Positions 1 through 64,000 of a DNA stretch of 64,000 bases are shown here, piece after piece; the stretch's first letter is position 1; each line of letters opens with the position of its first letter. A program made the position numbers and the translations under genes. The notes under the pieces are model-generated. The model did not search any database. It was not told where the DNA came from and was given only the letters and a program-made list of their open reading frames with translations. Origin of the DNA: a virus (Duplodnaviria > Caudoviricetes); IMG/VR virus record IMGVR_UViG_3300031953_000001, one strand, 5' to 3'.

Positions 1-222
1 GCGCGTCGTCCGGTCAGCGCCACGGATCGGTTTGAATCGCAGGACAAGGGATTCCAAAGGGACATACGGTCGTTCTACCGTCAGTACGCGGGTGCCAACA
101 AACACAACCCCAACGTACGGAAGGTGTTCAGCGACACGCCTTTGTCTGAAACAGATCTTGACGCTTTAGTCGACTGGATCGTCGAAGACACAGTTGTACC
201 CCTTATTCAACTCACCGCTTAG
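1..222 (+). CDS. C-terminal part of a probable thymidylate (dTMP) kinase, truncated by the window edge
   Basis: Frame +1 is open from base 1 to TAG at 220-222. It reads ...DRFESQDKGFQRDIRSFYRQYA, resembling the Tmk C-terminal DRFE..F..R..Y segment, and lies upstream of thyA. Confidence 0.5.
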   Translation, partial: ARRPVSATDRFESQDKGFQRDIRSFYRQYAGANKHNPNVRKVFSDTPLSETDLDALVDWIVEDTVVPLIQLTA

Positions 223-244
223 GTCATTTGACCCACGAGGAAGC

Positions 245-679
245 ATGTCTCATTACGGCATTGAATTAAGTGAACGTCAAGTCCTGGTTTTTGGGGAAGG
301 CGATGTGATGAACCCAAAGGACAGTATCATCGACCATTTTCCGTCTTTGGCCTCCTATTACTTCGGTCACATAAACGTCCACAAGGATCGGATTGCGGCC
401 GTGTTGGTGGAAGAATACTCACTCGCCCCAGTGATACTGGAAAGCACCGCCACCATGGCGATGTACATCCGCCCCATCATAGGTGAAGTTGCTATTGTTC
501 CTGACTCGATGTGTTACTACGTGATCGACGCCGATTGGTTGGCGATTGGGTTCTCAGTAGTGGCCACAGACGACTCAGAATGTCAGATTGTTTATTTAAC
601 CCGCACCGGTACGACCATGACCATCCCTATGGCCATAACCCCTGGAGACAAAGTCACCGCCGTGTACAGCGTCCATTAA
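245..679 (+). CDS. hypothetical protein
   Basis: ATG at 245 with GAGGA SD at 237-241; no recognisable motif. Confidence 0.6.
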   Translation: MSHYGIELSERQVLVFGEGDVMNPKDSIIDHFPSLASYYFGHINVHKDRIAAVLVEEYSLAPVILESTATMAMYIRPIIGEVAIVPDSMCYYVIDADWLAIGFSVVATDDSECQIVYLTRTGTTMTIPMAITPGDKVTAVYSVH

Positions 680-708
680 TTCCTTACAACAACACAAGAC
701 TCGGTATT

Positions 709-1260
709 ATGCACACACCCCCAAGAACCCCGCTCACCAACCCCGATGCGATTCACACCGAACTGACCGACCATTTACGTCAGTCATTAGGTGAGAGCCG
801 ATTGGCGAATATCTGCCACCACCGTGAGCAGTGTCGTAGAGACATGATAGGCTTTTGTCAGGAATACTCAGGCGATGATCGGAAGTTGATGTTCGCGTTG
901 GGTAAACTGTGGCTGTCTTTGCTGGATCACACCTTGTGGAACATAGACAACCGCAGTAACTTGTACTTCGCTCCCGATCTGAGGCTGTACGATCTGAACA
1001 TCGTGGGCTTGTGTTACGAGTGGCACGATTTTGCCGACTTTGCCCATATCGCTGATAAGTTGCCTGGGTATTCTGAATGGGCACAGAAGATTGAAAGCGA
1101 TGAGTACGTCTCTATGCACTTCATTTTCCGCACTCGCCCTAGCAGTCCCGACTTGCTGTTGCGGCCGACGTCGGCTGAGTTTTTCTCTCTTGAGAGCATT
1201 CATTTACTTGCACCCCATATCACTCAAACCCAAGTAGGATACCCCCATGAAACAATATAA
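709..1260 (+). CDS. hypothetical protein
   Basis: Likely start ATG 709 inside track ORF 511..1260; its stop overlaps the thyA start. Confidence 0.55.
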
Positions 1261-2431
1261 AGACTTATTAAACACCATCGTAGCCGGCGGCAGCACCCGC
1301 ACCGACCGCACAGGCACTGGCACCGTCAGTATTTTTGGGCATTCGATGCGGTTTGATCTGAACCAAGGCTTTCCGCTGGTGACCTTGAAGTTCACGCCAA
1401 TGCATTTGATTGTCAAGGAACTGCTCTGGTTCTTGGAAGGCAACACCAACGCTCACGACCTGACCGAGCAAGGCTGTCACATCTGGGACGAGTGGGCCAC
1501 TGAGAACGGAGATCTGGGACCTATTTACGGTAAGCAGTGGCGCAGTTGGTCTGCACCTGACCTGACGAACATTCGTGCTAAGATCGATCGCATCGAAGCG
1601 ACATTAGACGACACGACGATGTCCGGTGGCGAGGCGGACTTCAATGCAGAACAAGTCAGCGAGATGCGTCAATTGCTGTTGGAGATTCGTGAGCACGACA
1701 GTACGCGAACCATCGATCAAATTCGTGACGTCATCCAGATGATTAAAGACAAGCCTCACAGCCGCCGTCTGATCGTGTCTGCTTGGAACCCGACCGATAT
1801 GCCAGACGAATCCCTATCCCCTCAAGAGAACGTCTCTGAGGGCCGCATGGCGTTGGCTGCGTGTCACACCCTGTTTCAGTTCTACGTCAGTGATATGACC
1901 GATGAAGAACAGCACAATTGGTTCTGTCGGCAAGAAAGCAAAACCTACTGGGAACTGCATCAGTTGGCCCGCATCCACCCAGACGCCGTTAACGACGTCC
2001 CAGAAGCGCATCGGGTGGTCTGGAAGAACGTAGGTGCTGACATTTGGTATTACAAAGGTGCCTATGAGGTCTTCAACGCGTACGCTCGCCAGCACGCGCC
2101 AAAGGGCAAATTGTCTTGTCAGCTCTACCAAAGATCATGTGATTCATTTTTGGGTGTCCCGTTCAATATCGCCTCCTATGCGCTACTGACACACATGATC
2201 GCTCAGGTCTGTGATCTGGCGGTGGGCGATTTTGTGTGGACCGGTGGGGATGTGCATTTGTATCTAAATGCAATAGAGCAAACCAAAGAACTGGTTTCAC
2301 GGGAACCTAAGAAACTGCCAACGTTAAAACTCAATCCGGCCATTAAAGACATAGATGCGTTCACACTGGACGACATCGAACTGGTGGGGTACGAGTCGCA
2401 CCCAGCCATTAAGGTCAAAGTGTCTGTATAG
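1247..2431 (+). CDS. thyA: thymidylate synthase ThyA with two large insertions
   Basis: Motifs [46 protein letters not shown] (catalytic Cys) and [17 protein letters not shown] (Asn indicates dUMP specificity). Confidence 0.95.
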
Positions 2432-2458
2432 AAAGGCTTATTTGGAAGGGACAGAATC

Positions 2459-2743
2459 GTGACTGACAAACCGTTTGAGACGACCCCAGATGGATATCAA
2501 AAGGCCAAAGAGTGGTTATCTGAACACAATCTATCACACAAGATCGAGGGCGAGCAGTCTGCCGATGGGTTCACGCTTGTCGCCTTAGCCAACCATTTAA
2601 GGCTGGTTCTACGGTACGAGCGTCGAAAGTACGAAAACTTCCGAGCAAGCTCTCGCCTCGAGGGAATTGAGTTGTCTGCATCGCAGTCGACTGAGTCGCT
2701 GGCAGACGTTATCGCCAGACACAAGACCCCACCCACGACATAA
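2459..2743 (+). CDS. protein with a C-terminal YhfG/FicA-like Fic-antitoxin segment
   Basis: YENFRASSRLEGIE resembles YhfG NFQASRRLEG and fits the (S/T)xxxE(G/N) Fic-inhibition motif. Confidence 0.55.
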   Translation: MTDKPFETTPDGYQKAKEWLSEHNLSHKIEGEQSADGFTLVALANHLRLVLRYERRKYENFRASSRLEGIELSASQSTESLADVIARHKTPPTT

Positions 2744-2763
2744 AGAAAAGGTTACGAAATAAG

Positions 2764-2795
2764 ATAAAGAGGCCTTCGGGCCTCTTTATTTTTTG
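2764..2795 (+). terminator. intrinsic terminator after the thyA operon
   Basis: ATAAAGAGGCC-TTCG-GGCCTCTTTAT followed by a T-tract. Confidence 0.85.
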
Positions 2796-2811
2796 TTTTG
2801 ACTGGAGGGAT

Positions 2812-2835
2812 GTTGAAACATATATCATCGAGGTG
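2812..2835 (+). promoter_or_regulatory. putative early phage promoter (TATATCAT class)
   Basis: GTTGAAACATATATCATCGAGGTG; the motif recurs at 25819, 29219 and 40804, each upstream of a gene. Confidence 0.6.
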
Positions 2836-2867
2836 ATCTAACCTTACCTTGTATTTAGGGGACACAC

Positions 2868-3074
2868 ATGCCTAAGAAAGACACAGCGTCTAAACGTAAC
2901 TTCATCATGTCTGATAGAGACTACGATTATTTTAAGCTCCTTGGTGGTGGTAATGCCACCGCGGGTTTGCGAGTAGCGGCCATGATTGTGAGAACGTTGG
3001 ACAGTCAACACGGTCTTTTGGAAGATACCCACATCCGGCCATTAGGTTGCCTATTTCAGTCTAATGCCAAATAA
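2868..3074 (+). CDS. small putative DNA-binding (ribbon-helix-helix-like) protein
   Basis: Basic N-terminal strand followed by LLGGGNATAGLR, a pattern seen in small RHH-like phage/plasmid proteins; first gene after the promoter motif. Confidence 0.45.
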   Translation: MPKKDTASKRNFIMSDRDYDYFKLLGGGNATAGLRVAAMIVRTLDSQHGLLEDTHIRPLGCLFQSNAK

Positions 3075-3126
3075 AGAGAGAGACACACGACTCTCTCTAT
3101 TAACGCTAATTCATTAGGAGTTTAAG

Positions 3127-3654
3127 ATGTCCGCACTCGACGCCGTAACTGTTTTTACTGAATTTTACCACAAAATAGAGACATCAGAAATAGTAAAGAC
3201 CTATGACAGCGACATGTTCTATATGTTACTGCATCAAAAAGAACCCGAAGGCGCTAAAGTTGTAACGGCCGTAACGCGCAATCGCGTGCGGTTTATTCAG
3301 TTGTACACTAAGATCGGTAATCTCGTCTTCTACGTTCAGGAATTCCGGGATGCAGCACCTCAGGTGCAAGTGGAGGTGGCTGACGCGTGGCGTAGTGTTA
3401 TAAAACCGTATCTACCTGTCACAGGAGAGCAACTGACTCAGTATTTAGAAGACAGTTTTAATGATGTAGAGACGAACTACTTTAGAGAGGCGTTGAGAAC
3501 GATTCTAGGCGCGGCGGTGCCTGAATTAGAAAAAGAAGAGTATGAAAACTCAATAGGGACGATTGAATACACAACTGACAAACCCCCACAGGTCTATACG
3601 TACACCCTAGATGCCTATAAGGTACTCGCTCAGATCAAGAACGCGTATGAGTGA
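3127..3654 (+). CDS. hypothetical protein
   Basis: AGGAG SD; 175-aa ORF. Confidence 0.7.
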   Translation: MSALDAVTVFTEFYHKIETSEIVKTYDSDMFYMLLHQKEPEGAKVVTAVTRNRVRFIQLYTKIGNLVFYVQEFRDAAPQVQVEVADAWRSVIKPYLPVTGEQLTQYLEDSFNDVETNYFREALRTILGAAVPELEKEEYENSIGTIEYTTDKPPQVYTYTLDAYKVLAQIKNAYE

Positions 3655-3737
3655 ACGTTCAGTCCTTTTATTTTTGACTTAGGAGAATAACAGTATGTTT
3701 AAAAGTAGATATGTGCTCGCCACCTTAAGGGGAAACC

Positions 3738-4019
3738 ATGCCAAGATACACATTTAGAACTGAAGGTCCTTTCGTCGGCGAGAAAGAACGCGTTGAAACG
3801 TTGGTTCAAGAACTGGGGTTATCCATCGTTAAACATTGGGTGGAGTACGATAGACGAGATTGGGCGTTGGATTTCTTTACCGTTGAAACTGAAATCGATG
3901 ACGTTGAGGTCCTTCGTGCTAAGATGACCGAACTGATCCTTAACGACCCTCGGTTTGAAGATCTGCATCGGTGTGAACAAACCCTTAATCCCGGAGATGC
4001 GGTTAAAGACCCATTTTAG
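3738..4019 (+). CDS. hypothetical protein, paralog of 4921..5250
   Basis: Shares YTFxTEGP, HW, FTVET and F.DLH.C.QTLN.G with the 4921 ORF. Confidence 0.75.
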   Translation: MPRYTFRTEGPFVGEKERVETLVQELGLSIVKHWVEYDRRDWALDFFTVETEIDDVEVLRAKMTELILNDPRFEDLHRCEQTLNPGDAVKDPF

Positions 4020-4033
4020 ACAACGTCCAAGTA

Positions 4034-4873
4034 ATGGAGAATATCACTATGGTTAGATCAACACCTGCACTTACCGACGAACAGAAAATCGACGATTTGT
4101 GGTACGACTTAAATATCCTCGGATTTAAAGACATGCGACGTTGCTGCATTAGAGACTTGGCCGCTCTACGTGGATCTATCGAAGCTGTGATCACCACAAC
4201 GGAAGTCCAACTTATACTGATGGACGGCGTTGGTAAGAAGACGATGCGAGAAATTAAAGATCTGGTAACCAGCGTTAGATTCCGCCAAAACATCCTCGAC
4301 GCCAAACTTCAGGGGGTGTTGAGGACCTCGGTGTCGGACAAATTCATCCAGAAAGCGATTAACGAAAGGCGTGGTATGAGCGAACGCAAGCGGCAGGCGT
4401 TAGGCATCACGGCAAGTCCCAGGTCGATGGTGGATGCGATCATGCTTCGTAAAGACATCTACGAAAAGCACGGTATGCCGGATTATAAGACGATCGGTTC
4501 AGCCGGCATTGATCTGCGCGCCTGCATTGATGAATCCATCGTGTTGGCCCCAGGCGAGGTCAAAATGATCGGCTCTGGGTTAAAGATCCACGTTCAAGAC
4601 CCTAACTATGCGGCTATCCTCCTGCCTCGCTCAGGACTGGGTGCCAAGCACGGCATTGTACTGGGCAACCTGGTGGGTCTGATTGACTCGGACTATCAAG
4701 GTGAGATGGGCATGTCGATCTGGAACCGCAGCGATAAGGAGTACTTGATCGAGCCTGGAGACCGCATTGCTCAACTGGTGGTCATCAAGGTCGAGCAAAT
4801 CGTATTAAGTTGGGTGGATAAGTTTGAATCCACTGAGCGCGGTTCCGCTGGGTTTGGCTCTACTGGGGTTTAA
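4034..4873 (+). CDS. dut: trimeric dUTPase with an N-terminal extension containing an RNAP alpha-CTD-like segment
   Basis: All five dUTPase motifs are present (GSAGIDLRA, PRSG, GLIDSDYQGE, GDRIAQLV, RGSAGFGSTG). The core begins near M132 (4427). Confidence 0.92.
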   Translation: MENITMVRSTPALTDEQKIDDLWYDLNILGFKDMRRCCIRDLAALRGSIEAVITTTEVQLILMDGVGKKTMREIKDLVTSVRFRQNILDAKLQGVLRTSVSDKFIQKAINERRGMSERKRQALGITASPRSMVDAIMLRKDIYEKHGMPDYKTIGSAGIDLRACIDESIVLAPGEVKMIGSGLKIHVQDPNYAAILLPRSGLGAKHGIVLGNLVGLIDSDYQGEMGMSIWNRSDKEYLIEPGDRIAQLVVIKVEQIVLSWVDKFESTERGSAGFGSTGV

Positions 4874-4920
4874 CCCATCGCCATTGGGGACTCATGTCCC
4901 CTTTTTTTATCGGAGTAAGC

Positions 4921-5250
4921 ATGTTCGTATATACGTTTTGTACCGAAGGGCCCGGCGACGGTCCTAGGGCTGAGAAGTTAATCCACGCGTTGAACCTAAA
5001 GACGGTGAACCACTGGCAGGTGGAGAACCCGATGGGGTACTTTTTGAGTGTCTTTACAGTGGAGACCGACGCGCTTCTCGAAGACCTGCGTGATCGAATG
5101 GCCGCTTTGATCCTTAGAGACACAGCCGCATGTCTGGCAGGGGAAGATTACAGACTCCTACCTTTTGTCGATCTCCATCAGTGCGCCCAGACGTTAAACC
5201 GCGGTATAAAACCCAAATGGCCTTACGACGACCCTGCGAGTGAGGATTAA
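4921..5250 (+). CDS. hypothetical protein, paralog of 3738..4019
   Basis: ATG at 4921 with GGAG SD; shared motifs as above. Confidence 0.7.
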   Translation: MFVYTFCTEGPGDGPRAEKLIHALNLKTVNHWQVENPMGYFLSVFTVETDALLEDLRDRMAALILRDTAACLAGEDYRLLPFVDLHQCAQTLNRGIKPKWPYDDPASED

Positions 5251-5709
5251 AGTCATGAATAAGAAAACTTTTATCAAAAAGTATTTTGAGTTCTTAGAGC
5301 AGTTGGGGTTGAGAGCTTCAACCGACGATCGGGCGAAAGCCAAGGAAGTCGTGGAACGGCTATACCGTAACTACCCAAAAGAACCGCCGTCGCCTGCTGT
5401 CCTGGAATCCTTAAAGAAGTATGCGCCTGAGGCCAGTGATGAGGAAGCTCATGCAGGTACGACCGACGACCAGCACCGATCGCCCATGTCGGTTCGAGAG
5501 TCTCTGGCTAATGAACCGACATTCGCTGGCTTGTCGATAGCGACCGGTGACTACGACCCTGCGAGTGAGGAATAGCACCGTGAATAAGAAAGCCTTTATC
5601 AAAAAGTATTTTGAGTTCTTAGAGCAGTCTGGCCTGTCTGCTAATCGGGTTCGAGTATCTTACGGAGGCGCTCTGTTGATGTTGGGGCTGAGAACCTCAA
5701 CCGACGATC
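5228..5709 (+). repeat. direct repeat, 325-nt offset: 5228-5330 vs 5553-5709 (copy 1 has a 54-nt deletion)
   Basis: Identical blocks ACGACCCTGCGAGTGAGGA (5228-5246 / 5553-5571) and TTTATCAAAAAGTATTTTGAGTTCTTAGAGCAGT (5270-5303 / 5595-5628). Confidence 0.95.
5255..5575 (+). CDS. chimeric ORF with an N-terminus duplicated from the downstream nucleotidyltransferase (GG motif deleted); possible pseudogene
   Basis: MNKKTFIKKYFEFLEQ-LGLRASTDD vs MNKKAFIKKYFEFLEQ(18 aa)LGLRTSTDD. Confidence 0.5.
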   Translation: MNKKTFIKKYFEFLEQLGLRASTDDRAKAKEVVERLYRNYPKEPPSPAVLESLKKYAPEASDEEAHAGTTDDQHRSPMSVRESLANEPTFAGLSIATGDYDPASEE

Positions 5710-6014
5710 TGGATTTAGACATCCCTAAAGAGTCCTATGAGCATTTGGTCACCACCCACAAACTTAAACGAGAAATGCGCAAAGTTGGTGAGTGCGCCAA
5801 CTGGAATCGCGACGTTAGTCTAAAAGCGGACGGCGATCTGAGTAAAGGCGTATTCATTGACGGCGTTTGGGTGGATACGCCAGAAGACGTACTCCGGAGA
5901 AAGAAAGCTCTCAATCGACCAAAAGATCAAGAAGATATTGTGAAGCTTACACGTCTGATTGAATACAACACGCCAACATCGCCGAAGAAATCTCGTAGTT
6001 GGGTGAACTGGTAG
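5580..6014 (+). CDS. minimal Pol-beta-superfamily nucleotidyltransferase
   Basis: GTG start with GAGGA SD; YGGALLMLGLRTSTDDLDL fits hG[GS]x9-13Dh[DE]h. Confidence 0.65.
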   Translation: MNKKAFIKKYFEFLEQSGLSANRVRVSYGGALLMLGLRTSTDDLDLDIPKESYEHLVTTHKLKREMRKVGECANWNRDVSLKADGDLSKGVFIDGVWVDTPEDVLRRKKALNRPKDQEDIVKLTRLIEYNTPTSPKKSRSWVNW

Positions 6015-6036
6015 ACAGTAATAAGGGTAGTTGATT

Positions 6037-6195
6037 ATGGACAAGTCTAATGTTGAGAAAAAGATCGAAGCACAGCGGGAGCAGTTTAAGGCACAAACCA
6101 AACAGACCGACCAGGCCTTTGACGCTCTGATTAAATCCTACCCCGACCCTCAAAAGGCCTTGTCCTACCTGAAAGGACGGTTGAACATTCGGTAG
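6037..6195 (+). CDS. small hypothetical protein (52 aa, below the track cutoff)
   Basis: MDKSNVEKKIEAQREQF...; fills the gap between co-directional genes and has an AAGGG SD. Confidence 0.55.
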   Translation: MDKSNVEKKIEAQREQFKAQTKQTDQAFDALIKSYPDPQKALSYLKGRLNIR

Positions 6196-6225
6196 TGATA
6201 GGAACTAACAGCTAAAGGACCGATT

Positions 6226-6654
6226 ATGAAACGTCTATTAAAAACCGCATTAACCTCAACGGCGGCGGTTGTCCTTATTGTCGGAAACCCTGAGAAGATG
6301 AAAGGCCAAGAGAAGTTGGCCGGCGCTTACTACCGGGCCATTACCGACTTCGTTGAATCGCAAGGCTTTGCGGTTAAAGTCGACCCAGGCGAACCCAAGA
6401 CGTGTCCAGACATGAGTGCAGCGTTCTGGATAGCGCACAGCCGTGGGGTGGATCGCATTCGATGCATCGATCCTAAGGATCAATGGCGGTTTTTAAAGTT
6501 AGGTGACCCAGACGGCGTTATCCACCCGGTCGACGCTAAATGGCAGGCTGGAATCACCGATCACCGAGGCTCTAAGGAGATGCCCCCCAAGGAACACTTT
6601 GAATTCACTGAGAATCAGAAGCAAGCAATTGTGGATCTGATCAAAAAACTATAA
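6226..6654 (+). CDS. hypothetical protein, possible small alpha/beta-hydrolase-like fold
   Basis: AAGGA SD; IAHSRG resembles a nucleophile elbow. Confidence 0.45.
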   Translation: MKRLLKTALTSTAAVVLIVGNPEKMKGQEKLAGAYYRAITDFVESQGFAVKVDPGEPKTCPDMSAAFWIAHSRGVDRIRCIDPKDQWRFLKLGDPDGVIHPVDAKWQAGITDHRGSKEMPPKEHFEFTENQKQAIVDLIKKL

Positions 6655-6741
6655 GGTAAGGAATACCGAAGTAGGTCGTTATTCCCTTAACTGAAGTAAA
6701 ACCAATTTTAAAACCCGCTCCTAACCACAAAGAGACATGCT

Positions 6742-7239
6742 ATGAACCTATTGATCATTGGCCATCGACAACACGGTAAGACCGACGTTGGTAAAACGCT
6801 GGCGGATCGGTTGGCCACCAAAGCTCACGATTCGTCCTGGTTCATGGCCGAGCGAGTCGTTTACCCGGCCCTTAAAGTTGAGTGCGGCTATTCGAGCGTT
6901 GAGGACTGTTACGCCGACCGAGGCCGCCACCGTCAGGCGTGGTTTGAGTTGATCGAAGCGTACAACGACGAACCCGACCGTCTGACTCGGGCTATCTTAA
7001 GCGAAGGCACCATCTACATTGGGATGCGCTCTCGCATGGAGTTTGAAGGCTCCAAGCAGCACTTTGATGCGGTGATCTGGGTAGACGGCTCAGAACGAGT
7101 GTCTGAGGAACCGGCCACATCCATGAAGTTAACGCCTGCCGATGCCGATTATGTCATTAACAACAACGGCACGGTTGACGAGCTTCCGGCTCAGATCGAA
7201 CGATTATTACTCTGGTTAAACGAGATACAGTATGAATAA
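6742..7239 (+). CDS. deoxynucleoside monophosphate kinase-like P-loop protein
   Basis: N-terminal LIIGHRQHGKTDV P-loop, DR..HRQ.W and C-terminal ADYVINNNGT, typical of phage dNMP kinases. Confidence 0.75.
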   Translation: MNLLIIGHRQHGKTDVGKTLADRLATKAHDSSWFMAERVVYPALKVECGYSSVEDCYADRGRHRQAWFELIEAYNDEPDRLTRAILSEGTIYIGMRSRMEFEGSKQHFDAVIWVDGSERVSEEPATSMKLTPADADYVINNNGTVDELPAQIERLLLWLNEIQYE

Positions 7240-7414
7240 ACTGTCTGTTATTTTAGACGCACTGGAAGCCAACGGCATACGTGTTGTGCCACCCCCGCCC
7301 ATAAAACAATCCAAACACAAGCCACCGACGGAAGAGCAGGAACGTCTGAAACTCGAAGCGCAACGCAAACGCGAGCGTCGGGCTCAGAAACGCCGCCGCG
7401 CCAGCACTCGGTAA
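7232..7414 (+). CDS. small basic hypothetical protein
   Basis: Overlaps the kinase stop; K/R-rich C-terminus. Confidence 0.55.
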   Translation: MNKLSVILDALEANGIRVVPPPPIKQSKHKPPTEEQERLKLEAQRKRERRAQKRRRASTR

Positions 7415-7612
7415 GAAGACTCACATTAATCCAATAGATGAGAAGGAAGTGATACGTGTACGCTACTGGCAGTATCTTAACCATGCCCCGGATAATAATC
7501 CTTCTGGTTGCTTTGATTAAGATCAGTGAATTCACTGAGTCCAAATCTTACGTAAGGCAAACCTCTTTGGCCGATACGGAAATTCAACTCACCCACTCGA
7601 CCGAGGTACTTC

Positions 7613-7825
7613 ATGTCTCCAGATAGACCCCAAGTCGACTTAGACAACACCGGGATGGACGAACGCACCATCGAAAAACGCTACGCGGCCCTGATGGGTA
7701 AAAAGAAGTCCAAGCTGGATCGAACCCAGACGGATGAGAACGCCCTTCAGGACGCTCAGGAGAAACGTCGATTAAAGGCGCGTAAACGTCTAGCCCAAAC
7801 TGCAACGGTCGCTCAGAGTGTTTAG
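7613..7825 (+). CDS. small basic hypothetical protein
   Basis: GAGG SD; stop overlaps the nuclease start. Confidence 0.5.
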   Translation: MSPDRPQVDLDNTGMDERTIEKRYAALMGKKKSKLDRTQTDENALQDAQEKRRLKARKRLAQTATVAQSV

Positions 7826-8291
7826 AACCTGCTTCTACGCGATCTTTGTCTTTGCGTTGCTGTGTCTGGGTGCCCCTGTGGCCTCAGCCGACACCCGCTG
7901 GACAATCAATCCGAACCACATCGCCCGCTATTACGACGGCGATACGTTCTACGTAAATCTGCCCGGACTGCCGGTGGTCTTCGGAGAGGAGCTGCCAATC
8001 CGACTGCTGAACATCGACACTCCTGAATTGCGCAGTCGCTGTAAAGACCCAGATATAAAACTTCAAGAGAAAGCCCTGGCTCGTGAGGCTCGGGATTACC
8101 TTATCCAACAGTTGGAGCAAGCGCAGGTTATTCGCATCCAAGATCTGGAGCGGGGCAGTTTCTTTCGAGTGGTGGCCAACGTGTACATTGACGACGTTTG
8201 GCTCAACGCTCAGATGGTGGAAGCCGGCTACGCGGTAGACGTCTTTGATGGTAAGAGTGCCGACTGGTGTGAGTTGCTGATCGGACAATAA
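7818..8291 (+). CDS. staphylococcal-nuclease (thermonuclease) family protein with a signal peptide
   Basis: YDGDTF, IRLLNIDTPE, R.VA.VY.D and LN.QMVEAGYA motifs; hydrophobic N-terminus ending ASA. Confidence 0.88.
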   Translation: MFRTCFYAIFVFALLCLGAPVASADTRWTINPNHIARYYDGDTFYVNLPGLPVVFGEELPIRLLNIDTPELRSRCKDPDIKLQEKALAREARDYLIQQLEQAQVIRIQDLERGSFFRVVANVYIDDVWLNAQMVEAGYAVDVFDGKSADWCELLIGQ

Positions 8292-8292
8292 A

Positions 8293-8330
8293 CGGCATAA
8301 GGGAAGGGCCGTGGCCCTTCCCTATGTCTG
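8293..8330. terminator. bidirectional hairpin of the CATA..TATG family between convergent genes
   Basis: CGGCATAAGGGAAGGGCC-GT-GGCCCTTCCCTATG. Confidence 0.7.
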
Positions 8331-8332
8331 CC

Positions 8333-8563
8333 TCAAACGTAGTAACCGCCAACGTCCGCTGTCCCGCGATTGTCTACGGGTTCCACGTCGCGATCTTGAG
8401 ACGACGCAATCACGTTCCCTTTTGCCAACCACTGTTCCACGTCAAGTGCTAGCTCAGCGCGTAAAGCCGGTTTGTTCCACGCTTGGGTCTTGATGTGCCG
8501 GATCGTGTCGTTTGAAGGAGTCTCCAGGTCCTGATCCGAGCCGCTGTTGTTTGACAGTACCAT
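8333..8563 (-). CDS. SutA RNAP-binding-domain-like small protein
   Basis: KPALRAELALDVEQWLAKGNVI resembles the SutA helix K..R..L...MEEFL..GG.V; ATGGTATG motif upstream. Confidence 0.45.
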   Translation of the reverse strand: MVLSNNSGSDQDLETPSNDTIRHIKTQAWNKPALRAELALDVEQWLAKGNVIASSQDRDVEPVDNRGTADVGGYYV

Positions 8564-8607
8564 CTTCTACGTTCCCATGTTAGGTTTGTGTGTAACACTC
8601 AGTGTGC

Positions 8608-8615
8608 CATACCAT
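8608..8615 (-). promoter_or_regulatory. putative late promoter ATGGTATG
   Basis: CATACCAT on +; the same 8-mer lies upstream of genes at 18170, 20450, 25369, 38399, 40853 and 62748. Confidence 0.55.
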
Positions 8616-8768
8616 GAGAACAACAATTCCATCCAGTCATCTATTGTCGAAATAATGCGTGGACTATAAACCGAGGTAGGACCTAGGTCCTACCTTTTAT
8701 GCCCCTTTAGTCGTTAATCTAGACACCACAGCCACTTATTTTGACCCACGGCCCCTTTGGAGGTTCTT

Positions 8769-9323
8769 ATGTTTAGTTACAAGGCACAGCTTGAAGAGCT
8801 AAAGTCTACGTTGGACAAACTTCAACACGAGATTGAAATTCGGTTGAACGTCGGGGAAGACCCCGGTGAGGTGTGCATCGATCTGCGTCACACGCTAAAA
8901 GGTCTGTCTAAGGAAAAGGTGTTTGACATACACACGCATCTGCCAGCGTCAGAAGAGAAGTTCGAGCGAGTGTTGGCGGCGTTGTTGCACGACGCGTTAG
9001 GACGCCACTGCGTAGACATCGGTGTGCTTAACGACAACACTCAACTGCTTGAAGCATTGTACACCCGTTGTCCGGAGTGGGATACCGTTGCCTGGGACGC
9101 CGACCTGGCTCGAAAGAGCATCAACTCTTTGTCTATCGCCCACCTGATCCGCCACTTAACGCTTAAAGACAGAGTTTTCTATCGGGTCAGTTTGATGGCT
9201 TCCCAAACCCACGACCCGAGGATTGACGTCATTGCAGAACATGAGCCGCACTTGAAACGCATCGTCATATTTGGTCTTGAAGTCATCGGTCGAGAACTTC
9301 CATCATTCATTAAAACCTCGTAA
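8769..9323 (+). CDS. hypothetical protein
   Basis: GGAGG SD, ATG at 8769. Confidence 0.7.
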   Translation: MFSYKAQLEELKSTLDKLQHEIEIRLNVGEDPGEVCIDLRHTLKGLSKEKVFDIHTHLPASEEKFERVLAALLHDALGRHCVDIGVLNDNTQLLEALYTRCPEWDTVAWDADLARKSINSLSIAHLIRHLTLKDRVFYRVSLMASQTHDPRIDVIAEHEPHLKRIVIFGLEVIGRELPSFIKTS

Positions 9324-9351
9324 AATACCCCCCCCCCATAAGGAAACCTGT

Positions 9352-9813
9352 ATGAATCACTTAGACGCTGATGCAATCGGTGAACTGGAATCTCAAATGA
9401 CGACTGTCGTCAATACCGTTGTCTCTACCCTAGTGGCGGAAAATAAAGACTTCGCTCACTCTGTGGGTACCGAGATGATGGAGCTATTGATGGAGCGGTT
9501 CCAACACAGTCGACCCCGACCGGCTGCAAAGGCAACGGGACTTGATTTCATGTCGTCTGTCTTTCGAGTAGGTCAGATCAAAGCCCTACTCGAAGACACC
9601 CCCGACGATCGCTTGGTCTTGTGTCAGATCGTAGGAGACAAGTCTGGTGTGTGCAACGCCTTTGTAGACATGGGGATGCTGAAGAAAGGCGATGGCCCTA
9701 TGATGATCACAGTCGGTCATCCTGAGATAGCCCACTTAACCGGCACCGCCGACTACACCGAGCGGAACACGATAATTAATGGGATGGTCGAGCAGTTAAA
9801 TAGACTGAGGTAA
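9352..9813 (+). CDS. hypothetical protein
   Basis: AAGGA SD, ATG at 9352. Confidence 0.7.
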   Translation: MNHLDADAIGELESQMTTVVNTVVSTLVAENKDFAHSVGTEMMELLMERFQHSRPRPAAKATGLDFMSSVFRVGQIKALLEDTPDDRLVLCQIVGDKSGVCNAFVDMGMLKKGDGPMMITVGHPEIAHLTGTADYTERNTIINGMVEQLNRLR

Positions 9814-9907
9814 AGGTCGGTGCGATTTAAAGGGGACCTTAGGGTCCTCTTATTTTTTGACTGCACTGAACGATTCTATACTCACCTCCCTTCTTGGAGA
9901 CTCGCTC

Positions 9908-10330
9908 ATGACCAACGTTCTTCCATTCAAACCCAAGACCTCCACCGACAACGACGTGGATCGGTTCTTAGAGTTCGCACACGGGTTGATCTTCGACGCC
10001 CGGCCCTCAACTGATCGTATGGACTTTACCATGGGTACCGTGACAGTGAGCGCGCAGAATATTCTCCGCAGCTACGAAGAACAACACTGGAAACACTTTA
10101 TTGAAGATAAGATCATGGCTGCCAGCGGATTGACGTCCTTGATGATGGCCACCCCAGACATAACCCGTACTGAACTGTTTGATGTCGCGGCTGTAGACGT
10201 TCAACTGTGGAGTAAAATCCCACACCTAGAACACTTCATCACCGCCAGCAATTGTGAGTTTGAATACAACTTTCGCACCGTCAATTACGACCTTGCTCAA
10301 ATCGCGTTTCAGATCCAACGTGGCGATTAA
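9908..10330 (+). CDS. hypothetical protein
   Basis: GGAG SD, ATG at 9908, downstream of a terminator hairpin at about 9830-9857. Confidence 0.7.
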   Translation: MTNVLPFKPKTSTDNDVDRFLEFAHGLIFDARPSTDRMDFTMGTVTVSAQNILRSYEEQHWKHFIEDKIMAASGLTSLMMATPDITRTELFDVAAVDVQLWSKIPHLEHFITASNCEFEYNFRTVNYDLAQIAFQIQRGD

Positions 10331-10367
10331 GTTCAGTAAAGACACCGTCACTTATTAGGAGCATTGA

Positions 10368-10931
10368 ATGGCCAAGGCATCAGCGGGCATGTCGAAGTAC
10401 GCGCACAAGGTTAGAAAACCATATCCAACGTTGTATCACATTTCGTTTAACGAAGAGCTACAGGGCGTCTGGCAACCGAAGTCTCCAGATGGGGATTACG
10501 ACGACAGTGGCGATGACGCCCTTTATGGAGAACCAACCACCCCCCGCATTTCACTTTCGCCGTCAGTGGAACAAGCCTTTCAAGCGGTGTACGCCAACGT
10601 AAAGCATTTATTCGACAAGTACCCTTATTTGATTTTCTTTGTGTATCAGCCAGTCTTTAAAGGAACGGAAAGAATCGTTGATCCAGGTCAGTTTTCCAAA
10701 CACCGCCTGGTTCACGATGCCCACATCACCGAAGAACACTCAGTTCTAGATCCTTTAAAGATGGCGTTATTGTCCAGAGTTAAAATACATAAACCAAACG
10801 ATAAGAATAGAGTCAACTATTACGCGTTTAACGTTAAGGCGAACGAGTATTACGGTTGGCTCCCTGGGCAAATTAATGCCGAATGGATGTCTTTAGAGTC
10901 ACGGTCATCCGTGGCGTGGTTAAACTGGTAA
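10368..10931 (+). CDS. putative virion head-packaged protein
   Basis: AGGAG SD; ends SLESRSSVAWLNW (SxE prohead-protease-type site plus Trp tail). Confidence 0.6.
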   Translation: MAKASAGMSKYAHKVRKPYPTLYHISFNEELQGVWQPKSPDGDYDDSGDDALYGEPTTPRISLSPSVEQAFQAVYANVKHLFDKYPYLIFFVYQPVFKGTERIVDPGQFSKHRLVHDAHITEEHSVLDPLKMALLSRVKIHKPNDKNRVNYYAFNVKANEYYGWLPGQINAEWMSLESRSSVAWLNW

Positions 10932-10943
10932 ATGGAGAGTAAC

Positions 10944-11489
10944 ATGGTTAAGACACCTTGGGACCCGGAGTTCACTCCGAGTTACACACCCAAAGAGATG
11001 CTTGAGTTAGGTGTGTTCGAAGGTAAGTACATCAACGCTTTATCTGGTTTACCCCCCGCCTGGTACAAACTGCCTAAAGTACTGGGACCCAAAGACGAGC
11101 CCGATGCCACCATCGATCACTTTGGGGTCAAGTCCCGCCAGCCGCTGTCGGAGTGGAAGAAGAAAGGATGGACAACGGACTTGTCTCCTTATGGCTGGTT
11201 TCAGTGGTATTGCCTGTATTGGACGGGGCGTAGGAACGACAAAGAAGACACGCTTCAGATCGGCCGGTGGAAAAGTTTTATAGCACGTCACCAAGGGCAA
11301 GTCGACGCTAAGTGTACGCCTAAGGATCGGACGTGCAACACCCGCCAACGCCAGGGATTGTTACAATGGGCCTGGGACTCAGCAACGTCGTTTACCGAAG
11401 CCCAACGCAAAGCCAACCTGTCTCGGTTAAAGAAGCGCCCTGAGGTCACGTTAGAAGACCGCCGTTCGCACTCGTATCTTAATTGGTGA
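10944..11489 (+). CDS. Trp/Tyr-rich conserved protein of unknown function (TPKEMLELGVF...PYGWFQWYC..GRR type)
   Basis: Recognisable conserved motif set; ends TLEDRRSHSYLNW. Confidence 0.65.
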   Translation: MVKTPWDPEFTPSYTPKEMLELGVFEGKYINALSGLPPAWYKLPKVLGPKDEPDATIDHFGVKSRQPLSEWKKKGWTTDLSPYGWFQWYCLYWTGRRNDKEDTLQIGRWKSFIARHQGQVDAKCTPKDRTCNTRQRQGLLQWAWDSATSFTEAQRKANLSRLKKRPEVTLEDRRSHSYLNW

Positions 11490-11494
11490 TCCTT

Positions 11495-11794
11495 ATGCCT
11501 AGAGCCGTGTCCGTTTTGAGACTCAGTATAACCCCTGACAACTTAGCCCGTCAGATCGTGATGGATGGGTTTGCCATGCAGAAGAAATACCCGTCTCGCC
11601 TTGTTGAAAGTGCGTTGCCCGTCCCCATCGCTAAGAACTGCCGCGGTCGATTGGCAGCAAAAAATGGTGTGTTTTTAGATCCGGAGTTCCATTCGCTGTT
11701 CGATAAAGCCATTCGACTGATTCAAACGTCGATCCCTACCCCACAAGAGATACCCGACGATGTCGAACTCACATGCAGTTGTGACCGAGGTTAG
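11495..11794 (+). CDS. hypothetical protein
   Basis: ATG at 11495 inside track ORF 11483..11794. Confidence 0.5.
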   Translation: MPRAVSVLRLSITPDNLARQIVMDGFAMQKKYPSRLVESALPVPIAKNCRGRLAAKNGVFLDPEFHSLFDKAIRLIQTSIPTPQEIPDDVELTCSCDRG

Positions 11795-11972
11795 AGGTGC
11801 TACCTCGACGCACACCTGCCCTAAGTGCGAAGGGCCTGCCACTTGCGCCATGGAGACGGGTAAGTCAATATCGGCCTGTTGGTGTTTGCAGTACTCCCCA
11901 GTACCTTTAACGCCTGACGCTGTAAGCGATCAATGCATGTGTCGGCGGTGTCTTCAGAGTCTGACGTCTTAA
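11760..11972 (+). CDS. cysteine-rich CWC family protein
   Basis: CPKC...C......CWC.....C.C.RCL pattern; start uncertain. Confidence 0.7.
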   Translation: MSNSHAVVTEVRGATSTHTCPKCEGPATCAMETGKSISACWCLQYSPVPLTPDAVSDQCMCRRCLQSLTS

Positions 11973-12045
11973 GTATAGCGGGGACACTCCTCGCTTTTTT
12001 TTGTCTCTATAGTTTGATTGAACACCTCACTTGGAGTAATTGCAG

Positions 12046-14085
12046 ATGCTTTCAAATATACGACGCGTGCTGGGGTCGATTGATATTCGGGAGAAGAACG
12101 ACGAGATCCACGTCAGTGGTATTCCAGCGAACATCATGGCCGGCGACATCGCGCGTATCTGGAAGACTTCCCGCATCAACACCTACATGTTCACGCAGCA
12201 AGGAAGAAGCAACTTCTCCTTCCCTAAGTTTTTTACGGTAGACGTGGTCTTTGCTTTGAACCGACTCAAGGAAGAGGCAAGAACGTACACCAGCCGGCGC
12301 GCCGCGGATAAGATCATTGCTGGCATTGAATTGATCACTTGGTTGTCATCCACCAAAGATGAACGTCCAGACATCCTGGATTTTCGAGAAGCCAAGCAAT
12401 TTAAGAAGACCATGTTGCCGCATCAGGACGAGTTCCTTAAGCAATACAACGACATAGTACCTCGCTATGAGTTAAACGGGTACATGTTAGCAGCGCCTCC
12501 TGGGGCCGGTAAGACCTTAACAGGGTTACTGCTACACGAGATGCTTAAGCACGACGTCGTGGTGTGTGTGGTCCCTAAGGTCTCTGTAGAGCGCGTCTGG
12601 GTGAAAGCTTTGCTGGAAGAGTACCGGCGTCCTAAAGAGAAGTACTGGGACTCGGTCACCAAAGGCGACATTGTTGATGGTCTTGATGCTTACGTGGTGC
12701 ATTACGAGTCGTTGAACAAGTTGCAAGAGATTGTGCCTTACCTACGCCGTAAACAGGTCACCGTGATTCTGGACGAATCGCACAACATGAATGAGATCGG
12801 CTCTCAGCGCACCGAGAACTTTGTCGAGTTCTGCAAAACCATAGGCGCAGAACACGTAGTCTGGTCCTCGGGCACACCGCTCAAAGCCATGGGGTCTGAG
12901 ATGATCCCGTTCTTGCGCACCACAGACAAGCATTTTAATTCCGGGGTGGAAGACCGGTTCAAGCGCATCTACGGCATGAGTGTGGCTCGGGCCAACGACA
13001 TTCTGTCTAATCGCCTGGGCATTGTCTCCTATCGGGTGGAGAAGTCCTTGGTGGTGCCGGGTGAGCCTTCTGAAGAGACGATCAAGATTCAGATACCCAA
13101 CGGGGACCATTACACCTTACGGGCTGTTGCCGAGCGGATGCGGGAGTTCATAGCGCAGCGGTTGGAGTATTACCGTGCCAACATGCCTGAGTTCAAGGAA
13201 ACGTATCGGCGCAGTTTGGATGTCTTTGCACAAACGCTGAAGACGCAACGTGAGCTGGATGAATTCCGCTTCTACGAACACAAGGTCAAGCAGATCCGAG
13301 CCACTAAGGATTACTCAACCGTCGCTGACATCATGATGGAGGCAAACCAATACGAACTTAAAACGATTCTTCCAGCTTTGCCTAACGAGCTGAGAAGTCC
13401 GTTTAAGAACGTCCGGTCCATCATTAAGTACGTTGACTTAAAAGTCCGGGGGGAAGCGCTGGGCAGTATCTTAGGTCGAGCTCGAATCGAGTGTCATACT
13501 GAGATGGTGCCGTATTCTGGGTTGCCTGACATCATTAAAACGGCGGCTAAGAAGACACTCATCTTCACCAGTTACGTTGACGTGGTGAAGACGGCAGACG
13601 CTTACTTGAAAACACAGGGTTTTAAACCAGCCACGGTGTTTGGGGAGACCAACAAGGACTTGGCTAGGATCATCGGCCAGGTAGATAAGGATGCAACCGT
13701 CAACCCACTACTGGCCACCTACGCCTCCTTATCAACGGCCATGCCTTTGGTGATGGCCAATGTGGTGGTGATGTTGAACCAACCCTTTAGATCTCACGAG
13801 CGCGAACAAGCAGTGGCGCGTGTGCATCGATTAGGACAAGACAGTCAGGTCTATTTCATCACCATCTTACTGGACACCGGCGATGAACCCAACGTCTCCA
13901 CTCGATCCTCTGACATTATGGAATGGTCCAAACGTCAGGTTGAGGAGATGATGGGGGTAAGAGGCGATGTGTCGTTGGAGGCGTACGGGGAGTTAAACGA
14001 CCCTGAGATCCAATTGATTCCTCACCTTGAGGAAATTGAGCAACTTCTGAATCCACCGGCAAACCGCCAGTGGCACACTTGGTAA
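12046..14085 (+). CDS. SF2 (SNF2/DEAD-like) helicase, probably virion-associated
   Basis: Walker [14 protein letters not shown] box, SGTP, motif [13 protein letters not shown]; C-terminal SLE...WHTW. Confidence 0.9.
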
Positions 14086-14190
14086 ACGGCAAGTAGATCC
14101 ACCGCGATGCTACGGTATAAGACATAACCTGGGGTAGGGCTTAGGCCCTACCCTCTATGCCGTCTAAAACCGTTGATCCAACCGAATCTC

Positions 14191-14208
14191 AAACCTATAT
14201 CACACAGG
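14191..14208 (+). promoter_or_regulatory. putative early promoter AAACCTATATCACACAGG
   Basis: Exact 18-mer also at 16480-16497 and 46496-46513. Confidence 0.7.
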
Positions 14209-14260
14209 TGACTTGGAGCAGCATACCGCTGTAACCGTAACCCGTAGAAGGAAATTAACC

Positions 14261-14449
14261 ATGTTCAAAACCATCACTGATACCCTGAACGATCCTAAAG
14301 TAGCAGGCGCAAGTGGTGCCGTAGCCGGTGTAGCAGTTGCAGGTCTGTTCAGCTTCGGCCGTCGTAAGCTCCGCGAGCGGGCTATCGCTAAAGCCCACAA
14401 GGATGCTGAAGATGCCATAAAAGAAAGTATGGCTGCTGCTGCAAAGTAA
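14261..14449 (+). CDS. small single-pass membrane protein
   Basis: AAGGA SD; Ala/Gly/Val-rich hydrophobic helix then a basic patch; monocistronic between promoter and terminator. Confidence 0.75.
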   Translation: MFKTITDTLNDPKVAGASGAVAGVAVAGLFSFGRRKLRERAIAKAHKDAEDAIKESMAAAAK

Positions 14450-14476
14450 ACCACAGTCGGCGCGATGGTGGTTATA

Positions 14477-14506
14477 AGAGGGACTCAGGTCCCTCTTCTT
14501 TTTTTT
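14477..14506 (+). terminator. intrinsic terminator
   Basis: AAGAGGGAC-TCAG-GTCCCTCTT followed by a T-tract. Confidence 0.85.
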
Positions 14507-14630
14507 GTTCAAGCTGTTAATTTGCACACCGATTACGATTGATGTGAGAGTTTGAAGGATACCGCAAACGTGGATCGGCATTCAATTCCTCACCTACGAG
14601 AATAAACGACCTTATTAGGAGCCGTCTTAG

Positions 14631-15302
14631 ATGACTGTATTATCCGATATCAGTATCCGCGATTTGTGCACAGGTGAATTTATAACGCGTTGGACCGAAC
14701 CCGTAGAGTGGGACATGCGTGGCAACGTTAAAACAGAGAGATCTTTGGGGGAGTTGCGCAACCACTCCGGCAAACCGATGATCGCGCCGTTTGTCGATCG
14801 GTCAGTTAAAGTAGACGATCAAGGCAACCCGATCATCTCGTACGGACTGTCCAGTTACGGGTACGACATTCGGTTGTCCAATCGGTTCCGGTTGTTCACC
14901 AAACCCAACGACGGTCGAGTAATCGATCCTAAGAGTTCCAACCACGACGATTTTTCCGAAGCGGTGGTGGCAGACACCATCGTCATACCGCCTGGGGGGT
15001 TGTTGTTAGGTCACAGCGTCGAGACCTTCAGTATTCCTCGTGAGGTGATGGTGGTGTGTTTAGGAAAGTCAACGTACGCAAGATGCGGTGCCTTAGTCAA
15101 CGTGACGCCCTTGGAACCTGAGTGGGAAGGGGAATTGGTCATAGAGATTACCAATGGCACGAACTTGCCGTTGAAGATCTACGCTCACGAAGGCATTGCG
15201 CAATTGATGTTCCACGTCGGTGATCGAGAATGTGAGACCAGCTACAAAGACCGCGGTGGTAAGTACCAAGGCCAATCGGGCGTGACCCTCGCCAGAATCT
15301 AA
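14631..15302 (+). CDS. dcd: dCTP deaminase
   Basis: ISYGLSSYGYDIRL, GKSTYARCG, VNVTPLEPEWEG, YAHEGIAQL and YKDRGGKYQGQ motifs. Confidence 0.95.
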   Translation: MTVLSDISIRDLCTGEFITRWTEPVEWDMRGNVKTERSLGELRNHSGKPMIAPFVDRSVKVDDQGNPIISYGLSSYGYDIRLSNRFRLFTKPNDGRVIDPKSSNHDDFSEAVVADTIVIPPGGLLLGHSVETFSIPREVMVVCLGKSTYARCGALVNVTPLEPEWEGELVIEITNGTNLPLKIYAHEGIAQLMFHVGDRECETSYKDRGGKYQGQSGVTLARI

Positions 15303-15335
15303 TCTTAATTTCAACCCCAACAGAGCAGCAGTACA

Positions 15336-15611
15336 ATGATGTTGAATCAAGGCACACTTCCGTTAGAAACAAACCCCGCTGGACAAACTGAACCGCTTGA
15401 CACCGAAGTTATTTATTCAGGCGAACCACTGCCGATGGAGTTTAGTTTCCCCATCACCTACGTGTACGCCAACGGAGAGTCCGTCGTATGCGATACGAAA
15501 GAGGAAGTGTTGGCAGCGGAACAGTACGACCTTGAGTTGACCATTTACCCCCCGGCTATTGTAATGATTGGATTGATGGTCGCTATGGCCATTGCTATGT
15601 ATTTCTACTGA
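15336..15611 (+). CDS. hypothetical protein with a C-terminal membrane anchor
   Basis: Hydrophobic tail IVMIGLMVAMAIAMYFY. Confidence 0.6.
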   Translation: MMLNQGTLPLETNPAGQTEPLDTEVIYSGEPLPMEFSFPITYVYANGESVVCDTKEEVLAAEQYDLELTIYPPAIVMIGLMVAMAIAMYFY

Positions 15612-15639
15612 ACAATAAAGACTACGAGGAGTTTGAATC

Positions 15640-15945
15640 ATGATCGTATACGGTAAAGTCACCCACGATATTTTTCATTCTGCAGACGGGTTGTACCACA
15701 TTTTCAATATACGCCGCCATGGGGGGCAACCTCTGGTGGCCACGTACACGGGAGATGCTCCACCTAAGCCACTGAAGACCGTGGAGTACGAATTCCACGG
15801 CGAAGAAGCGGTGCACCCTAAATACGGTAAGCAGTTCGCTGTGACGTCGTATTGCCGAAGTACCGTTAAAGGCGAGTCTCCCGCACTCAATTACCGCCTT
15901 AAACGTCTTGATCAAACCGCCGCACACCACATGAGAGACTTGTAA
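15640..15945 (+). CDS. stand-alone RecD2 N-terminal OB-fold-like protein
   Basis: AGGAG SD; G.V..IF...DG.Y.IF and HPKYGKQF.V..Y motifs. Confidence 0.6.
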   Translation: MIVYGKVTHDIFHSADGLYHIFNIRRHGGQPLVATYTGDAPPKPLKTVEYEFHGEEAVHPKYGKQFAVTSYCRSTVKGESPALNYRLKRLDQTAAHHMRDL

Positions 15946-15975
15946 GGTCGTGGTGTACAAAAAGGAATCTGCACC

Positions 15976-16242
15976 ATGAGTGATGACAACTACCAAGATT
16001 TGGGCTTAGACGACATAGCCCCTATGCAGCTGTCGGAGCTGTCGGTCGAAGCTCAGGCACAGCAAGCATTTCACCGCATAGCGCCTAAGGTGCCTGAGGA
16101 GCTCTCTGAGCGCTTTGTACAGTTAGGTATGGAAGCGTGCAAGCGCATTGCTGCAAACCGCCCTGGTGGCGTTGTCAGCACCGACGAGCTGGTTACGGAG
16201 TTTGAGTCTATCTTACGGGGATTGATCACAGACTCCCGCTAG
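15976..16242 (+). CDS. hypothetical protein
   Basis: AAGGA SD. Confidence 0.7.
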   Translation: MSDDNYQDLGLDDIAPMQLSELSVEAQAQQAFHRIAPKVPEELSERFVQLGMEACKRIAANRPGGVVSTDELVTEFESILRGLITDSR

Positions 16243-16260
16243 GCAACCTTAAGGTGACCG

Positions 16261-16434
16261 ATGAGTTTGAAACGTTCTTCCCAAACCAAACGCCGACCGT
16301 CTGCGGGTGAATTAAAACGCCGAGAACTGCAAGGGTATTTGGACAAGTTACAACAAGTGCCCAACAAAACCTCTCAAGACACCGACCTGATCCACGAGTT
16401 ACACGTCGCTTTAACCCGATTAAAACAGCGGTAG
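16261..16434 (+). CDS. small hypothetical protein (57 aa, below the track cutoff)
   Basis: MSLKRSSQTKRR...LKQR; AAGGTG SD; followed by a hairpin at 16425-16452. Confidence 0.55.
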   Translation: MSLKRSSQTKRRPSAGELKRRELQGYLDKLQQVPNKTSQDTDLIHELHVALTRLKQR

Positions 16435-16479
16435 GGTTCGCCCTACTGCTGTATGCCCAATCCGATTGAACGATTTTAT

Positions 16480-16497
16480 AAACCTATATCACACAGG
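16480..16497 (+). promoter_or_regulatory. putative early promoter AAACCTATATCACACAGG
   Basis: Exact copy of the 18-mer. Confidence 0.7.
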
Positions 16498-16555
16498 TAG
16501 CACACGTGTGCCGCTCTGTCGATTCGTAATACCCCACCCTGTACGGAGAACACCC

Positions 16556-16873
16556 ATGAAAGCCTACGTCCAGAAAGTAAAAGAAGCCGGTATCCATAAC
16601 CAAACGGTTTACGGCAATCCGGATACCGCCACCTTAAGAGCCCACATCGCCCGCCAGATGCGCGATTTGGTTTCTGATGTAGTTGAACAACAAGTGCGAG
16701 ACGGCGCCTTCGATCGTCTAACCTTGCCTGAGTTGCAACTGTTAACCTTACGCCTGCCTGAGTTGTCTGCCGACGACTTCCAGATAGTAGACGCGATAGT
16801 GGATGCAGTAATACCCCCACCTTCTGAGGACACCATCACGCTGCGCAACCGTGGCGTTAACATTCCAGAGTAA
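16556..16873 (+). CDS. hypothetical protein
   Basis: GGAG SD, ATG at 16556, downstream of the promoter motif. Confidence 0.7.
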   Translation: MKAYVQKVKEAGIHNQTVYGNPDTATLRAHIARQMRDLVSDVVEQQVRDGAFDRLTLPELQLLTLRLPELSADDFQIVDAIVDAVIPPPSEDTITLRNRGVNIPE

Positions 16874-16943
16874 TGCACATCTTCGGAGAAGTGGGTTCGC
16901 CCACTTTCTCCATCCCTTTTCTTTTTTCGATAAGGAAACCTGT

Positions 16944-18080
16944 ATGTCCCTACGTGAACAGATGCTGCAACACCGAGTAGATGCCTTAGAAGAGGCCGTT
17001 GAGAACTTAATCGTAACCATTCAGACGCACCTACCCAGCGCAGGCGGTATGGCAGACAACGCTCGATCGGCTATCTATTCGGCCGGCGCGTACGTTGAAA
17101 CAATGGTCGCTCAAACACTCGCCGCACCTAGAGTCGCGCGCAGGGCAAGTCACGATAAGGTATTAAGCAACGGAGATCTTGGTCGACTAATGCGGATCTA
17201 CATTCCCCTGTTGTTGGAATGTGACCCAGAGCAGCGGTTCTTAAAACGAACCGACCGGGATAGAGGTAGGAGAGATTTGTCGGATACATACACCTTGGAT
17301 CTTTCATCGATACCTAAAGCTGCTCACACCCCAGTACCCCATTCCCACACAACGGCGAACAACGACCATACGAGAATGGCGTTGCGCGTTTCAAATAAAA
17401 TACAAGGTATGTGGTTCGCTACTTGCATCTCAGGCACTGAGTTGTATCACGACGAATGGTCGAGTTACTCAACTGAGTACGATGGCGTTGCCATGTCGTT
17501 GTTTGAAAAAGAGCTCATCGAAGCCATATCACAGATCTTTAAAGTCCTGAACCGATCGGATGCGATGATCGACCCCAACTTCGATCTGCACGGTAGAAAC
17601 GGTGTGAACCACAAGTTGACCTTATCCCACGACACCTGGCGTCGGGAAGCGATCTTGCTGGGGACAGCCATTGAGGGACAAGGAGTGACCCTCGCCTCTA
17701 AATCTTCCAACGAGGACGTCATCCCCAACCTAAGGATCACGTTGTGGAAAGACCTCCCCGACAAAGCCATAACGATCGCAATCGGACCTCAACACGGAGA
17801 CACCTTCGTACTGAAAGTCTTCCGTGACCAACAAATTCTATCGCTACGTAAGTACGACGGTATCGATCAAGAGTTGCGCCCAAGTGATCTGAATGTACTC
17901 GATCGTGCTCGACTCAAACTGCTGATTGAATTTGTCGTGGCGCTGATGCGAGGCGAACATACGGGTACCGACTTATCGTTCCGTGATCCCACTGGGATTC
18001 AGGTGGACTGGGACGTTACCGTCATTCCGACCCCAGACATCGAAGACGCTCAAGACGAAAACTATTCGCTTCCTACGTGA
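16944..18080 (+). CDS. hypothetical protein
   Basis: AAGGA SD, ATG at 16944; about 378 aa. Confidence 0.75.
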   Translation: MSLREQMLQHRVDALEEAVENLIVTIQTHLPSAGGMADNARSAIYSAGAYVETMVAQTLAAPRVARRASHDKVLSNGDLGRLMRIYIPLLLECDPEQRFLKRTDRDRGRRDLSDTYTLDLSSIPKAAHTPVPHSHTTANNDHTRMALRVSNKIQGMWFATCISGTELYHDEWSSYSTEYDGVAMSLFEKELIEAISQIFKVLNRSDAMIDPNFDLHGRNGVNHKLTLSHDTWRREAILLGTAIEGQGVTLASKSSNEDVIPNLRITLWKDLPDKAITIAIGPQHGDTFVLKVFRDQQILSLRKYDGIDQELRPSDLNVLDRARLKLLIEFVVALMRGEHTGTDLSFRDPTGIQVDWDVTVIPTPDIEDAQDENYSLPT

Positions 18081-18132
18081 GGTAACTGTATCGCAGCCAC
18101 ACTAGATGTGACTCCATAGTGCTGAGGCGTAA

Positions 18133-18177
18133 CGCATAAGGGGAGCTTCGGTTCCCCTTATTTTTTGTCATGGTATG
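18133..18177 (+). promoter_or_regulatory. terminator hairpin immediately followed by late promoter ATGGTATG
   Basis: CGCATAAGGGGAGC-TTCG-GTTCCCCTTAT-T-tract-GTC-ATGGTATG. Confidence 0.7.
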
Positions 18178-18214
18178 GCCGAAGACCTATATTCTTCTAA
18201 CCGAGGATACACGT

Positions 18215-18643
18215 ATGCTACGCAGACACTTCTTTGAAGAGAACGCCCCCTCCTTGGAGTCGGCGGATGAAACCATTGAGCAGCGCATCGATGCGATGGC
18301 AAAACTCAAGGATGTAAACGACAAGAGCTTCAACGCAGTCAACTGGCAGATCGCTATGGACCACATCGTTCAGAAGAGCGATAAGGCGTCCGCTAAGACA
18401 TTGGTTGGGTTGTTGACGAAGGGTATGACAGACACCCTTGAGAAAGCCGTCACGGAAGGCTCACTGGCTGACAGCGATTTGCCCAGCGCCGAGCAACGCG
18501 ACCGGCTGATCGATCTTGGACTGATGTCCCTGGTTTCGGAGAAAGGCAAGAAGATGAATGCCGTCTCCATGGTTGGGTTTAAGTTCTGGGACTTGGCTGG
18601 GGGTGACACCGCAGCGAAAGACGACAAGGACGACGGCGACTGA
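18215..18643 (+). CDS. putative virion head protein with an N-terminal propeptide
   Basis: GAGGA SD; early APSLE site; late promoter motif upstream. Confidence 0.6.
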   Translation: MLRRHFFEENAPSLESADETIEQRIDAMAKLKDVNDKSFNAVNWQIAMDHIVQKSDKASAKTLVGLLTKGMTDTLEKAVTEGSLADSDLPSAEQRDRLIDLGLMSLVSEKGKKMNAVSMVGFKFWDLAGGDTAAKDDKDDGD

Positions 18644-18687
18644 CCGCCGGCATAGGGGAGGGCGACGGCCCTCCCCTTATGTCGTTT

Positions 18688-19065
18688 TTACGTTTTGCTG
18701 GTCAAATCGATCTCTGTTGAGACGCCTGTGGGTTTTTGGCGGGAAGGTTCTCCTCCAGGGTCGCCACCGATCCTTCCTTTGAGGTCGGGGTTCAACGCCG
18801 CACCGGTTAATAAAGCCCCAAACGCCAAATGGAACAGTCCTGAACCGCGGAGTGTAAACGGCTCGTACCCATTGCCCACCACGGATACAACCTGACTCTG
18901 TATTCCAACGTCCATGCCTTTGATCTGATCAATCAACACCACCAAATCCAATCGGTTCAACCCCACCCATGCTGGGAATACCACAAAATCGCACAGACAG
19001 ATCAACGTATAAACAAACGCCGCCGCCGGTTTCCAGTGAGTTACCATCCAGTTATGTACTTTCAT
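18688..19065 (-). CDS. membrane protein, possible holin
   Basis: W...WKPAAAFVY..IC.CDF..FP ... PFTL.G.GLFHLAFGA.L pattern with 2-3 hydrophobic segments; TTGGTATG upstream at 19090-19097. Confidence 0.5.
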   Translation of the reverse strand: MKVHNWMVTHWKPAAAFVYTLICLCDFVVFPAWVGLNRLDLVVLIDQIKGMDVGIQSQVVSVVGNGYEPFTLRGSGLFHLAFGALLTGAALNPDLKGRIGGDPGGEPSRQKPTGVSTEIDLTSKT

Positions 19066-19138
19066 ACCCTATTCCTATTTAAGAACATACATACCAAACG
19101 GCATAAGGGACGGCCGAAGCCGCCCTTAAGAATACTGG

Positions 19139-20413
19139 TTACTTTTCGTAGTTGGCCAGGCCTCGTTCGCAGTACTCAATCATCGCTCGACTGGTCTGGA
19201 AGATGTAGCCGTACGCTTCAATGATGTTGTCCAGGAGGTACTCCATCCACACGGTGACGTTGTTACCGAAGTAATTGCCGATCATCACCTCAGCAATATC
19301 GATTAGGCCTTCTTTACCGTTGAAGATTTTACCCACCGGCAGCTTTTGTTGAATCAGTGGCAGATTGCCTTTGGCCTTGGACATCTCACTGGCGTCGGTA
19401 AGAAGGACTTCACCTTTATCCACCATGTCTTCCAATGAGGATACCGAGGCCTTAGCGAATGCAACCAAGGTTCGCATCTGATCCATCGTGGGGGCGGTTA
19501 CCTGGTCCTTCTCACGATACGTGCCGAAGGCATTGGCGTTGAACACCGAGATCTGAGTCAAAGGCACATCCCGAGACGACATGGCGATGGTGAATTGAGT
19601 CAGCTTGGCGGTCTTCATCATTTGTCCACCCGGCAGAACGGTGCCGTCCAGACCCTTAACCGCTGAGATATACCCTTCGATTTCTTTCTCAATGGCTACT
19701 TTAGAAGACGTCTGAAGCTTTACAATCTGGTCTTTCTCAGTCTTAGCGTTGAATTTAAAGATCTCTTTCTGAGTGGTCTCGATCCGATCCAACAGACCGC
19801 GTCCAAATTGGGTGGTTTCTGCAACAAACGCCGTGGTGGCTTCGATGGACTTGGCGTAGTTATCAACCAGGTCCTTAGGTTCCATGCTGGTTTTGATGTG
19901 CAGCCGAGAGCCACCGGCCACTTTGATGGTGTCTTTAATAGGAACGGCTTTTCGATCTATGTCGTCTAAGCCCCTGAGAACGTCTTCAGCACGTTTTTCC
20001 AATCCTTCGTACGACCCAGTAATGCTTGTAGTAAAGTCCTTCCAGCCGCGCTGTATGCGCCCACCAGCGTTCAACGTGGCCCGTCCGATCCGTTTGACCA
20101 GATTGATCATGCCTTCTTGAGAGAACTCGGCTTCGACGGCAAACTCAGCGCCAAAGAAATTCTCCAAGGTCAAACGATAGCTTGCTTCAAGACCGTCGAT
20201 TGATCCGTTGCTTTCCAAGGTGGCGGCGTACAGATTTGAGAAAGCTTCGATCGATTGTTGGGCGCGGGTTAGACTCTCCATCTGAAGCGTCGCTAACCTA
20301 ACCTCGTTGCCAGCTTCAATCACCCGCTCAGCGGCGCGTTCGCCTGAGATGCGGTCTTCCAGAGTCATCGCAATGTGAGGCTCTGGGCGAAACAGTTCTG
20401 CGGCTAATCGCAT
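19139..20413 (-). CDS. phiKZ-type internal head (inner-body family) protein
   Basis: AAGGA SD before ATG 20413; acidic propeptide with TLE/GLE/SQE sites, then a helical domain; late promoter at 20450-20457. Confidence 0.65.
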   Translation of the reverse strand: MRLAAELFRPEPHIAMTLEDRISGERAAERVIEAGNEVRLATLQMESLTRAQQSIEAFSNLYAATLESNGSIDGLEASYRLTLENFFGAEFAVEAEFSQEGMINLVKRIGRATLNAGGRIQRGWKDFTTSITGSYEGLEKRAEDVLRGLDDIDRKAVPIKDTIKVAGGSRLHIKTSMEPKDLVDNYAKSIEATTAFVAETTQFGRGLLDRIETTQKEIFKFNAKTEKDQIVKLQTSSKVAIEKEIEGYISAVKGLDGTVLPGGQMMKTAKLTQFTIAMSSRDVPLTQISVFNANAFGTYREKDQVTAPTMDQMRTLVAFAKASVSSLEDMVDKGEVLLTDASEMSKAKGNLPLIQQKLPVGKIFNGKEGLIDIAEVMIGNYFGNNVTVWMEYLLDNIIEAYGYIFQTSRAMIEYCERGLANYEK

Positions 20414-20502
20414 GGGTTGTATCCTTTTAGTGAGAATTGATGAGAGTGCCATACCATGACGGACATAAGAAAGGGTCCGAAGACCCCTTCCTGTGTTAAA
20501 CG

Positions 20503-20754
20503 TTATACCCGAGGTTTCCCGTGAGGGCCTTCGTCAGGTCCAAGGGCCTCCAGGCAAGTCATAGTGTCACGCTGCAACTCTTCGGCACGAACCAACAGCG
20601 ACACTATGGCTTCATTGTTGACGCGGATGCGGTCGTTGGCCGGGCAGTTACCCGTCAGTTTAAGGGTTTTGGCTCTCAACTCCCGTTGCAGTTGAGACAA
20701 GAGCGTCTCTAACTTGTGTCCGTCGGGGTTATCCACACTCATTAAGATTGGCAT
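20503..20754 (-). CDS. hypothetical protein
   Basis: 83-aa ORF directly downstream of the helicase, with a GAGG SD. Confidence 0.65.
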   Translation of the reverse strand: MPILMSVDNPDGHKLETLLSQLQRELRAKTLKLTGNCPANDRIRVNNEAIVSLLVRAEELQRDTMTCLEALGPDEGPHGKPRV

Positions 20755-20766
20755 ACGCTCGCCTCT

Positions 20767-22287
20767 TTAGGTGAAGTCAATCTGCATTCCCGCCTCAGCG
20801 GTGGTGAGGGATTCGAACGACGAGTCGTCGACGTGCAAGTCATCGGGTACATACGCAACTTCTTGGAACGGCAGATAGAAGTGACGGTACTTCAGTGGGG
20901 TGGCTTTCACTGTCCGGTGCTTTCCGCGGTGAATGGCCAGGTAGTGTTTCTTATCCCGTTCTACAATGTCCACGAAGATTTCAAGATCGGCCTCGTTGGC
21001 AATGCGCTTAGAACCGTCCCAGTAGTTCTTACCCGCGATCTCTGCCACAAAGTTCGCCACCCCTGAGCGTTTCACGGCCATGGCCTCTTGCGACAGCTGA
21101 TGGGGGGTAACAAACAGAATGTTGCGCGCCGACATGAACGTCCGCACCCGTTGCATCAGCATGCGGATGTCTTCACCGATCATCCCCGACTGACACCCTT
21201 TGCGGTTGATCATCGCCAGGTAATCGAAGTAGATGGCGTGTACTTCACAACCTTCCGACTCGTACCTCAGAACCGTGTTGTACAGTTCCTGATAGGTGAA
21301 CTGACTGGGGTCCAACCGAATCATCTCGACGTTCCAGCCACGGGCGGTCAGCTTTTCAGCAACGTAGCCGGCGGCTTCGTCTTTATCGATTCGGGTAATG
21401 TCCACCGCGGTGCCGGTTTCATTCTCTTTAAGCGCCACGTACATCCGGATCAGGTCTTCTTCAGCGCGGTTCTCACTGGAGAAGTACAGGATGGTGGGCT
21501 TTTTATTCTCAGTTTCTTGGATGGGGTCGTTGTGAATGCACGCATGACGGAACAGATCGTGCACCAAACCAGACTTGTAACAGTGGGTCAACCCCCCCGC
21601 TAGTACGAACATACCTCGACGCATCTGACCGCTTTCGCCCATCATGCGATTGAATGCTTGCCAGCCGCTCTTAAAGCCACCGCTGCCCTCGTTGTCTTCT
21701 TTGGCTTTCTCTAATACGCTTTTCAAGCTCTCTGGGTCGCTCATGCTCATTAAGTTGATAATAAACTCCTGTTGATTTTTGCTCCAACCGTTAGAAAAGG
21801 CCTCTAGATCGGCCACCAAGTTCTCGACGTACTTCCTCCAATCCAGAGGCTTCTTGTTATAAAACAGCTCTCTATGCGCTTTGTGGACAATCTCACGGAT
21901 GGCCCACTGGTGTAAGAATTGCTTCAACTCGGTGTTCAGACCCCCACACAACTTGATCAAAGACTCATCGTCAACGGCGTGGTACCGGTCCACGTCTTCA
22001 AACGCCTGGAACACCGTGAAGTCTTCCCCAGCATTTAACCGCACACGTTGCAGCAGGGCGTTGAAATCAAACGGTTCGCTCTCAGGTTGATCGCACATCC
22101 ACATCACCGTTTCACGCAGACCCACGATGACGTTGCGGCCGCTGTCGGTCTCGGTGATCTGCTCAGGAAGCTTTAAGCGGGAGATGATGTCTTGAGCAAT
22201 GTCGATGCTGCGGTGGGTGGTGCGCTTGCACAGTCCTTCACAGTACAATAGGGTGATGATCTTAATCAGAACCAGTTTGGAGTCCAT
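20767..22287 (-). CDS. DnaB-like replicative helicase (phiKZ gp118 type)
   Basis: Start MDSKLVLIK at 22287; Walker-A-like GGLTHCYKSG, YFSSEN, IYFDYL, VTPHQLS and IHRGKHR; divergent from the MCP operon as in phiKZ-like phages. Confidence 0.85.
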   Translation of the reverse strand: MDSKLVLIKIITLLYCEGLCKRTTHRSIDIAQDIISRLKLPEQITETDSGRNVIVGLRETVMWMCDQPESEPFDFNALLQRVRLNAGEDFTVFQAFEDVDRYHAVDDESLIKLCGGLNTELKQFLHQWAIREIVHKAHRELFYNKKPLDWRKYVENLVADLEAFSNGWSKNQQEFIINLMSMSDPESLKSVLEKAKEDNEGSGGFKSGWQAFNRMMGESGQMRRGMFVLAGGLTHCYKSGLVHDLFRHACIHNDPIQETENKKPTILYFSSENRAEEDLIRMYVALKENETGTAVDITRIDKDEAAGYVAEKLTARGWNVEMIRLDPSQFTYQELYNTVLRYESEGCEVHAIYFDYLAMINRKGCQSGMIGEDIRMLMQRVRTFMSARNILFVTPHQLSQEAMAVKRSGVANFVAEIAGKNYWDGSKRIANEADLEIFVDIVERDKKHYLAIHRGKHRTVKATPLKYRHFYLPFQEVAYVPDDLHVDDSSFESLTTAEAGMQIDFT

Positions 22288-22453
22288 TGTTCGTCCTTCG
22301 TTGTTACTTAATCGAGTGTCGATGTGACCGCTGCGAATCGTCACTCGAGAGTAGAAAATTGTTCGAGCTATACCATCCCCAAGTCCCATCCAATTTGAAT
22401 AATGCACCATAATGTGATGCAGACCTTTATGAACAAGTCGAAGGGAGCCTACC

Positions 22454-23017
22454 ATGCGACTGATTTGCGTACCTCTGTGGCTGTCACAGACCCTAACCTA
22501 CCACGGCCTGCCGGAGAGCGCATTGTTGAATGAGGCAGCGCTCTCTCCCTACATGCCTAAAAAGGACTTGGATTGCTACAATGATCTGAGCCTGGATGCA
22601 AACGAGTACCTCGAGAAGACCTTTGGTATCCAGAACTTGGTGCACCACGCGTCTGCTCCTGTGCGGGTTGATCGACCGTTTGGTCAATCCAGTGACGTAA
22701 AGGCCAGCTTAGCTGCCCGGATCGTCCGCGATCTCGAGATCAGTCAAGGAACTAAGGGTTTAGATTACGCCATGGTTGGACGGCACTTACCGTCCGGTTA
22801 TGTCTGGTCAATGACGGCCCGCCCTCTTAACAGCACCCAAGGCGACGGTGCGATTGGGTTGTTTGTGTATTTAATAGAAGGCACGTCCGCTGACAAAATA
22901 GAAGCCGATACGGTATTTTTGTCCGAACTGCTGGAACTATTGTATGCACACAATCTAACCATCGACAGGCTGGCGCAGTCCGGCTTACTTGGGGCTTACA
23001 TTAATCGCCTAACCTAA
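22454..23017 (+). CDS. conserved protein upstream of the major capsid gene (phiKZ gp119 position)
   Basis: GGGAG SD; assignment rests on synteny. Confidence 0.6.
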   Translation: MRLICVPLWLSQTLTYHGLPESALLNEAALSPYMPKKDLDCYNDLSLDANEYLEKTFGIQNLVHHASAPVRVDRPFGQSSDVKASLAARIVRDLEISQGTKGLDYAMVGRHLPSGYVWSMTARPLNSTQGDGAIGLFVYLIEGTSADKIEADTVFLSELLELLYAHNLTIDRLAQSGLLGAYINRLT

Positions 23018-23110
23018 GCTTGGTGATAAGCGCCGCCATTGTATAGTGGCGGCTTTGAAATCCAGCTACTGGCCCATTAGATTTCTTTTGAGCAAAAGGA
23101 ACCAAACAGC

Positions 23111-25273
23111 ATGTCTAAGAAAACGCGTTTTTCGAATGAATTGAGCGGTATCATCTCCAGTCTGGAAATGTCCCTTAACCACAACGGCATCGAAGTCACC
23201 GACGGTGTTGCTAAAGGAGCTTACTCTCAGGAGTCAGCACAAGACTTCAACCAACACTTTGACACACAGACTCAAGGTCTGCGTCAGATTGTTTCGGATG
23301 CGATGAGTGAGATCGATCCGGGCTTCTCCCAAGAAGCGATGAGTGCAGACATGAGCGAGCCTATGCGCGCTGGTCTGATTGCAGCCCTGGCTTCACGTAA
23401 AGGCGCAGCTCAGTACCACAAGCAAGCCCTGGCTTCCCAGAACAACGACCGCAACCTGTCCTTGGAATCTATTTTCAATGGCGTAGGCGGTGAAGTAAAC
23501 GTAGCCGAAGCCAACGCTTATTCTCAGGAATCGTTTGACGAAACTGAGCTGGCGAACTTTGCTGCACAGAACATCATGTACAACGTACTGGCCTCGCGTC
23601 AGGACCCGTTTGCAGAAGCGTTCTTCCCAACCAAGGTTGTGACTCCGGCTGAAGCTGGCATCAAGATCACCGTGGATCGTCAGGAAGTTCTGGACTACGC
23701 TCAACACAAGACTGACGGATCGTCTTTGGGTGAGAAGCGCTCCAACCTGATCGATGCCTTTGCCGATGCAAGCATCCTGAACCGTCCGGCTACCGAACTG
23801 GTACCCTGGGCTAAAGAAGACAACAGCAACGACGGTTACTTTGTTGCTAACGACGATGTTGCTGCACGCTCGGTTGAGTTGTCTGGCCATGCGGTACGCA
23901 CACGTCCGTTGAAGATGGGCAAGCGTGTTAACCTGCTGGGCATCTCTTCACACCCAGGTCTGATCGACAATGGCGTTCTGGACGTCACCGATCAAATCGC
24001 CAACGGCATGCGTTTGACCAACCTGTACGTTAAATTGGTCGACAGCACCGCCACACCGGCAACTGTTGAGATTGTGAAGTTGGGCGTGGGCAACATGACC
24101 CGCACTCAGTTCAAGAAATCCCACGAAGGCAAAGGCCGTGAAGTGGTACTGAACTTCATCTCCGACGCGGTGGTGATTGACAGTGCTAGCAAGACACCCG
24201 CCGGTGCTGCTCTGGCCCTGTTGGCCAGCCAAGTAGCTACCCCTGACCTGACCGTTCAACTGTCTCTGTCCGTTAGCGGCTCTGGCAACCTGAACGAAGG
24301 TACTGTGGACGTTCATTCTTCCCCGGTCCGTGTTGAGTCTGTGGTTGATTCTGACGGTTCTGTGTTGTCTCTGTCTGAAGGTGCTGGTAAGGCGGTTGTA
24401 GATCGTCTGGAAGCCCTGAGTGCATCTGTTATCGGTTACGACCTGAACGCACGTCGTTCTAACAGCAACTGGCGCTCTACCGGTGCCCTGATCGACGTAA
24501 CTCCGTACACCGAGAGCTACGCAATCGAGCCAGGCTACCCCATCAGCGTTCTGACGCCGACTGACGACACCCAGAATGGTGCCAAGATCTCTGGTATGGT
24601 TAACGCTGCGCGTATCCGCAACAGCAACAACGCCATCACCACTCTGATCAACTACGGCGAACAGCTGGAAGCGTATCAGCAAGCCATGCTGCGCGGCGTT
24701 AAGCTGGACATCGTGGGCGCTGGTCGTCACGTGGTTAAGCCGTTCTTCGCATCGGACAACCTAGACGTGGCTGCCCGTGTTACGTCCATCAGCTCGCATG
24801 AACGCGCTGAAGACGTGTCCATGGTTCTGGTTGATGCTATCCGTGACATGGCTTACCGCATGTACCGTGAAGCCAACTACGGCCCGGCTCTGGATCTGGC
24901 GAACGCCGGTACTCAGACCAAGCCTATCGTGCTGATCGGTTGTGATGCTGTGGTTCAGCGTTACCTGATGGTGTCTGGTGATGACCGTCTGCTGGGTGAG
25001 ATGGTGGATTACCGCATCGTGTCTACCAACGACACACGCATGACCGACAGCATCTACCTGACCTTCACTCGTGAGCGTCCAGGCAGTGAAGACGGTCTGA
25101 GCTTTGGTGTACACGCGTACATCCCAGAGCTGATCCAGCGTGTGACTACCAACCGTGGTGGTTCTACTGCTAAGAACGATCGTGTCGTTCCTCGCAGCAT
25201 CCACGTACCGGTACTGCCGGTTCTGGGTCACATCCGGGTTGTAGGACTGAAAGAAGCCATCACCAACACTTAA
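23111..25273 (+). CDS. major capsid protein precursor (phiKZ gp120 type)
   Basis: 720 aa; propeptide with SLE, YSQE, FSQE, SLE and YSQE sites; RQDPFAEAFFPT and RIRNSNNAIT-type motifs; strongly biased codon usage; synteny. Confidence 0.9.
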   Translation: MSKKTRFSNELSGIISSLEMSLNHNGIEVTDGVAKGAYSQESAQDFNQHFDTQTQGLRQIVSDAMSEIDPGFSQEAMSADMSEPMRAGLIAALASRKGAAQYHKQALASQNNDRNLSLESIFNGVGGEVNVAEANAYSQESFDETELANFAAQNIMYNVLASRQDPFAEAFFPTKVVTPAEAGIKITVDRQEVLDYAQHKTDGSSLGEKRSNLIDAFADASILNRPATELVPWAKEDNSNDGYFVANDDVAARSVELSGHAVRTRPLKMGKRVNLLGISSHPGLIDNGVLDVTDQIANGMRLTNLYVKLVDSTATPATVEIVKLGVGNMTRTQFKKSHEGKGREVVLNFISDAVVIDSASKTPAGAALALLASQVATPDLTVQLSLSVSGSGNLNEGTVDVHSSPVRVESVVDSDGSVLSLSEGAGKAVVDRLEALSASVIGYDLNARRSNSNWRSTGALIDVTPYTESYAIEPGYPISVLTPTDDTQNGAKISGMVNAARIRNSNNAITTLINYGEQLEAYQQAMLRGVKLDIVGAGRHVVKPFFASDNLDVAARVTSISSHERAEDVSMVLVDAIRDMAYRMYREANYGPALDLANAGTQTKPIVLIGCDAVVQRYLMVSGDDRLLGEMVDYRIVSTNDTRMTDSIYLTFTRERPGSEDGLSFGVHAYIPELIQRVTTNRGGSTAKNDRVVPRSIHVPVLPVLGHIRVVGLKEAITNT

Positions 25274-25327
25274 CAGTGAGGTGACTTGAGTTTCGGGCAC
25301 GGTGCCTGATGCTTGAATGTAATGGGC

Positions 25328-25376
25328 GCATAAGGGGCAGGCTTCGGCTTGTCCCTTATGTCGTCTTGATGGTATG
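25328..25376 (+). promoter_or_regulatory. MCP terminator hairpin followed by late promoter ATGGTATG
   Basis: GCATAAGGGGCAGGC-TTCG-GCTTGTCCCTTATG, then ATGGTATG at 25369-25376. Confidence 0.7.
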
Positions 25377-25405
25377 AACACTCGCCCCTTGGAGATAATG
25401 ATAAC

Positions 25406-25696
25406 ATGGCTACTATTACTGATCTGGACGCAAAACGCGTTGAAATGAATAATGCGATCGATGCGTACAAGCAAGCAATCCTGGATTACCAGGCATCGAC
25501 TATTACTCTGGCACAACTGAATGCAGCTAAAGACGCCGCCAGCAGTAAAGCCGATGAGTTCGGCAAATTGGCCGGTCAAGTGAAGAAAGACAATCCTGGT
25601 ACGCCTACTGCGGATTTCTTTTCAAACTCAACCGTTCAAACCCAGGCACGGATCGATCACGTTGCAACGACCATGACCAATGGCCCAGCGGTTTAG
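25406..25696 (+). CDS. small helical late protein, domain X copy 1
   Basis: GGAG SD; homologous to 62834..63115 and to the N-terminus of 53468..54682. Confidence 0.8.
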   Translation: MATITDLDAKRVEMNNAIDAYKQAILDYQASTITLAQLNAAKDAASSKADEFGKLAGQVKKDNPGTPTADFFSNSTVQTQARIDHVATTMTNGPAV

Positions 25697-25758
25697 TCAG
25701 TCAGCATAAGGGACAAGCCAAAGTCTGAGCGCCAGCAACTTCCTTAACTTCGCATAAC

Positions 25759-25793
25759 CGCATAAGGGAGAGGCCAAATGGCCTCTCCCTATG
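25759..25793. terminator. CATA..TATG family hairpin
   Basis: CGCATAAGGGAGAGGCC-AAAT-GGCCTCTCCCTATG. Confidence 0.7.
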
Positions 25794-25809
25794 TTTGCCT
25801 TGCACTTTT

Positions 25810-25833
25810 TTTGAGTCATATATCATCAAAGTG
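25810..25833 (+). promoter_or_regulatory. putative early promoter (TATATCAT class)
   Basis: TTTGAGTCATATATCATCAAAGTG. Confidence 0.6.
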
Positions 25834-25872
25834 TTATCCATTACATTCACTAACGGACGAAGACCATGTGAC

Positions 25873-26985
25873 ATGCAACACATCGAGCCGCAAGAGACCC
25901 GATACATCGAGGTTGGTGATGTCGAGGTCTATACAGCCATAAGCCGTGCTCGAGGTCCTTTGGAATACAGTCTGGCGTACTTCAATCACCTCAATCGAGA
26001 GGTAACGATCACGCTGCGCAACGGCGTGCCGTTCAAGCTTCCTGCCGGAGACGGACGGAAGAACTGCGTTGAGGTACTAGCCACCTTCAGCATCGATCCT
26101 CAGGTGAGGGTAGATCCGAAGAGTACATTCCACAATGGCACCAGCGTCTCTGCGGAGTCGTTGGCGCTTAAAGCGGCCCTTGAGAACTGTGAGAAAAGCG
26201 GTCGATTCAACCGAAAAAGCTTCACGCTGAAGTACAGCGTTCCGGCGGAGAAGGTTGAAAAGAACAGCGGTGCCATCTACATTGCCGACTTGGACATGAC
26301 CCTCTCGGTCAGTTCGGACGATCGTCGTGCAATCCATCCGTATAGCCCCAGCAGCGATCGATACCGTCTCATTGAGGCGGAGGTGAATATCAACAACCCC
26401 GAGCGGTTTGGGTATTCTTTGTATCTGATCAGCAACAACGGAGCCATCACAGATAAGTACATTAACGTAGGAGGACGAGTTTATCGCGTACCCAGCATTG
26501 AGAATAAATCATTACGGGATGGCGTTTATCTATGTAGTAGTGGCTGCATAGAAGAAAAGGGAAACGCCCCTGTACCAGTCACCGAGTACTACACCCACGA
26601 ACAAGCTATTGAGCAACTGAGGCTCTTCGACGATCCTGAGACTGCCCGGAACCACGGCGATGCTTTGGCTGCTCGAGAGCAGGAACTTAAAGACCTTCAA
26701 TTTAAATACAAAGAACTAGAACACGATCAGAAAATGGAACGGTTGAAATACGAGCATAAACTGGCCGTACAAAAACAGGAAGTGGAGGAATTAAAGCTTG
26801 AGCAAGAACGTCAATTCGCCCGTGAGGAACACGAGCGTAAGATGCGAGCTATGCGCGATAAGGAGTACTACGACACGCGTCAATCGGCCCGCAAGGATTC
26901 CAGCGAGCTTATCAAGTTCATTCCAGTATTGATCACCGGAGTAATAGCCATAGCAATGGTTATTTCTAAACACAACAAAGACTAG
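25873..26985 (+). CDS. conserved protein with a C-terminal coiled coil and membrane anchor (phiKZ gp122 position)
   Basis: Coiled coil ELKDLQFKYKELEHDQK..., then hydrophobic FIPVLITGVIAIAMVI; synteny. Confidence 0.65.
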   Translation: MQHIEPQETRYIEVGDVEVYTAISRARGPLEYSLAYFNHLNREVTITLRNGVPFKLPAGDGRKNCVEVLATFSIDPQVRVDPKSTFHNGTSVSAESLALKAALENCEKSGRFNRKSFTLKYSVPAEKVEKNSGAIYIADLDMTLSVSSDDRRAIHPYSPSSDRYRLIEAEVNINNPERFGYSLYLISNNGAITDKYINVGGRVYRVPSIENKSLRDGVYLCSSGCIEEKGNAPVPVTEYYTHEQAIEQLRLFDDPETARNHGDALAAREQELKDLQFKYKELEHDQKMERLKYEHKLAVQKQEVEELKLEQERQFAREEHERKMRAMRDKEYYDTRQSARKDSSELIKFIPVLITGVIAIAMVISKHNKD

Positions 26986-26997
26986 GATCGGTTGTTG

Positions 26998-28620
26998 ATG
27001 GACTCTCAACTATTAGAAGGGGTACTTGAGCGCACGCCTGAGATCAACCCTCGCATTGCAAACGGTCTGGCCACTGAGCAGCTCCTGGGGGCTGAGCAGT
27101 TTGTCGACGAGATCTTCCGCTGTGCGGCGGTGGATTTCCCAGACGGCCTGACCTATGAGGGATCAAGACGGTGCACACCCAACCAAGAGTTTAACGAAGC
27201 CACCCGCGCAAGAGACAACCGGCAAGTCTACGAGCTTGCCCAAAGCGACTTCTATTTAATGGAGTACCGCTTCAAGCACCACGGCGAAGACCTGTTCCCC
27301 CGTTACTTGTACTTACCGTACGTGTCTCAGGGCGGCATGCTCAGCGTTCGGGGTAAGAAGTTTGCCATCTACCCAGTGTTGGCGGACCCGGCCTTCAGCG
27401 TTGGCCCAAAGAACATGTTCATACAGCTAACCCGTGCGCGGTTAACGTTTGAGCGTGTTACCCACCACTACATGGCCAACAACGAACACGAAGCAACGTA
27501 CGTAGCTTGGTCTTGGGTCCACAGTACCGCCCGCAACCGGCAAAGACGTAAGTCAGGCAACGCCAAAGTCATCTATTCCACTATGGCCAACTATCTGTTT
27601 GTCAAGCACGGCTTCACCGAAGCCATGCGGGAGTATACAGGAGCTGACGTAGTAGTGGGTGAAGATGAGATCACTCCGAAGGATTACCCCCCTGAAGATT
27701 GGGTGATCTGCAGCACCGTGGGCAACAAGCCGCGGGCGTTTGTGGGAGGCGCTTACCGCAGTGCTCGAGTTCGAGTGGCGGTGCCTAGAGAGCAGTACAC
27801 TCAACCGGTGCGCTGTTTATTGGGCGGCTTCTTCTACATCGCTGACCACTTCCCCAATCGAGTCCGTGCCGAGTACGTTGACGACGTGTGGATGTGGAAG
27901 GTGATTCTAGGACACATCATCTACGAGCCAGGGACCAGCGAAGGCTTGATGGTGCAAGAGATCGAAGACCACTTGGTCTCTTTGGATGAGTATCTGGATT
28001 CCATCGTCTGGAAGGAACTGAAAGCAGCGGGGGTGTCGTGCAATGACATCTACGAGCTTTTCATGCACGTGGTTGAAACCTTGGCGCAGAAGACGGCGTC
28101 CTCCGATGTGGGGGTCTCCAGCATCTACGGCAAGCGATTGATCACTCTGAGGTACGTGTTGTTTGACATCGTCAGTCAGATCAACACCTTGATGTACAAG
28201 CTCCGCGCCGCGCAGAAGAAGCGCAGTAAGCTGGAGATCACTGAAATCAACAACCTGATGAACATCTACTTACGCAGCGGCCGTATTGCCAACGTCAGTA
28301 ACCACGCAAAGCACCCGGAGGTCAATCCCATCTCCACCTCGAACGACAACCTGTTCTTTGGCGTCACGTGCAACATGCTGACCCAGGACAATGCGTCAAC
28401 TACGGGGGGTAAGAAAGGCAAGATCAATCTCAACGATCCTAGCAAACACTTACACGCCAGCGTGGCGGAAGTTGGCTCATACAACAACATTCCTAAGTCA
28501 GACCCCACAGGTCGGAGTCGGATCAATCCGTTTATACACATCGGAGCCGACGGAATGGTGGAGCGCGATCCTGACAAGAAACCCTTGTTGGACCACGTTC
28601 AAAGAATGCTGATGCTGTAA
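26998..28620 (+). CDS. non-virion RNA polymerase subunit, beta N-terminal part (phiKZ gp123 type)
   Basis: About 540 aa; TP..NP.IANGLA start, LYLPYV..GG, PVL.D and H.S.AEVGS..N motifs; synteny after MCP. Confidence 0.8.
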   Translation: MDSQLLEGVLERTPEINPRIANGLATEQLLGAEQFVDEIFRCAAVDFPDGLTYEGSRRCTPNQEFNEATRARDNRQVYELAQSDFYLMEYRFKHHGEDLFPRYLYLPYVSQGGMLSVRGKKFAIYPVLADPAFSVGPKNMFIQLTRARLTFERVTHHYMANNEHEATYVAWSWVHSTARNRQRRKSGNAKVIYSTMANYLFVKHGFTEAMREYTGADVVVGEDEITPKDYPPEDWVICSTVGNKPRAFVGGAYRSARVRVAVPREQYTQPVRCLLGGFFYIADHFPNRVRAEYVDDVWMWKVILGHIIYEPGTSEGLMVQEIEDHLVSLDEYLDSIVWKELKAAGVSCNDIYELFMHVVETLAQKTASSDVGVSSIYGKRLITLRYVLFDIVSQINTLMYKLRAAQKKRSKLEITEINNLMNIYLRSGRIANVSNHAKHPEVNPISTSNDNLFFGVTCNMLTQDNASTTGGKKGKINLNDPSKHLHASVAEVGSYNNIPKSDPTGRSRINPFIHIGADGMVERDPDKKPLLDHVQRMLML

Positions 28621-28700
28621 AGATGTCCCATGGGGAGGGTCTAACGACCCTCCCCTTTTGAGGCCTTAACCTGTAAACTTCGACCCTAAGGAGTGATGTC

Positions 28701-29093
28701 ATGCCACCCGAGCAAATCAAACGGATACAGGGCGGGGCCCTGATTCTTGCATTCTACGCTGTTATCTTTGGACTGCCGTCGGCTATATTGAGTCGGAGTC
28801 TGTTGGATCTGTTAGTTCTGCCATTGGTGTTCGGGTTGCCAACGTGTTACCTAATGGGCGTCTTTGATTCTAAGGTGTGGAGGGTAAACCATGACCGTAC
28901 CAAAGAACATACGCGACTTCAGCGATCTGATTTGCCTGTGCCTCTCCGACGGGTGGGAGTTTACCCAAGGACCCCCGAGCGAAACCCAGTTGCAACAATG
29001 GGCCGCTCGAGGCCGCGCCGAACTGGCGTTCAAACGTCCGAGGTGTCATCCTCAAGACTCGTCGAATCACAGCTTACATCTGATTCGCTGTAA
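28701..29093 (+). CDS. membrane protein
   Basis: AAGGAG SD; two N-terminal hydrophobic segments; the 3' part overlaps the next ORF. Confidence 0.5.
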   Translation: MPPEQIKRIQGGALILAFYAVIFGLPSAILSRSLLDLLVLPLVFGLPTCYLMGVFDSKVWRVNHDRTKEHTRLQRSDLPVPLRRVGVYPRTPERNPVATMGRSRPRRTGVQTSEVSSSRLVESQLTSDSL

Positions 29094-29214
29094 AGAAGAA
29101 ACGCGGGTCCGGATGGGTCATACCCGATGGACTCAAGTGGGACTGTGGACAGCCTGGCTCGACACCACGTCCAACGAGCTTATCGATGTACCGTGTAGAT
29201 TTGATCGAGTTTAA
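28891..29214 (+). CDS. hypothetical protein
   Basis: GGAGG SD before ATG 28891. Confidence 0.55.
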   Translation: MTVPKNIRDFSDLICLCLSDGWEFTQGPPSETQLQQWAARGRAELAFKRPRCHPQDSSNHSLHLIRCKEETRVRMGHTRWTQVGLWTAWLDTTSNELIDVPCRFDRV

Positions 29215-29233
29215 AAGATATATCATCCAGGTG
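29210..29233 (+). promoter_or_regulatory. putative early promoter (TATATCAT class)
   Basis: TTTAAAAGATATATCATCCAGGTG. Confidence 0.6.
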
Positions 29234-29326
29234 AACTGGATACCAACAACCAATTCCAGGGGAGATCCACTGGGTCTCAAAATACTTAGGACACACGTCC
29301 AATGGTAAGTCTTTAGGAGCATATCG

Positions 29327-31411
29327 ATGCACAATCCCCAACAACACCTACCGGTGTCTGCCACTCAGGTGCAGCAACACCAGTTCGTAACTGGGAACCA
29401 AATGCCCACGTTACCGAACATACCCGAGGTTGGGACCCTGCCACGACAAGAGGTCGTAAACCTCCACATGGCTTTGGTACACACCTTACAAGGGTTGGCC
29501 CCAAAGTCGGCGATTCGAACGTTCATGGCCAACTTGTTCAGTTCGAACCAGTACACGAACGCAGGCTACTCTGAATTACTGGGGGCGGCCATTGACTACT
29601 ACACGGTGCTTAAACGCGACAACCAAGCCGACGTCCAACGGTGTGCTCAGTTGATCCTGGACGCCTACGTGCCTAAGGTGGTGGATGAGTTTGCAGCCCT
29701 GTTGGCGTTCTTGACCCCTCAACAGCAAGCGGATTTGAACTCCTTGCGAGGGCTGCGTCAGCAAATCGGTGAGCAGGTAATGCAGGCACATGGTGGCTAC
29801 CCACCCCAGCAGCCAGGAGGCTATCCGCCGCAACAACCGAGCGGCTACCCACCGCAGCAAAACGTTGGCTACCCACCGCAAGGACATTACCCACAGCAGC
29901 CAGGAGGCTACCCACCCCAGCAGAATGTGGGTTATCCCCCACAAGGCGGTGGCGGCTACCCACCGCAACACGCAGGTGGTTATCCTCCTCAAGCTGGTGG
30001 AGGCTACCCACCGCAAGGCGGAGGACACCCGGGTGGACCTGATCTGCGGTTTGGAACCGGAGGTTACCCACCGCATGGCGGAGGTGGACGTCCTACAGCC
30101 GCTTGGGGTGGTGGTGCGCCACCTGCACCTGCGATGGGAACACGGCGTCCTGCAGGACCGGGTGCCAACAGCATGCTGAATCAAGCCGGTAGTAACGCGC
30201 CTGTACAGGGCGGAGGGTCACGTCGTCCCACCGTCGGAGGTGTACATAACCCACACGAAGTCAACCCAACCACCAACGAAGTACCAGGAGCTGAAATGAA
30301 ACACATTGAACCGGAGAACCGTCAACTGGGTCACTGGTCCGCTGTGCATGAAATCAGACCCCCGGCTCCACCGATTGACCGCGAAGTAACGTTCACATCG
30401 GCTTCTTATATACCCGTACGCCGCATCGATCAAAAGATCGTCACCACTGAAAAAGACGGACGCACCCAATGGGGCGTTGTTGACCTTGAGGAAGGATTTA
30501 TGGATTACAACCAACACGAGCAAAACCAGAAGATGACGACCTTAGCCCGTCAAACTCAAGTAGGACCAAAAGTGGGACGTGCCGCGCACTGGGCCGATGT
30601 GTCTGTTCCCAACGTTGTTAGCGCCGACGACCCTAAAGACGAAGAACACTCGGAGTCGTTCAAAGCCGACGTAGCGGTTATCCTAAATGAGCCTGTGTTG
30701 GCGTATTCGTTCAGTCATGGCCGGAGTCAAGCGTTGGCCAGTGCTGAGACCTTAGGGGTGGAGTACAGCCCCGAGCGGGTCTTTGAGTATTACATAGATC
30801 TGATGACGCCCGTGGGCAGTGCGGTGGCGGCTGAACAGATCCAGAAGTTGCGTGAAACTGAAGATCTGGCTCACCTGGTTACGGTGTTGACGGAACTGGC
30901 GTCGGAAATGGACAGTCGCTTGTGGTACCAGATCCACGATCGATTGACTGCGGTGTTCTGTCGTCGTATGCGTGGTGGCATTGGCTTTCCTGCAGACATC
31001 ACCTCCATCGTCGACGATTACGAAGTGATCATGGGTATTTTGAAGAGTAAGTTCTCCGACCCGGCGGTGGACACATTCAAACGCAATGCGTTTGTAACTT
31101 GCCTGAGAGCCTTAAACCTAAGGGAAAGCAACAGCAAAACCTTAGTGGCGGAATCGGTCAGTGTGACGGAGCTGCCTTGGACCAGTCAAGAGATTGGGTT
31201 GGTGATGGAAGCCAAGTACTGCATGCTCAGTGCAGCGGTGAATGAACAGATGGCGGGGGCAGCTTTGGCGTTGTTTGAACGGACCAACGTGAAGAGTCGT
31301 CAGATGAATCGACGCTTCTGGGTAACCGCCGACAACGTGGTGATCGAGTTGCATCGAGGCGATATGGGTCAGAACACGTTCCTAATCTCCAAATCCGAAC
31401 TGTGCTGCTAA
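29327..31411 (+). CDS. conserved core protein with a central G/Y/P/Q low-complexity region
   Basis: AGGAG SD; 694 aa; GYPPQ repeats between two folded-looking domains; position after the nvRNAP gene. Confidence 0.8.
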   Translation: MHNPQQHLPVSATQVQQHQFVTGNQMPTLPNIPEVGTLPRQEVVNLHMALVHTLQGLAPKSAIRTFMANLFSSNQYTNAGYSELLGAAIDYYTVLKRDNQADVQRCAQLILDAYVPKVVDEFAALLAFLTPQQQADLNSLRGLRQQIGEQVMQAHGGYPPQQPGGYPPQQPSGYPPQQNVGYPPQGHYPQQPGGYPPQQNVGYPPQGGGGYPPQHAGGYPPQAGGGYPPQGGGHPGGPDLRFGTGGYPPHGGGGRPTAAWGGGAPPAPAMGTRRPAGPGANSMLNQAGSNAPVQGGGSRRPTVGGVHNPHEVNPTTNEVPGAEMKHIEPENRQLGHWSAVHEIRPPAPPIDREVTFTSASYIPVRRIDQKIVTTEKDGRTQWGVVDLEEGFMDYNQHEQNQKMTTLARQTQVGPKVGRAAHWADVSVPNVVSADDPKDEEHSESFKADVAVILNEPVLAYSFSHGRSQALASAETLGVEYSPERVFEYYIDLMTPVGSAVAAEQIQKLRETEDLAHLVTVLTELASEMDSRLWYQIHDRLTAVFCRRMRGGIGFPADITSIVDDYEVIMGILKSKFSDPAVDTFKRNAFVTCLRALNLRESNSKTLVAESVSVTELPWTSQEIGLVMEAKYCMLSAAVNEQMAGAALALFERTNVKSRQMNRRFWVTADNVVIELHRGDMGQNTFLISKSELCC
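29792..30076 (+). repeat. coding tandem repeat, ten GYPP[QH] units
   Basis: Repeated GGCTACCCACC(G/C)CA units read directly from the sequence. Confidence 0.95.
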
Positions 31412-31423
31412 CGCACGCTGAAT

Positions 31424-31453
31424 GAGAGAGGGCCTTCGGGTCCTCTCTTTTTT
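31424..31453 (+). terminator. intrinsic terminator
   Basis: GAGAGAGGGCC-TTCG-GGTCCTCTCT followed by a T-tract. Confidence 0.85.
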
Positions 31454-31508
31454 TGTGTACGCCCCCGACTTATCCGATGAGACGCCCCTTATTGATTCGG
31501 ATGATTTT

Positions 31509-31877
31509 ATGGAGATGTACATAGGCAACGTTGCCATGGTGATCGGCGAGTGCGACGTTGAATGCATACGACAGGACCTAGAACACTTTTACGGTATGAG
31601 CGTCGGCACCGTTCAACGCGTTACACCACAAGTCCCCTACTCTGGGGAAATACGGGATCGGGACAACACCTTGGTACACATCGCCACCCCGGTCAGACTT
31701 CCCAATGACTTATACGACACCACTACCGTTCGCAACAGCTTTGACTTGGCTGAGGTCGGTATGTCTGAAGACGCCTTTTCACGAGCTGATCTGGTTTTGG
31801 TGTTATTGCAAGATGATAAAGGCGGCGTGTACTACTATCCATACAAAGTAGCCATGTACCGTTCGTCTGAGGAATAG
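31509..31877 (+). CDS. hypothetical protein
   Basis: The track start lies inside the terminator; a likely start is 31509 or 31515. Confidence 0.55.
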   Translation: MEMYIGNVAMVIGECDVECIRQDLEHFYGMSVGTVQRVTPQVPYSGEIRDRDNTLVHIATPVRLPNDLYDTTTVRNSFDLAEVGMSEDAFSRADLVLVLLQDDKGGVYYYPYKVAMYRSSEE

Positions 31878-31879
31878 CT

Positions 31880-32389
31880 ATGCCATTGCGTATGTTTCAC
31901 CTTGTCCCTGAAGTAGATAACAAATTACACACAACCGAACACCGATATCGACTGAGTGACCCAGAGCTGATCGCTAAGATTTTACCCTCCCACGATGCAG
32001 GGGTGGATAGGGGCGTGATCGCCGGCCGGCTAAACGGTTTGGTGGAAGCTGCGATGAGTATGAATATAGACATACTGGTGGTGTCTCCCCCGGAGTCATA
32101 TCGAGGATTGCTTGAACTGAAGCTGACCAAAGCCGGACTTGTCGTCGCCTACGAAGATTATGCAATCTTAAGCGACGGGTCGCTGTACAAAGTCGGCTAT
32201 CGACTGGCAGCCACTGTCCCTGCTGCGCCTCACACCACCAACGCCCATGTCTGTTATGATCGTTGGGTAGCCACACAACTGGACTCCGTAAAAGAGTCCG
32301 AACTCTGGAAGGTCGTAGACCCATGGACCACATACCTACAACACGAACTACGGACTCACTATCAGAGCGAGCGGGAAACCTCGCATTAA
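31880..32389 (+). CDS. hypothetical protein
   Basis: GAGGA SD; 169 aa. Confidence 0.65.
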   Translation: MPLRMFHLVPEVDNKLHTTEHRYRLSDPELIAKILPSHDAGVDRGVIAGRLNGLVEAAMSMNIDILVVSPPESYRGLLELKLTKAGLVVAYEDYAILSDGSLYKVGYRLAATVPAAPHTTNAHVCYDRWVATQLDSVKESELWKVVDPWTTYLQHELRTHYQSERETSH

Positions 32390-32715
32390 CCCCCACCCTG
32401 ATCAATGGCATCACCTACATCCCCGCGGCCTTTGGCTTAGGAGTGATTGTAGATGGAGTCACCATCAGACGAACCCACATCAAAGTGTCTGCCCGCACCG
32501 GGGAGGGGCTCTTAGCAGACGCCTCAGTGATTAAGGACGAGTTGGTCTATCTCATCAATGCGACTTTAGGGCATTACGCTTGGGATGCAGTTCAGATCTT
32601 AGGCGCCGATGGTGGGTTGGTGAAAACCGTTGACAACCCACAGAAGCTACCCTCCGATTGCCGCCACCCACCGTTAAACCGACGCCATCTGGTGTATTTA
32701 GATCCTGCCCCTTAA
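32323..32715 (+). CDS. hypothetical protein
   Basis: ATG at 32323 with GGAAGG upstream; ends at a hairpin at 32725-32765. Confidence 0.5.
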   Translation: MDHIPTTRTTDSLSERAGNLALTPTLINGITYIPAAFGLGVIVDGVTIRRTHIKVSARTGEGLLADASVIKDELVYLINATLGHYAWDAVQILGADGGLVKTVDNPQKLPSDCRHPPLNRRHLVYLDPAP

Positions 32716-32768
32716 GTGACTCACACGGCATACGAGGAGGGCGCGTGCCCTCCTCTATATTTTTTGTC

Positions 32769-33599
32769 TTAGTTGTACACAAAGATCAACCGCCCCGCGT
32801 ATTTTGTAGACTGAGCGGATAACTCAATCACGCACACGTAAGCATAGGTGTGATCGCCTGTGAAGTACACGCCATCGTTGGCGCCGTTGTACACCACCAC
32901 AGACCCGGCCACGTTGTTCTCTCCAGGCGTCGTAAGGTCTACGTACCAATACGGCCGTGCCCCCAAGCCTGGCATCAAGATGCCTTCTATGCCATTAGCC
33001 CCAAGCACGTCTCCTACGGAGAACTCACTGAGTATCTCCTTAACGTCCGTGGCTGCCATGGCGCCCAGTCGTATCTCAGCGACTTGACGCGTGGTGTCCA
33101 GACTGGCCGGATAGACCAGATCGGCGTAAGTGCCTTGTACAATCACGGTGTTCAGCTCCGTTGGAGGCGCTGCGATCTCCAGAGTGAATCGACCGACCCA
33201 CATCAAGGACGCTGAGCGCATGGTGATTAAAATGGGCCCTAAGTACCCAATCGAGAAAGGTTCATCGTAGACGTCGTCCTCGGTCAACGCCAGGTGATAC
33301 TTTTTGTTGATCAATGGCAGCACTTCATGCACCGACGCCATCAACGGGGCTGCCACACGCAGCTCAATACCCGCCAACAGCAAACCAATATCTTGTCGCC
33401 TAACCCGAACGTTGGTTTGACCGGTGAATCGTTCACGGTCGTTGGATTGCACCGTGACTAAGATGTCGTTACTGCCGGCGATGGCCTCGACCGGTCCAAA
33501 GATCAAATCCTTTGGCGCAAAGGTCAAATTCAACTGACGGTTGATCTGACGCGTCAGGTAGGCCCGCGCGTCTTGTTGGTGCGGAAACGAGTTAGACAT
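32769..33599 (-). CDS. virion structural protein (baseplate-associated, phiKZ-like)
   Basis: Coupled to the 33592 gene; R.D...L and YA.V.VIEL...Y..G.L.F.YN features seen in phiKZ-like structural proteins. Confidence 0.6.
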   Translation of the reverse strand: MSNSFPHQQDARAYLTRQINRQLNLTFAPKDLIFGPVEAIAGSNDILVTVQSNDRERFTGQTNVRVRRQDIGLLLAGIELRVAAPLMASVHEVLPLINKKYHLALTEDDVYDEPFSIGYLGPILITMRSASLMWVGRFTLEIAAPPTELNTVIVQGTYADLVYPASLDTTRQVAEIRLGAMAATDVKEILSEFSVGDVLGANGIEGILMPGLGARPYWYVDLTTPGENNVAGSVVVYNGANDGVYFTGDHTYAYVCVIELSAQSTKYAGRLIFVYN

Positions 33600-35679
33600 T
33601 GCTGCTATCCTGATTCAACAGACTGACTCCTTCAAGCGAAACCCGGTAGCGAGCCACAGCGTTGTCGGTGATGTTGAACATCATAGACAAGTCGACGTTG
33701 ACACTACCTTCTCCGAGAGAATTGTTCAGTCGTATAGGCCGCACGCCAGCTTGGCGACGCAGTGTTTTATGGGAAGTGCTCAACCCAAGGGTGAGCGGCT
33801 CGATGCGGTGTATGTCAATGGGTTCCGCGGTGTGGTACACCGACGCTATGTCCGAGAACCTGGGCATTAAAGTATCCAAGATCCGATACGAGGTGCTGTT
33901 GATGGTAGTGAGGTATTGCACACTGTAGCTGGACAGTCGTCCCATCAATTGCATCATGGCGTCTTGTAACTGGGCTAAGGCACTGGCTGACCCGATTTCT
34001 TGACCGGTCACTGTGGTGATCACGTTGTTGGCCAACAAATCTAAGTCCAGCGCCCCCAGTTGAGCAAAGTCCAACCCCCGTTCTGCAAACCACTCGGTGT
34101 AGGCTTGACCCACCCCCAGATCGCAAGGCATGTCTCGATAACAGTAAGCCGCCGCGGCTTCCATCATTCCTCGGTTGAGGTGATACTCTGGAATGGCGTA
34201 GACTCCCCGTTGGTAGTTCTGAGCAAACTGCACCTGTTGACAAAATTCCCGATAAGCTGCGAGTGACACGTACACACCCATAGGCGGCTGATGTTCCAGC
34301 AACACAGCAAGCTGAGCCTCAGTAATCCGATTGGGGTCTACTAAGGCAAGCATCTGAGCGGTCGTCGGCAACGTCGGTTTACGCACTCGATTGGCGTAGA
34401 CTTTCGGGATGGTGTCTAAGACTACCCCACGAGCGCCGTTAAAGGCGTATAGGAAGACGATGAAGGCCTCTTTGGCCGTTAGAGCTACAGAGACCCCCGT
34501 AGTGGGGTCAGGTACGTTCACGATCGCCTCAAAGCGGTTGCTGGAGGCCAAGTAAAGCCAATGGTTAAGAAAGACTTCTTCCCGAGCAAAAGGCACGCTG
34601 TCGGTGGTGTCCAACAACGCCGATTCCAACACTTTGGTGGGCAGCCGGTTGCTGCGTGAGTGCACCATGGTGTTCACCACATCGTCCAAGACCTCATAGT
34701 GACGGTCTGAGTTAGAACGAGCGGCGGGGTACTGTTTGCTCATGACGTCGTCGACGGTGCGGCGGTTGGTGCTGCCGTCGCCTGGATGATCGTTGAGCGC
34801 TTGCCGGAACATTTCAATCTTTGGTCGTAACGCGTCGGTCTGATCGGTCTCGTCGTGACGCATCTCATAGCGCGCCAAAGGCAAATTGCGATCGCTGACG
34901 ATGTTTTGGATTAACGTTTTAAACGTCGACTGCTTACCGGCGTTGCGTTGCAGGTAATTAACGTTGCGATACAAAAACAGAGCCTGCTTAACCGTCATCT
35001 GAGGCAAGAAGGCGTCTAAGCCTGCGTGGCTGGCCAGGTACTCTCGAATGTGGAAGGTGTGGGCCTCTTCTGTTCGACAGGCCTCCAGGCGAAGGTTAAG
35101 CAGCTCAAGCGGCAGGTTGGCAAACAACACACCCAGTTGTCCCGCCGGATAATACTCGTCCGTAAACCCGTACCCAGGCACGGTCCACCGAGACATAAAC
35201 GCGTGTATCCACCGTTGCAGTTGGGGGATCAACGTAACTTCTTGAGATTCAACCAAAGTCGTATCGTAGTACAGGATGTCGCCATCTTGTGCACCGAGGG
35301 CTTTGTTGATATCAATGGGGTTTAAAATCCCCAGGATTAAGGTTTCCTGAGTCGGATAGCGCGCCACCAAGTCGCGATAGTATCGAGAACCGTACGCATA
35401 CGCCGACGCCGTAGCCCGAAAGATTTTCAGGTTATCGCGGGTAAACTCAATCTCCTCCAGCGTGTCCATGGACGTTACTGTCATGACCGTATCGGTTGGA
35501 TGATACAGACCTGCCAGATTCATATAGTACTTCCAGGTGTGAGGGTCGCTACTTAACGATTCACCGAAGCTTTGCAGCTCACGGTTGATGGTTTCAGCAG
35601 CGACCTCCGATTTCACCACCATTGTTTTAGCCAAGGTCATAACCTGGCTTACAAAGATGCGATAATACGCGCTAGACAT
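33592..35679 (-). CDS. virion structural/baseplate protein (phiKZ gp128 type)
   Basis: P.TWKYYMNLAG.YH.TD..M.V.S.DT.E.I.F, QE..LI..LQ.WI and LYRN..YL.RNAGKQ motifs; divergent from portal. Confidence 0.75.
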   Translation of the reverse strand: MSSAYYRIFVSQVMTLAKTMVVKSEVAAETINRELQSFGESLSSDPHTWKYYMNLAGLYHPTDTVMTVTSMDTLEEIEFTRDNLKIFRATASAYAYGSRYYRDLVARYPTQETLILGILNPIDINKALGAQDGDILYYDTTLVESQEVTLIPQLQRWIHAFMSRWTVPGYGFTDEYYPAGQLGVLFANLPLELLNLRLEACRTEEAHTFHIREYLASHAGLDAFLPQMTVKQALFLYRNVNYLQRNAGKQSTFKTLIQNIVSDRNLPLARYEMRHDETDQTDALRPKIEMFRQALNDHPGDGSTNRRTVDDVMSKQYPAARSNSDRHYEVLDDVVNTMVHSRSNRLPTKVLESALLDTTDSVPFAREEVFLNHWLYLASSNRFEAIVNVPDPTTGVSVALTAKEAFIVFLYAFNGARGVVLDTIPKVYANRVRKPTLPTTAQMLALVDPNRITEAQLAVLLEHQPPMGVYVSLAAYREFCQQVQFAQNYQRGVYAIPEYHLNRGMMEAAAAYCYRDMPCDLGVGQAYTEWFAERGLDFAQLGALDLDLLANNVITTVTGQEIGSASALAQLQDAMMQLMGRLSSYSVQYLTTINSTSYRILDTLMPRFSDIASVYHTAEPIDIHRIEPLTLGLSTSHKTLRRQAGVRPIRLNNSLGEGSVNVDLSMMFNITDNAVARYRVSLEGVSLLNQDSSNV

Positions 35680-35705
35680 AGCACACTCTCCGGAGGATGG
35701 GTTTT

Positions 35706-38372
35706 ATGGAGAACAAAGGTAAGCAACGACGAGTCGATTTTGACTCACGCGCCAAACTACAACACGCGGTGGTGACCAAACTGGTACCGGATCATCAGCG
35801 GGCGAGAGCCTACGATAATACCGGTAACCGCAAAGCCACTACCCCCCCAACGTCTGTGCTGAACGCCGTCTCAGATAAGACCGCCAGCGTCACCCGCGAC
35901 ATAGAGTCGATGGAGCAACTGCTGCCGGACATTGAGTTGGCTGCGCAGATCATGGTCAGCAGTATATTGTCGCCTAAGGACATGGGGGCAGCGGATCTGA
36001 ATTTCACCTACAACGCCTCTTTCTCCAATGTAGAATTGGGGGGTAAACTGCTGAAAATTGTGGCAGATTACTTCACTAATGACTATAGGATTAACGAGGA
36101 GCTGTCGGAAATCTTACACGACATGCTGTTTCGTAAAGGCGCTTACGCCCGCATGATCATTCCTGAGTCCAGTCTCGATCAGATCATCAACGATCGAGGT
36201 CGGGTGTCTATGGAATCCATTCGGCCCTTGGTGAATCATCAGAACATGACGGTCTCACCCATGGGCATCTTGGGCGACGTGATCAAAGACGAAAAGACCA
36301 AGAACAACCGATCCAAGCCTGAAACGACTATGTCTTTGGAGAGTTTGTTCAGCCCGTCCCCGACACCTGGGCGCACGGCCTCCTACAGTGGGATTGGCAC
36401 GTACGTCACCGTCACCGACAACCCCGACGCTGTTAAGATGCCGAAGTTGTTCCGTCGGCTGAACACCGATCGCACGTCTACCGCCATGGCGTCTCGGTTT
36501 GCCACTTTGGAAGCCCGTAAAGACAAAGAGCGGGCTAAGAAGAAACTGAAGGATAAAGAACAACCCAAGATCGACTACGGCAGCAGCGATCGCGACATCG
36601 AGCGCAGCATCGATAAGAACCGCAAGCATGGGATTGAATCGGTGGTGGAGGTCAAGACCAAACACGCCGCCGACCGTGAAATGTTTGGCCATCCGATGGT
36701 GACGCAGTTGTCGGTGGAGGCGGTTATCCCAGCCCACGTGCCGTCCAACCCAAAAGAACACATCGGGTACTTTGTGTTGTTGGATCAGTTTGGCAACCCG
36801 ATCAGTGCCGCTACGGCCACGGATCACTTCCGCGATCTGCAGAACTCGTTTCAAAGCAGCGGTGCGGAGAATCAAGTCTCTACCGTGTTGAAGGAGTTGC
36901 GCGGTGCCGGTAACATGGGTGAGGCCGATGGTGATCGGGTACAATCGGTGCACGAGGCCACATCAGCGTACGCCGATGTGATTGAGCGTAACTTACTGGA
37001 ACGGATGCGCAAAGGCATGGGTCACGAGTCGATCGAGTTGGCCAGACCCAACGACGTCTATCAGATCATGCTGGGCCGCACCTTAAAGAAGAAGCACACC
37101 CAGCTACTCTACGTGCCGGCAGAACTGATGTCGTACATGGCCTTTTACTACAACAACCAAGGCATCGGTAAGTCGCTGTTGGAAGAGAGTCGGATCTTAG
37201 GCAGCATTCGAGTGATGTTGATGTTCGCCAACACCATGGCGTCCATTCGTAACTCCACGTCTCGGACGGAACTGGGCATTCAGCTAGACCCCAACGACAC
37301 CGATCCGATGAGCACCATCGACCAGGTACGAGATGCGTTCATGCGCTCGCGTTCTGAGTTGTACCCTTTGGGGGAAGGCGATCCGGCGGCGGTAGTGAAG
37401 TACTTGCAACAAGCCGGGGTGGATGTGGTCTACTCTGGGCACCCAGGGTTGCCGGAGATGCGGGTGGAAACCAACGACCGCGCCCCGGGTAAGGTGTTGA
37501 TGGATCGGGATCTGGAAGAAACCCTGAGGCACCAACACATCATGTCTTTGGGGATGTCGCCTGAGACGGTCGACGCCAGTTCCGGTATCGACTTTGCCAC
37601 CACTCTGGTCAACTCCAGTCTCCTGCTGTCCAAACGTGTGGCTCTGTACCAACGCAAGTTTGAGGAGCAAGAGAACGAGTTCATTCGAAAGTACACCTCC
37701 AACTCAGAGACCCTCTTGACCAAAATGATCAAAGTGGTGGAAGACCACGGTCAGGCTCAGGATAAAGAGAGCCCTATGGAAGCCGTGGAGGCGTTCATCG
37801 CGTGTGTGGAAGTGGAGTTGCCCAAACCGGACTCCGCTACGCTAGAGACGCAGATGGAGTCTTTCCGCATGTACAGCGACAGTCTTGAGATGGCGTTGGA
37901 TGCGTGGATCAGCGATGAGTTTGCCTTACTCGACGCGGAAGGCGATGTGGCTGGCAACTTGCGTGAGATGCGCTCAGCGGTCAAAGCGCACTTTCTCCGT
38001 CGATGGTTGCGCGAGAACAACGTGTTCCCTGAGCTTGAAGAGATCACGGAAGTCAATGAGAAAGGCGACTCGGCGTTCAACTTCGCGGAGATTCAGGGCA
38101 AGCACATGGATGCGGTCTTGGGCTTCGTGGCCGATTACCTTAAGAAGGCTCGAGAGTCTTCGGCTAAACGGGATAAGAAGTTGGCGGAACAAGCCGATAA
38201 ATTGGGCGAAGAGACGGACGGCGTGGCTGAGTTTGGTGAAGACAACGCGTCCTCCACCGATACCGGCTTTGACGAGCCTACCGACGTAGTAGACGACCCA
38301 CCGCTTGAGGACGAAACGCCCCCAACCGATGAGGGCGATGCGTTTGGTGAGGACGACTTTGAATTGCCCTAG
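35706..38372 (+). CDS. portal protein (phiKZ gp129 type)
   Basis: About 890 aa; QLLPDIELA.QI.VSSILSPKDM, IIPESS.D, GYFVLLD..GNP and G.G.SLLE motifs; internal SLE sites; acidic tail; synteny. Confidence 0.75.
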   Translation: MENKGKQRRVDFDSRAKLQHAVVTKLVPDHQRARAYDNTGNRKATTPPTSVLNAVSDKTASVTRDIESMEQLLPDIELAAQIMVSSILSPKDMGAADLNFTYNASFSNVELGGKLLKIVADYFTNDYRINEELSEILHDMLFRKGAYARMIIPESSLDQIINDRGRVSMESIRPLVNHQNMTVSPMGILGDVIKDEKTKNNRSKPETTMSLESLFSPSPTPGRTASYSGIGTYVTVTDNPDAVKMPKLFRRLNTDRTSTAMASRFATLEARKDKERAKKKLKDKEQPKIDYGSSDRDIERSIDKNRKHGIESVVEVKTKHAADREMFGHPMVTQLSVEAVIPAHVPSNPKEHIGYFVLLDQFGNPISAATATDHFRDLQNSFQSSGAENQVSTVLKELRGAGNMGEADGDRVQSVHEATSAYADVIERNLLERMRKGMGHESIELARPNDVYQIMLGRTLKKKHTQLLYVPAELMSYMAFYYNNQGIGKSLLEESRILGSIRVMLMFANTMASIRNSTSRTELGIQLDPNDTDPMSTIDQVRDAFMRSRSELYPLGEGDPAAVVKYLQQAGVDVVYSGHPGLPEMRVETNDRAPGKVLMDRDLEETLRHQHIMSLGMSPETVDASSGIDFATTLVNSSLLLSKRVALYQRKFEEQENEFIRKYTSNSETLLTKMIKVVEDHGQAQDKESPMEAVEAFIACVEVELPKPDSATLETQMESFRMYSDSLEMALDAWISDEFALLDAEGDVAGNLREMRSAVKAHFLRRWLRENNVFPELEEITEVNEKGDSAFNFAEIQGKHMDAVLGFVADYLKKARESSAKRDKKLAEQADKLGEETDGVAEFGEDNASSTDTGFDEPTDVVDDPPLEDETPPTDEGDAFGEDDFELP

Positions 38373-38398
38373 AATGTAAACTGGAAAGGCGGGGTCGA

Positions 38399-38406
38399 AT
38401 GGTATG
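38399..38406 (+). promoter_or_regulatory. putative late promoter ATGGTATG
   Basis: Intergenic, upstream of a virion gene. Confidence 0.6.
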
Positions 38407-38448
38407 ATCCTGCCTTTCATTCTTTTATTCAGTAAGGAACGCACACTT

Positions 38449-39300
38449 ATGTCTATCGTGACACGCACTGTGTATGGCGCTGGTATGCAGTCGGCCATAT
38501 ACATGGGCAAGCCCCATCGAGTTCAGGAAAACAGCACCCTGAATGAAAAGTTCGGCATTCAAGCCAACGTATTGCCCAGCGCCGCCGAGCGTCACGCGGT
38601 ACGGTATTACTGCATTGGCAGTGGTGGGCACCGCGCAGTTGCGGGTGCCGATGGCATCCCTTACATCACCCCCAACCGACACGAAGCCACAGACGCGGCT
38701 TGCTTTCGTCATCTGCCGTTTGTGTTGCGGGAAGTCACCGACGATCTGAGCGTTGAGCAGCGGGCCAAATACGCTTTACGTCGCCGAGAGACTCACGACG
38801 GTCGTGAGTTTGTTGCTTACTACGCCAAGCGGTTGGATCTGAACACCGCCGAGGTGAATCTACAACGCACTCGGGTCGATGGCAACAACCAGACGTCTGA
38901 GCCGTTCATCCCGACCACCGCCAACCTTAATCCCCAACCGCTGGTCAGTGGCGACGACGACAACGTCATTGAAGCTTCTGGCGAGTACGTCTCTGGCAGC
39001 ATCGTGGTGACCATTGGGTTCAATGAAGCCGATGCGCAAGAGTTGCGCAACGTAGCTCAGGTCATCTACGGCGATGAGAAGTACGCGGTGATTTCTGAGT
39101 TGGCGCTCTTAGGTGGCATTGACCGTGTGGTCACAGGACCTGGAGTGGGCAACAACGAGATCAACTACGAAGAAGTCATTGCGTCTCAGGTGACCACCTT
39201 CATCTCGGCGTATTACCAACTGAACGTCCAGAACAACGGCTTCTCCTTCACTGCGGATTTGGGCATCACCGAGCCCTTGTACGCCGCTGCGGTGTCTTAA
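38449..39300 (+). CDS. virion structural protein (phiKZ gp139 type)
   Basis: AAGGA SD; STLNEKFGI, Y.CIG.GGH, H.ATDAA.F..LPFVLRE...DL and YA.ISE.AL motifs. Confidence 0.7.
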   Translation: MSIVTRTVYGAGMQSAIYMGKPHRVQENSTLNEKFGIQANVLPSAAERHAVRYYCIGSGGHRAVAGADGIPYITPNRHEATDAACFRHLPFVLREVTDDLSVEQRAKYALRRRETHDGREFVAYYAKRLDLNTAEVNLQRTRVDGNNQTSEPFIPTTANLNPQPLVSGDDDNVIEASGEYVSGSIVVTIGFNEADAQELRNVAQVIYGDEKYAVISELALLGGIDRVVTGPGVGNNEINYEEVIASQVTTFISAYYQLNVQNNGFSFTADLGITEPLYAAAVS

Positions 39301-39302
39301 CC

Positions 39303-39902
39303 GTGTTGCTCGTACCGGACGGCGACGAGCGTTTACGCATAGTGGCTATCGATCCAGGGACGGACACGATGGGCACCGCGGTGGTGGAGCTGCACACGCG
39401 TACCTTAGTCGTTCGCGTGTTGGACGCTCAAACGTTTGTGGCTAGACGGTCCATGCGATACTTCGGGGGGTATCAGATGATTGAGGAAATGCACGGCGAC
39501 CGCCATGCACGGCTGATGACGCACGCGGATGCGATCAGCCGACACCTCCAACACTGGTACCCGCACTCGGTCGCCTGTGAGTCGCCGTTCATGGGCAATC
39601 GCCCTCAAGCGTTTGAAGCCCTCACCGAATGCGTAAACGTCATACGTCTGGCCGTGTTCAACCACGACCCGACTCTGGCCTTCGTTTCAATCACACCGCC
39701 TCAAGCTAAGAAGACGGTAGGCGCTTCATTTAAGGGAGCTGATAAAAACGACGTTAGAGTAGGCGTCGCAGCGTTGATTCAGCAAGGCGCCATCAGTTAC
39801 GAAGCCAATGTTCCGTTCGATCGCATCGATGAGCACAGCGTGGACGCTTTGGCTGTTGGACTGTGTCACTGTCAACAATGGGTAGAACATCTCACTCACT
39901 GA
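39303..39902 (+). CDS. RuvC-like Holliday junction resolvase
   Basis: IVAIDPGTDTMG, ACESPF and EHSVDALAVG acidic catalytic motifs. Confidence 0.85.
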   Translation: MLLVPDGDERLRIVAIDPGTDTMGTAVVELHTRTLVVRVLDAQTFVARRSMRYFGGYQMIEEMHGDRHARLMTHADAISRHLQHWYPHSVACESPFMGNRPQAFEALTECVNVIRLAVFNHDPTLAFVSITPPQAKKTVGASFKGADKNDVRVGVAALIQQGAISYEANVPFDRIDEHSVDALAVGLCHCQQWVEHLTH

Positions 39903-39919
39903 CGCACAAGGAGGGCCCG

Positions 39920-40561
39920 ATGGCCTTATCCATTGGATCGATTGTATCGAAGCTGGTACCCACCACTTTAAAGAGTAGAATCTTCGTGGTGGGGGGCGTG
40001 GTCCTATTGGTGTTCATCATCTGGGCTGGTATGAAGTGGGATGCTCTGAAGATCTTGGGGTTGGAGAAAGACAACCAGCGCCTTGAGATTGAACGAGACA
40101 CCGCGCAGGAGTCGGCCGAACAAGCCGATGCCCTGCGCACCATTGAGGAAGACGTCGTGCGCAGTACCTTGGATCGGATTGACGCGATCGATCGAGACAC
40201 CGAGGTAGCACGAGAACGGGGACGCAACGATGTGCGCAAGATACAACGAGAATTGGAAACCCTTGAAGATGAGCGTCAAGCACGATTGGCGGAGTTGTCT
40301 GAGGTGGAACACCGGCAACAAGAAGCCATGGCGGCTTTGGCAAAAAGCACCCACCCTGAAGAAGTCCAAAGAGCCGTCTCTAAGGCACCTCAGCCGGCTT
40401 TACTTCCAGTGGCCGACCCTTTACCGACTGTTGCTCCTCGCATCGCTGAGCGCATCGTTGGTGGGTTGTGGGACGACTACTGTGGTGAAGTTTCGAACGA
40501 TCGCCGTTGTACCGCCCGACACCTTACTGAGAAAGACGCCGCTGGCTCCACCGCCCAATGA
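39920..40561 (+). CDS. putative inner-membrane spanin (Rz-like)
   Basis: AGGAGG SD; single N-terminal TM helix, long coiled coil, C-terminal Cys residues. Confidence 0.6.
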   Translation: MALSIGSIVSKLVPTTLKSRIFVVGGVVLLVFIIWAGMKWDALKILGLEKDNQRLEIERDTAQESAEQADALRTIEEDVVRSTLDRIDAIDRDTEVARERGRNDVRKIQRELETLEDERQARLAELSEVEHRQQEAMAALAKSTHPEEVQRAVSKAPQPALLPVADPLPTVAPRIAERIVGGLWDDYCGEVSNDRRCTARHLTEKDAAGSTAQ

Positions 40562-40757
40562 GGTTGAGTTTGTGGCCGCCGATGGGATTGAGCGTTTGTT
40601 GTTGCTGGCGGACGCATGGCGGGAACAGACTGCGGTGGTGCGCACCGAGCACACTCAAACCGATGGACTGTTGGAATGGAAAGCCCGGGTATTAAAGTAC
40701 TATCAGAATCTAGAGGACACCGAGATCCGTGAAGACGTTCCCTTTGCACCGAGGTAG
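40356..40757 (+). CDS. putative outer-membrane lipoprotein spanin (Rz1-like), overlapping in another frame; start uncertain
   Basis: Lipobox LLLLASLSASLVG-C (Cys codon 40467-40469), then a Pro-rich segment and a helix. Confidence 0.6.
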   Translation: MKKSKEPSLRHLSRLYFQWPTLYRLLLLASLSASLVGCGTTTVVKFRTIAVVPPDTLLRKTPLAPPPNEVEFVAADGIERLLLLADAWREQTAVVRTEHTQTDGLLEWKARVLKYYQNLEDTEIREDVPFAPR

Positions 40758-40794
40758 GCGTATGCCTACCTCTTATTCCGCGCGATGAAGAAGA

Positions 40795-40860
40795 TTTGAA
40801 TCATATATCATCCACGTGTCTTACCCTTGTGTAAACCAACACGACCTCGATGATGGTATG
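40795..40860 (+). promoter_or_regulatory. tandem early-type (TATATCAT 40804-40811) and late-type (ATGGTATG 40853-40860) promoter motifs
   Basis: Both motifs lie in one intergenic gap after a hairpin at 40751-40771. Confidence 0.55.
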
Positions 40861-40904
40861 CATTAACACCCACCATACACAACTCCCCATTGGAGACCCT
40901 AGGA

Positions 40905-41606
40905 ATGTGCCCTATTTATCACGAGGACTTTACGCCTGCCACATCACAGCGTCCGAAGGTGCGTGAGAAACGTTTCCTCAACCGGATCGTGAAAGGTCAA
41001 GTCCTGTCTATGAACCACGCTTTGTTTCTGCCTCACACCTTGGAACAGATTCGGTCAATCGTACACGACAAAACTCAACGTCCGTACTTAGAAATGGATC
41101 TTAAGCTACTCACTGGAAATCTGGATAGCAATATACCACACCACATCGATCGACTGTTGGAGCTGTATAGCTACACTCCTTTCTCTATGATTGATCAAAT
41201 CAACGAAGTTGAGCTACACCAAGGCATTGCTCGGCTGGGGTGTGGGTTCTCATCGACCATGGCATCGCAAGCACTCTGGGGTATGGAGATCGCGCTATCC
41301 GATGACGATCTGCCGTTTGATCAATTGTCTTGGGGCTTGAACTATCTCCAGAAGCAGGATTACCTTCCCACTGTAGACTCAAGTACACTGGTAGGGTCTG
41401 ACAACGGTGAGCGTGCCTTAGTGGTTCAGTTAATTGTTGCTCTGGCAGACCGGCTATTGATCAATCAAAACGGCAGTCACCACCAAGCGCGTCTACATCA
41501 ACTCACACGTTGGCCAGGGATTGAGCACACAGTTCTTGAACAAGACGCTTTTGGACCGCTTCTTTGCGGTTTGATCACTAACAAAGGAATCATCCGTTAT
41601 GGGTAA
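40905..41606 (+). CDS. hypothetical protein
   Basis: GGAG SD, ATG at 40905. Confidence 0.7.
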   Translation: MCPIYHEDFTPATSQRPKVREKRFLNRIVKGQVLSMNHALFLPHTLEQIRSIVHDKTQRPYLEMDLKLLTGNLDSNIPHHIDRLLELYSYTPFSMIDQINEVELHQGIARLGCGFSSTMASQALWGMEIALSDDDLPFDQLSWGLNYLQKQDYLPTVDSSTLVGSDNGERALVVQLIVALADRLLINQNGSHHQARLHQLTRWPGIEHTVLEQDAFGPLLCGLITNKGIIRYG

Positions 41607-41964
41607 GAAAACAATCGCAAGCGCTGGGTGGTCCGTACACGGCGATGGAATGAAGCATCTGATCGCCAACCCGACGGCCGATGACATCGCTACATTGAGA
41701 GACACCCCACCGTCGGAGGTTCGCCTATACATAATCGATGCCGTTGTCGATGGGGCGTATTGCTCTGACGTCATTGCGGTGGGTACTATGATCATCCCCG
41801 ACTTAGCTTCGTTTGACGGTCAGGAGCCGTTACACCCGGTTCTACGCTTGACCCTCAGTCCGTACTACCCCACGTTCATTAGCTACATAGTGGACTACTA
41901 CGTCCGAGCTTATAAGGTCAAAGCCTATCTAGTCAACCTACAGCAAGTGCGTGCTTTGAATTAA
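41599..41964 (+). CDS. hypothetical protein
   Basis: Overlapping start; AAGGA SD. Confidence 0.65.
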   Translation: MGKKTIASAGWSVHGDGMKHLIANPTADDIATLRDTPPSEVRLYIIDAVVDGAYCSDVIAVGTMIIPDLASFDGQEPLHPVLRLTLSPYYPTFISYIVDYYVRAYKVKAYLVNLQQVRALN

Positions 41965-42075
41965 ACCTAAAGGGGAGGCCACGGCCTTCCTTTATGCCGT
42001 TTGTGTTATTTAGGAAGGTTCTGACTCATCGAATAGGAGTCAGTGTCTGTGTTTGTTTTTACAGAGGAATACCGT

Positions 42076-42405
42076 ATGACTTTGTCCACTCACATGCAGT
42101 TTGGTCGCGAATCCGAGATTGCGGCCAACGACGTGGGACAACCTAAGTTCCGTCTGATCGACGCTCAGAACGCCGAGGAGCTTTACGTACTGCTAGGGTC
42201 TTTGCACATACCGATCGAATCGGATGGATTAATCGCAGAGGCAGAACACTACGTTAATCGCTCGGAACTAAGACCCGTACTGCTGCGGACTTTGGCGCGA
42301 ATCAGTGACCGGACAATACCGGAACACGCTGAATTCGAGTACGTCCGCCGCCACTTAGAATACACGCACACGACCCCCACTACACGAAGGATCGCCCAAC
42401 AATGA
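42076..42405 (+). CDS. hypothetical protein
   Basis: GAGGA SD, ATG at 42076. Confidence 0.65.
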   Translation: MTLSTHMQFGRESEIAANDVGQPKFRLIDAQNAEELYVLLGSLHIPIESDGLIAEAEHYVNRSELRPVLLRTLARISDRTIPEHAEFEYVRRHLEYTHTTPTTRRIAQQ

Positions 42406-42800
42406 CCCACGAACTCATGTTGCACCAGATGACCGTGAAGAAACTCACCTTACGGTTGAATCTTACCCCACGTGACGTCGAGATGCTCTTGTTGCTACAC
42501 ACCAGCCGCTCACTCAGCACCCCCAGTATCTACCGCTTGACCGGCACCCGCAAAAGTGAGATCAACAAGATCGTCGGTCCTAAGTTGGAAGCCGCGGGTT
42601 GGGTGCGACGAGAATCGGTGGTTCACAGTCAGAAACCCGGACTGCCCACCAACCGCTGGTCGCTGATCACAGAGAGCATTCATCCCCTGGAACAACTGAT
42701 TCTTGATATACGTCGAGAAACGTTGATGAGCCTGGGACTGGTGTTCAGCGCCGATGAGGTATGGTCCACCCCTTCGCCTTGCTCAATGGAGGGTTTGTAA
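42402..42800 (+). CDS. MarR-like winged-helix protein
   Basis: LNLTPRDVEMLLLL...KLEAAGWVRRE wHTH pattern. Confidence 0.65.
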   Translation: MTHELMLHQMTVKKLTLRLNLTPRDVEMLLLLHTSRSLSTPSIYRLTGTRKSEINKIVGPKLEAAGWVRRESVVHSQKPGLPTNRWSLITESIHPLEQLILDIRRETLMSLGLVFSADEVWSTPSPCSMEGL

Positions 42801-42801
42801 T

Positions 42802-43200
42802 GTGGCCACACCTATAACCACGGTCGCTCGAGTCATTGAGCGTCTGAGTATCGAGTTGCAAGTCACTCCTCGACAAGTAGAGTTGCTGTTGACCATTTAT
42901 GAATTGAAGTCCATCGGCTTGACCGATTTAGCAGAGCTGTACGACATCCGCTCAAACACCGCTGAAACCCACGTTTTAAAGTTAGTGGAAAAAGGATGGG
43001 TTGAGCGCAAGAGCTATTCAGAGGACGACCGTTTCTCGGTCATCGCTGATCGTCGTAAGGATCTGACTCAACTGCTATCGTACCACGTTCGTACCTTAAG
43101 GTACTTAGGGGGACTCTTAACCCGCAAACACAGCAGCCGCGCCAAAACAAAAGAGGTAGAGGTTGGGGTGAGTCCACCCATACTGAGGCATCCGCTGTAG
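42802..43200 (+). CDS. MarR-like winged-helix protein (paralog of the upstream gene)
   Basis: GTG start with GGAGG SD; LQVTPRQVELLLTIY...KLVEKGWVERK..EDDR. Confidence 0.7.
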   Translation: MATPITTVARVIERLSIELQVTPRQVELLLTIYELKSIGLTDLAELYDIRSNTAETHVLKLVEKGWVERKSYSEDDRFSVIADRRKDLTQLLSYHVRTLRYLGGLLTRKHSSRAKTKEVEVGVSPPILRHPL

Positions 43201-43392
43201 TTTTTGATCTAGACGCTTGGTTTATAGAAGGCTCTGTCGTACGTTCAGAGCCCTATTCCGTGTACCCACCACGTATGCACGACCTGTTCCTTTAACGTTG
43301 TCTGTAGAGCGTCTTAGGCGAGCTGAGAGGGTGCGGGGCAAACCGCGCTTCCTGGTGGTTGATTTATAGCCAATAATGGCGTAGGAGATTGT

Positions 43393-43935
43393 ATGACCGA
43401 AGCAACTGACCCTGGTATCACCGACTCAGAGATCCGCGACATCGCGGTGTCGTCTGGGTTCACTGTTCGAGAACAACCCGATGGAGACACAGACTTAAAC
43501 CCATACGTGTACGAATTCGCCAGAACCTTAATCAAACGCGCCCGAGGCGTGTTACATCACCCCGTTCGAAACAGCAAATTCGTGTTGGTGGTGAAAGTAG
43601 ATAGACGCACCGGCGCTACAGTTGCATACGACGCCGCTGTCAGCGTCGTTGAGGCAGTAAATCGGTGGCAAGCTGAGATGGGGTTGGCCTCTGGTATGGA
43701 CTTGCTGGAGGAGATCACAGAAGCTCCAGTGATGTGGGGTAAAGTCCTGGCGAACAACCTAGACGATGCCCACAGCTATCTGATGGTTAGAGGTAACGAG
43801 CTATCGGACATGGGTGCCACCATCAATGCCTTGATCCATAAGCGCTGGCCCAGCGAGACATCAATAACCAACCCACTGACCCGCGACGACATAGCTCAAC
43901 TGGCAGATACGTTAGACGAACCTCTTCGTAGCTAA
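43393..43935 (+). CDS. hypothetical protein
   Basis: AGGAG SD; N-terminal GF..REQPDG..DLNPYVYEFAR motif seen in other phage proteins. Confidence 0.7.
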   Translation: MTEATDPGITDSEIRDIAVSSGFTVREQPDGDTDLNPYVYEFARTLIKRARGVLHHPVRNSKFVLVVKVDRRTGATVAYDAAVSVVEAVNRWQAEMGLASGMDLLEEITEAPVMWGKVLANNLDDAHSYLMVRGNELSDMGATINALIHKRWPSETSITNPLTRDDIAQLADTLDEPLRS

Positions 43936-43956
43936 GAAAGACTTTAGGAGGAAGGT

Positions 43957-44370
43957 ATGGACTTTTTTATAGCGTTAGGGGTGGTGTTAGGGACAGTGAT
44001 GATCATCCCTGTAGGCGGAGGGTTACGAAAGATCTATTGCATACGTCGCCAGCGAAAGTTGTTGGAGAAATACATTGGTGTCCGGTCTAACATGGGGGAG
44101 CTGGTCAGTCTGCTGTGCACCCTCGATGAGAATGAAACGCCCGCAGCCACCGAGCGGAGGCGTCAACTGGAAGCGCGCACCGGAGAGTTAACGCACACCC
44201 TGGTCTTCCCACAGGGGCGTAAAGACCCTGAGGTGATCCGCCAGCTAAGACACATGGGCTTTCCCTTGGAGTACAGCCCTAAACACGCGTACAAGTACGT
44301 GTTATCAACCACCGTCGTCATGGTGGACATGAACGTCCCCGTCCCAACCACAGAAGCGTATCGGATTTAA
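43957..44370 (+). CDS. membrane-anchored hypothetical protein
   Basis: AGGAGG SD; N-terminal TM helix. Confidence 0.7.
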   Translation: MDFFIALGVVLGTVMIIPVGGGLRKIYCIRRQRKLLEKYIGVRSNMGELVSLLCTLDENETPAATERRRQLEARTGELTHTLVFPQGRKDPEVIRQLRHMGFPLEYSPKHAYKYVLSTTVVMVDMNVPVPTTEAYRI

Positions 44371-44516
44371 AAGAAACCCGAGTTAATTCAGCCCCTTAAG
44401 GAGATCCTTGTGTTCAACAATTAACACCATCACCACGGTTTAATTACCGTAATACTAAGCTATCGATTGAAATACCGCGAACGCGGTTAAATCGACAGTC
44501 GGTCAGGAGAGATCCC

Positions 44517-44981
44517 ATGGACAAAACCGTACATACCGTTTTTGATTTGCGCAGCGTATTGACCCGATCCCCCGGCAGTTATCAGGTACTTCTACGCACC
44601 CCCGACCGAGGCCTGCAAATGGTCCACATGGTCGAAGTTAATCGCGGAGGCTACCCCTCCATCGTACTGGAAGCAGTGGGTACCCCTGACAATCTGGTGC
44701 CCTTGTCGACTCTCATCAAACACGACCGGTTTTACTTTCAAGAACACGACGACGAGGAGTTCGAGGTCATCGCGGTTGATTGTGAGCCGAGTCACGAGTT
44801 GGTTATGGAGATTCGAAGTCTCAAAGCCGGCTGGCGAGGACGCATCGGCTTAATGACCGGAGCCGCCGATTGGGCCCGAGGTCAGTATTACAACACCTTG
44901 GTCACCCCTAATCGACGTGGGGAAGATCGAGGGATACCGCCTGCCACAGGTCCCATCCCAGAACGCAGACGAGATCGGTAA
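44517..44981 (+). CDS. hypothetical protein
   Basis: AGGAG SD. Confidence 0.7.
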   Translation: MDKTVHTVFDLRSVLTRSPGSYQVLLRTPDRGLQMVHMVEVNRGGYPSIVLEAVGTPDNLVPLSTLIKHDRFYFQEHDDEEFEVIAVDCEPSHELVMEIRSLKAGWRGRIGLMTGAADWARGQYYNTLVTPNRRGEDRGIPPATGPIPERRRDR

Positions 44982-45046
44982 CATAACGGGGGGCCATGCG
45001 CCCCCTAAGTACGTTGTTCGTTTAACCAACAATAAAGGACGTAGAA

Positions 45047-45493
45047 ATGCCTGAAGAAGCTACACACAGTCCCCACATACGCGCCAGTGCTCCGGAGAGC
45101 TCTGTTCGCAAGCCAATACTGGCCGTAGACTTCGATGGAACGCTGCACGCCTACACCAGTGGTTGGAAAGGCGCCGATATAGTGTCTGACCCCCCCATCA
45201 GCGGTGCCATGCGATTTCTGACCGACGCGTCAGAGAAGTTTGAAGTACACATCTATTCTTCCCGTTCCAACCAACCCGGCGGCATAATGGCGATGTACGA
45301 TTGGTTAAGTGAGGAACTGGCGCGGTATTGGATCGATCAACCCGACTTCGGGGCTAAGGTACTCAGCCGCATCAAGTTTCCTAAAGACAAACCTCAAGCT
45401 GAAGTCATACTCGATGACCGAGCGGTGACCTTTAATGGCATTTACCCAGACATAGATGCGCTGTTGGCGTTTAAACCCTGGAATAAGAAGTAA
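45047..45493 (+). CDS. HAD-superfamily phosphatase (phage polynucleotide/nucleotide phosphatase-like)
   Basis: LAVDFDGTL motif I, YSSR motif II, KP.A.V.LDDRA motifs III/IV. Confidence 0.85.
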   Translation: MPEEATHSPHIRASAPESSVRKPILAVDFDGTLHAYTSGWKGADIVSDPPISGAMRFLTDASEKFEVHIYSSRSNQPGGIMAMYDWLSEELARYWIDQPDFGAKVLSRIKFPKDKPQAEVILDDRAVTFNGIYPDIDALLAFKPWNKK

Positions 45494-45545
45494 CGTCACG
45501 ATACTAGGAAGGCAATGCCTTCCCTTATGCCCAAAGGTCAGAGTT

Positions 45546-45899
45546 ATGATTGATTCTGAGTTTCAAAACTACAGCTTAAGAGTGGATTTGCAAGTGCTGC
45601 TCCGATATGAGGCCCTAGGCGCTTCAGTGGCGCAAGTCGTTCGTAGGTTAACTTACACCCACGCTTACCCCACGGTGGTGCACGTACACTTTGACGAGCC
45701 GGTGGAGCGTACTGGAACAACCCCGCCGGAATCCGCAGTGTATGACATGCCGGTAATCATGGGGGTGTTCGATAAACCTCGATCGCGCAACGTTTTGTTC
45801 AATGTAAAGTTAGCAGAGACACACATCACCGATTGTTTCAATCAACCGTTACGTCGATTGGACATCCACTACAACGAAGTCGATCAACCCACACATTAG
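45546..45899 (+). CDS. hypothetical protein
   Basis: ATG at 45546 after a hairpin. Confidence 0.55.
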   Translation: MIDSEFQNYSLRVDLQVLLRYEALGASVAQVVRRLTYTHAYPTVVHVHFDEPVERTGTTPPESAVYDMPVIMGVFDKPRSRNVLFNVKLAETHITDCFNQPLRRLDIHYNEVDQPTH

Positions 45900-45911
45900 G
45901 AGAACACCGAT

Positions 45912-46025
45912 ATGAGCGATCAAGTACAATGCGGTTCATGCTGCGAAGTCAAAGACAAAAAAGAAGTTCAAGACAACGGCCACCGGTGTCCTGAATGTGG
46001 CGGTAAAGAGTTTCGTCCAACTTAA
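45912..46025 (+). CDS. 37-aa zinc-ribbon microprotein (below the track cutoff)
   Basis: AGGAG SD; MSDQVQCGSC...HRCPECGGKEF, two CxxC pairs. Confidence 0.65.
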   Translation: MSDQVQCGSCCEVKDKKEVQDNGHRCPECGGKEFRPT

Positions 46026-46035
46026 GGAATCGCAC

Positions 46036-46449
46036 ATGTCCGACCGTATCTTAGATTACAACTACGCTCGCAACCACTCGGCTAAAACGGAGCTGGAGTA
46101 TGTGCTCACTCACCCTCCCGCAAAGACGTCGTCAAAAGACATCATCGTCGAAACCCACGTCATGGGTCTGGATGGGAAGACTTACATTAAGTACGCCACG
46201 GTCAGTTTGAACGAACTGGCTAAACGTTCGTACCTTATACACTGGGGTTCTCAACACCCCTCGATCCTGTACACCGACGTGGCATATCTACCCAACGACA
46301 TCCGAGTGTATAAGAGTGTTCACAACACCTTACCCATCCACCGTCTGACGGCAATGGAACAGGCGATGATGAAGAGGAACTTTAAGATGTACTTGGCGCA
46401 GAGTCTTAGCCACTGGGGTAAAGTGGACACGGTTAAGTCTAAGGGTTAA
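46036..46449 (+). CDS. hypothetical protein
   Basis: AAGGA SD, ATG at 46036. Confidence 0.7.
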   Translation: MSDRILDYNYARNHSAKTELEYVLTHPPAKTSSKDIIVETHVMGLDGKTYIKYATVSLNELAKRSYLIHWGSQHPSILYTDVAYLPNDIRVYKSVHNTLPIHRLTAMEQAMMKRNFKMYLAQSLSHWGKVDTVKSKG

Positions 46450-46495
46450 CCTACCCTCACGAAATGGTGTTTATTTTGTCATTCCATTGAAATAC

Positions 46496-46513
46496 AAACC
46501 TATATCACACAGG
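46496..46513 (+). promoter_or_regulatory. putative early promoter AAACCTATATCACACAGG
   Basis: Exact copy of the 18-mer. Confidence 0.7.
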
Positions 46514-46570
46514 GGAGTATGCACCTACTTAACCGATGCTAATCTAACCTCTACGAATAAGGAATTTGAT

Positions 46571-47110
46571 ATGACCAAGTCTACTCTTGAAACCAACGTG
46601 TTTATGGAAATCGCCGAGGAACTGATTGCCTCCGACGTTCCTGTTCAGGACATGATCAATAAGACTGCACTATCGCCTGCGCAGTTTTATCGGGACTTCC
46701 GAGAATACTTCGATTGTACTCCTACCGAATACCGGGTAGCCGGACGGCAAGCGCAGCAAGCGCGTGAAGAGAAAGTCAAGACCGAAGAGGTGTTCAATTT
46801 CACCGTGAATATGCAGCAGGCGGGACTCTACCCCCAAGGCATGGCTCACACCGGACATGGTCCAATGAATGCTGAGTTCGTTATACCTTTGGTGGTGAAC
46901 GGCCAGTATGGGTTTACCGCGTACGTTGTCCCCATCTCAGGAAGTTGCCCCACCCGCGACCCAGTCAATTTTCTCCGCAGTGAATACAGAGACTACTTCA
47001 ACGCCCAGGTGGTAGATACTCTTATACCCTATTTCCATGGGCAGCTCGACATTGCGTATCTTCAGACCCTTAGTTTAGCTCAAACCGCACGCCGAGGCGC
47101 AGCTTGGTAG
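46571..47110 (+). CDS. protein with an N-terminal AraC-type HTH
   Basis: AAGGA SD; LSPAQFYRDFREYFDCTPTEYR matches the first AraC HTH (S..yF.R.FK...G.TP.EY). Confidence 0.6.
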   Translation: MTKSTLETNVFMEIAEELIASDVPVQDMINKTALSPAQFYRDFREYFDCTPTEYRVAGRQAQQAREEKVKTEEVFNFTVNMQQAGLYPQGMAHTGHGPMNAEFVIPLVVNGQYGFTAYVVPISGSCPTRDPVNFLRSEYRDYFNAQVVDTLIPYFHGQLDIAYLQTLSLAQTARRGAAW

Positions 47111-47159
47111 TAAGAAAACAATCTACACAAACACCCCACAACCTTTAGGAGAAGTCCCC

Positions 47160-47303
47160 ATGAATGTCCTCATGTACACCGTCTTGATTGTAGTTATCTT
47201 CACAACCGTCGATTACGCTATTGTTAAATGGAACGACAAACGCAAAAGGCGCGCAGAGATCAAAGCGTCATTTGCAAACAGAAAACCCACAATCATTTAT
47301 TAA
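47160..47303 (+). CDS. 47-aa single-pass membrane microprotein (below the track cutoff)
   Basis: AGGAG SD; MNVLMYTVLIVVIFTTVDYAIV then a basic tail. Confidence 0.6.
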   Translation: MNVLMYTVLIVVIFTTVDYAIVKWNDKRKRRAEIKASFANRKPTIIY

Positions 47304-47334
47304 CCCCCCCCCCCTAAGTAACAAGGACACCAGC

Positions 47335-47754
47335 ATGTATCAAGTTTATGGATTTGCCATCTCGTCGTACATCGATAAGAACGGCCTACCCCACGTCCCT
47401 ATGATTGTGGTCGATCCTGATCTGGGGGTTATACTGCAAAAAGCCGTAGCTCCATTAACCGAGTTACTCGAACAAATTACTGGAAATGAGACCTCTGAGA
47501 CAATCGTCGCCGGCACCCTTGTGCGCTACTTGCATGAGATAGACTCTGAGTCGGTGGTGAAGTTGCTTGAGTTACTGTACCTTGGCGATTTGGACGAGCA
47601 ATACGACCAGGCCCCCCAGGTATATCTGGCCATCGACACCGACGAAGACGATCTGGAAGATAAGCTGATTGCCTTGGTGGGCGACGTTGAAGACGACGAC
47701 GAACTCGATGAAGACTACCTCGACGAACTCGAAGAGCTTGAAGACGAGAACTGA
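47335..47754 (+). CDS. acidic hypothetical protein
   Basis: AAGGA SD; D/E-rich C-terminus. Confidence 0.7.
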   Translation: MYQVYGFAISSYIDKNGLPHVPMIVVDPDLGVILQKAVAPLTELLEQITGNETSETIVAGTLVRYLHEIDSESVVKLLELLYLGDLDEQYDQAPQVYLAIDTDEDDLEDKLIALVGDVEDDDELDEDYLDELEELEDEN

Positions 47755-47836
47755 TTAACTGAGGTCGGGGTAAATCCCCGGCCCTATTCCGCAAGATCCT
47801 TCTATTTTCTAAAAACTTCACATAGAGAACACTAAA

Positions 47837-48535
47837 ATGAACAACACTAACGATCGCGTATACAGCCAAAAACCCCGCCGTTCGATTCTCAGCGGCGGGT
47901 CAACACCCGAAGAGACAACCGACACCACTGGAACCCACCTGAAGCGTCACACTGGAAACTTGCACGCCGCTTCTTTGTTGGCCTCGTCTGGGGTTGATCG
48001 ATCTGCCGTCTTACCCGCCTTGTTCGTAGGGGGCACTTTGGTGGTGGTGTCTAAGGACATCCACGAAGACGATGAGATCAACGAGCTCCGCCCGGAGTGG
48101 TTTTGGTCCGAACGCGAGCAATGCAGCGACTACACCCGAGTGTCGATCTCATACGCCATGGCGGTTGCGTGTCAGGACGACCTGATCTCAACGGCTAATG
48201 CATTTATCGGCGTTCGTGTCTATACCGCCGTGGTGGATGATGTGACGTACCGTTTGCCTATCTCATACACCGACGATCTGGTGCTGTTGTGTTTACTGGA
48301 CCCCAGTGTGTGGTCGAAGCCTGAGTTGATGTACCCGTCGTGGATTGAGGCTTGGGTAACCACCCACAGCTCCACCGATCGGGTTCTTACCGAAGGGGTG
48401 AGGGCAGCGTTGCTGCTGCAAGCGGATGCGCTGCGCCAAAGAGTCGATGTCGCCACTGACGTGAAATCATCAGACGCATCTACGCCCCGCGCCCCAAAGA
48501 AACCCCGAGCTAAACCCATCGTACGTAAGTCGTGA
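47837..48535 (+). CDS. hypothetical protein
   Basis: 232-aa ORF in a co-directional run. Confidence 0.7.
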   Translation: MNNTNDRVYSQKPRRSILSGGSTPEETTDTTGTHLKRHTGNLHAASLLASSGVDRSAVLPALFVGGTLVVVSKDIHEDDEINELRPEWFWSEREQCSDYTRVSISYAMAVACQDDLISTANAFIGVRVYTAVVDDVTYRLPISYTDDLVLLCLLDPSVWSKPELMYPSWIEAWVTTHSSTDRVLTEGVRAALLLQADALRQRVDVATDVKSSDASTPRAPKKPRAKPIVRKS

Positions 48536-48685
48536 CTTAAAGCGGGTCTGTTATTTTGTACAGGCCCGCTACATCTATCGACCCTAACCGGGCTTGGACG
48601 TGAGTCCACAGTGGGACTTCCGCGCCCACTGCAGATATGCCGTTTATTCTTTTTTTGACATCACAGCCTCTATGGAGACACAGTT

Positions 48686-49183
48686 ATGACTATTTCAACC
48701 GACGAAGCCAAAGCGTTAGTAACCACCCAGTTGTACACCACCCAGTTGGAGTGTGAGACGTCGATCCTCTTGGAATACACTGACATCCTGGACCGAGTAA
48801 TTGAAGCCTTAGCCCTCAAAGACCCTCGGTACGTGTACCGCCACGGCGAGGCGGTGTTCGTTGATGAGGCCATCGTGGAAGGGTATCTTCAGATCGAGTT
48901 GATTGACTTTAACCTCGACGACGAATCCCATCCAGAACACCACTGGATAGTGGATGGCGATGAGTTGGACACCACCAAATGGCGACTCGACGACATCACC
49001 CTGGGGTTTAAACTGTCGGGCGTCGAGGTCAACCCCCTGCCCGCGTACATTGAGGTAGAGCAGGTGGACTATGTCACTGACACCGATCAGCCTGACCGTG
49101 AGGATTTCAAATTCAAACGCACGTATCTGGTGAACATTCGTTTGTTAGAGCGTCCCGCGTTTATTCGCCCCGCAGCGGAGTGA
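48686..49183 (+). CDS. hypothetical protein
   Basis: GGAG SD. Confidence 0.7.
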   Translation: MTISTDEAKALVTTQLYTTQLECETSILLEYTDILDRVIEALALKDPRYVYRHGEAVFVDEAIVEGYLQIELIDFNLDDESHPEHHWIVDGDELDTTKWRLDDITLGFKLSGVEVNPLPAYIEVEQVDYVTDTDQPDREDFKFKRTYLVNIRLLERPAFIRPAAE

Positions 49184-49190
49184 TCTCTTT

Positions 49191-49649
49191 ATGATGAATC
49201 CCGAGTACGCCAACGCCATTGTAGACAACATGGCCGTCACCATGATCCGGTTGTACGGCATCGTGTTGTCCGAATACCCCAACGCCCTCAAGCAAGCCGT
49301 AGAGACCTTAGCGCATGAAGACGTGCGTTACGTACAACACGGCAACCGTAAGATCTGGATTGGCCATGCGGCTATTGCAACCGAGTTGCAAATAGACGTG
49401 ATGGAGTTTGACGTGGCCCAGGAAGTGGAGCCTGAGCAACCAGTACGCCCTAACGGCACGCACCTAGGGCAACGCCGGTTTGAGGTAAAGAACGTGCCCC
49501 TTACGGTGCAAGATGCGCGCAAGCAAGTCGCGTGTACGGTCGTGGTGATCATTGACGACTACCTCCCGCCTTCTGAGGCTGTCTTGGAAGACACCGCTGA
49601 CTTAAAATACGAACGCTCGATTCAAGTGGCGTTCTACATCAATTCGTGA
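49191..49649 (+). CDS. hypothetical protein
   Basis: GGAG SD. Confidence 0.7.
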   Translation: MMNPEYANAIVDNMAVTMIRLYGIVLSEYPNALKQAVETLAHEDVRYVQHGNRKIWIGHAAIATELQIDVMEFDVAQEVEPEQPVRPNGTHLGQRRFEVKNVPLTVQDARKQVACTVVVIIDDYLPPSEAVLEDTADLKYERSIQVAFYINS

Positions 49650-49659
49650 GGATATCTAG

Positions 49660-49968
49660 ATGCACGATCAAAACGGCGACCGGAATGACGTGAGAAAAGG
49701 GGTAACCGAGCCGCGTCTCTCGGAGGCGTTTGTTAAAGACTTGGTTAAGCGACACAATTGCCCAATCACCACCCGGGCCGTCAACGCCCTAACCGCAGGG
49801 GGAGTTGACACCGAGGAGAAGTTACTTAAGCTTACTGAGTACGACTTACGCAGAGCGCCTAATGTGGGTCCCCACACAGCGCAAAGCATCGTGGAACTTC
49901 AACGTCGAGTGACCGGTGATGTTAACTTAAGAAACCACCTGCTTCAGGGATTAAACGACAAAAATTGA
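49660..49968 (+). CDS. stand-alone RNA polymerase alpha-CTD-like protein
   Basis: ITTRAVNALTAGGVDTEEKLLKLTEYDLRRAPNVGPHTAQSI parallels alpha-CTD LSVRSANCL...I..IGDL...TE.ELLKTPNLG.KS..EI. Confidence 0.7.
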   Translation: MHDQNGDRNDVRKGVTEPRLSEAFVKDLVKRHNCPITTRAVNALTAGGVDTEEKLLKLTEYDLRRAPNVGPHTAQSIVELQRRVTGDVNLRNHLLQGLNDKN

Positions 49969-49978
49969 GGAAAGAATC

Positions 49979-51232
49979 ATGGACCTGAAAACACACGCTT
50001 TTTTCGTTGAAGTCGCCGCTGGTGCCACTATGTATCGTCGTCCTCTGGTTATTAACGATGGCGTGGTAACCATCGCCGAAGAGCATGGTGGCGCCGTCGA
50101 AGTCCCCGAGGCAAAGAACGGGAAGCGGATGGTAATGCATTTGGTCGCCGAACGATCTACACCAGACGGGCAGAGGTACATTCAGGTATTAACCGGTTAC
50201 ACCGATCGCGGTGTTGAAAAATCGCACGTCCTGGACCCAGAAACAAAGATTTACTTCAACCGGTTGGTGTCTGCCAGCGGAATAGGTCAAGCGCTGAGCG
50301 CGCGTTGGACCGGGCAGATATTCACACCTAATTCTCCTATGGGCTCTGGAATGCCAATGCGAAGATTGGCCCCAGAAGACATCGTAGGAGAATTGGCATT
50401 TCAAAGAGAGTTCCACTTCGAAAGTGGGATTGAGGATGCGAGATCGTACATTTACGGACTTAAACTGACCGACGCTGCCTTTCTAGAACCGACGACGTAT
50501 CTGTCCAAAATACAGGAGACATACACCCGCACACTGTCTGAGTGGGAGGAGAGCTCTCTATTTGATGACAACGATGACCGGCCCCTCGACGTGTGTTTGA
50601 ATCGACTGAAGTCTATGCCAATGGCTTGCAGTCCGATCTTGGCGAGAATACGGATGATGAATGACCATCTACTCAACAACTACATCACGTACGAGCAATT
50701 TAATCAATTAGTTGACGACAAAGACGTGGTGGTGGTTTTGCAGTCCGATACCGAGAAAAACAATCCTGCACCATCACATGACTGGAACAACAACGACCTG
50801 GAAACATTGGTCTGCGCCCGGCTGGAAGCAGAGCTGCCGACGGTGATGATTAACCGGGGAGTCGTCCAATGGGGGTTTAGCATTGTGTTTGATGGAGTAG
50901 GCTCTAGCGTCAAGTTCTACGCTTTAGATACGGAATTGACAACGGAACACCCACCCACCCTGATATCCGAACTCGAACGGCGAGTGATCGACATACTGAC
51001 ACCGTATATGGATGAGTTGAGTACCCTCGAGGTTACCGGCGCCAATATCCATAACAGTCGATATGTCATCACGTCAAATACGGGGAAACCTCGCACCTAC
51101 ATCGCACCTACGTATATGAATTCCATGTACAGTAGCTACTTGTCATCAGACTCAAAACACTTTGTGAAACTCGCCAAGACGGTGGAGGACTCCTTGGTGA
51201 ATCTTGGATTGGATGTCGTCACTAAGCACTGA
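49979..51232 (+). CDS. divergent homolog of the phage-nucleus import factor PicA/Imp1 (phiKZ gp69)
   Basis: Collinear motifs matching my recollection of gp69-family proteins: YRRP, GYTD.G....LDP....YFN, PEDI, W...D....A.....P.VM, E.ERR...IL and APT..S.... Confidence 0.6.
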   Translation: MDLKTHAFFVEVAAGATMYRRPLVINDGVVTIAEEHGGAVEVPEAKNGKRMVMHLVAERSTPDGQRYIQVLTGYTDRGVEKSHVLDPETKIYFNRLVSASGIGQALSARWTGQIFTPNSPMGSGMPMRRLAPEDIVGELAFQREFHFESGIEDARSYIYGLKLTDAAFLEPTTYLSKIQETYTRTLSEWEESSLFDDNDDRPLDVCLNRLKSMPMACSPILARIRMMNDHLLNNYITYEQFNQLVDDKDVVVVLQSDTEKNNPAPSHDWNNNDLETLVCARLEAELPTVMINRGVVQWGFSIVFDGVGSSVKFYALDTELTTEHPPTLISELERRVIDILTPYMDELSTLEVTGANIHNSRYVITSNTGKPRTYIAPTYMNSMYSSYLSSDSKHFVKLAKTVEDSLVNLGLDVVTKH

Positions 51233-51297
51233 CGCATACAGTCAACCGTCCAAATCCAAGATATCCTTTTAATAGTCAGGTGTAAGTCCATTGCAAA

Positions 51298-51333
51298 ATA
51301 AGAGGAGGGCGCTTGCCCTCCTCTTATTTTTTG
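51298..51333. terminator. bidirectional terminator between convergent operons
   Basis: AATAAGAGGAGGGC-GCTT-GCCCTCCTCTTATT, with A-run before and T-run after. Confidence 0.85.
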
Positions 51334-51334
51334 T

Positions 51335-51565
51335 CTAAAGGGTAGGATCGATGCGCACGTCGTACGCGGCACCGCGTTTGAGAGGCACCGCCTCACCCGA
51401 GTAAACCACCCCACACCACAAAGGTCCAGAGAAATAAAGAATACTGGGTACCGACTTAGGGTCCATGTTCGCTAACCCACACAGGGCCGCGTACGCCATC
51501 TCTCGACGGTTGTCAACCACGACGTCTGTGCCGTTCACGGTAATAGCAACGGTATTTTTTGTCAC
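51335..51565 (-). CDS. ubiquitin-like beta-grasp protein (multiubiquitin-domain-like)
   Basis: VAITVNG...MAY..L..LA...I.Y.SGP...G.V..GE.V.LK.G..YDV pattern; last gene after the endolysin. Confidence 0.55.
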   Translation of the reverse strand: MTKNTVAITVNGTDVVVDNRREMAYAALCGLANMDPKSVPSILYFSGPLWCGVVYSGEAVPLKRGAAYDVRIDPTL

Positions 51566-51568
51566 AAG

Positions 51569-52372
51569 TTAGACCGTCGTCTGACGCGCGTACGCTTCAG
51601 CCATTTTTTCATCGTACTTGTTCTTTTTGTAAGACGGTCCGTTGTAGATGCGTGCAAACGTTGCCCAGTCTTTTTGTTCTAACGCGCGGTGTAGCCGTGG
51701 GTCCGCGGCGATAAACCGTACAAAGGCATACAGTTGATGGGCTTCGTCGATGCACATCTTCGACATAAAGTCGTCCACTGAAGCGTAGTTGAGATACTTC
51801 CAGTGAAAACCCATGATCTGATATCGTCCGTACGATGCACTTTCTTTGGCAGCTGGGGTGTTCAACTCCATAGCTTTGCGCAGACGAGTCCATTCGTGCT
51901 TGCCCCCACGGTAACCGCCCCAACCGGTGTTGACCAAATCAGGACGTGCCGCTCGACCCAACTCCGCTGCCAGAGGTAACTTGGCCTCAAGCAGACGACG
52001 GTTCATGATGTGGCGCTCAAACAAGATTTTCGGCAGACCCGCTTCTAAGAAACCACCGCCTTGACTTTCCACCTCAGACACCGCCTTGATGGCCGCTACC
52101 TCTACACTCAACATTTCCGCAGCCCGCATCACGTCTTTCTCGGTCAACTGCCAATCGTCGACGCGGTTGTCGTTCAACTCTTCCCAGGTTCGCTTACCGG
52201 CTACGCCGTCGGCCAACAGTCCCGCTTTTGTTTGAAACGCCACTAAGGCCCGGTGGGTACCTGGCCCAAAGGCCCCGTCATCGGGTGGATTAAGGTGACC
52301 TTTATCGATCAACAGGCGCTGCAGCTGTGCCACTGCCTGGCCCCGAGAACCCAACTTTATCAATTTACTCAT
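51569..52372 (-). CDS. modular endolysin: PG-binding domain plus DUF3380-type muramidase
   Basis: LGSRG.AV.QLQ..L...DG.FG..T..A...FQ...GL.ADG.AG..TW, then AV.EVES, PKILFERH, SYG.YQIMGF and FAR.YNG..Y..N.YD.KM motifs. Confidence 0.92.
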   Translation of the reverse strand: MSKLIKLGSRGQAVAQLQRLLIDKGHLNPPDDGAFGPGTHRALVAFQTKAGLLADGVAGKRTWEELNDNRVDDWQLTEKDVMRAAEMLSVEVAAIKAVSEVESQGGGFLEAGLPKILFERHIMNRRLLEAKLPLAAELGRAARPDLVNTGWGGYRGGKHEWTRLRKAMELNTPAAKESASYGRYQIMGFHWKYLNYASVDDFMSKMCIDEAHQLYAFVRFIAADPRLHRALEQKDWATFARIYNGPSYKKNKYDEKMAEAYARQTTV

Positions 52373-52391
52373 GTTGTGCACCTTTTATTAA

Positions 52392-53429
52392 TTAATCGGC
52401 CGCTGTGCAACCCGTTGGAACCGTAATGAGCATATCAGTATCGCCAATGATGCTGGCGGTACTTACAATGTCCACGTCAGAGAGGACAGTTCCTTTTACT
52501 CGCGAGACGTCCAAGGTAATAACACCTGCCTGACTGCGCGCGTTGTTGCCAATCGACGTATTGATCGCGTTAATCGCACCGGCGGCGCTACTGATGACGC
52601 TGCCCTTAACCAATACCCCGTTCAAGGTAGTGACGCCACCACTGATGATGTCCTTACCAACCGTGCTGCCAGTGCCAATGTTGATCGCACCGCTGCCGGT
52701 GGAAACTGAGCCTCCCACAGTAACGTTGTTGGTCAGACCTACAACGCCCGCGCCGGTACTGACAACGCTACCACACAACCAACTTCGGTCGCCTATGGTG
52801 ATGCCGCCAGCGGTGGTGGCGATACCGCCGCCAAGGACGACGTCCGTTAATAAGGTAACCACCCCATCGGTGGATGACACCTCACCGTCCACCGTGCTTC
52901 TCACCCCTAAATTAATCCCGCCGGCTTGGGTGCTGACATCCCCCCCGACTCGACTTTTATACTCCAAGGTTATTACACCGGTAGAGGCACTGGTGCTGAT
53001 GTTCCCAGACAGTCTACTTTCACTGGCTAAATTAACGGTCCCCACCCCGACTACGTTGGCGTTCATTATTGAATTTGCACCCAACACAAACGCCGCGTTG
53101 GTAATCAACGTAAGGTCCTCGGACGGTTTTCCAGCGTTGATCAGATTGCCCGTCCCGGTGGTGAAGGTTCCGGAAAAGGTAATCGTAACCGGAGTCACAC
53201 CGCCCAGAGCGATGGTGTCGCCTGCAACCAACTCCAACGCACTGCATCCGTAGGAGCGCGCCCCGGCATCGATGAGACTACAGCCTATGGGTAGCGTGTC
53301 TCCATTGGAAGAAAACGTGTAATTAGTGGCGGCTTGAACAAGATTGCTTAACAGCAACCCTACCACCAGCAGCGTCTGACACAAGAGTTGTATCGGCGTA
53401 TACCGACGGTGGGGGCTTTGGTGTTTCAT
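52392..53429 (-). CDS. secreted beta-helix protein resembling the N-terminus of MshQ/DUF6701-type pilus-associated adhesins
   Basis: Sec signal ending VQA; ATNYTF...LP.GCS...Y.C.AL.L..GDTI; repeated G.V.T..G.I.L/IG units. Confidence 0.55.
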   Translation of the reverse strand: MKHQSPHRRYTPIQLLCQTLLVVGLLLSNLVQAATNYTFSSNGDTLPIGCSLIDAGARSYGCSALELVAGDTIALGGVTPVTITFSGTFTTGTGNLINAGKPSEDLTLITNAAFVLGANSIMNANVVGVGTVNLASESRLSGNISTSASTGVITLEYKSRVGGDVSTQAGGINLGVRSTVDGEVSSTDGVVTLLTDVVLGGGIATTAGGITIGDRSWLCGSVVSTGAGVVGLTNNVTVGGSVSTGSGAINIGTGSTVGKDIISGGVTTLNGVLVKGSVISSAAGAINAINTSIGNNARSQAGVITLDVSRVKGTVLSDVDIVSTASIIGDTDMLITVPTGCTAAD

Positions 53430-53467
53430 TGTGGTGTTTCCTGGTGATGGGTTAATAGCTTAGTGCA

Positions 53468-54682
53468 TTAAAAGTTAGGTAAATAGTTGGTTTGGATGTT
53501 GCTGTCGAAACTGAAACCGCCAAAGAGAGTTACTTGACTCACAGTCCAACCGCTGAGGTCCTGATTGAAGGCCCCCGCAAAACTGAACATGGAACTCATG
53601 TTGGTCACCTTACTCACATCCCACTGACTCAAAGGTCGGTTGAAGGCGCCAGCTCGATAGAACATAGAACCCATGTCCACCACGTTGCCTACCCCCCAAT
53701 CGTTCAAAGGAAGGTTAAACGCCGTCGCTCTAAAGAACATGGCGTTCATGTTGGTGACGCTGCTGACATCCCAGCTGTTGAGCGGTTGATTAAATGATTC
53801 GGCCCCAGAGAACATCTGCATTGTGGTCTCAACACCGCTGACATCCCAAGCCTCCAGCGGCTGGTTGTAGCTTACGGCTCGGTTAAACATGGCCGTCATA
53901 TCCACCACACCGCTGACGTTCCATTGGTTAAGCGGTAGATTAAAGGCCGCGGCCTCTCGGAACATGTGTGAGGTGTCGATCACATTACTCATGTCCCAGT
54001 GGCTAATATTGCTGTTGAAGTCAGCTGCCCCGTAAAACATATACCGACACGACGTCCCAGGGAGAAAGGCCGGACTGTCAGCGTCGTTGATCACAAACCC
54101 GGTCCGGTTTTGGAACATACGTTCGCCTGAGGCAAACGTAGTTAGTCCCCACCGCCATATATTTTTCCACTGTTTCTGATGTTCTGGTAACGGTGCGGTA
54201 AACCCGGCGATGGCGCCTAACACATGAACGTCGTATATCCCAGGGACCGCGTAAGTGTGACTGATGCCCCGGGTGGTTGTTACATACCCAGAGCCATCGC
54301 CCCAGTCGATGGTGACGTCACTGCCGGCGGCAAAGGGTAAGGCCACGTCGGCGGCGCCTGCCGTGTCACCTTCGGTGTCGATCAATATATGCGTACCGTC
54401 CCGGATCGGATGTCCCCGCATTAAGATAACGGCGATCTCATCGCGAACCGACTCACCCATAAACAGAGGTTGGCTGAACAGCTGATCGATGTCGGTGATT
54501 GTAGGGTCGTCTCGTTTGACTTGAAAGACCAGTCTTGCGTACTCATCGCCTTTGATTTGAGCCGTGGATTTGGCGCTGAGGAGATCCCATGGAGTGACCT
54601 CTGATAACACCGCTTGCCGGTAAGCTTCGGTGGCGTTGTACAGCTCATTGCGTTTGGCATAAAGATCGTCGAGGATAGCCAT
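53468..54682 (-). CDS. domain X + PKD-like + DUF285/BspA-like 25-residue repeat surface protein
   Basis: N-terminal domain X; IDWGDG..HTY..PG.Y.V; seven MF..A..FNQPL..WDVS.V..M repeats. Confidence 0.85.
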   Translation of the reverse strand: MAILDDLYAKRNELYNATEAYRQAVLSEVTPWDLLSAKSTAQIKGDEYARLVFQVKRDDPTITDIDQLFSQPLFMGESVRDEIAVILMRGHPIRDGTHILIDTEGDTAGAADVALPFAAGSDVTIDWGDGSGYVTTTRGISHTYAVPGIYDVHVLGAIAGFTAPLPEHQKQWKNIWRWGLTTFASGERMFQNRTGFVINDADSPAFLPGTSCRYMFYGAADFNSNISHWDMSNVIDTSHMFREAAAFNLPLNQWNVSGVVDMTAMFNRAVSYNQPLEAWDVSGVETTMQMFSGAESFNQPLNSWDVSSVTNMNAMFFRATAFNLPLNDWGVGNVVDMGSMFYRAGAFNRPLSQWDVSKVTNMSSMFSFAGAFNQDLSGWTVSQVTLFGGFSFDSNIQTNYLPNF

Positions 54683-54734
54683 ATCTGAGTCTCAAGGAAA
54701 GGCGAACGTACGGTACAACGACCCACCCCGATCG

Positions 54735-55520
54735 TTATTTACGAAACAACGTCTCACCTAACCATCCAATGGGGTCTATGCGGTGGAAACGTACTTGATT
54801 TGGGTGTCGATGATGTTCTTCGTGCCAGCAGTCACCGAGAATAAAGGGAAACATCCATAAACTGCTGTGGGCGCGGTCGTGATCGTTGCCCCAACCGTGG
54901 CCCCAGGTGTTGGCTAACGATTGCAGTTGCCACACCAGAGCCGGTGGCGCCCAGACTAGAGCCAAGGCCCAGTCCAACGGCAGCAGCCAGAGACTGCCTA
55001 ACAACACCGATCCGTAGATCTTCCAGTAGTGTCTGTGAAACCCCACATGCCAGGTATCTCGCAACAAACGCCCGGCATGCCGGCCGCTGACCTCTCGAAA
55101 GGTGTACCCTAACAGCTGAATGGCCAGCCAATGACTCTGAGCTGGACTATGAGGGTCCTTAGGGGTCCCCTGGTGCTTGTGATGGGCATTGTGAGTGGCA
55201 ACCCACCCCAACGTACTGCCTTGAAGTGAAAGCCCTCCCAGAAGAGTTAGAATCACCTCTACGGATCGGGGTACAGTTACGGTCTTGTGCGTCAGCACTC
55301 GATGGTACATAAAACTGATCCCCAGTTGTGAGATCAGGTACGCCATCCCTAGGGCCAGTAACAGAGCGCCACCGGCACCAGAAAAGACCAATGTCAAAAC
55401 GACAGCGTGTGACGCGATGATCACGCTGTAATGCAAGACTCGGTTCAGAGGTACGATTTCTACATTGATCGCGCGCAGTCGGTCCATGGTACTTCCTTTT
55501 AAGTCAATAAGAACGTTCAA
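54735..55520 (-). CDS. membrane fatty-acid desaturase (Delta9-like), copy 1
   Basis: His boxes YHRVLTH, HNAHH and WHEEHH; DPHS; hydrophobic helices. Confidence 0.88.
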   Translation of the reverse strand: MNVLIDLKGSTMDRLRAINVEIVPLNRVLHYSVIIASHAVVLTLVFSGAGGALLLALGMAYLISQLGISFMYHRVLTHKTVTVPRSVEVILTLLGGLSLQGSTLGWVATHNAHHKHQGTPKDPHSPAQSHWLAIQLLGYTFREVSGRHAGRLLRDTWHVGFHRHYWKIYGSVLLGSLWLLPLDWALALVWAPPALVWQLQSLANTWGHGWGNDHDRAHSSLWMFPFILGDCWHEEHHRHPNQVRFHRIDPIGWLGETLFRK

Positions 55521-56416
55521 AGCGTCTCTATGTCAAAGGCATTGAAGAAGGCTTCATCCAAGTGACCATACCGATCGTTCCAGCGTCGGGTGTTTTCTTT
55601 TACCGCTTGGTAGAAGGGGTCGCTCAAATGAGACTTCACCTCAAACGCCCTGTTCAGGTAACGGCGAAACGGGATTTGCAAGAACACTCGGTCGGTGGTG
55701 AGGTTTGGGGTCCATGGGTAGATGGGACCTGCAAAGTTGGCGACAGCGGCTTCTCTTAATCGGACATGATGTCTAAGGCACATCGAGTAGGTCAAACGAT
55801 CCACCACGCTGACTTCGGGTTTGATCACAAAATTGCCTGGCAATAACCCTTTCTTTAGCGGGGCGGCTAACCGATTAATGAAGTGTTTGTAATGCCCTCG
55901 GTCTGGGTTGTCTTGGGCTAAGTAACGTGCGTCCAGATCAGCCCAGTCTGGGTTTGATCGTAATCGGGCCAAGTTGAACACCGCCAGTCCCAACGTGAAA
56001 TAACTCTTAGATCGCACCAGACGATCGGGGTGATGTGGATCGAATCTCACATACAGGTCGTTCATTGAGGACAACTCAAACGGACGGTCGGGTCGAACAA
56101 CCACGTCTTGACCGCTCAGATCGGCGTGACTCACCTCAGCGATGGGTCGGTTACACACACTGTGACTGCTCACCAAACACACCCGGTCTTCGGTGCTGTG
56201 CTCAAGTAACGTAGACAGAACCGCCACCGGGTCAGCACGGTGGATCTGAACGTACTCAAGGGTGTCGGCAAATGCCGCTTCCAATCGCCTGAGAGCCAAT
56301 ACATCGTCGCTGTAGACTCGGCACCGCCAAGTCGGGTTCTTCAGTTTAAAACTGTGAATCGCCACTATGGCCTGATCGACTTTTTCCCATGGCACCACAA
56401 AAGCAGCAAAGGCCAT
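55517..56416 (-). CDS. glycosyltransferase family 8-like protein lacking the DxD motif
   Basis: YFTLGLAVFNLARLR resembles GT8 YFNAGV...NL..WR; NFAGPIYPW resembles HF.G..KPW; DxD position reads VSSHS. Confidence 0.55.
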   Translation of the reverse strand: MAFAAFVVPWEKVDQAIVAIHSFKLKNPTWRCRVYSDDVLALRRLEAAFADTLEYVQIHRADPVAVLSTLLEHSTEDRVCLVSSHSVCNRPIAEVSHADLSGQDVVVRPDRPFELSSMNDLYVRFDPHHPDRLVRSKSYFTLGLAVFNLARLRSNPDWADLDARYLAQDNPDRGHYKHFINRLAAPLKKGLLPGNFVIKPEVSVVDRLTYSMCLRHHVRLREAAVANFAGPIYPWTPNLTTDRVFLQIPFRRYLNRAFEVKSHLSDPFYQAVKENTRRWNDRYGHLDEAFFNAFDIETL

Positions 56417-56426
56417 GACGGTCTCC

Positions 56427-56951
56427 TTATGCGTTTAAGAAATCGATTTCCAAGGCCGCCATGACCCCGCCATTGGGACCTGCGGTGACCGTAATCTCAC
56501 TGCCTGATAGTCGAACGATCTGCATGTCGTTCACGGGCGTGTCATTAAGAGACACTTCCCCCAACACCGGCGCCAGGTACCCAGGAAAGCCTACCGACAT
56601 CGTCTCATTAGGTCCTAAGACCAAACGGTGGGGTTTGATCACCCGGTGGTTTGGGTTGGTGGTGTTCAGACAGATGCCGATGGTCTCTTCCAGCGCAGTG
56701 ACCTTAGTCCAATACGGATTGCCTTTCTGTGCAATGTCGTCGTGGGCGGTCAGTTGGTATTCGTTGAACGTGTTTTGACTTAAGGTACTGCCTTTGACCA
56801 AGAACCGACTTTCCACCACCGGTATAAAATCGTCGGTGTACTTTTCTTCCCAGTGGGGTTTCTTCCCCAGAATGAAAGACTCGTCTTTGTCAACGTAGAA
56901 CTTAGCCACCGCCACACCTTCGTGACGCAAGCGATTAACCCGTGTGCGCAT
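56427..56951 (-). CDS. hypothetical protein, beta-rich
   Basis: Coupled within the operon; no motif recognised. Confidence 0.65.
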   Translation of the reverse strand: MRTRVNRLRHEGVAVAKFYVDKDESFILGKKPHWEEKYTDDFIPVVESRFLVKGSTLSQNTFNEYQLTAHDDIAQKGNPYWTKVTALEETIGICLNTTNPNHRVIKPHRLVLGPNETMSVGFPGYLAPVLGEVSLNDTPVNDMQIVRLSGSEITVTAGPNGGVMAALEIDFLNA

Positions 56952-56953
56952 GA

Positions 56954-57259
56954 TTAAAACTCCAGAGGTTGGTCTTGGGTGTGGACATCGCCGTCATCGT
57001 AATGCACGTACAGGGCGTCTGGGGTCGATCCGACCCGCTGTTCAATAAGTTCGCGGAGTTGTGAAGATAATGCCAACTCAGCAGGCAACTCAGGCCGCAG
57101 CTCTTCGATCAACTCTCGCATACGAATGAGAGGCAAGTTAGGGTCGTCAACTATGGCTTGAGGCAACGGGTGGCTATGCACCACCCACCCCCAATCGACT
57201 AACGCAGTCTTATCGACCAGATCAATGGCTTTGACTACAAAGGACATCACGTTCTCCAT
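56954..57259 (-). CDS. hypothetical protein
   Basis: ATG at 57259 overlaps the upstream TGA (TGATG coupling). Confidence 0.65.
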   Translation of the reverse strand: MENVMSFVVKAIDLVDKTALVDWGWVVHSHPLPQAIVDDPNLPLIRMRELIEELRPELPAELALSSQLRELIEQRVGSTPDALYVHYDDGDVHTQDQPLEF

Positions 57260-58116
57260 CAGAGTTGTTTGGGGTAGGTACGTTGGTGCTCTAACGCGAT
57301 GAGGGACAGCGTCTTCTCCATCCGCTCTGAACTGTCGTCTACCCAACAAACCCCACTGTAAGGGCTGGCTAGGAAACGCCTCAGCGCGATGTGTGGGTTG
57401 GTCTGTGAAAACACCGCCTTGTATATTTGTCGGTAGATGTTTCGGGCACAGGTGGGGTCCGTGCTGTCTACTAACTTCACGACCTTACCCAACAGTAACC
57501 CCAACAACCCCATTTCGGAGGCAGAGGTGGTGTATACGGTCTCAGCCCGACGTAAGTAATCGAACCCACTCAAAGTGGCAGGTAACACCGCCCCTGGAAA
57601 ACTGTCGTTCAACTTTTTCAACCAAGCCCCGTTAGTGATGGGATGGGGTTTGATCTTACTGCCCCGCCGATACAGCTGGAACACCCTGACCCAATCGACG
57701 TTGTGTTCCAACAAGTTGGTGCCCGGTAGAAACACCACCGATGGGATGGTGGTTTTGTCCAACTGACGAGTGAGTCGATACTTATCCAACCGCATCCCCA
57801 ACAGACGTTGTTCCACATCGATAGGTTCAGCATCGGTGTCGCTGACCGCCGAGATTGCCATACCGTACCGAAGTCTATCGTCGCAGGGGGTGATCATGAT
57901 GGCTCGGGTAAAGAGTTCGGTGTAATGTAAGGATTTGAATTCAGGATCGGGGGTGTAATAAATGTCGTACAACACTTCTTTGGTTGTCAGCGACTCTAAC
58001 CGTTGTCCTAAGACGTCCAATTGACTCAAAGCCGCCACTCGACCTAAAGGGCCGGATTTGAAGACCTGAGTCACCGCTGAGTCTATACGGTCCTCAGTAA
58101 ACGACCGTCGGGTCAT
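57259..58116 (-). CDS. KpsS/capsule-synthesis-like GT-B glycosyltransferase
   Basis: VFLPG, IKPHP and V.TT.SE.GLLGLLLGK.V match the Capsule_synth-type KPHP and T..S..G.EA.L.GK.V motifs. Confidence 0.6.
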   Translation of the reverse strand: MTRRSFTEDRIDSAVTQVFKSGPLGRVAALSQLDVLGQRLESLTTKEVLYDIYYTPDPEFKSLHYTELFTRAIMITPCDDRLRYGMAISAVSDTDAEPIDVEQRLLGMRLDKYRLTRQLDKTTIPSVVFLPGTNLLEHNVDWVRVFQLYRRGSKIKPHPITNGAWLKKLNDSFPGAVLPATLSGFDYLRRAETVYTTSASEMGLLGLLLGKVVKLVDSTDPTCARNIYRQIYKAVFSQTNPHIALRRFLASPYSGVCWVDDSSERMEKTLSLIALEHQRTYPKQL

Positions 58117-58343
58117 ACGGCGCCGTCCAACCGTTTGGCCAAGATCTCGTCTACTCGGGACTGCACCCGATCGTCAACCACGGCGTTGATGTTGGTTTCA
58201 AACTCGTCCATAATCGCCGCTACCCGATCGTCAAACCGAGTGATGTGTTCCAATAACGCCTCGGCTAAGGTCTCAATGCGCAGGCGCGCAGCGTCCAGTT
58301 CGGCTAAGGTGACGGCTTTATCGGCTACGGTTGCTTCAGTCAT
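58113..58343 (-). CDS. small coiled-coil protein
   Basis: Heptad pattern; ATGA overlap with the next gene. Confidence 0.7.
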   Translation of the reverse strand: MTEATVADKAVTLAELDAARLRIETLAEALLEHITRFDDRVAAIMDEFETNINAVVDDRVQSRVDEILAKRLDGAV

Positions 58344-58357
58344 AAAATATTCCTTGC

Positions 58358-58870
58358 TCAGTATAGCTGTAGTGCGATGATGGCGGTGTTGGCTGAGGTG
58401 GTGTACTCAGTGGTTCGACTGCCGGCCAAGGTGGTGGTGTTTCGGGTTAAGGTGGTGTTTCTTGCTGTGACGTGCGATGTGGTGCGGGACGCAAAGACGG
58501 CGGTGGTGACCGAAGTACTCAATGTCTTCCCGCCGGTGTCTGGTATCTCCGTAATGCGCGAGGTGGTGCGAGACCCAGACTGATACGTAGTTGCGTACGA
58601 GGTGTTGAAACTCGTTGACGCTATCCAGGACGTTAAGGTCGTGGTGGAGGCGTCTGTGGTACGAGTGGCCGTGGCTGTGGTCACTCGGGTGGTGGACACC
58701 GACCGCGAGTAAGTCACGTTTAACATGTCGCTCAGACGAAACGGTGGCGTGAGCGGCATGCTTGGAAAGCCTCGACCCAGCAGGTTGGACATGCGATTGT
58801 CGGGGAGCGTGTTTTGAAATTCGGTGATCACGTCCGAGAATCGTAGCGGTGGACTGCCTTGTAATGCCAT
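58358..58870 (-). CDS. Ser/Thr-rich tail-tip adhesin-like protein
   Basis: N-terminal MALQGSPPLRFSDVITEF...RLSDM resembles fibre-tip anchor domains; about half of the last 110 residues are S/T. Confidence 0.6.
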   Translation of the reverse strand: MALQGSPPLRFSDVITEFQNTLPDNRMSNLLGRGFPSMPLTPPFRLSDMLNVTYSRSVSTTRVTTATATRTTDASTTTLTSWIASTSFNTSYATTYQSGSRTTSRITEIPDTGGKTLSTSVTTAVFASRTTSHVTARNTTLTRNTTTLAGSRTTEYTTSANTAIIALQLY

Positions 58871-58873
58871 AGG

Positions 58874-59620
58874 TTACTCCTTTTTAATCAGACGAATAAA
58901 CCAGGCGGCAAAGTCCCATTCCCACCAGCGTTCTTGGGTGTTCCAATGTCCCGGGTGGGCGTGATGGTTGTTGTGCCATCCATCCCCAGCGGTTAATACG
59001 TTCATCAGCCAACTGTTACGACTGCGGTCGGGCGTCTCGTGGTTGCGGTAACCCCAACCATGGCCGAGGGTGTTGAACACTCCTTTCAGATGAAACAACA
59101 GAGCCGTAGGAAGACACCAGCCGTAGACCAGCAGTTTCCAGTCGATCAAACTCAACCCCAAGGCGTAAATCAGCAGAATGAGAACGTAGTAGTCGTGTGT
59201 GATCTGATAGAACCGTTGTTTACGTTCGGTTCGAATGGCGCGATGGTCCAAGACCCAAGGTCGATCCAGCCAATCTCCAAACCAAGCGTCGATAAGGCCG
59301 TGTTGGTGTTGGCTGTGTGGGTCTCTGGGGCGATCTGAAAAGCCGTGATGGGTTCGGTGTACCAATGCGTTTGTCAATGGCGAGCCTAATGCAGTCAAGA
59401 TCCCCACGCCCGTGAGTGCAAGCTCAATGGGTTTATAGGTTTCAAACGACCTGTGCGCCAACAATCGATGATACCCCACGGTGATGCCAAAGAACCCATA
59501 GGCGTAATAGATAGCTAATGTAAACCCAAGCCAGCCCCACCAGCCGAGATAGATCGCCAGAGGCAGAAACACACACAACACCAGTTGGTTGCAGATTTGA
59601 AGGTGTTTTAGATACGTCAT
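58874..59620 (-). CDS. membrane fatty-acid desaturase (Delta9-like), copy 2
   Basis: GYHRLLAHRSF, HRTHH, DPHS, NTLGH, GYRN..T.D.SRN and WHNNHH. Confidence 0.92.
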   Translation of the reverse strand: MTYLKHLQICNQLVLCVFLPLAIYLGWWGWLGFTLAIYYAYGFFGITVGYHRLLAHRSFETYKPIELALTGVGILTALGSPLTNALVHRTHHGFSDRPRDPHSQHQHGLIDAWFGDWLDRPWVLDHRAIRTERKQRFYQITHDYYVLILLIYALGLSLIDWKLLVYGWCLPTALLFHLKGVFNTLGHGWGYRNHETPDRSRNSWLMNVLTAGDGWHNNHHAHPGHWNTQERWWEWDFAAWFIRLIKKE

Positions 59621-59700
59621 GGTTTACTCGCTCAATCGGAGTGGGTTCACTCTATTAGAGATCGCTGTCAAAGAACAGACATCCATGTCCTAATGAAACC

Positions 59701-61923
59701 TCAACGGCGATTAAGTCGGTCCGACAACTTGACGGTCAGCTCTTGAACGGTGACCTCCAGCCAAGCGACGCGGCGGTTGCTGATGTCCAACTCTCTCGCC
59801 ATCTGTTTGATGGAGTGTTGCGCCAGGGCGTGAAAGTCGTTGTACGACAACCCCTCGTAACCGTCGTCTTTCTGTCTTACCAAGTCAGGGAAGAACGCTT
59901 TAACGTCTGTGGTCAGAAACCCGTAGTGGGTTTGATTTGAGACGTCTTCAGTTAGGCGATACGAGTAGGGTCTCAGTTCCAGATAGTTATACAACGCGTT
60001 ATCCAGAGCTTTCACGTCTTCCTTCAATCGAGGATCGGAGGTGTAGACCACATCGCCGGCGTACAGATCGCCGGTGACCGTAAGATCGCCGGTGACCGTA
60101 TCGCCACCCGCTTTACCGACGTACCGAGCGTCGTGATCGCCCGACACGCGGTGATCGTTCATACCCTTGGCTTGCAATACCGTGTCCGTGTCGACGGACG
60201 TTCGCAGCGCGGTGGTGGGCAAGTTCGGCTCTGCGTTGGCGGCAACGGTGTCGAGTTTGACGACGTTGGCCGACGCCATCAATCCGGCTGCTGAAACGCT
60301 GGCCAGAGGGAAGGCGACGCCATCTCCCGTAGACGACACCAAGGTAGGGGCTTCTGCCGTGCCGCCCACACTGAGGTCCGTGGCTACGTTGACCTGCGCT
60401 CCCGATTGAACGCTGGCCAGTTTACTGTGGTCGTTGATGCTCATGAACCCGGCAGCCGTATCCGTTGCCACAGGAATGGCCACGTTGTTGCCCGTGCTGC
60501 TTACCAAGGTTCGAGTGTCGCCCGCACCGGTCAAGGTCAGATCCGTACCCACATTGACTTGAGCACCGGAACTCACCCCATCCAACTTCACTTTATCGCT
60601 GGCGGACATGACGCCGGCGTTGGTGACACTTACCCCAGGAATGGCGACATTGTTGCCGTAGCTGTTGGTGATCGTGATACTGGTGGCGGTTTGCGTGAGC
60701 GCCAAGTTACTGGGTACATTGACCTGGGCGCCTGTCTCTACCCCCCCGAGTTTGGTGAACTGCGCCATGGACATCAACCCGGCCGTGCTGGCTGAGGCTG
60801 TCGGTAAGACCACGTTACTACCGGTGGACGAGGTGACACCGCGAGCATCGCCGGTCCCACTCAACCCGAGGTTGGTGCCCACGTTGACTTGTGCGCCAAT
60901 CGCCACACCGGCCAATTTGGTTTTCTCAGTCGAACTGTAATCTTCGCTCGATAGCCCTTTGCCAGCGACGGTGTTCACTTTGGTGAGCAGCGCCGTGTCC
61001 ACTTGAAGTTGAGTGTAATAACGCCCGTCGTGGTCGTCGGACGCGACGTGATCTACCATTCCTTTGGCCGTCAGCACCGTACCTGTCTCATTCAACGTTC
61101 GTGACGAGGTGGTGGGCAAGTTCACTTCCGCCGCGGTTTGGATGTTGGCCAATTTGGTAAACTGACTTGGCGCCATCAACCCAACCTTGGACGCATCGGC
61201 CACCACCAAATCAACTCCGGTACCACCACTGTTCTCTATGCGGTAGGTTGTACCCCCACGAGTGAACGTCAAGTTCACCGCAACGTTCTGCTCAGCGCCG
61301 GCTTCAATGCCGGTTAATTTACTCAACCAGGCATCGGTGAAGTCATTTGCACTTAAGGCTTTGCCCGTGACTTTATCGACTTTGGTACCCAAGGCTGACT
61401 GCAACCCGGCGATCGAATCGATGCTCAAGTTCTCCAACGAGTCTCGATTGAGCTTGATGTAATCCACAATCTCTTGGATCTGATCCAGAGTGGTGTCGTC
61501 GCTGCCAATCAAGGCGTTGATGGCGTCCACCGCGTCTTTCAGTACCTTACCTTGCGCCGCACTCAACACCTCACTGGGGGCGTTGCTGGTCAGCGTATCG
61601 GCGATGTTGGCGATGTCAATTTTCAACGCCAAGGCCGCATCCATTTCCGTTTCGGTGTAGTAACGCCCGTCGTGGTCGTCGGACGCGACGTGATCTACCA
61701 TCCCTTTGGCGGTTAACAAGACCCCGGTGCTATTGACCGTGCGTTCGATGGTGATGGCGTTCGGAATCTGGTCCAACCCGACCTGTACTTTGGTCACTGA
61801 GTGGGGATTATCGTCTCGTGCAATGTGCGTGTCCGTGTTCTCAAAGAGAATGTCGATCTTTCCCTTGAGGGTTTCGAACATACGCTTGACCGCTGCGGTT
61901 AGCTGGTCGGTTGGTTTGGTCAT
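59701..61923 (-). CDS. tail fibre with a C-terminal intramolecular chaperone (Peptidase_S74)
   Basis: NPHSVTKVQVGL start, KL.G...GAQVN repeats, SDPRLKED..L...YGF..DV...FPDLV. Confidence 0.88.
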   Translation of the reverse strand: MTKPTDQLTAAVKRMFETLKGKIDILFENTDTHIARDDNPHSVTKVQVGLDQIPNAITIERTVNSTGVLLTAKGMVDHVASDDHDGRYYTETEMDAALALKIDIANIADTLTSNAPSEVLSAAQGKVLKDAVDAINALIGSDDTTLDQIQEIVDYIKLNRDSLENLSIDSIAGLQSALGTKVDKVTGKALSANDFTDAWLSKLTGIEAGAEQNVAVNLTFTRGGTTYRIENSGGTGVDLVVADASKVGLMAPSQFTKLANIQTAAEVNLPTTSSRTLNETGTVLTAKGMVDHVASDDHDGRYYTQLQVDTALLTKVNTVAGKGLSSEDYSSTEKTKLAGVAIGAQVNVGTNLGLSGTGDARGVTSSTGSNVVLPTASASTAGLMSMAQFTKLGGVETGAQVNVPSNLALTQTATSITITNSYGNNVAIPGVSVTNAGVMSASDKVKLDGVSSGAQVNVGTDLTLTGAGDTRTLVSSTGNNVAIPVATDTAAGFMSINDHSKLASVQSGAQVNVATDLSVGGTAEAPTLVSSTGDGVAFPLASVSAAGLMASANVVKLDTVAANAEPNLPTTALRTSVDTDTVLQAKGMNDHRVSGDHDARYVGKAGGDTVTGDLTVTGDLYAGDVVYTSDPRLKEDVKALDNALYNYLELRPYSYRLTEDVSNQTHYGFLTTDVKAFFPDLVRQKDDGYEGLSYNDFHALAQHSIKQMARELDISNRRVAWLEVTVQELTVKLSDRLNRR
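61019..61701. repeat. 41-bp exact direct repeat inside the tail fibre gene (61019-61059 and 61661-61701)
   Basis: TAACGCCCGTCGTGGTCGTCGGACGCGACGTGATCTACCAT occurs twice, encoding MVDHVASDDHDGRY. Confidence 0.95.
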
Positions 61924-62002
61924 ACCGGATTCCCCGTACTAGGCAAAATAAGACGAAGGCGTCCTCGCAAAAGGCGCCCTCGTCGATGATTCGGTTAGGA
62001 TC

Positions 62003-62461
62003 TTACGATGACGTGGAGCTGATCGTTAACAGTGGCATGCACAACCACAAGCGACTGGGAGACATGGGCAGATCGGGCCAGGACAAAGTAGACCCCCCTA
62101 TCGTAAGCGCGGTGGCCACAAAGGTTGCCGGGTTCCAGCCCTCTAAAGTGCGTGGGGTACCGATGGGCATCCATTGAGGTTTGTCGTACGCAGGTTTGGT
62201 TATCTGCGTTCTTACGAATCGGGACATGGCCTCAGAATCGGTCACCCGCACCACCACCAAACTTCGGTCTGGGTACCGGTCTTCGAACGTTGTCTTAGTT
62301 CTAAACACCACCCCCGAGTCGACGTCTACCTCAGCGATGTAGGAGTTCAACTCCAACGCCACGTGATCCCAATAGGTTTGGGTAACAAGACGACGCACCG
62401 AGGCCGTCTTGCCAGGTCTGCGAGCAAACCAGACCTTTACCCATTTATTTTTTGGTCGCAT
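62003..62461 (-). CDS. permuted papain-like (YiiX/NlpC-P60-like) protein lacking the catalytic Cys
   Basis: WDHVAL His motif and K..YD retained; WFCSELVA position reads WNPATFVA. Confidence 0.5.
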   Translation of the reverse strand: MRPKNKWVKVWFARRPGKTASVRRLVTQTYWDHVALELNSYIAEVDVDSGVVFRTKTTFEDRYPDRSLVVVRVTDSEAMSRFVRTQITKPAYDKPQWMPIGTPRTLEGWNPATFVATALTIGGSTLSWPDLPMSPSRLWLCMPLLTISSTSS

Positions 62462-62714
62462 CGATGACTTTCACCACATCGCTCAGAGACAAGCCCGTCC
62501 ACTGACCGTAGACTTGAGTCAACGTCTCTACGTCCTTGGTGTTGTACAGCGCGCTTTCAATCAACTTAACCAGAAGATCGTCGATGGAGTTGTCGGTCTT
62601 CTTAGACAGCAAGACCAACTTGGTGATGATGATGCGTTTGACGGCGTCGGTACCCAGCAGACTGAGTAGAATCTCACCGAGTTTGCTCAGCATCAAAGTC
62701 ATAGTGGTTTTCAT
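62445..62714 (-). CDS. small late protein
   Basis: AGGAG SD before ATG 62714; KKTDNSIDD motif; late promoter upstream. Confidence 0.65.
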   Translation of the reverse strand: MKTTMTLMLSKLGEILLSLLGTDAVKRIIITKLVLLSKKTDNSIDDLLVKLIESALYNTKDVETLTQVYGQWTGLSLSDVVKVIDATKK

Positions 62715-62747
62715 AGGTCTTCTCCTAACGGTTAAACTAAGTGTGGT

Positions 62748-62755
62748 CATACCAT
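62748..62755 (-). promoter_or_regulatory. putative late promoter ATGGTATG driving the tail fibre operon
   Basis: CATACCAT on +, downstream of the hairpin at 62787-62817. Confidence 0.6.
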
Positions 62756-62786
62756 TTCAAGAAGATGAGCCCGATCCTTAAAGCGG

Positions 62787-62822
62787 AATAAGAGGAGACC
62801 TGTTGGTCTCCTCTTTGTTTTA
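62787..62822. terminator. terminator hairpin
   Basis: ATAAGAGGAGACC-TGTT-GGTCTCCTCTT. Confidence 0.75.
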
Positions 62823-62833
62823 TGCTCACATTG

Positions 62834-63115
62834 TCAACGGGTACGTATAATAGCGGCTACATCATCCCGCCGAAGAGACGACATTAAGTCTGGGTTGCTG
62901 AACAAAACGTCGTCTATTAAAGTGGGGTTGTCTTTCTTCACCCGCCCCATTAACTTTGCGTATTCAACGACGGTCACTCGCGCAGCTTTACGAGAAGCGG
63001 TAACCTCAAACTGTGTGGTGCGTTTGTGGTTAAACTCCTCAACCGTGCGTTTGTAATCATCGATCGCCGCATTTAACTCCGCGCGCTTTACGTTTAAATC
63101 TGTAACTGTAACCAT
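62834..63115 (-). CDS. small helical protein, domain X copy 3
   Basis: Homologous to 25406..25696. Confidence 0.8.
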   Translation of the reverse strand: MVTVTDLNVKRAELNAAIDDYKRTVEEFNHKRTTQFEVTASRKAARVTVVEYAKLMGRVKKDNPTLIDDVLFSNPDLMSSLRRDDVAAIIRTR

Positions 63116-63124
63116 GACTGTGTC

Positions 63125-63973
63125 TCATATAGAGTCGAGGGAGGGATATCCTTCTCTCTTATCGACGTGTCGCATCAAATGGTGAGTCGATGGGTTTATC
63201 GGCGATGGGTGAGCGCCTTCGTTTGAGCGTTTACGAATGATCCGAATGATCCACGCGGGTAAGTCGAACTCCCACCATCGGACCTGGTTATTCCAATGTT
63301 GCGGATTGTGATGGTGGTTGTTGTGCCAGCCTTCCCCTAAGAACAACCAAGCCACCATCGGTGAATTGCGACTGTCGTCGTCGGTGTTGTAATTACGGTA
63401 ACCGACCGTGTGGGTCCAAGCCAAAGCGAACTTGAACACATACAGAATGATCGTGGCCGGCATGGCAAACGCAAAGACCACCAACCGCCAATCGATCGCC
63501 AGTAAGACCAAACACCAAACTCCCAAGATCGTGAAGTAGTGATTGTGACAAAACACGATGTCTTTCTGACGCAGCAGGTCTTTAGCTATTCTAGGCGACA
63601 GCTTTACCTCCGGCCAGTGCCCAAACCACACCCTAAAGAACCCCTGCACTTTGGGGCTGTGTGGGTCGGATGTGGTGTCTGCCTTGGCGTGATGGGTACG
63701 GTGCACGATCGTCCAGTTGATCGGAGAACCAAACCCCATCAACATCCCGACAAAGAGCAAAACGTAACGAATGGGGGTGTAGGTCTCAAATGACCTGTGG
63801 GCAACGTATCGGTGGTACCCCAAGGAGTTACCGAACAGACTGAGGACGTAGTACATCCCCAAGGCCACCAACAACCACTCGTATTGTTCGCTGTACATCA
63901 CGTATCCTAACCCCACCGCGGTTAACAGGTGATTGCCGCGGTTTAACCACAGTAGTTTGTGGTTATGGCTCAT
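63125..63973 (-). CDS. membrane fatty-acid desaturase (Delta9-like), copy 3
   Basis: GGAGG SD; GYHRYVAHRSF, HRTHH, DPHS, GYRN..T.D.SRN and WHNNHH. Confidence 0.92.
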   Translation of the reverse strand: MSHNHKLLWLNRGNHLLTAVGLGYVMYSEQYEWLLVALGMYYVLSLFGNSLGYHRYVAHRSFETYTPIRYVLLFVGMLMGFGSPINWTIVHRTHHAKADTTSDPHSPKVQGFFRVWFGHWPEVKLSPRIAKDLLRQKDIVFCHNHYFTILGVWCLVLLAIDWRLVVFAFAMPATIILYVFKFALAWTHTVGYRNYNTDDDSRNSPMVAWLFLGEGWHNNHHHNPQHWNNQVRWWEFDLPAWIIRIIRKRSNEGAHPSPINPSTHHLMRHVDKREGYPSLDSI

Positions 63974-64000
63974 AACGTCCTCCGGTATTTAGGCAAAGGT

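Follow-up and report, generated by a model that had tools for sequence, protein, structure and literature searches.

A FabB-like ketoacyl-ACP synthase and five diverged membrane desaturases as a conserved candidate lipid-tailoring module of an Arctic jumbo phage of cryopeg brine

The window analysed here is a stretch of 64,000 nucleotides from the genome of a phage (IMG/VR record IMGVR_UViG_3300031953_000001; G000 in the following) whose DNA was recovered from brine metagenomes of an Arctic cryopeg, a hypersaline habitat at −6 °C. The whole genome has 222,493 bp including a 127-bp terminal repeat, i.e., 222,366 bp without the repeat. A previous reading of the window from its sequence only had described the phage as phiKZ-like, and this was borne out by several homologs. 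The major capsid protein shares 38% identity with its counterpart in the Xanthomonas jumbo phage Xoo-sp14, and it matches phrog_3231 (E 5e-170) as well as 220 jumbo-phage records. In addition, the genome encodes homologs of chimallin (gp054; E 2e-37) and of gp69 (E 1e-37), and by these three proteins G000 is assigned to the nucleus-forming jumbo phages of the phiKZ type (Chimalliviridae). The host is only predicted, as Pseudomonas (PMC10405475).

The locus contains the following genes and features (window positions unless G000 is indicated):

51569..52381, minus strand: endolysin with PG_binding_1 and Muramidase domains (Pfam)
53468..54682, minus strand: surface-type DUF285/PKD protein (Pfam DUF285, E 1.8e-99), outside the lipid module
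54735..55487, minus strand: desaturase D5 (copy 1), 250 aa from the likely ATG at 55487, PF00487 41.8 bits, second box HNAHH
55517..56416, minus strand: GT8-like glycosyltransferase directly upstream of D5, 299 aa, no Pfam match, assigned from the ESM Atlas
56427..56951, minus strand: cupin-like protein, 174 aa, no Pfam match, homologs in related phages
58874..59620, minus strand: desaturase D4 (copy 2), 248 aa, PF00487 58.4 bits, supported by AlphaFold and Foldseek
59701..61923, minus strand: tail fibre gene between D3 and D4, 740 aa, Peptidase_S74 and Phage_fiber_rpt (Pfam)
62790..62815, no strand: palindromic hairpin with an 11-bp stem, from a scan for terminator-like sites
63125..63973, minus strand: desaturase D3 (copy 3), 282 aa including roughly 30 aa of C-terminal tail, PF00487 58.7 bits
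63970..64000, minus strand: 3' end (31 nt) of desaturase D2, which runs off the window (whole gene G000:109363-110163; PF00487 genome search and ORF map)
G000 about 108601-109359, off the window: desaturase D1, upstream of D2, PF00487 70.6 bits
G000:107385-108590, off the window: FabB-like ketoacyl-ACP synthase (KAS), upstream of D1, PF00109 and PF02801

The KAS stop codon falls within the ribosome-binding region of D1, and the stop of D2 overlaps the start of D3 in an ATGA, D3 being preceded by the ribosome-binding site GGAGGA. The D5 reading frame is open from a TTG at 55520, but the ATG at 55487 is most likely the start, since it follows an AAGGAAG Shine-Dalgarno site and yields a protein of the length of the orthologs (250-251 aa). 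The hairpin at 62790..62815 probably marks the end of the upstream operon (radical SAM genes, 2-oxoglutarate (2OG) oxygenases, KAS and D1-D3), in a scan where terminator-like sites were overall no commoner than in shuffled sequence, so that the hairpin counts as weak evidence. The GT8-like protein resembles Glyco_transf_8 clusters of the ESM Atlas (score 0.96, TM 0.72), and for the cupin-like protein the Atlas gives pirin, HutD and cupin folds as a lead only (TM 0.57-0.64).

The sequence-only reading had reported three intact fatty-acid desaturases (54735-55520, 58874-59620 and 63125-63973, all on the minus strand). All three are real, each with three His boxes and a PF00487 (FA_desaturase) score above the gathering threshold of 29.7 bits, but the true number is five: the search of the own genome found five matches above the threshold, two of them just past position 64000, and the count of three was thus an artefact of the window edge. 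D2 matches PF00487 in this search and also a DesA-family model of NCBIfam, below its equivalog cut-off. The Pseudomonas DesA equivalog (NF049918) was rejected as an assignment, because the scores were 28.9-86.2 bits against a cut-off of 400 and the matches covered only model positions 5-232 of 385.

The His boxes follow the pattern HX4H, HX2HH and HX2HH plus a ninth His ligand, and the nine histidines are kept in all five paralogs and in 15 of 15 orthologs. The boxes are HRVLTH/HNAHH/HEEHH in D5, HRLLAH/HRTHH/HNNHH in D4 and HRYVAH/HRTHH/HNNHH in D3. A profile of the desaturase family matches human SCD1 (4ZYO) at E 5e-44, which excludes a chance origin. The AlphaFold models of D4 (pLDDT 96, pTM 0.91) and D5 (pLDDT 88.7) show the SCD1 fold with its four long helices and lack any further domain; the earlier statement that there is no cytochrome b5 fusion therefore stands, this domain being absent from the whole genome. 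Foldseek aligned the models with 6WF2, 4ZYO and 4YMK at TM 0.74-0.77 and with the cyanobacterial desaturases DesC1 and DesC2 at TM 0.77-0.84. D4 shares fold and ligands with the sn-1 Delta9 acyl-lipid desaturase DesC1 (TM 0.81, 34% identity) and with mammalian SCD1 (TM 0.75), and the best structural match of D5 is the sn-2 Delta9 acyl-lipid desaturase DesC2, with DesC1 also among the top matches. Unlike these enzymes, the phage proteins are a minimal core of about 250 aa, and none of the characterised enzymes is more than 34% identical to them. The fold is matched just as closely by Delta5, Delta7, Delta11 and Delta12 desaturases, by conjugases and by acyl-ACP acetylenases. By family, ligands and modelled fold (D4 and D5), D1-D5 are SCD1/DesC-type membrane di-iron desaturases.

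The five proteins are only 22-42% identical to one another, while the ortholog groups average 46-68%. Copies 2 and 3 (D4 and D3) are closer to each other (41% identity) than either is to copy 1 (D5, 27%), in agreement with the sequence-only reading. D5 is the most divergent paralog, with only 13 homologs among 5.8 billion proteins; its orthologs are 51-75% identical and the next homologs drop to 30%. In trees of four phages of the group (G000, L008, L009 and L010), D1-D5 form five 1:1 ortholog groups, each with 5 to 38 fixed diagnostic residues. The D3 orthologs of L008, L009 and L010, for instance, join that of G000 with a clade support of 100/99. D1-D4 fall in virus-only clades, the D1/D3/D4 clade consisting of this phage group alone, and a single branch (98/90) has all 27 bacterial representatives on the same side, the best bacterial identity being about 36% among the sampled homologs. 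The gene count and order, KAS followed by four desaturases plus a fifth, is repeated in three further contigs (L174, L176 and L177).

These data bear on the published explanation of the multiple copies. Two cryopeg phages with "five copies each" of the desaturase were described by Zhong et al. (2020; PMC7300359), who proposed a role in fluidity, an elevated dosage and repeated host-to-phage transfer, so that all five would be ordinary host-captured Delta9 acyl-lipid desaturases whose copies raise the dose and fluidise the host membrane in the cold. The subzero brine habitat and the fact that the nearest characterised relatives of the modelled D4 and D5 are Delta9 acyl-lipid desaturases are in favour of this explanation. 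Nevertheless, we consider it unlikely, since redundant copies are expected to be lost or homogenised, whereas these paralogs are strongly diverged, kept as separate ortholog groups and repeated in layout on other contigs. Repeated host capture, in turn, disagrees with the virus-only position of D1-D4 and with the distance of the sampled bacterial homologs. The copies, intact and long diverged, are not a recent capture from one host locus, the outcome that the sequence-only reading had named as contrary to its view. The five separately conserved groups argue instead for the differing specificities that it had suggested over simple dosage.

The desaturases themselves are not a new observation, as five copies were already published in PMC7300359 (2020) and PMC10405475 (2023), and by the tests available G000 is the same object as the virus vOTU43_CB18_222366 of the latter study, the length in this name being that of G000 without its repeat. 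Besides the low transcription, the published work deals with the His motifs, with models that resemble SCD1 and with purifying selection. Its authors favoured repeated host acquisition together with dosage and fluidity, in contrast to the virus-only D1-D4 clades and 1:1 orthologs of the present trees. The words "ketoacyl" and "jumbo" occur in neither text; what is undescribed in the literature searched is the conserved module that surrounds the desaturases and its spread among related phages. Concerning expression, mapping of metatranscriptomes detected desaturase transcripts at a low level (PMC10405475), and RNA-library contigs span the whole cluster with at least 99% identity, a contig-level match that is not a proof of transcription. 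The cyanophage Delta9 lipid desaturase of Roitman et al. (2018; PMC5776448) is a single gene homologous to cyanobacterial DesC, on the 94-kb contig of a cyanomyophage that has a ferredoxin gene as well. Like the present enzymes it is phage-borne and DesC-like, has the three His boxes and is considered an auxiliary metabolic gene. Here, in a nucleus-forming jumbo phage, there are five paralogs and a KAS, no ferredoxin and no close cellular relatives.

In gamma-proteobacteria, the synthesis of unsaturated fatty acids requires FabB for condensation. The phage KAS aligns with E. coli FabB over its full length at 34-36% identity, with the Cys163/His298/His333 triad, Lys328 and the GFGG motif (F390-G394) invariant, and it is nearer to FabB (206 bits by BLASTP) than to FabF (156 bits). 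A strict assignment as FabB ortholog was discarded, the score against the NCBIfam equivalog PRK07967 being 239.5 bits for a cut-off of 630. The phage enzyme differs from that of E. coli in being phage-encoded and translationally coupled to a desaturase. The KAS gene of L008, L009, L010, L174 and L176 is followed by an uninterrupted run of four desaturases, and the tail fibre gene is elsewhere. The cupin-like homologs adjoin KAS or desaturases in L008, L009 and L010, and the GT8-like gene is kept upstream of D5 in L009, a partial copy ending the L010 locus. A 298-aa gene of L176 occupies the position of the GT8-like gene, a match by position alone. The FabB-like KAS and the cupin-like protein are thus, from comparison of the gene orders, conserved parts of the module, and the KAS partner points to acyl chains. 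A second, distant KAS occurs within the array of 11 desaturases on an unrelated viral contig.

The sequence-only reading had taken the adjacency to tail genes as a signal, from which it raised a non-lipid substrate in the virion, so that the enzymes would modify the tail or another virion component. The sole support for this is the position of the genes among the tail fibre, DUF285 and endolysin genes of G000. The endolysin gene does follow D5 immediately or closely in L008, L174, L176 and L177, but the tail fibre gene separates D3 and D4 in this phage only, its homolog lying after D4 in L009 and L010, and the adjacency is not conserved. As the enzymes are polytopic membrane proteins of SCD1 fold and their conserved partner is a component of fatty-acid synthesis, nothing points to a virion substrate, which we regard as highly improbable.

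A different kind of product is suggested by the wider context. The operon of D1-D3 in the brine phages also holds radical SAM/SPASM-like genes, five or six in number, and two 2OG oxygenases, and the coupling with the radical SAM and 2OG genes is tight in G000, L009 and L010. Other viral contigs likewise carry desaturase arrays, the largest with 11 copies. These other arrays adjoin radical SAM, cupin, Rieske, PP-loop and ATP-grasp genes, the neighbours in L012 and L023 being cupin, Rieske, rubrerythrin, PP-loop and ATP-grasp genes. Of 81 viral loci, about 30 have radical SAM homologs near the desaturases, versus none of 80 bacterial loci. The KAS, desaturases, cupin-like and GT8-like proteins, possibly with the radical SAM and 2OG enzymes, could build a heavily unsaturated or differently modified fatty-acyl product on host ACP instead of remodelling bulk phospholipid; a lipid of polyene or polyyne type, a glycolipid and a lipidated peptide are candidates. 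KAS enzymes act on ACP-bound chains, and the acyl-ACP acetylenases JamB and TtuB are among the structural neighbours. Moreover, the thiotemplated polyyne clusters are the only multi-desaturase bacterial cassettes of this family that we found described. In these polyyne and alkyne cassettes (PgnD-I, Cay, JamABC), as in the phage with its five, at least three membrane desaturases are clustered; the triad is jointly required and linked to ACP-dependent chemistry (PMC9828172). The phage differs, however, in having a KAS in place of the loading ligase. It lacks the dedicated ACP, the rubredoxin-type donor and the acyl-AMP ligase of the cassettes, and the QxxHH third box listed for polyyne desaturases (PMC9828172) is present in none of the five paralogs. 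The paralogs also resemble DesC (34% identity) more than they do the acetylenases (25-26%). Finally, no radical SAM gene was found in the flank upstream of KAS in L008 and L174, which both keep the KAS and five desaturases, indicating that the lipid module is separable. For these reasons such a specialised metabolite appears rather unlikely as the main role of the genes.

The module would depend as a whole on host partners, because the phage provides none of those searched for: in the complete genome PF00550 (ACP) and PF00501 (acyl-AMP ligase) are absent, although a very divergent small ACP could escape the former, and no ferredoxin (Fer2), cytochrome b5, rubredoxin or PlsC-type acyltransferase was found. 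Taking all these data together, we favour, with a probability of about 55%, a conserved phage lipid-tailoring module composed of a FabB-like KAS, five long-diverged and non-redundant desaturases, and one or two cupin-like proteins. We infer the activity, substrates, differing specificities and physiological benefit of its enzymes as follows. During infection the desaturases would insert into the host inner membrane and, with O2 and electron donors of the host, form double bonds in fatty-acyl chains; the KAS would use host ACP and malonyl-ACP to drive the elongation of unsaturated acyl-ACP. The distinction among D1-D5 may lie in where the double bond is placed, in the chain length, in the sn-position or head group, or in the acyl carrier, and jointly they may reshape or multiply unsaturation beyond an added enzyme dose. 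The likely benefit in hypersaline brine at −6 °C would be a membrane that stays functional for replication and lysis. A single Delta9 desaturase suffices for homeoviscous adaptation in many bacteria, and thus fluidity alone leaves five copies unexplained. The radical SAM/2OG/cupin context, for its part, is equally compatible with a specialised product and with remodelling of the bulk membrane.

A more far-reaching version of the lipid-tailoring module, which we advance tentatively and as doubtful, is that the KAS and the five desaturases, each specialised for a different double, possibly triple, bond, act stepwise as a phage-encoded pathway of poly-unsaturation. If this is true, the infected cell in subzero brine would make polyunsaturated or exotic acyl chains beyond the ability of its host, and the other viral desaturase arrays would be variants of one virus-specific lipid chemistry.

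The three desaturases that the sequence-only reading had placed in the window are intact open reading frames on the minus strand. Each of them scores above the gathering threshold of the Pfam FA_desaturase family (PF00487) and keeps complete His boxes (HX4H, HX2HH, and HX2HH), besides a ninth conserved His. The two described as mutually closest (D3 and D4) share 41% identity, and each is 27% identical to the remaining one (D5). The count of three was an undercount, since a genome-wide search yielded five PF00487 genes (D1-D5). The start codon of D5 is probably the ATG at 55487, according to the Shine-Dalgarno site found there and to the lengths of its orthologs (250-251 aa). The window corresponds to the minus strand of positions 110133-174132 of the complete phage genome (G000), and the locus, including the part that lies beyond the window, is organized as follows:

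G000:100593-107376 (L006:8594-15377, a locus outside the window): four to six radical SAM/SPASM-like genes in one block, all in the same direction, directly upstream of KAS
After the radical SAM/SPASM-like genes, upstream of KAS/D1: two 2OG-Fe(II) oxygenases (2OG-FeII_Oxy_5)
Directly upstream of D1, outside the window: KAS, a FabB-like beta-ketoacyl-ACP synthase of 401 aa (PF00109 and PF02801)
Just beyond window position 64000: D1 and D2, desaturases (PF00487, whole-genome search)
Window 63125-63973, minus strand: D3, desaturase
Window 58874-59620, minus strand: D4, desaturase
Window 56427-56951: cupin-like protein of 174 aa, beside KAS or the desaturases in the four phages examined
Window 54735-55520, minus strand: D5, desaturase
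Window 51569-52381: endolysin (PG_binding_1 and Muramidase), near D5 in related phages

The first genes of the series are tightly packed. The KAS stop codon lies inside the ribosome-binding region of D1, D1 and D2 are separated by 3 nt, and D2 and D3 overlap at an ATGA. In a promoter and terminator scan, sites were no commoner than in shuffled sequence, one strong hairpin being worth mentioning. In the phage KAS, as in Escherichia coli FabB, the C163/H298/H333 triad, K328, and the GFGG loop are present. It scores higher against FabB (206 bits) than against FabF (156 bits) and stays well under the NCBIfam equivalog cut-offs. The radical SAM/SPASM-like block gave weak matches to peptide-maturase models.

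The same set of genes recurs in related phages. KAS and five desaturases are present in the fetched loci of L008 (Logan, 98 kb), L009 (IMG/VR, 171 kb; same brines as the window phage), and L010 (73 kb), and Pfam annotation revealed the same number and order of genes, i.e., KAS followed by four desaturases plus one, in three further contigs kept outside the trees, L174 (JGI, 81 kb), L176, and L177. An accession search on these relatives identified 3300034171 as a cryopeg brine sample. A mixture-model tree resolved five ortholog groups with one member per phage, except for L010, in which D4 is duplicated and D5 is absent inside the fetched locus. Mean identity inside the ortholog groups is 46-68%, whereas paralogs share 22-42%. 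The groups carry 5, 7, 9, 16, and 38 fixed diagnostic residues, several of which fall within the ten residues preceding His box 1. A GT8-like glycosyltransferase gene is located 5' of D5 in G000 and L009, and a partial copy ends the L010 locus; in L176, a 298-aa gene occupies the corresponding place upstream of D5. The brine phages G000, L009, and L010 share the radical SAM/2OG block in synteny (59-81% amino-acid identity for L009 and L010). A radical SAM gene was not found in the flank upstream of KAS in L008 and L174, and thus, the lipid module is separable from this block.

The proposal that the copies differ in substrate or regiospecificity is plausible, and the conservation of the five ortholog groups makes it firmer. 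Human and mouse SCD1 (4ZYO and 4YMK) match the desaturase-family profile over its whole length (E 5e-44), the match of the alkane hydroxylase AlkB being much weaker (E 1.7e-5), and AlphaFold models of D4 (pLDDT 96) and D5 (pLDDT 88.7) reproduce the SCD1 fold. Structural comparison placed these models near Delta9 sn-1 and sn-2 acyl-lipid, Delta5, Delta7, Delta11, and Delta12 desaturases, and also near conjugases and the acyl-ACP acetylenases JamB and TtuB. Thus, divergent specificity within the SCD1 fold is well precedented.

The best bacterial identity to the phage desaturases among GTDB species representatives is about 35-36%, and the closest bacterial enzymes in that set belong to cyanobacteria, Planctomycetota, Acidobacteriota, and Acinetobacter. 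Among the matches listed, 78 of 80 bacterial loci (the best 80 matches to D1 alone) hold a single desaturase within 8 kb, whereas at least two are found in 44 of 81 viral loci. In an unrooted tree of 94 representatives, all 27 bacterial sequences fall to one side of a single branch (98/90; recovered in 98% of bootstrap trees). A clade restricted to the window-phage group unites D1, D3, and D4 (95/90), D2 clusters with other viral contigs, a virus-only clade of 46 sequences holds D1-D4 (98/88), and D5 falls in a separate small viral clade. A lineage-specific burst, with D1-D5 as one exclusive clade, was rejected by the AU test (p 0.00016), for a group named after seeing the tree. This pattern argues for diversification within viruses over repeated capture from hosts, at least as far as the sampled bacterial homologs go.

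Desaturase arrays extend beyond this phage group. At least 517 stretches encoding desaturase relatives were detected in an IMG/VR scan, and unrelated viral contigs carry arrays of 4, 5, 7, and 11 copies, the two largest being:

L023:3788-19115, unrelated IMG/VR contig: array of 11 desaturases, with a distant KAS inside the array and also an ATP-grasp enzyme, a QueC-like protein, and a rubrerythrin
L012:2397-6211 and 11964-13177, unrelated IMG/VR contig: array of 7 desaturases, neighbored by a B12-binding radical SAM enzyme, a cupin, a Rieske protein, and a QueC-like PP-loop enzyme

Radical SAM homologs occur within 10 kb of a desaturase in about 30 of the 81 viral loci (L008-L088) and in none of the 80 bacterial ones (L089-L168), and 2OG oxygenase homologs in 7 further viral loci of the 81, in each case among the matches listed. 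This neighborhood may be functional in nature, or it may stem from an accessory island that viruses share. At the viral loci L011-L088, 12 of 145 desaturases have QxxHH instead of HxxHH as the third box, a variant listed among the His motifs of polyyne desaturases (PMC9828172) and found in no desaturase of the window phage or its close relatives.

G000 is a complete virus record of 222,493 bp with terminal repeats, and its exact repeat of 127 bp gives a unit genome of 222,366 bp. Matching DNA is present in brine metagenomes from many studies. The earlier description of a phiKZ-like phage is borne out by three proteins. The major capsid protein is of the phiKZ type (phrog_3231, E 5e-170) and matches 220 jumbo-phage records, with Xanthomonas phage Xoo-sp14 at the top (38% identity). 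Outside the window, a 634-aa protein (G000:6391-8142) is homologous over its full length to gp054 (chimallin), which forms the nuclear shell of phiKZ (E 2e-37), and a 537-aa frame at G000:216733-218202 is the sole match in the genome to phiKZ gp69 at E <= 0.001 (E 1e-37). The 417-aa ORF at window 49979-51232 stayed short of this threshold in the gp69 search. Judged from these sequences, the window phage is a chimallivirus, so the phiKZ-like label is correct, and, given the chimallin homolog, it should build a phage nucleus. When the region was compared by megablast with 50,697 phage records, there were zero matches. The tblastn matches of D4 and KAS in the same records (such as "Acinetobacter phage MD-2021a" and fragments of Listeria, Staphylococcus, or Enterococcus "phages") were discounted as phage homologs, because all of them lie on multi-contig or fragmentary records whose layout suggests host contamination.

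Neither the adjacency to tail genes nor the virion substrate previously read into it found support. The tail-fibre gene that lies between D3 and D4 in the window phage occupies this place in none of the relatives, and its proximity is therefore incidental. The endolysin gene directly follows D5 in L176 and L177 and, in L008 and L174, is one or two genes off; the window phage has two surface-protein genes inserted between D5 and the endolysin gene. One L010 protein (13973-14848) matches the 93-aa protein following D3 (window 62834-63115) as well as the N-terminus of a 404-aa DUF285/PKD protein (window 53468-54682), suggesting that the latter two share an N-terminal module, possibly a virion attachment domain. 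The protein encoded at window 52392-53429 (345 aa) opens with a hydrophobic, signal-like segment at its N-terminus and continues as a long repetitive body rich in Gly/Ser/Thr/Val, with neither a Pfam match nor a homolog in the related phages.

The five desaturase genes of this very genome are already published. All the cryopeg vFAD genes were reported in two viruses, with "five copies each", together with their His motifs, Phyre2 models on 4ZYO, and evidence of purifying selection; the authors proposed that the genes fluidise the membrane, that several copies raise dosage, and that transfer from host to virus was repeated (Zhong et al., 2020, PMC7300359). vOTU43_CB18_222366, a complete circular virus that encodes FAD genes, and low-level transcription of these genes were described later (Zhong et al., 2023, PMC10405475). 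The RNA-run data considered here are contigs throughout, whose depth can neither rank genes nor prove transcription, and differences of 1-2 nt in run X12, resembling assembly or read errors, were left aside. Since the genes were in the literature, what is gained concerns their interpretation and context rather than their discovery. The words "ketoacyl" and "jumbo" are absent from both papers, and the KAS/five-desaturase/cupin module, the diversification within viruses, and the wider viral arrays appear undescribed in the searchable literature.

A conserved lipid-tailoring module is the best-supported reading of these genes. The FabB-like synthase would feed or elongate (unsaturated) acyl-ACP, and five non-redundant di-iron desaturases would act on acyl chains with redox partners of the host. 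The whole genome contains no gene for ACP, 2Fe-2S ferredoxin, cytochrome b5, rubredoxin, PlsC acyltransferase, or acyl-AMP ligase, so the host must supply both electrons and ACP. The module might remodel the bulk membrane for life at -6 C, or it might make a special polyunsaturated product, and the acyl chain might be carried on lipid, CoA, or ACP. In mechanism, the closest analogy for clustered desaturases that are jointly required is the "desaturase triad" of polyyne synthesis (PMC9828172). Membership in a polyyne cassette was ruled out, since the ligase, ACP, and rubredoxin-type redox donor were not found in the phage genome.

The KAS/desaturase/cupin module and the arrays merit modest follow-up. 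Virus-encoded desaturases have been viewed as lone genes of host origin with a role in tuning membrane fluidity, whereas here a jumbo phage lineage expected to form a nucleus maintains a single module in which five distinct desaturases stand together with a FabB-like condensing enzyme and cupin-like partners. If the specificities of the paralogs differ, these phages would own a multi-step lipid chemistry, with a bearing on how infected cells function at -6 C, and their minimal desaturases, of ~250 aa, would be a compact source of new regiospecificities.
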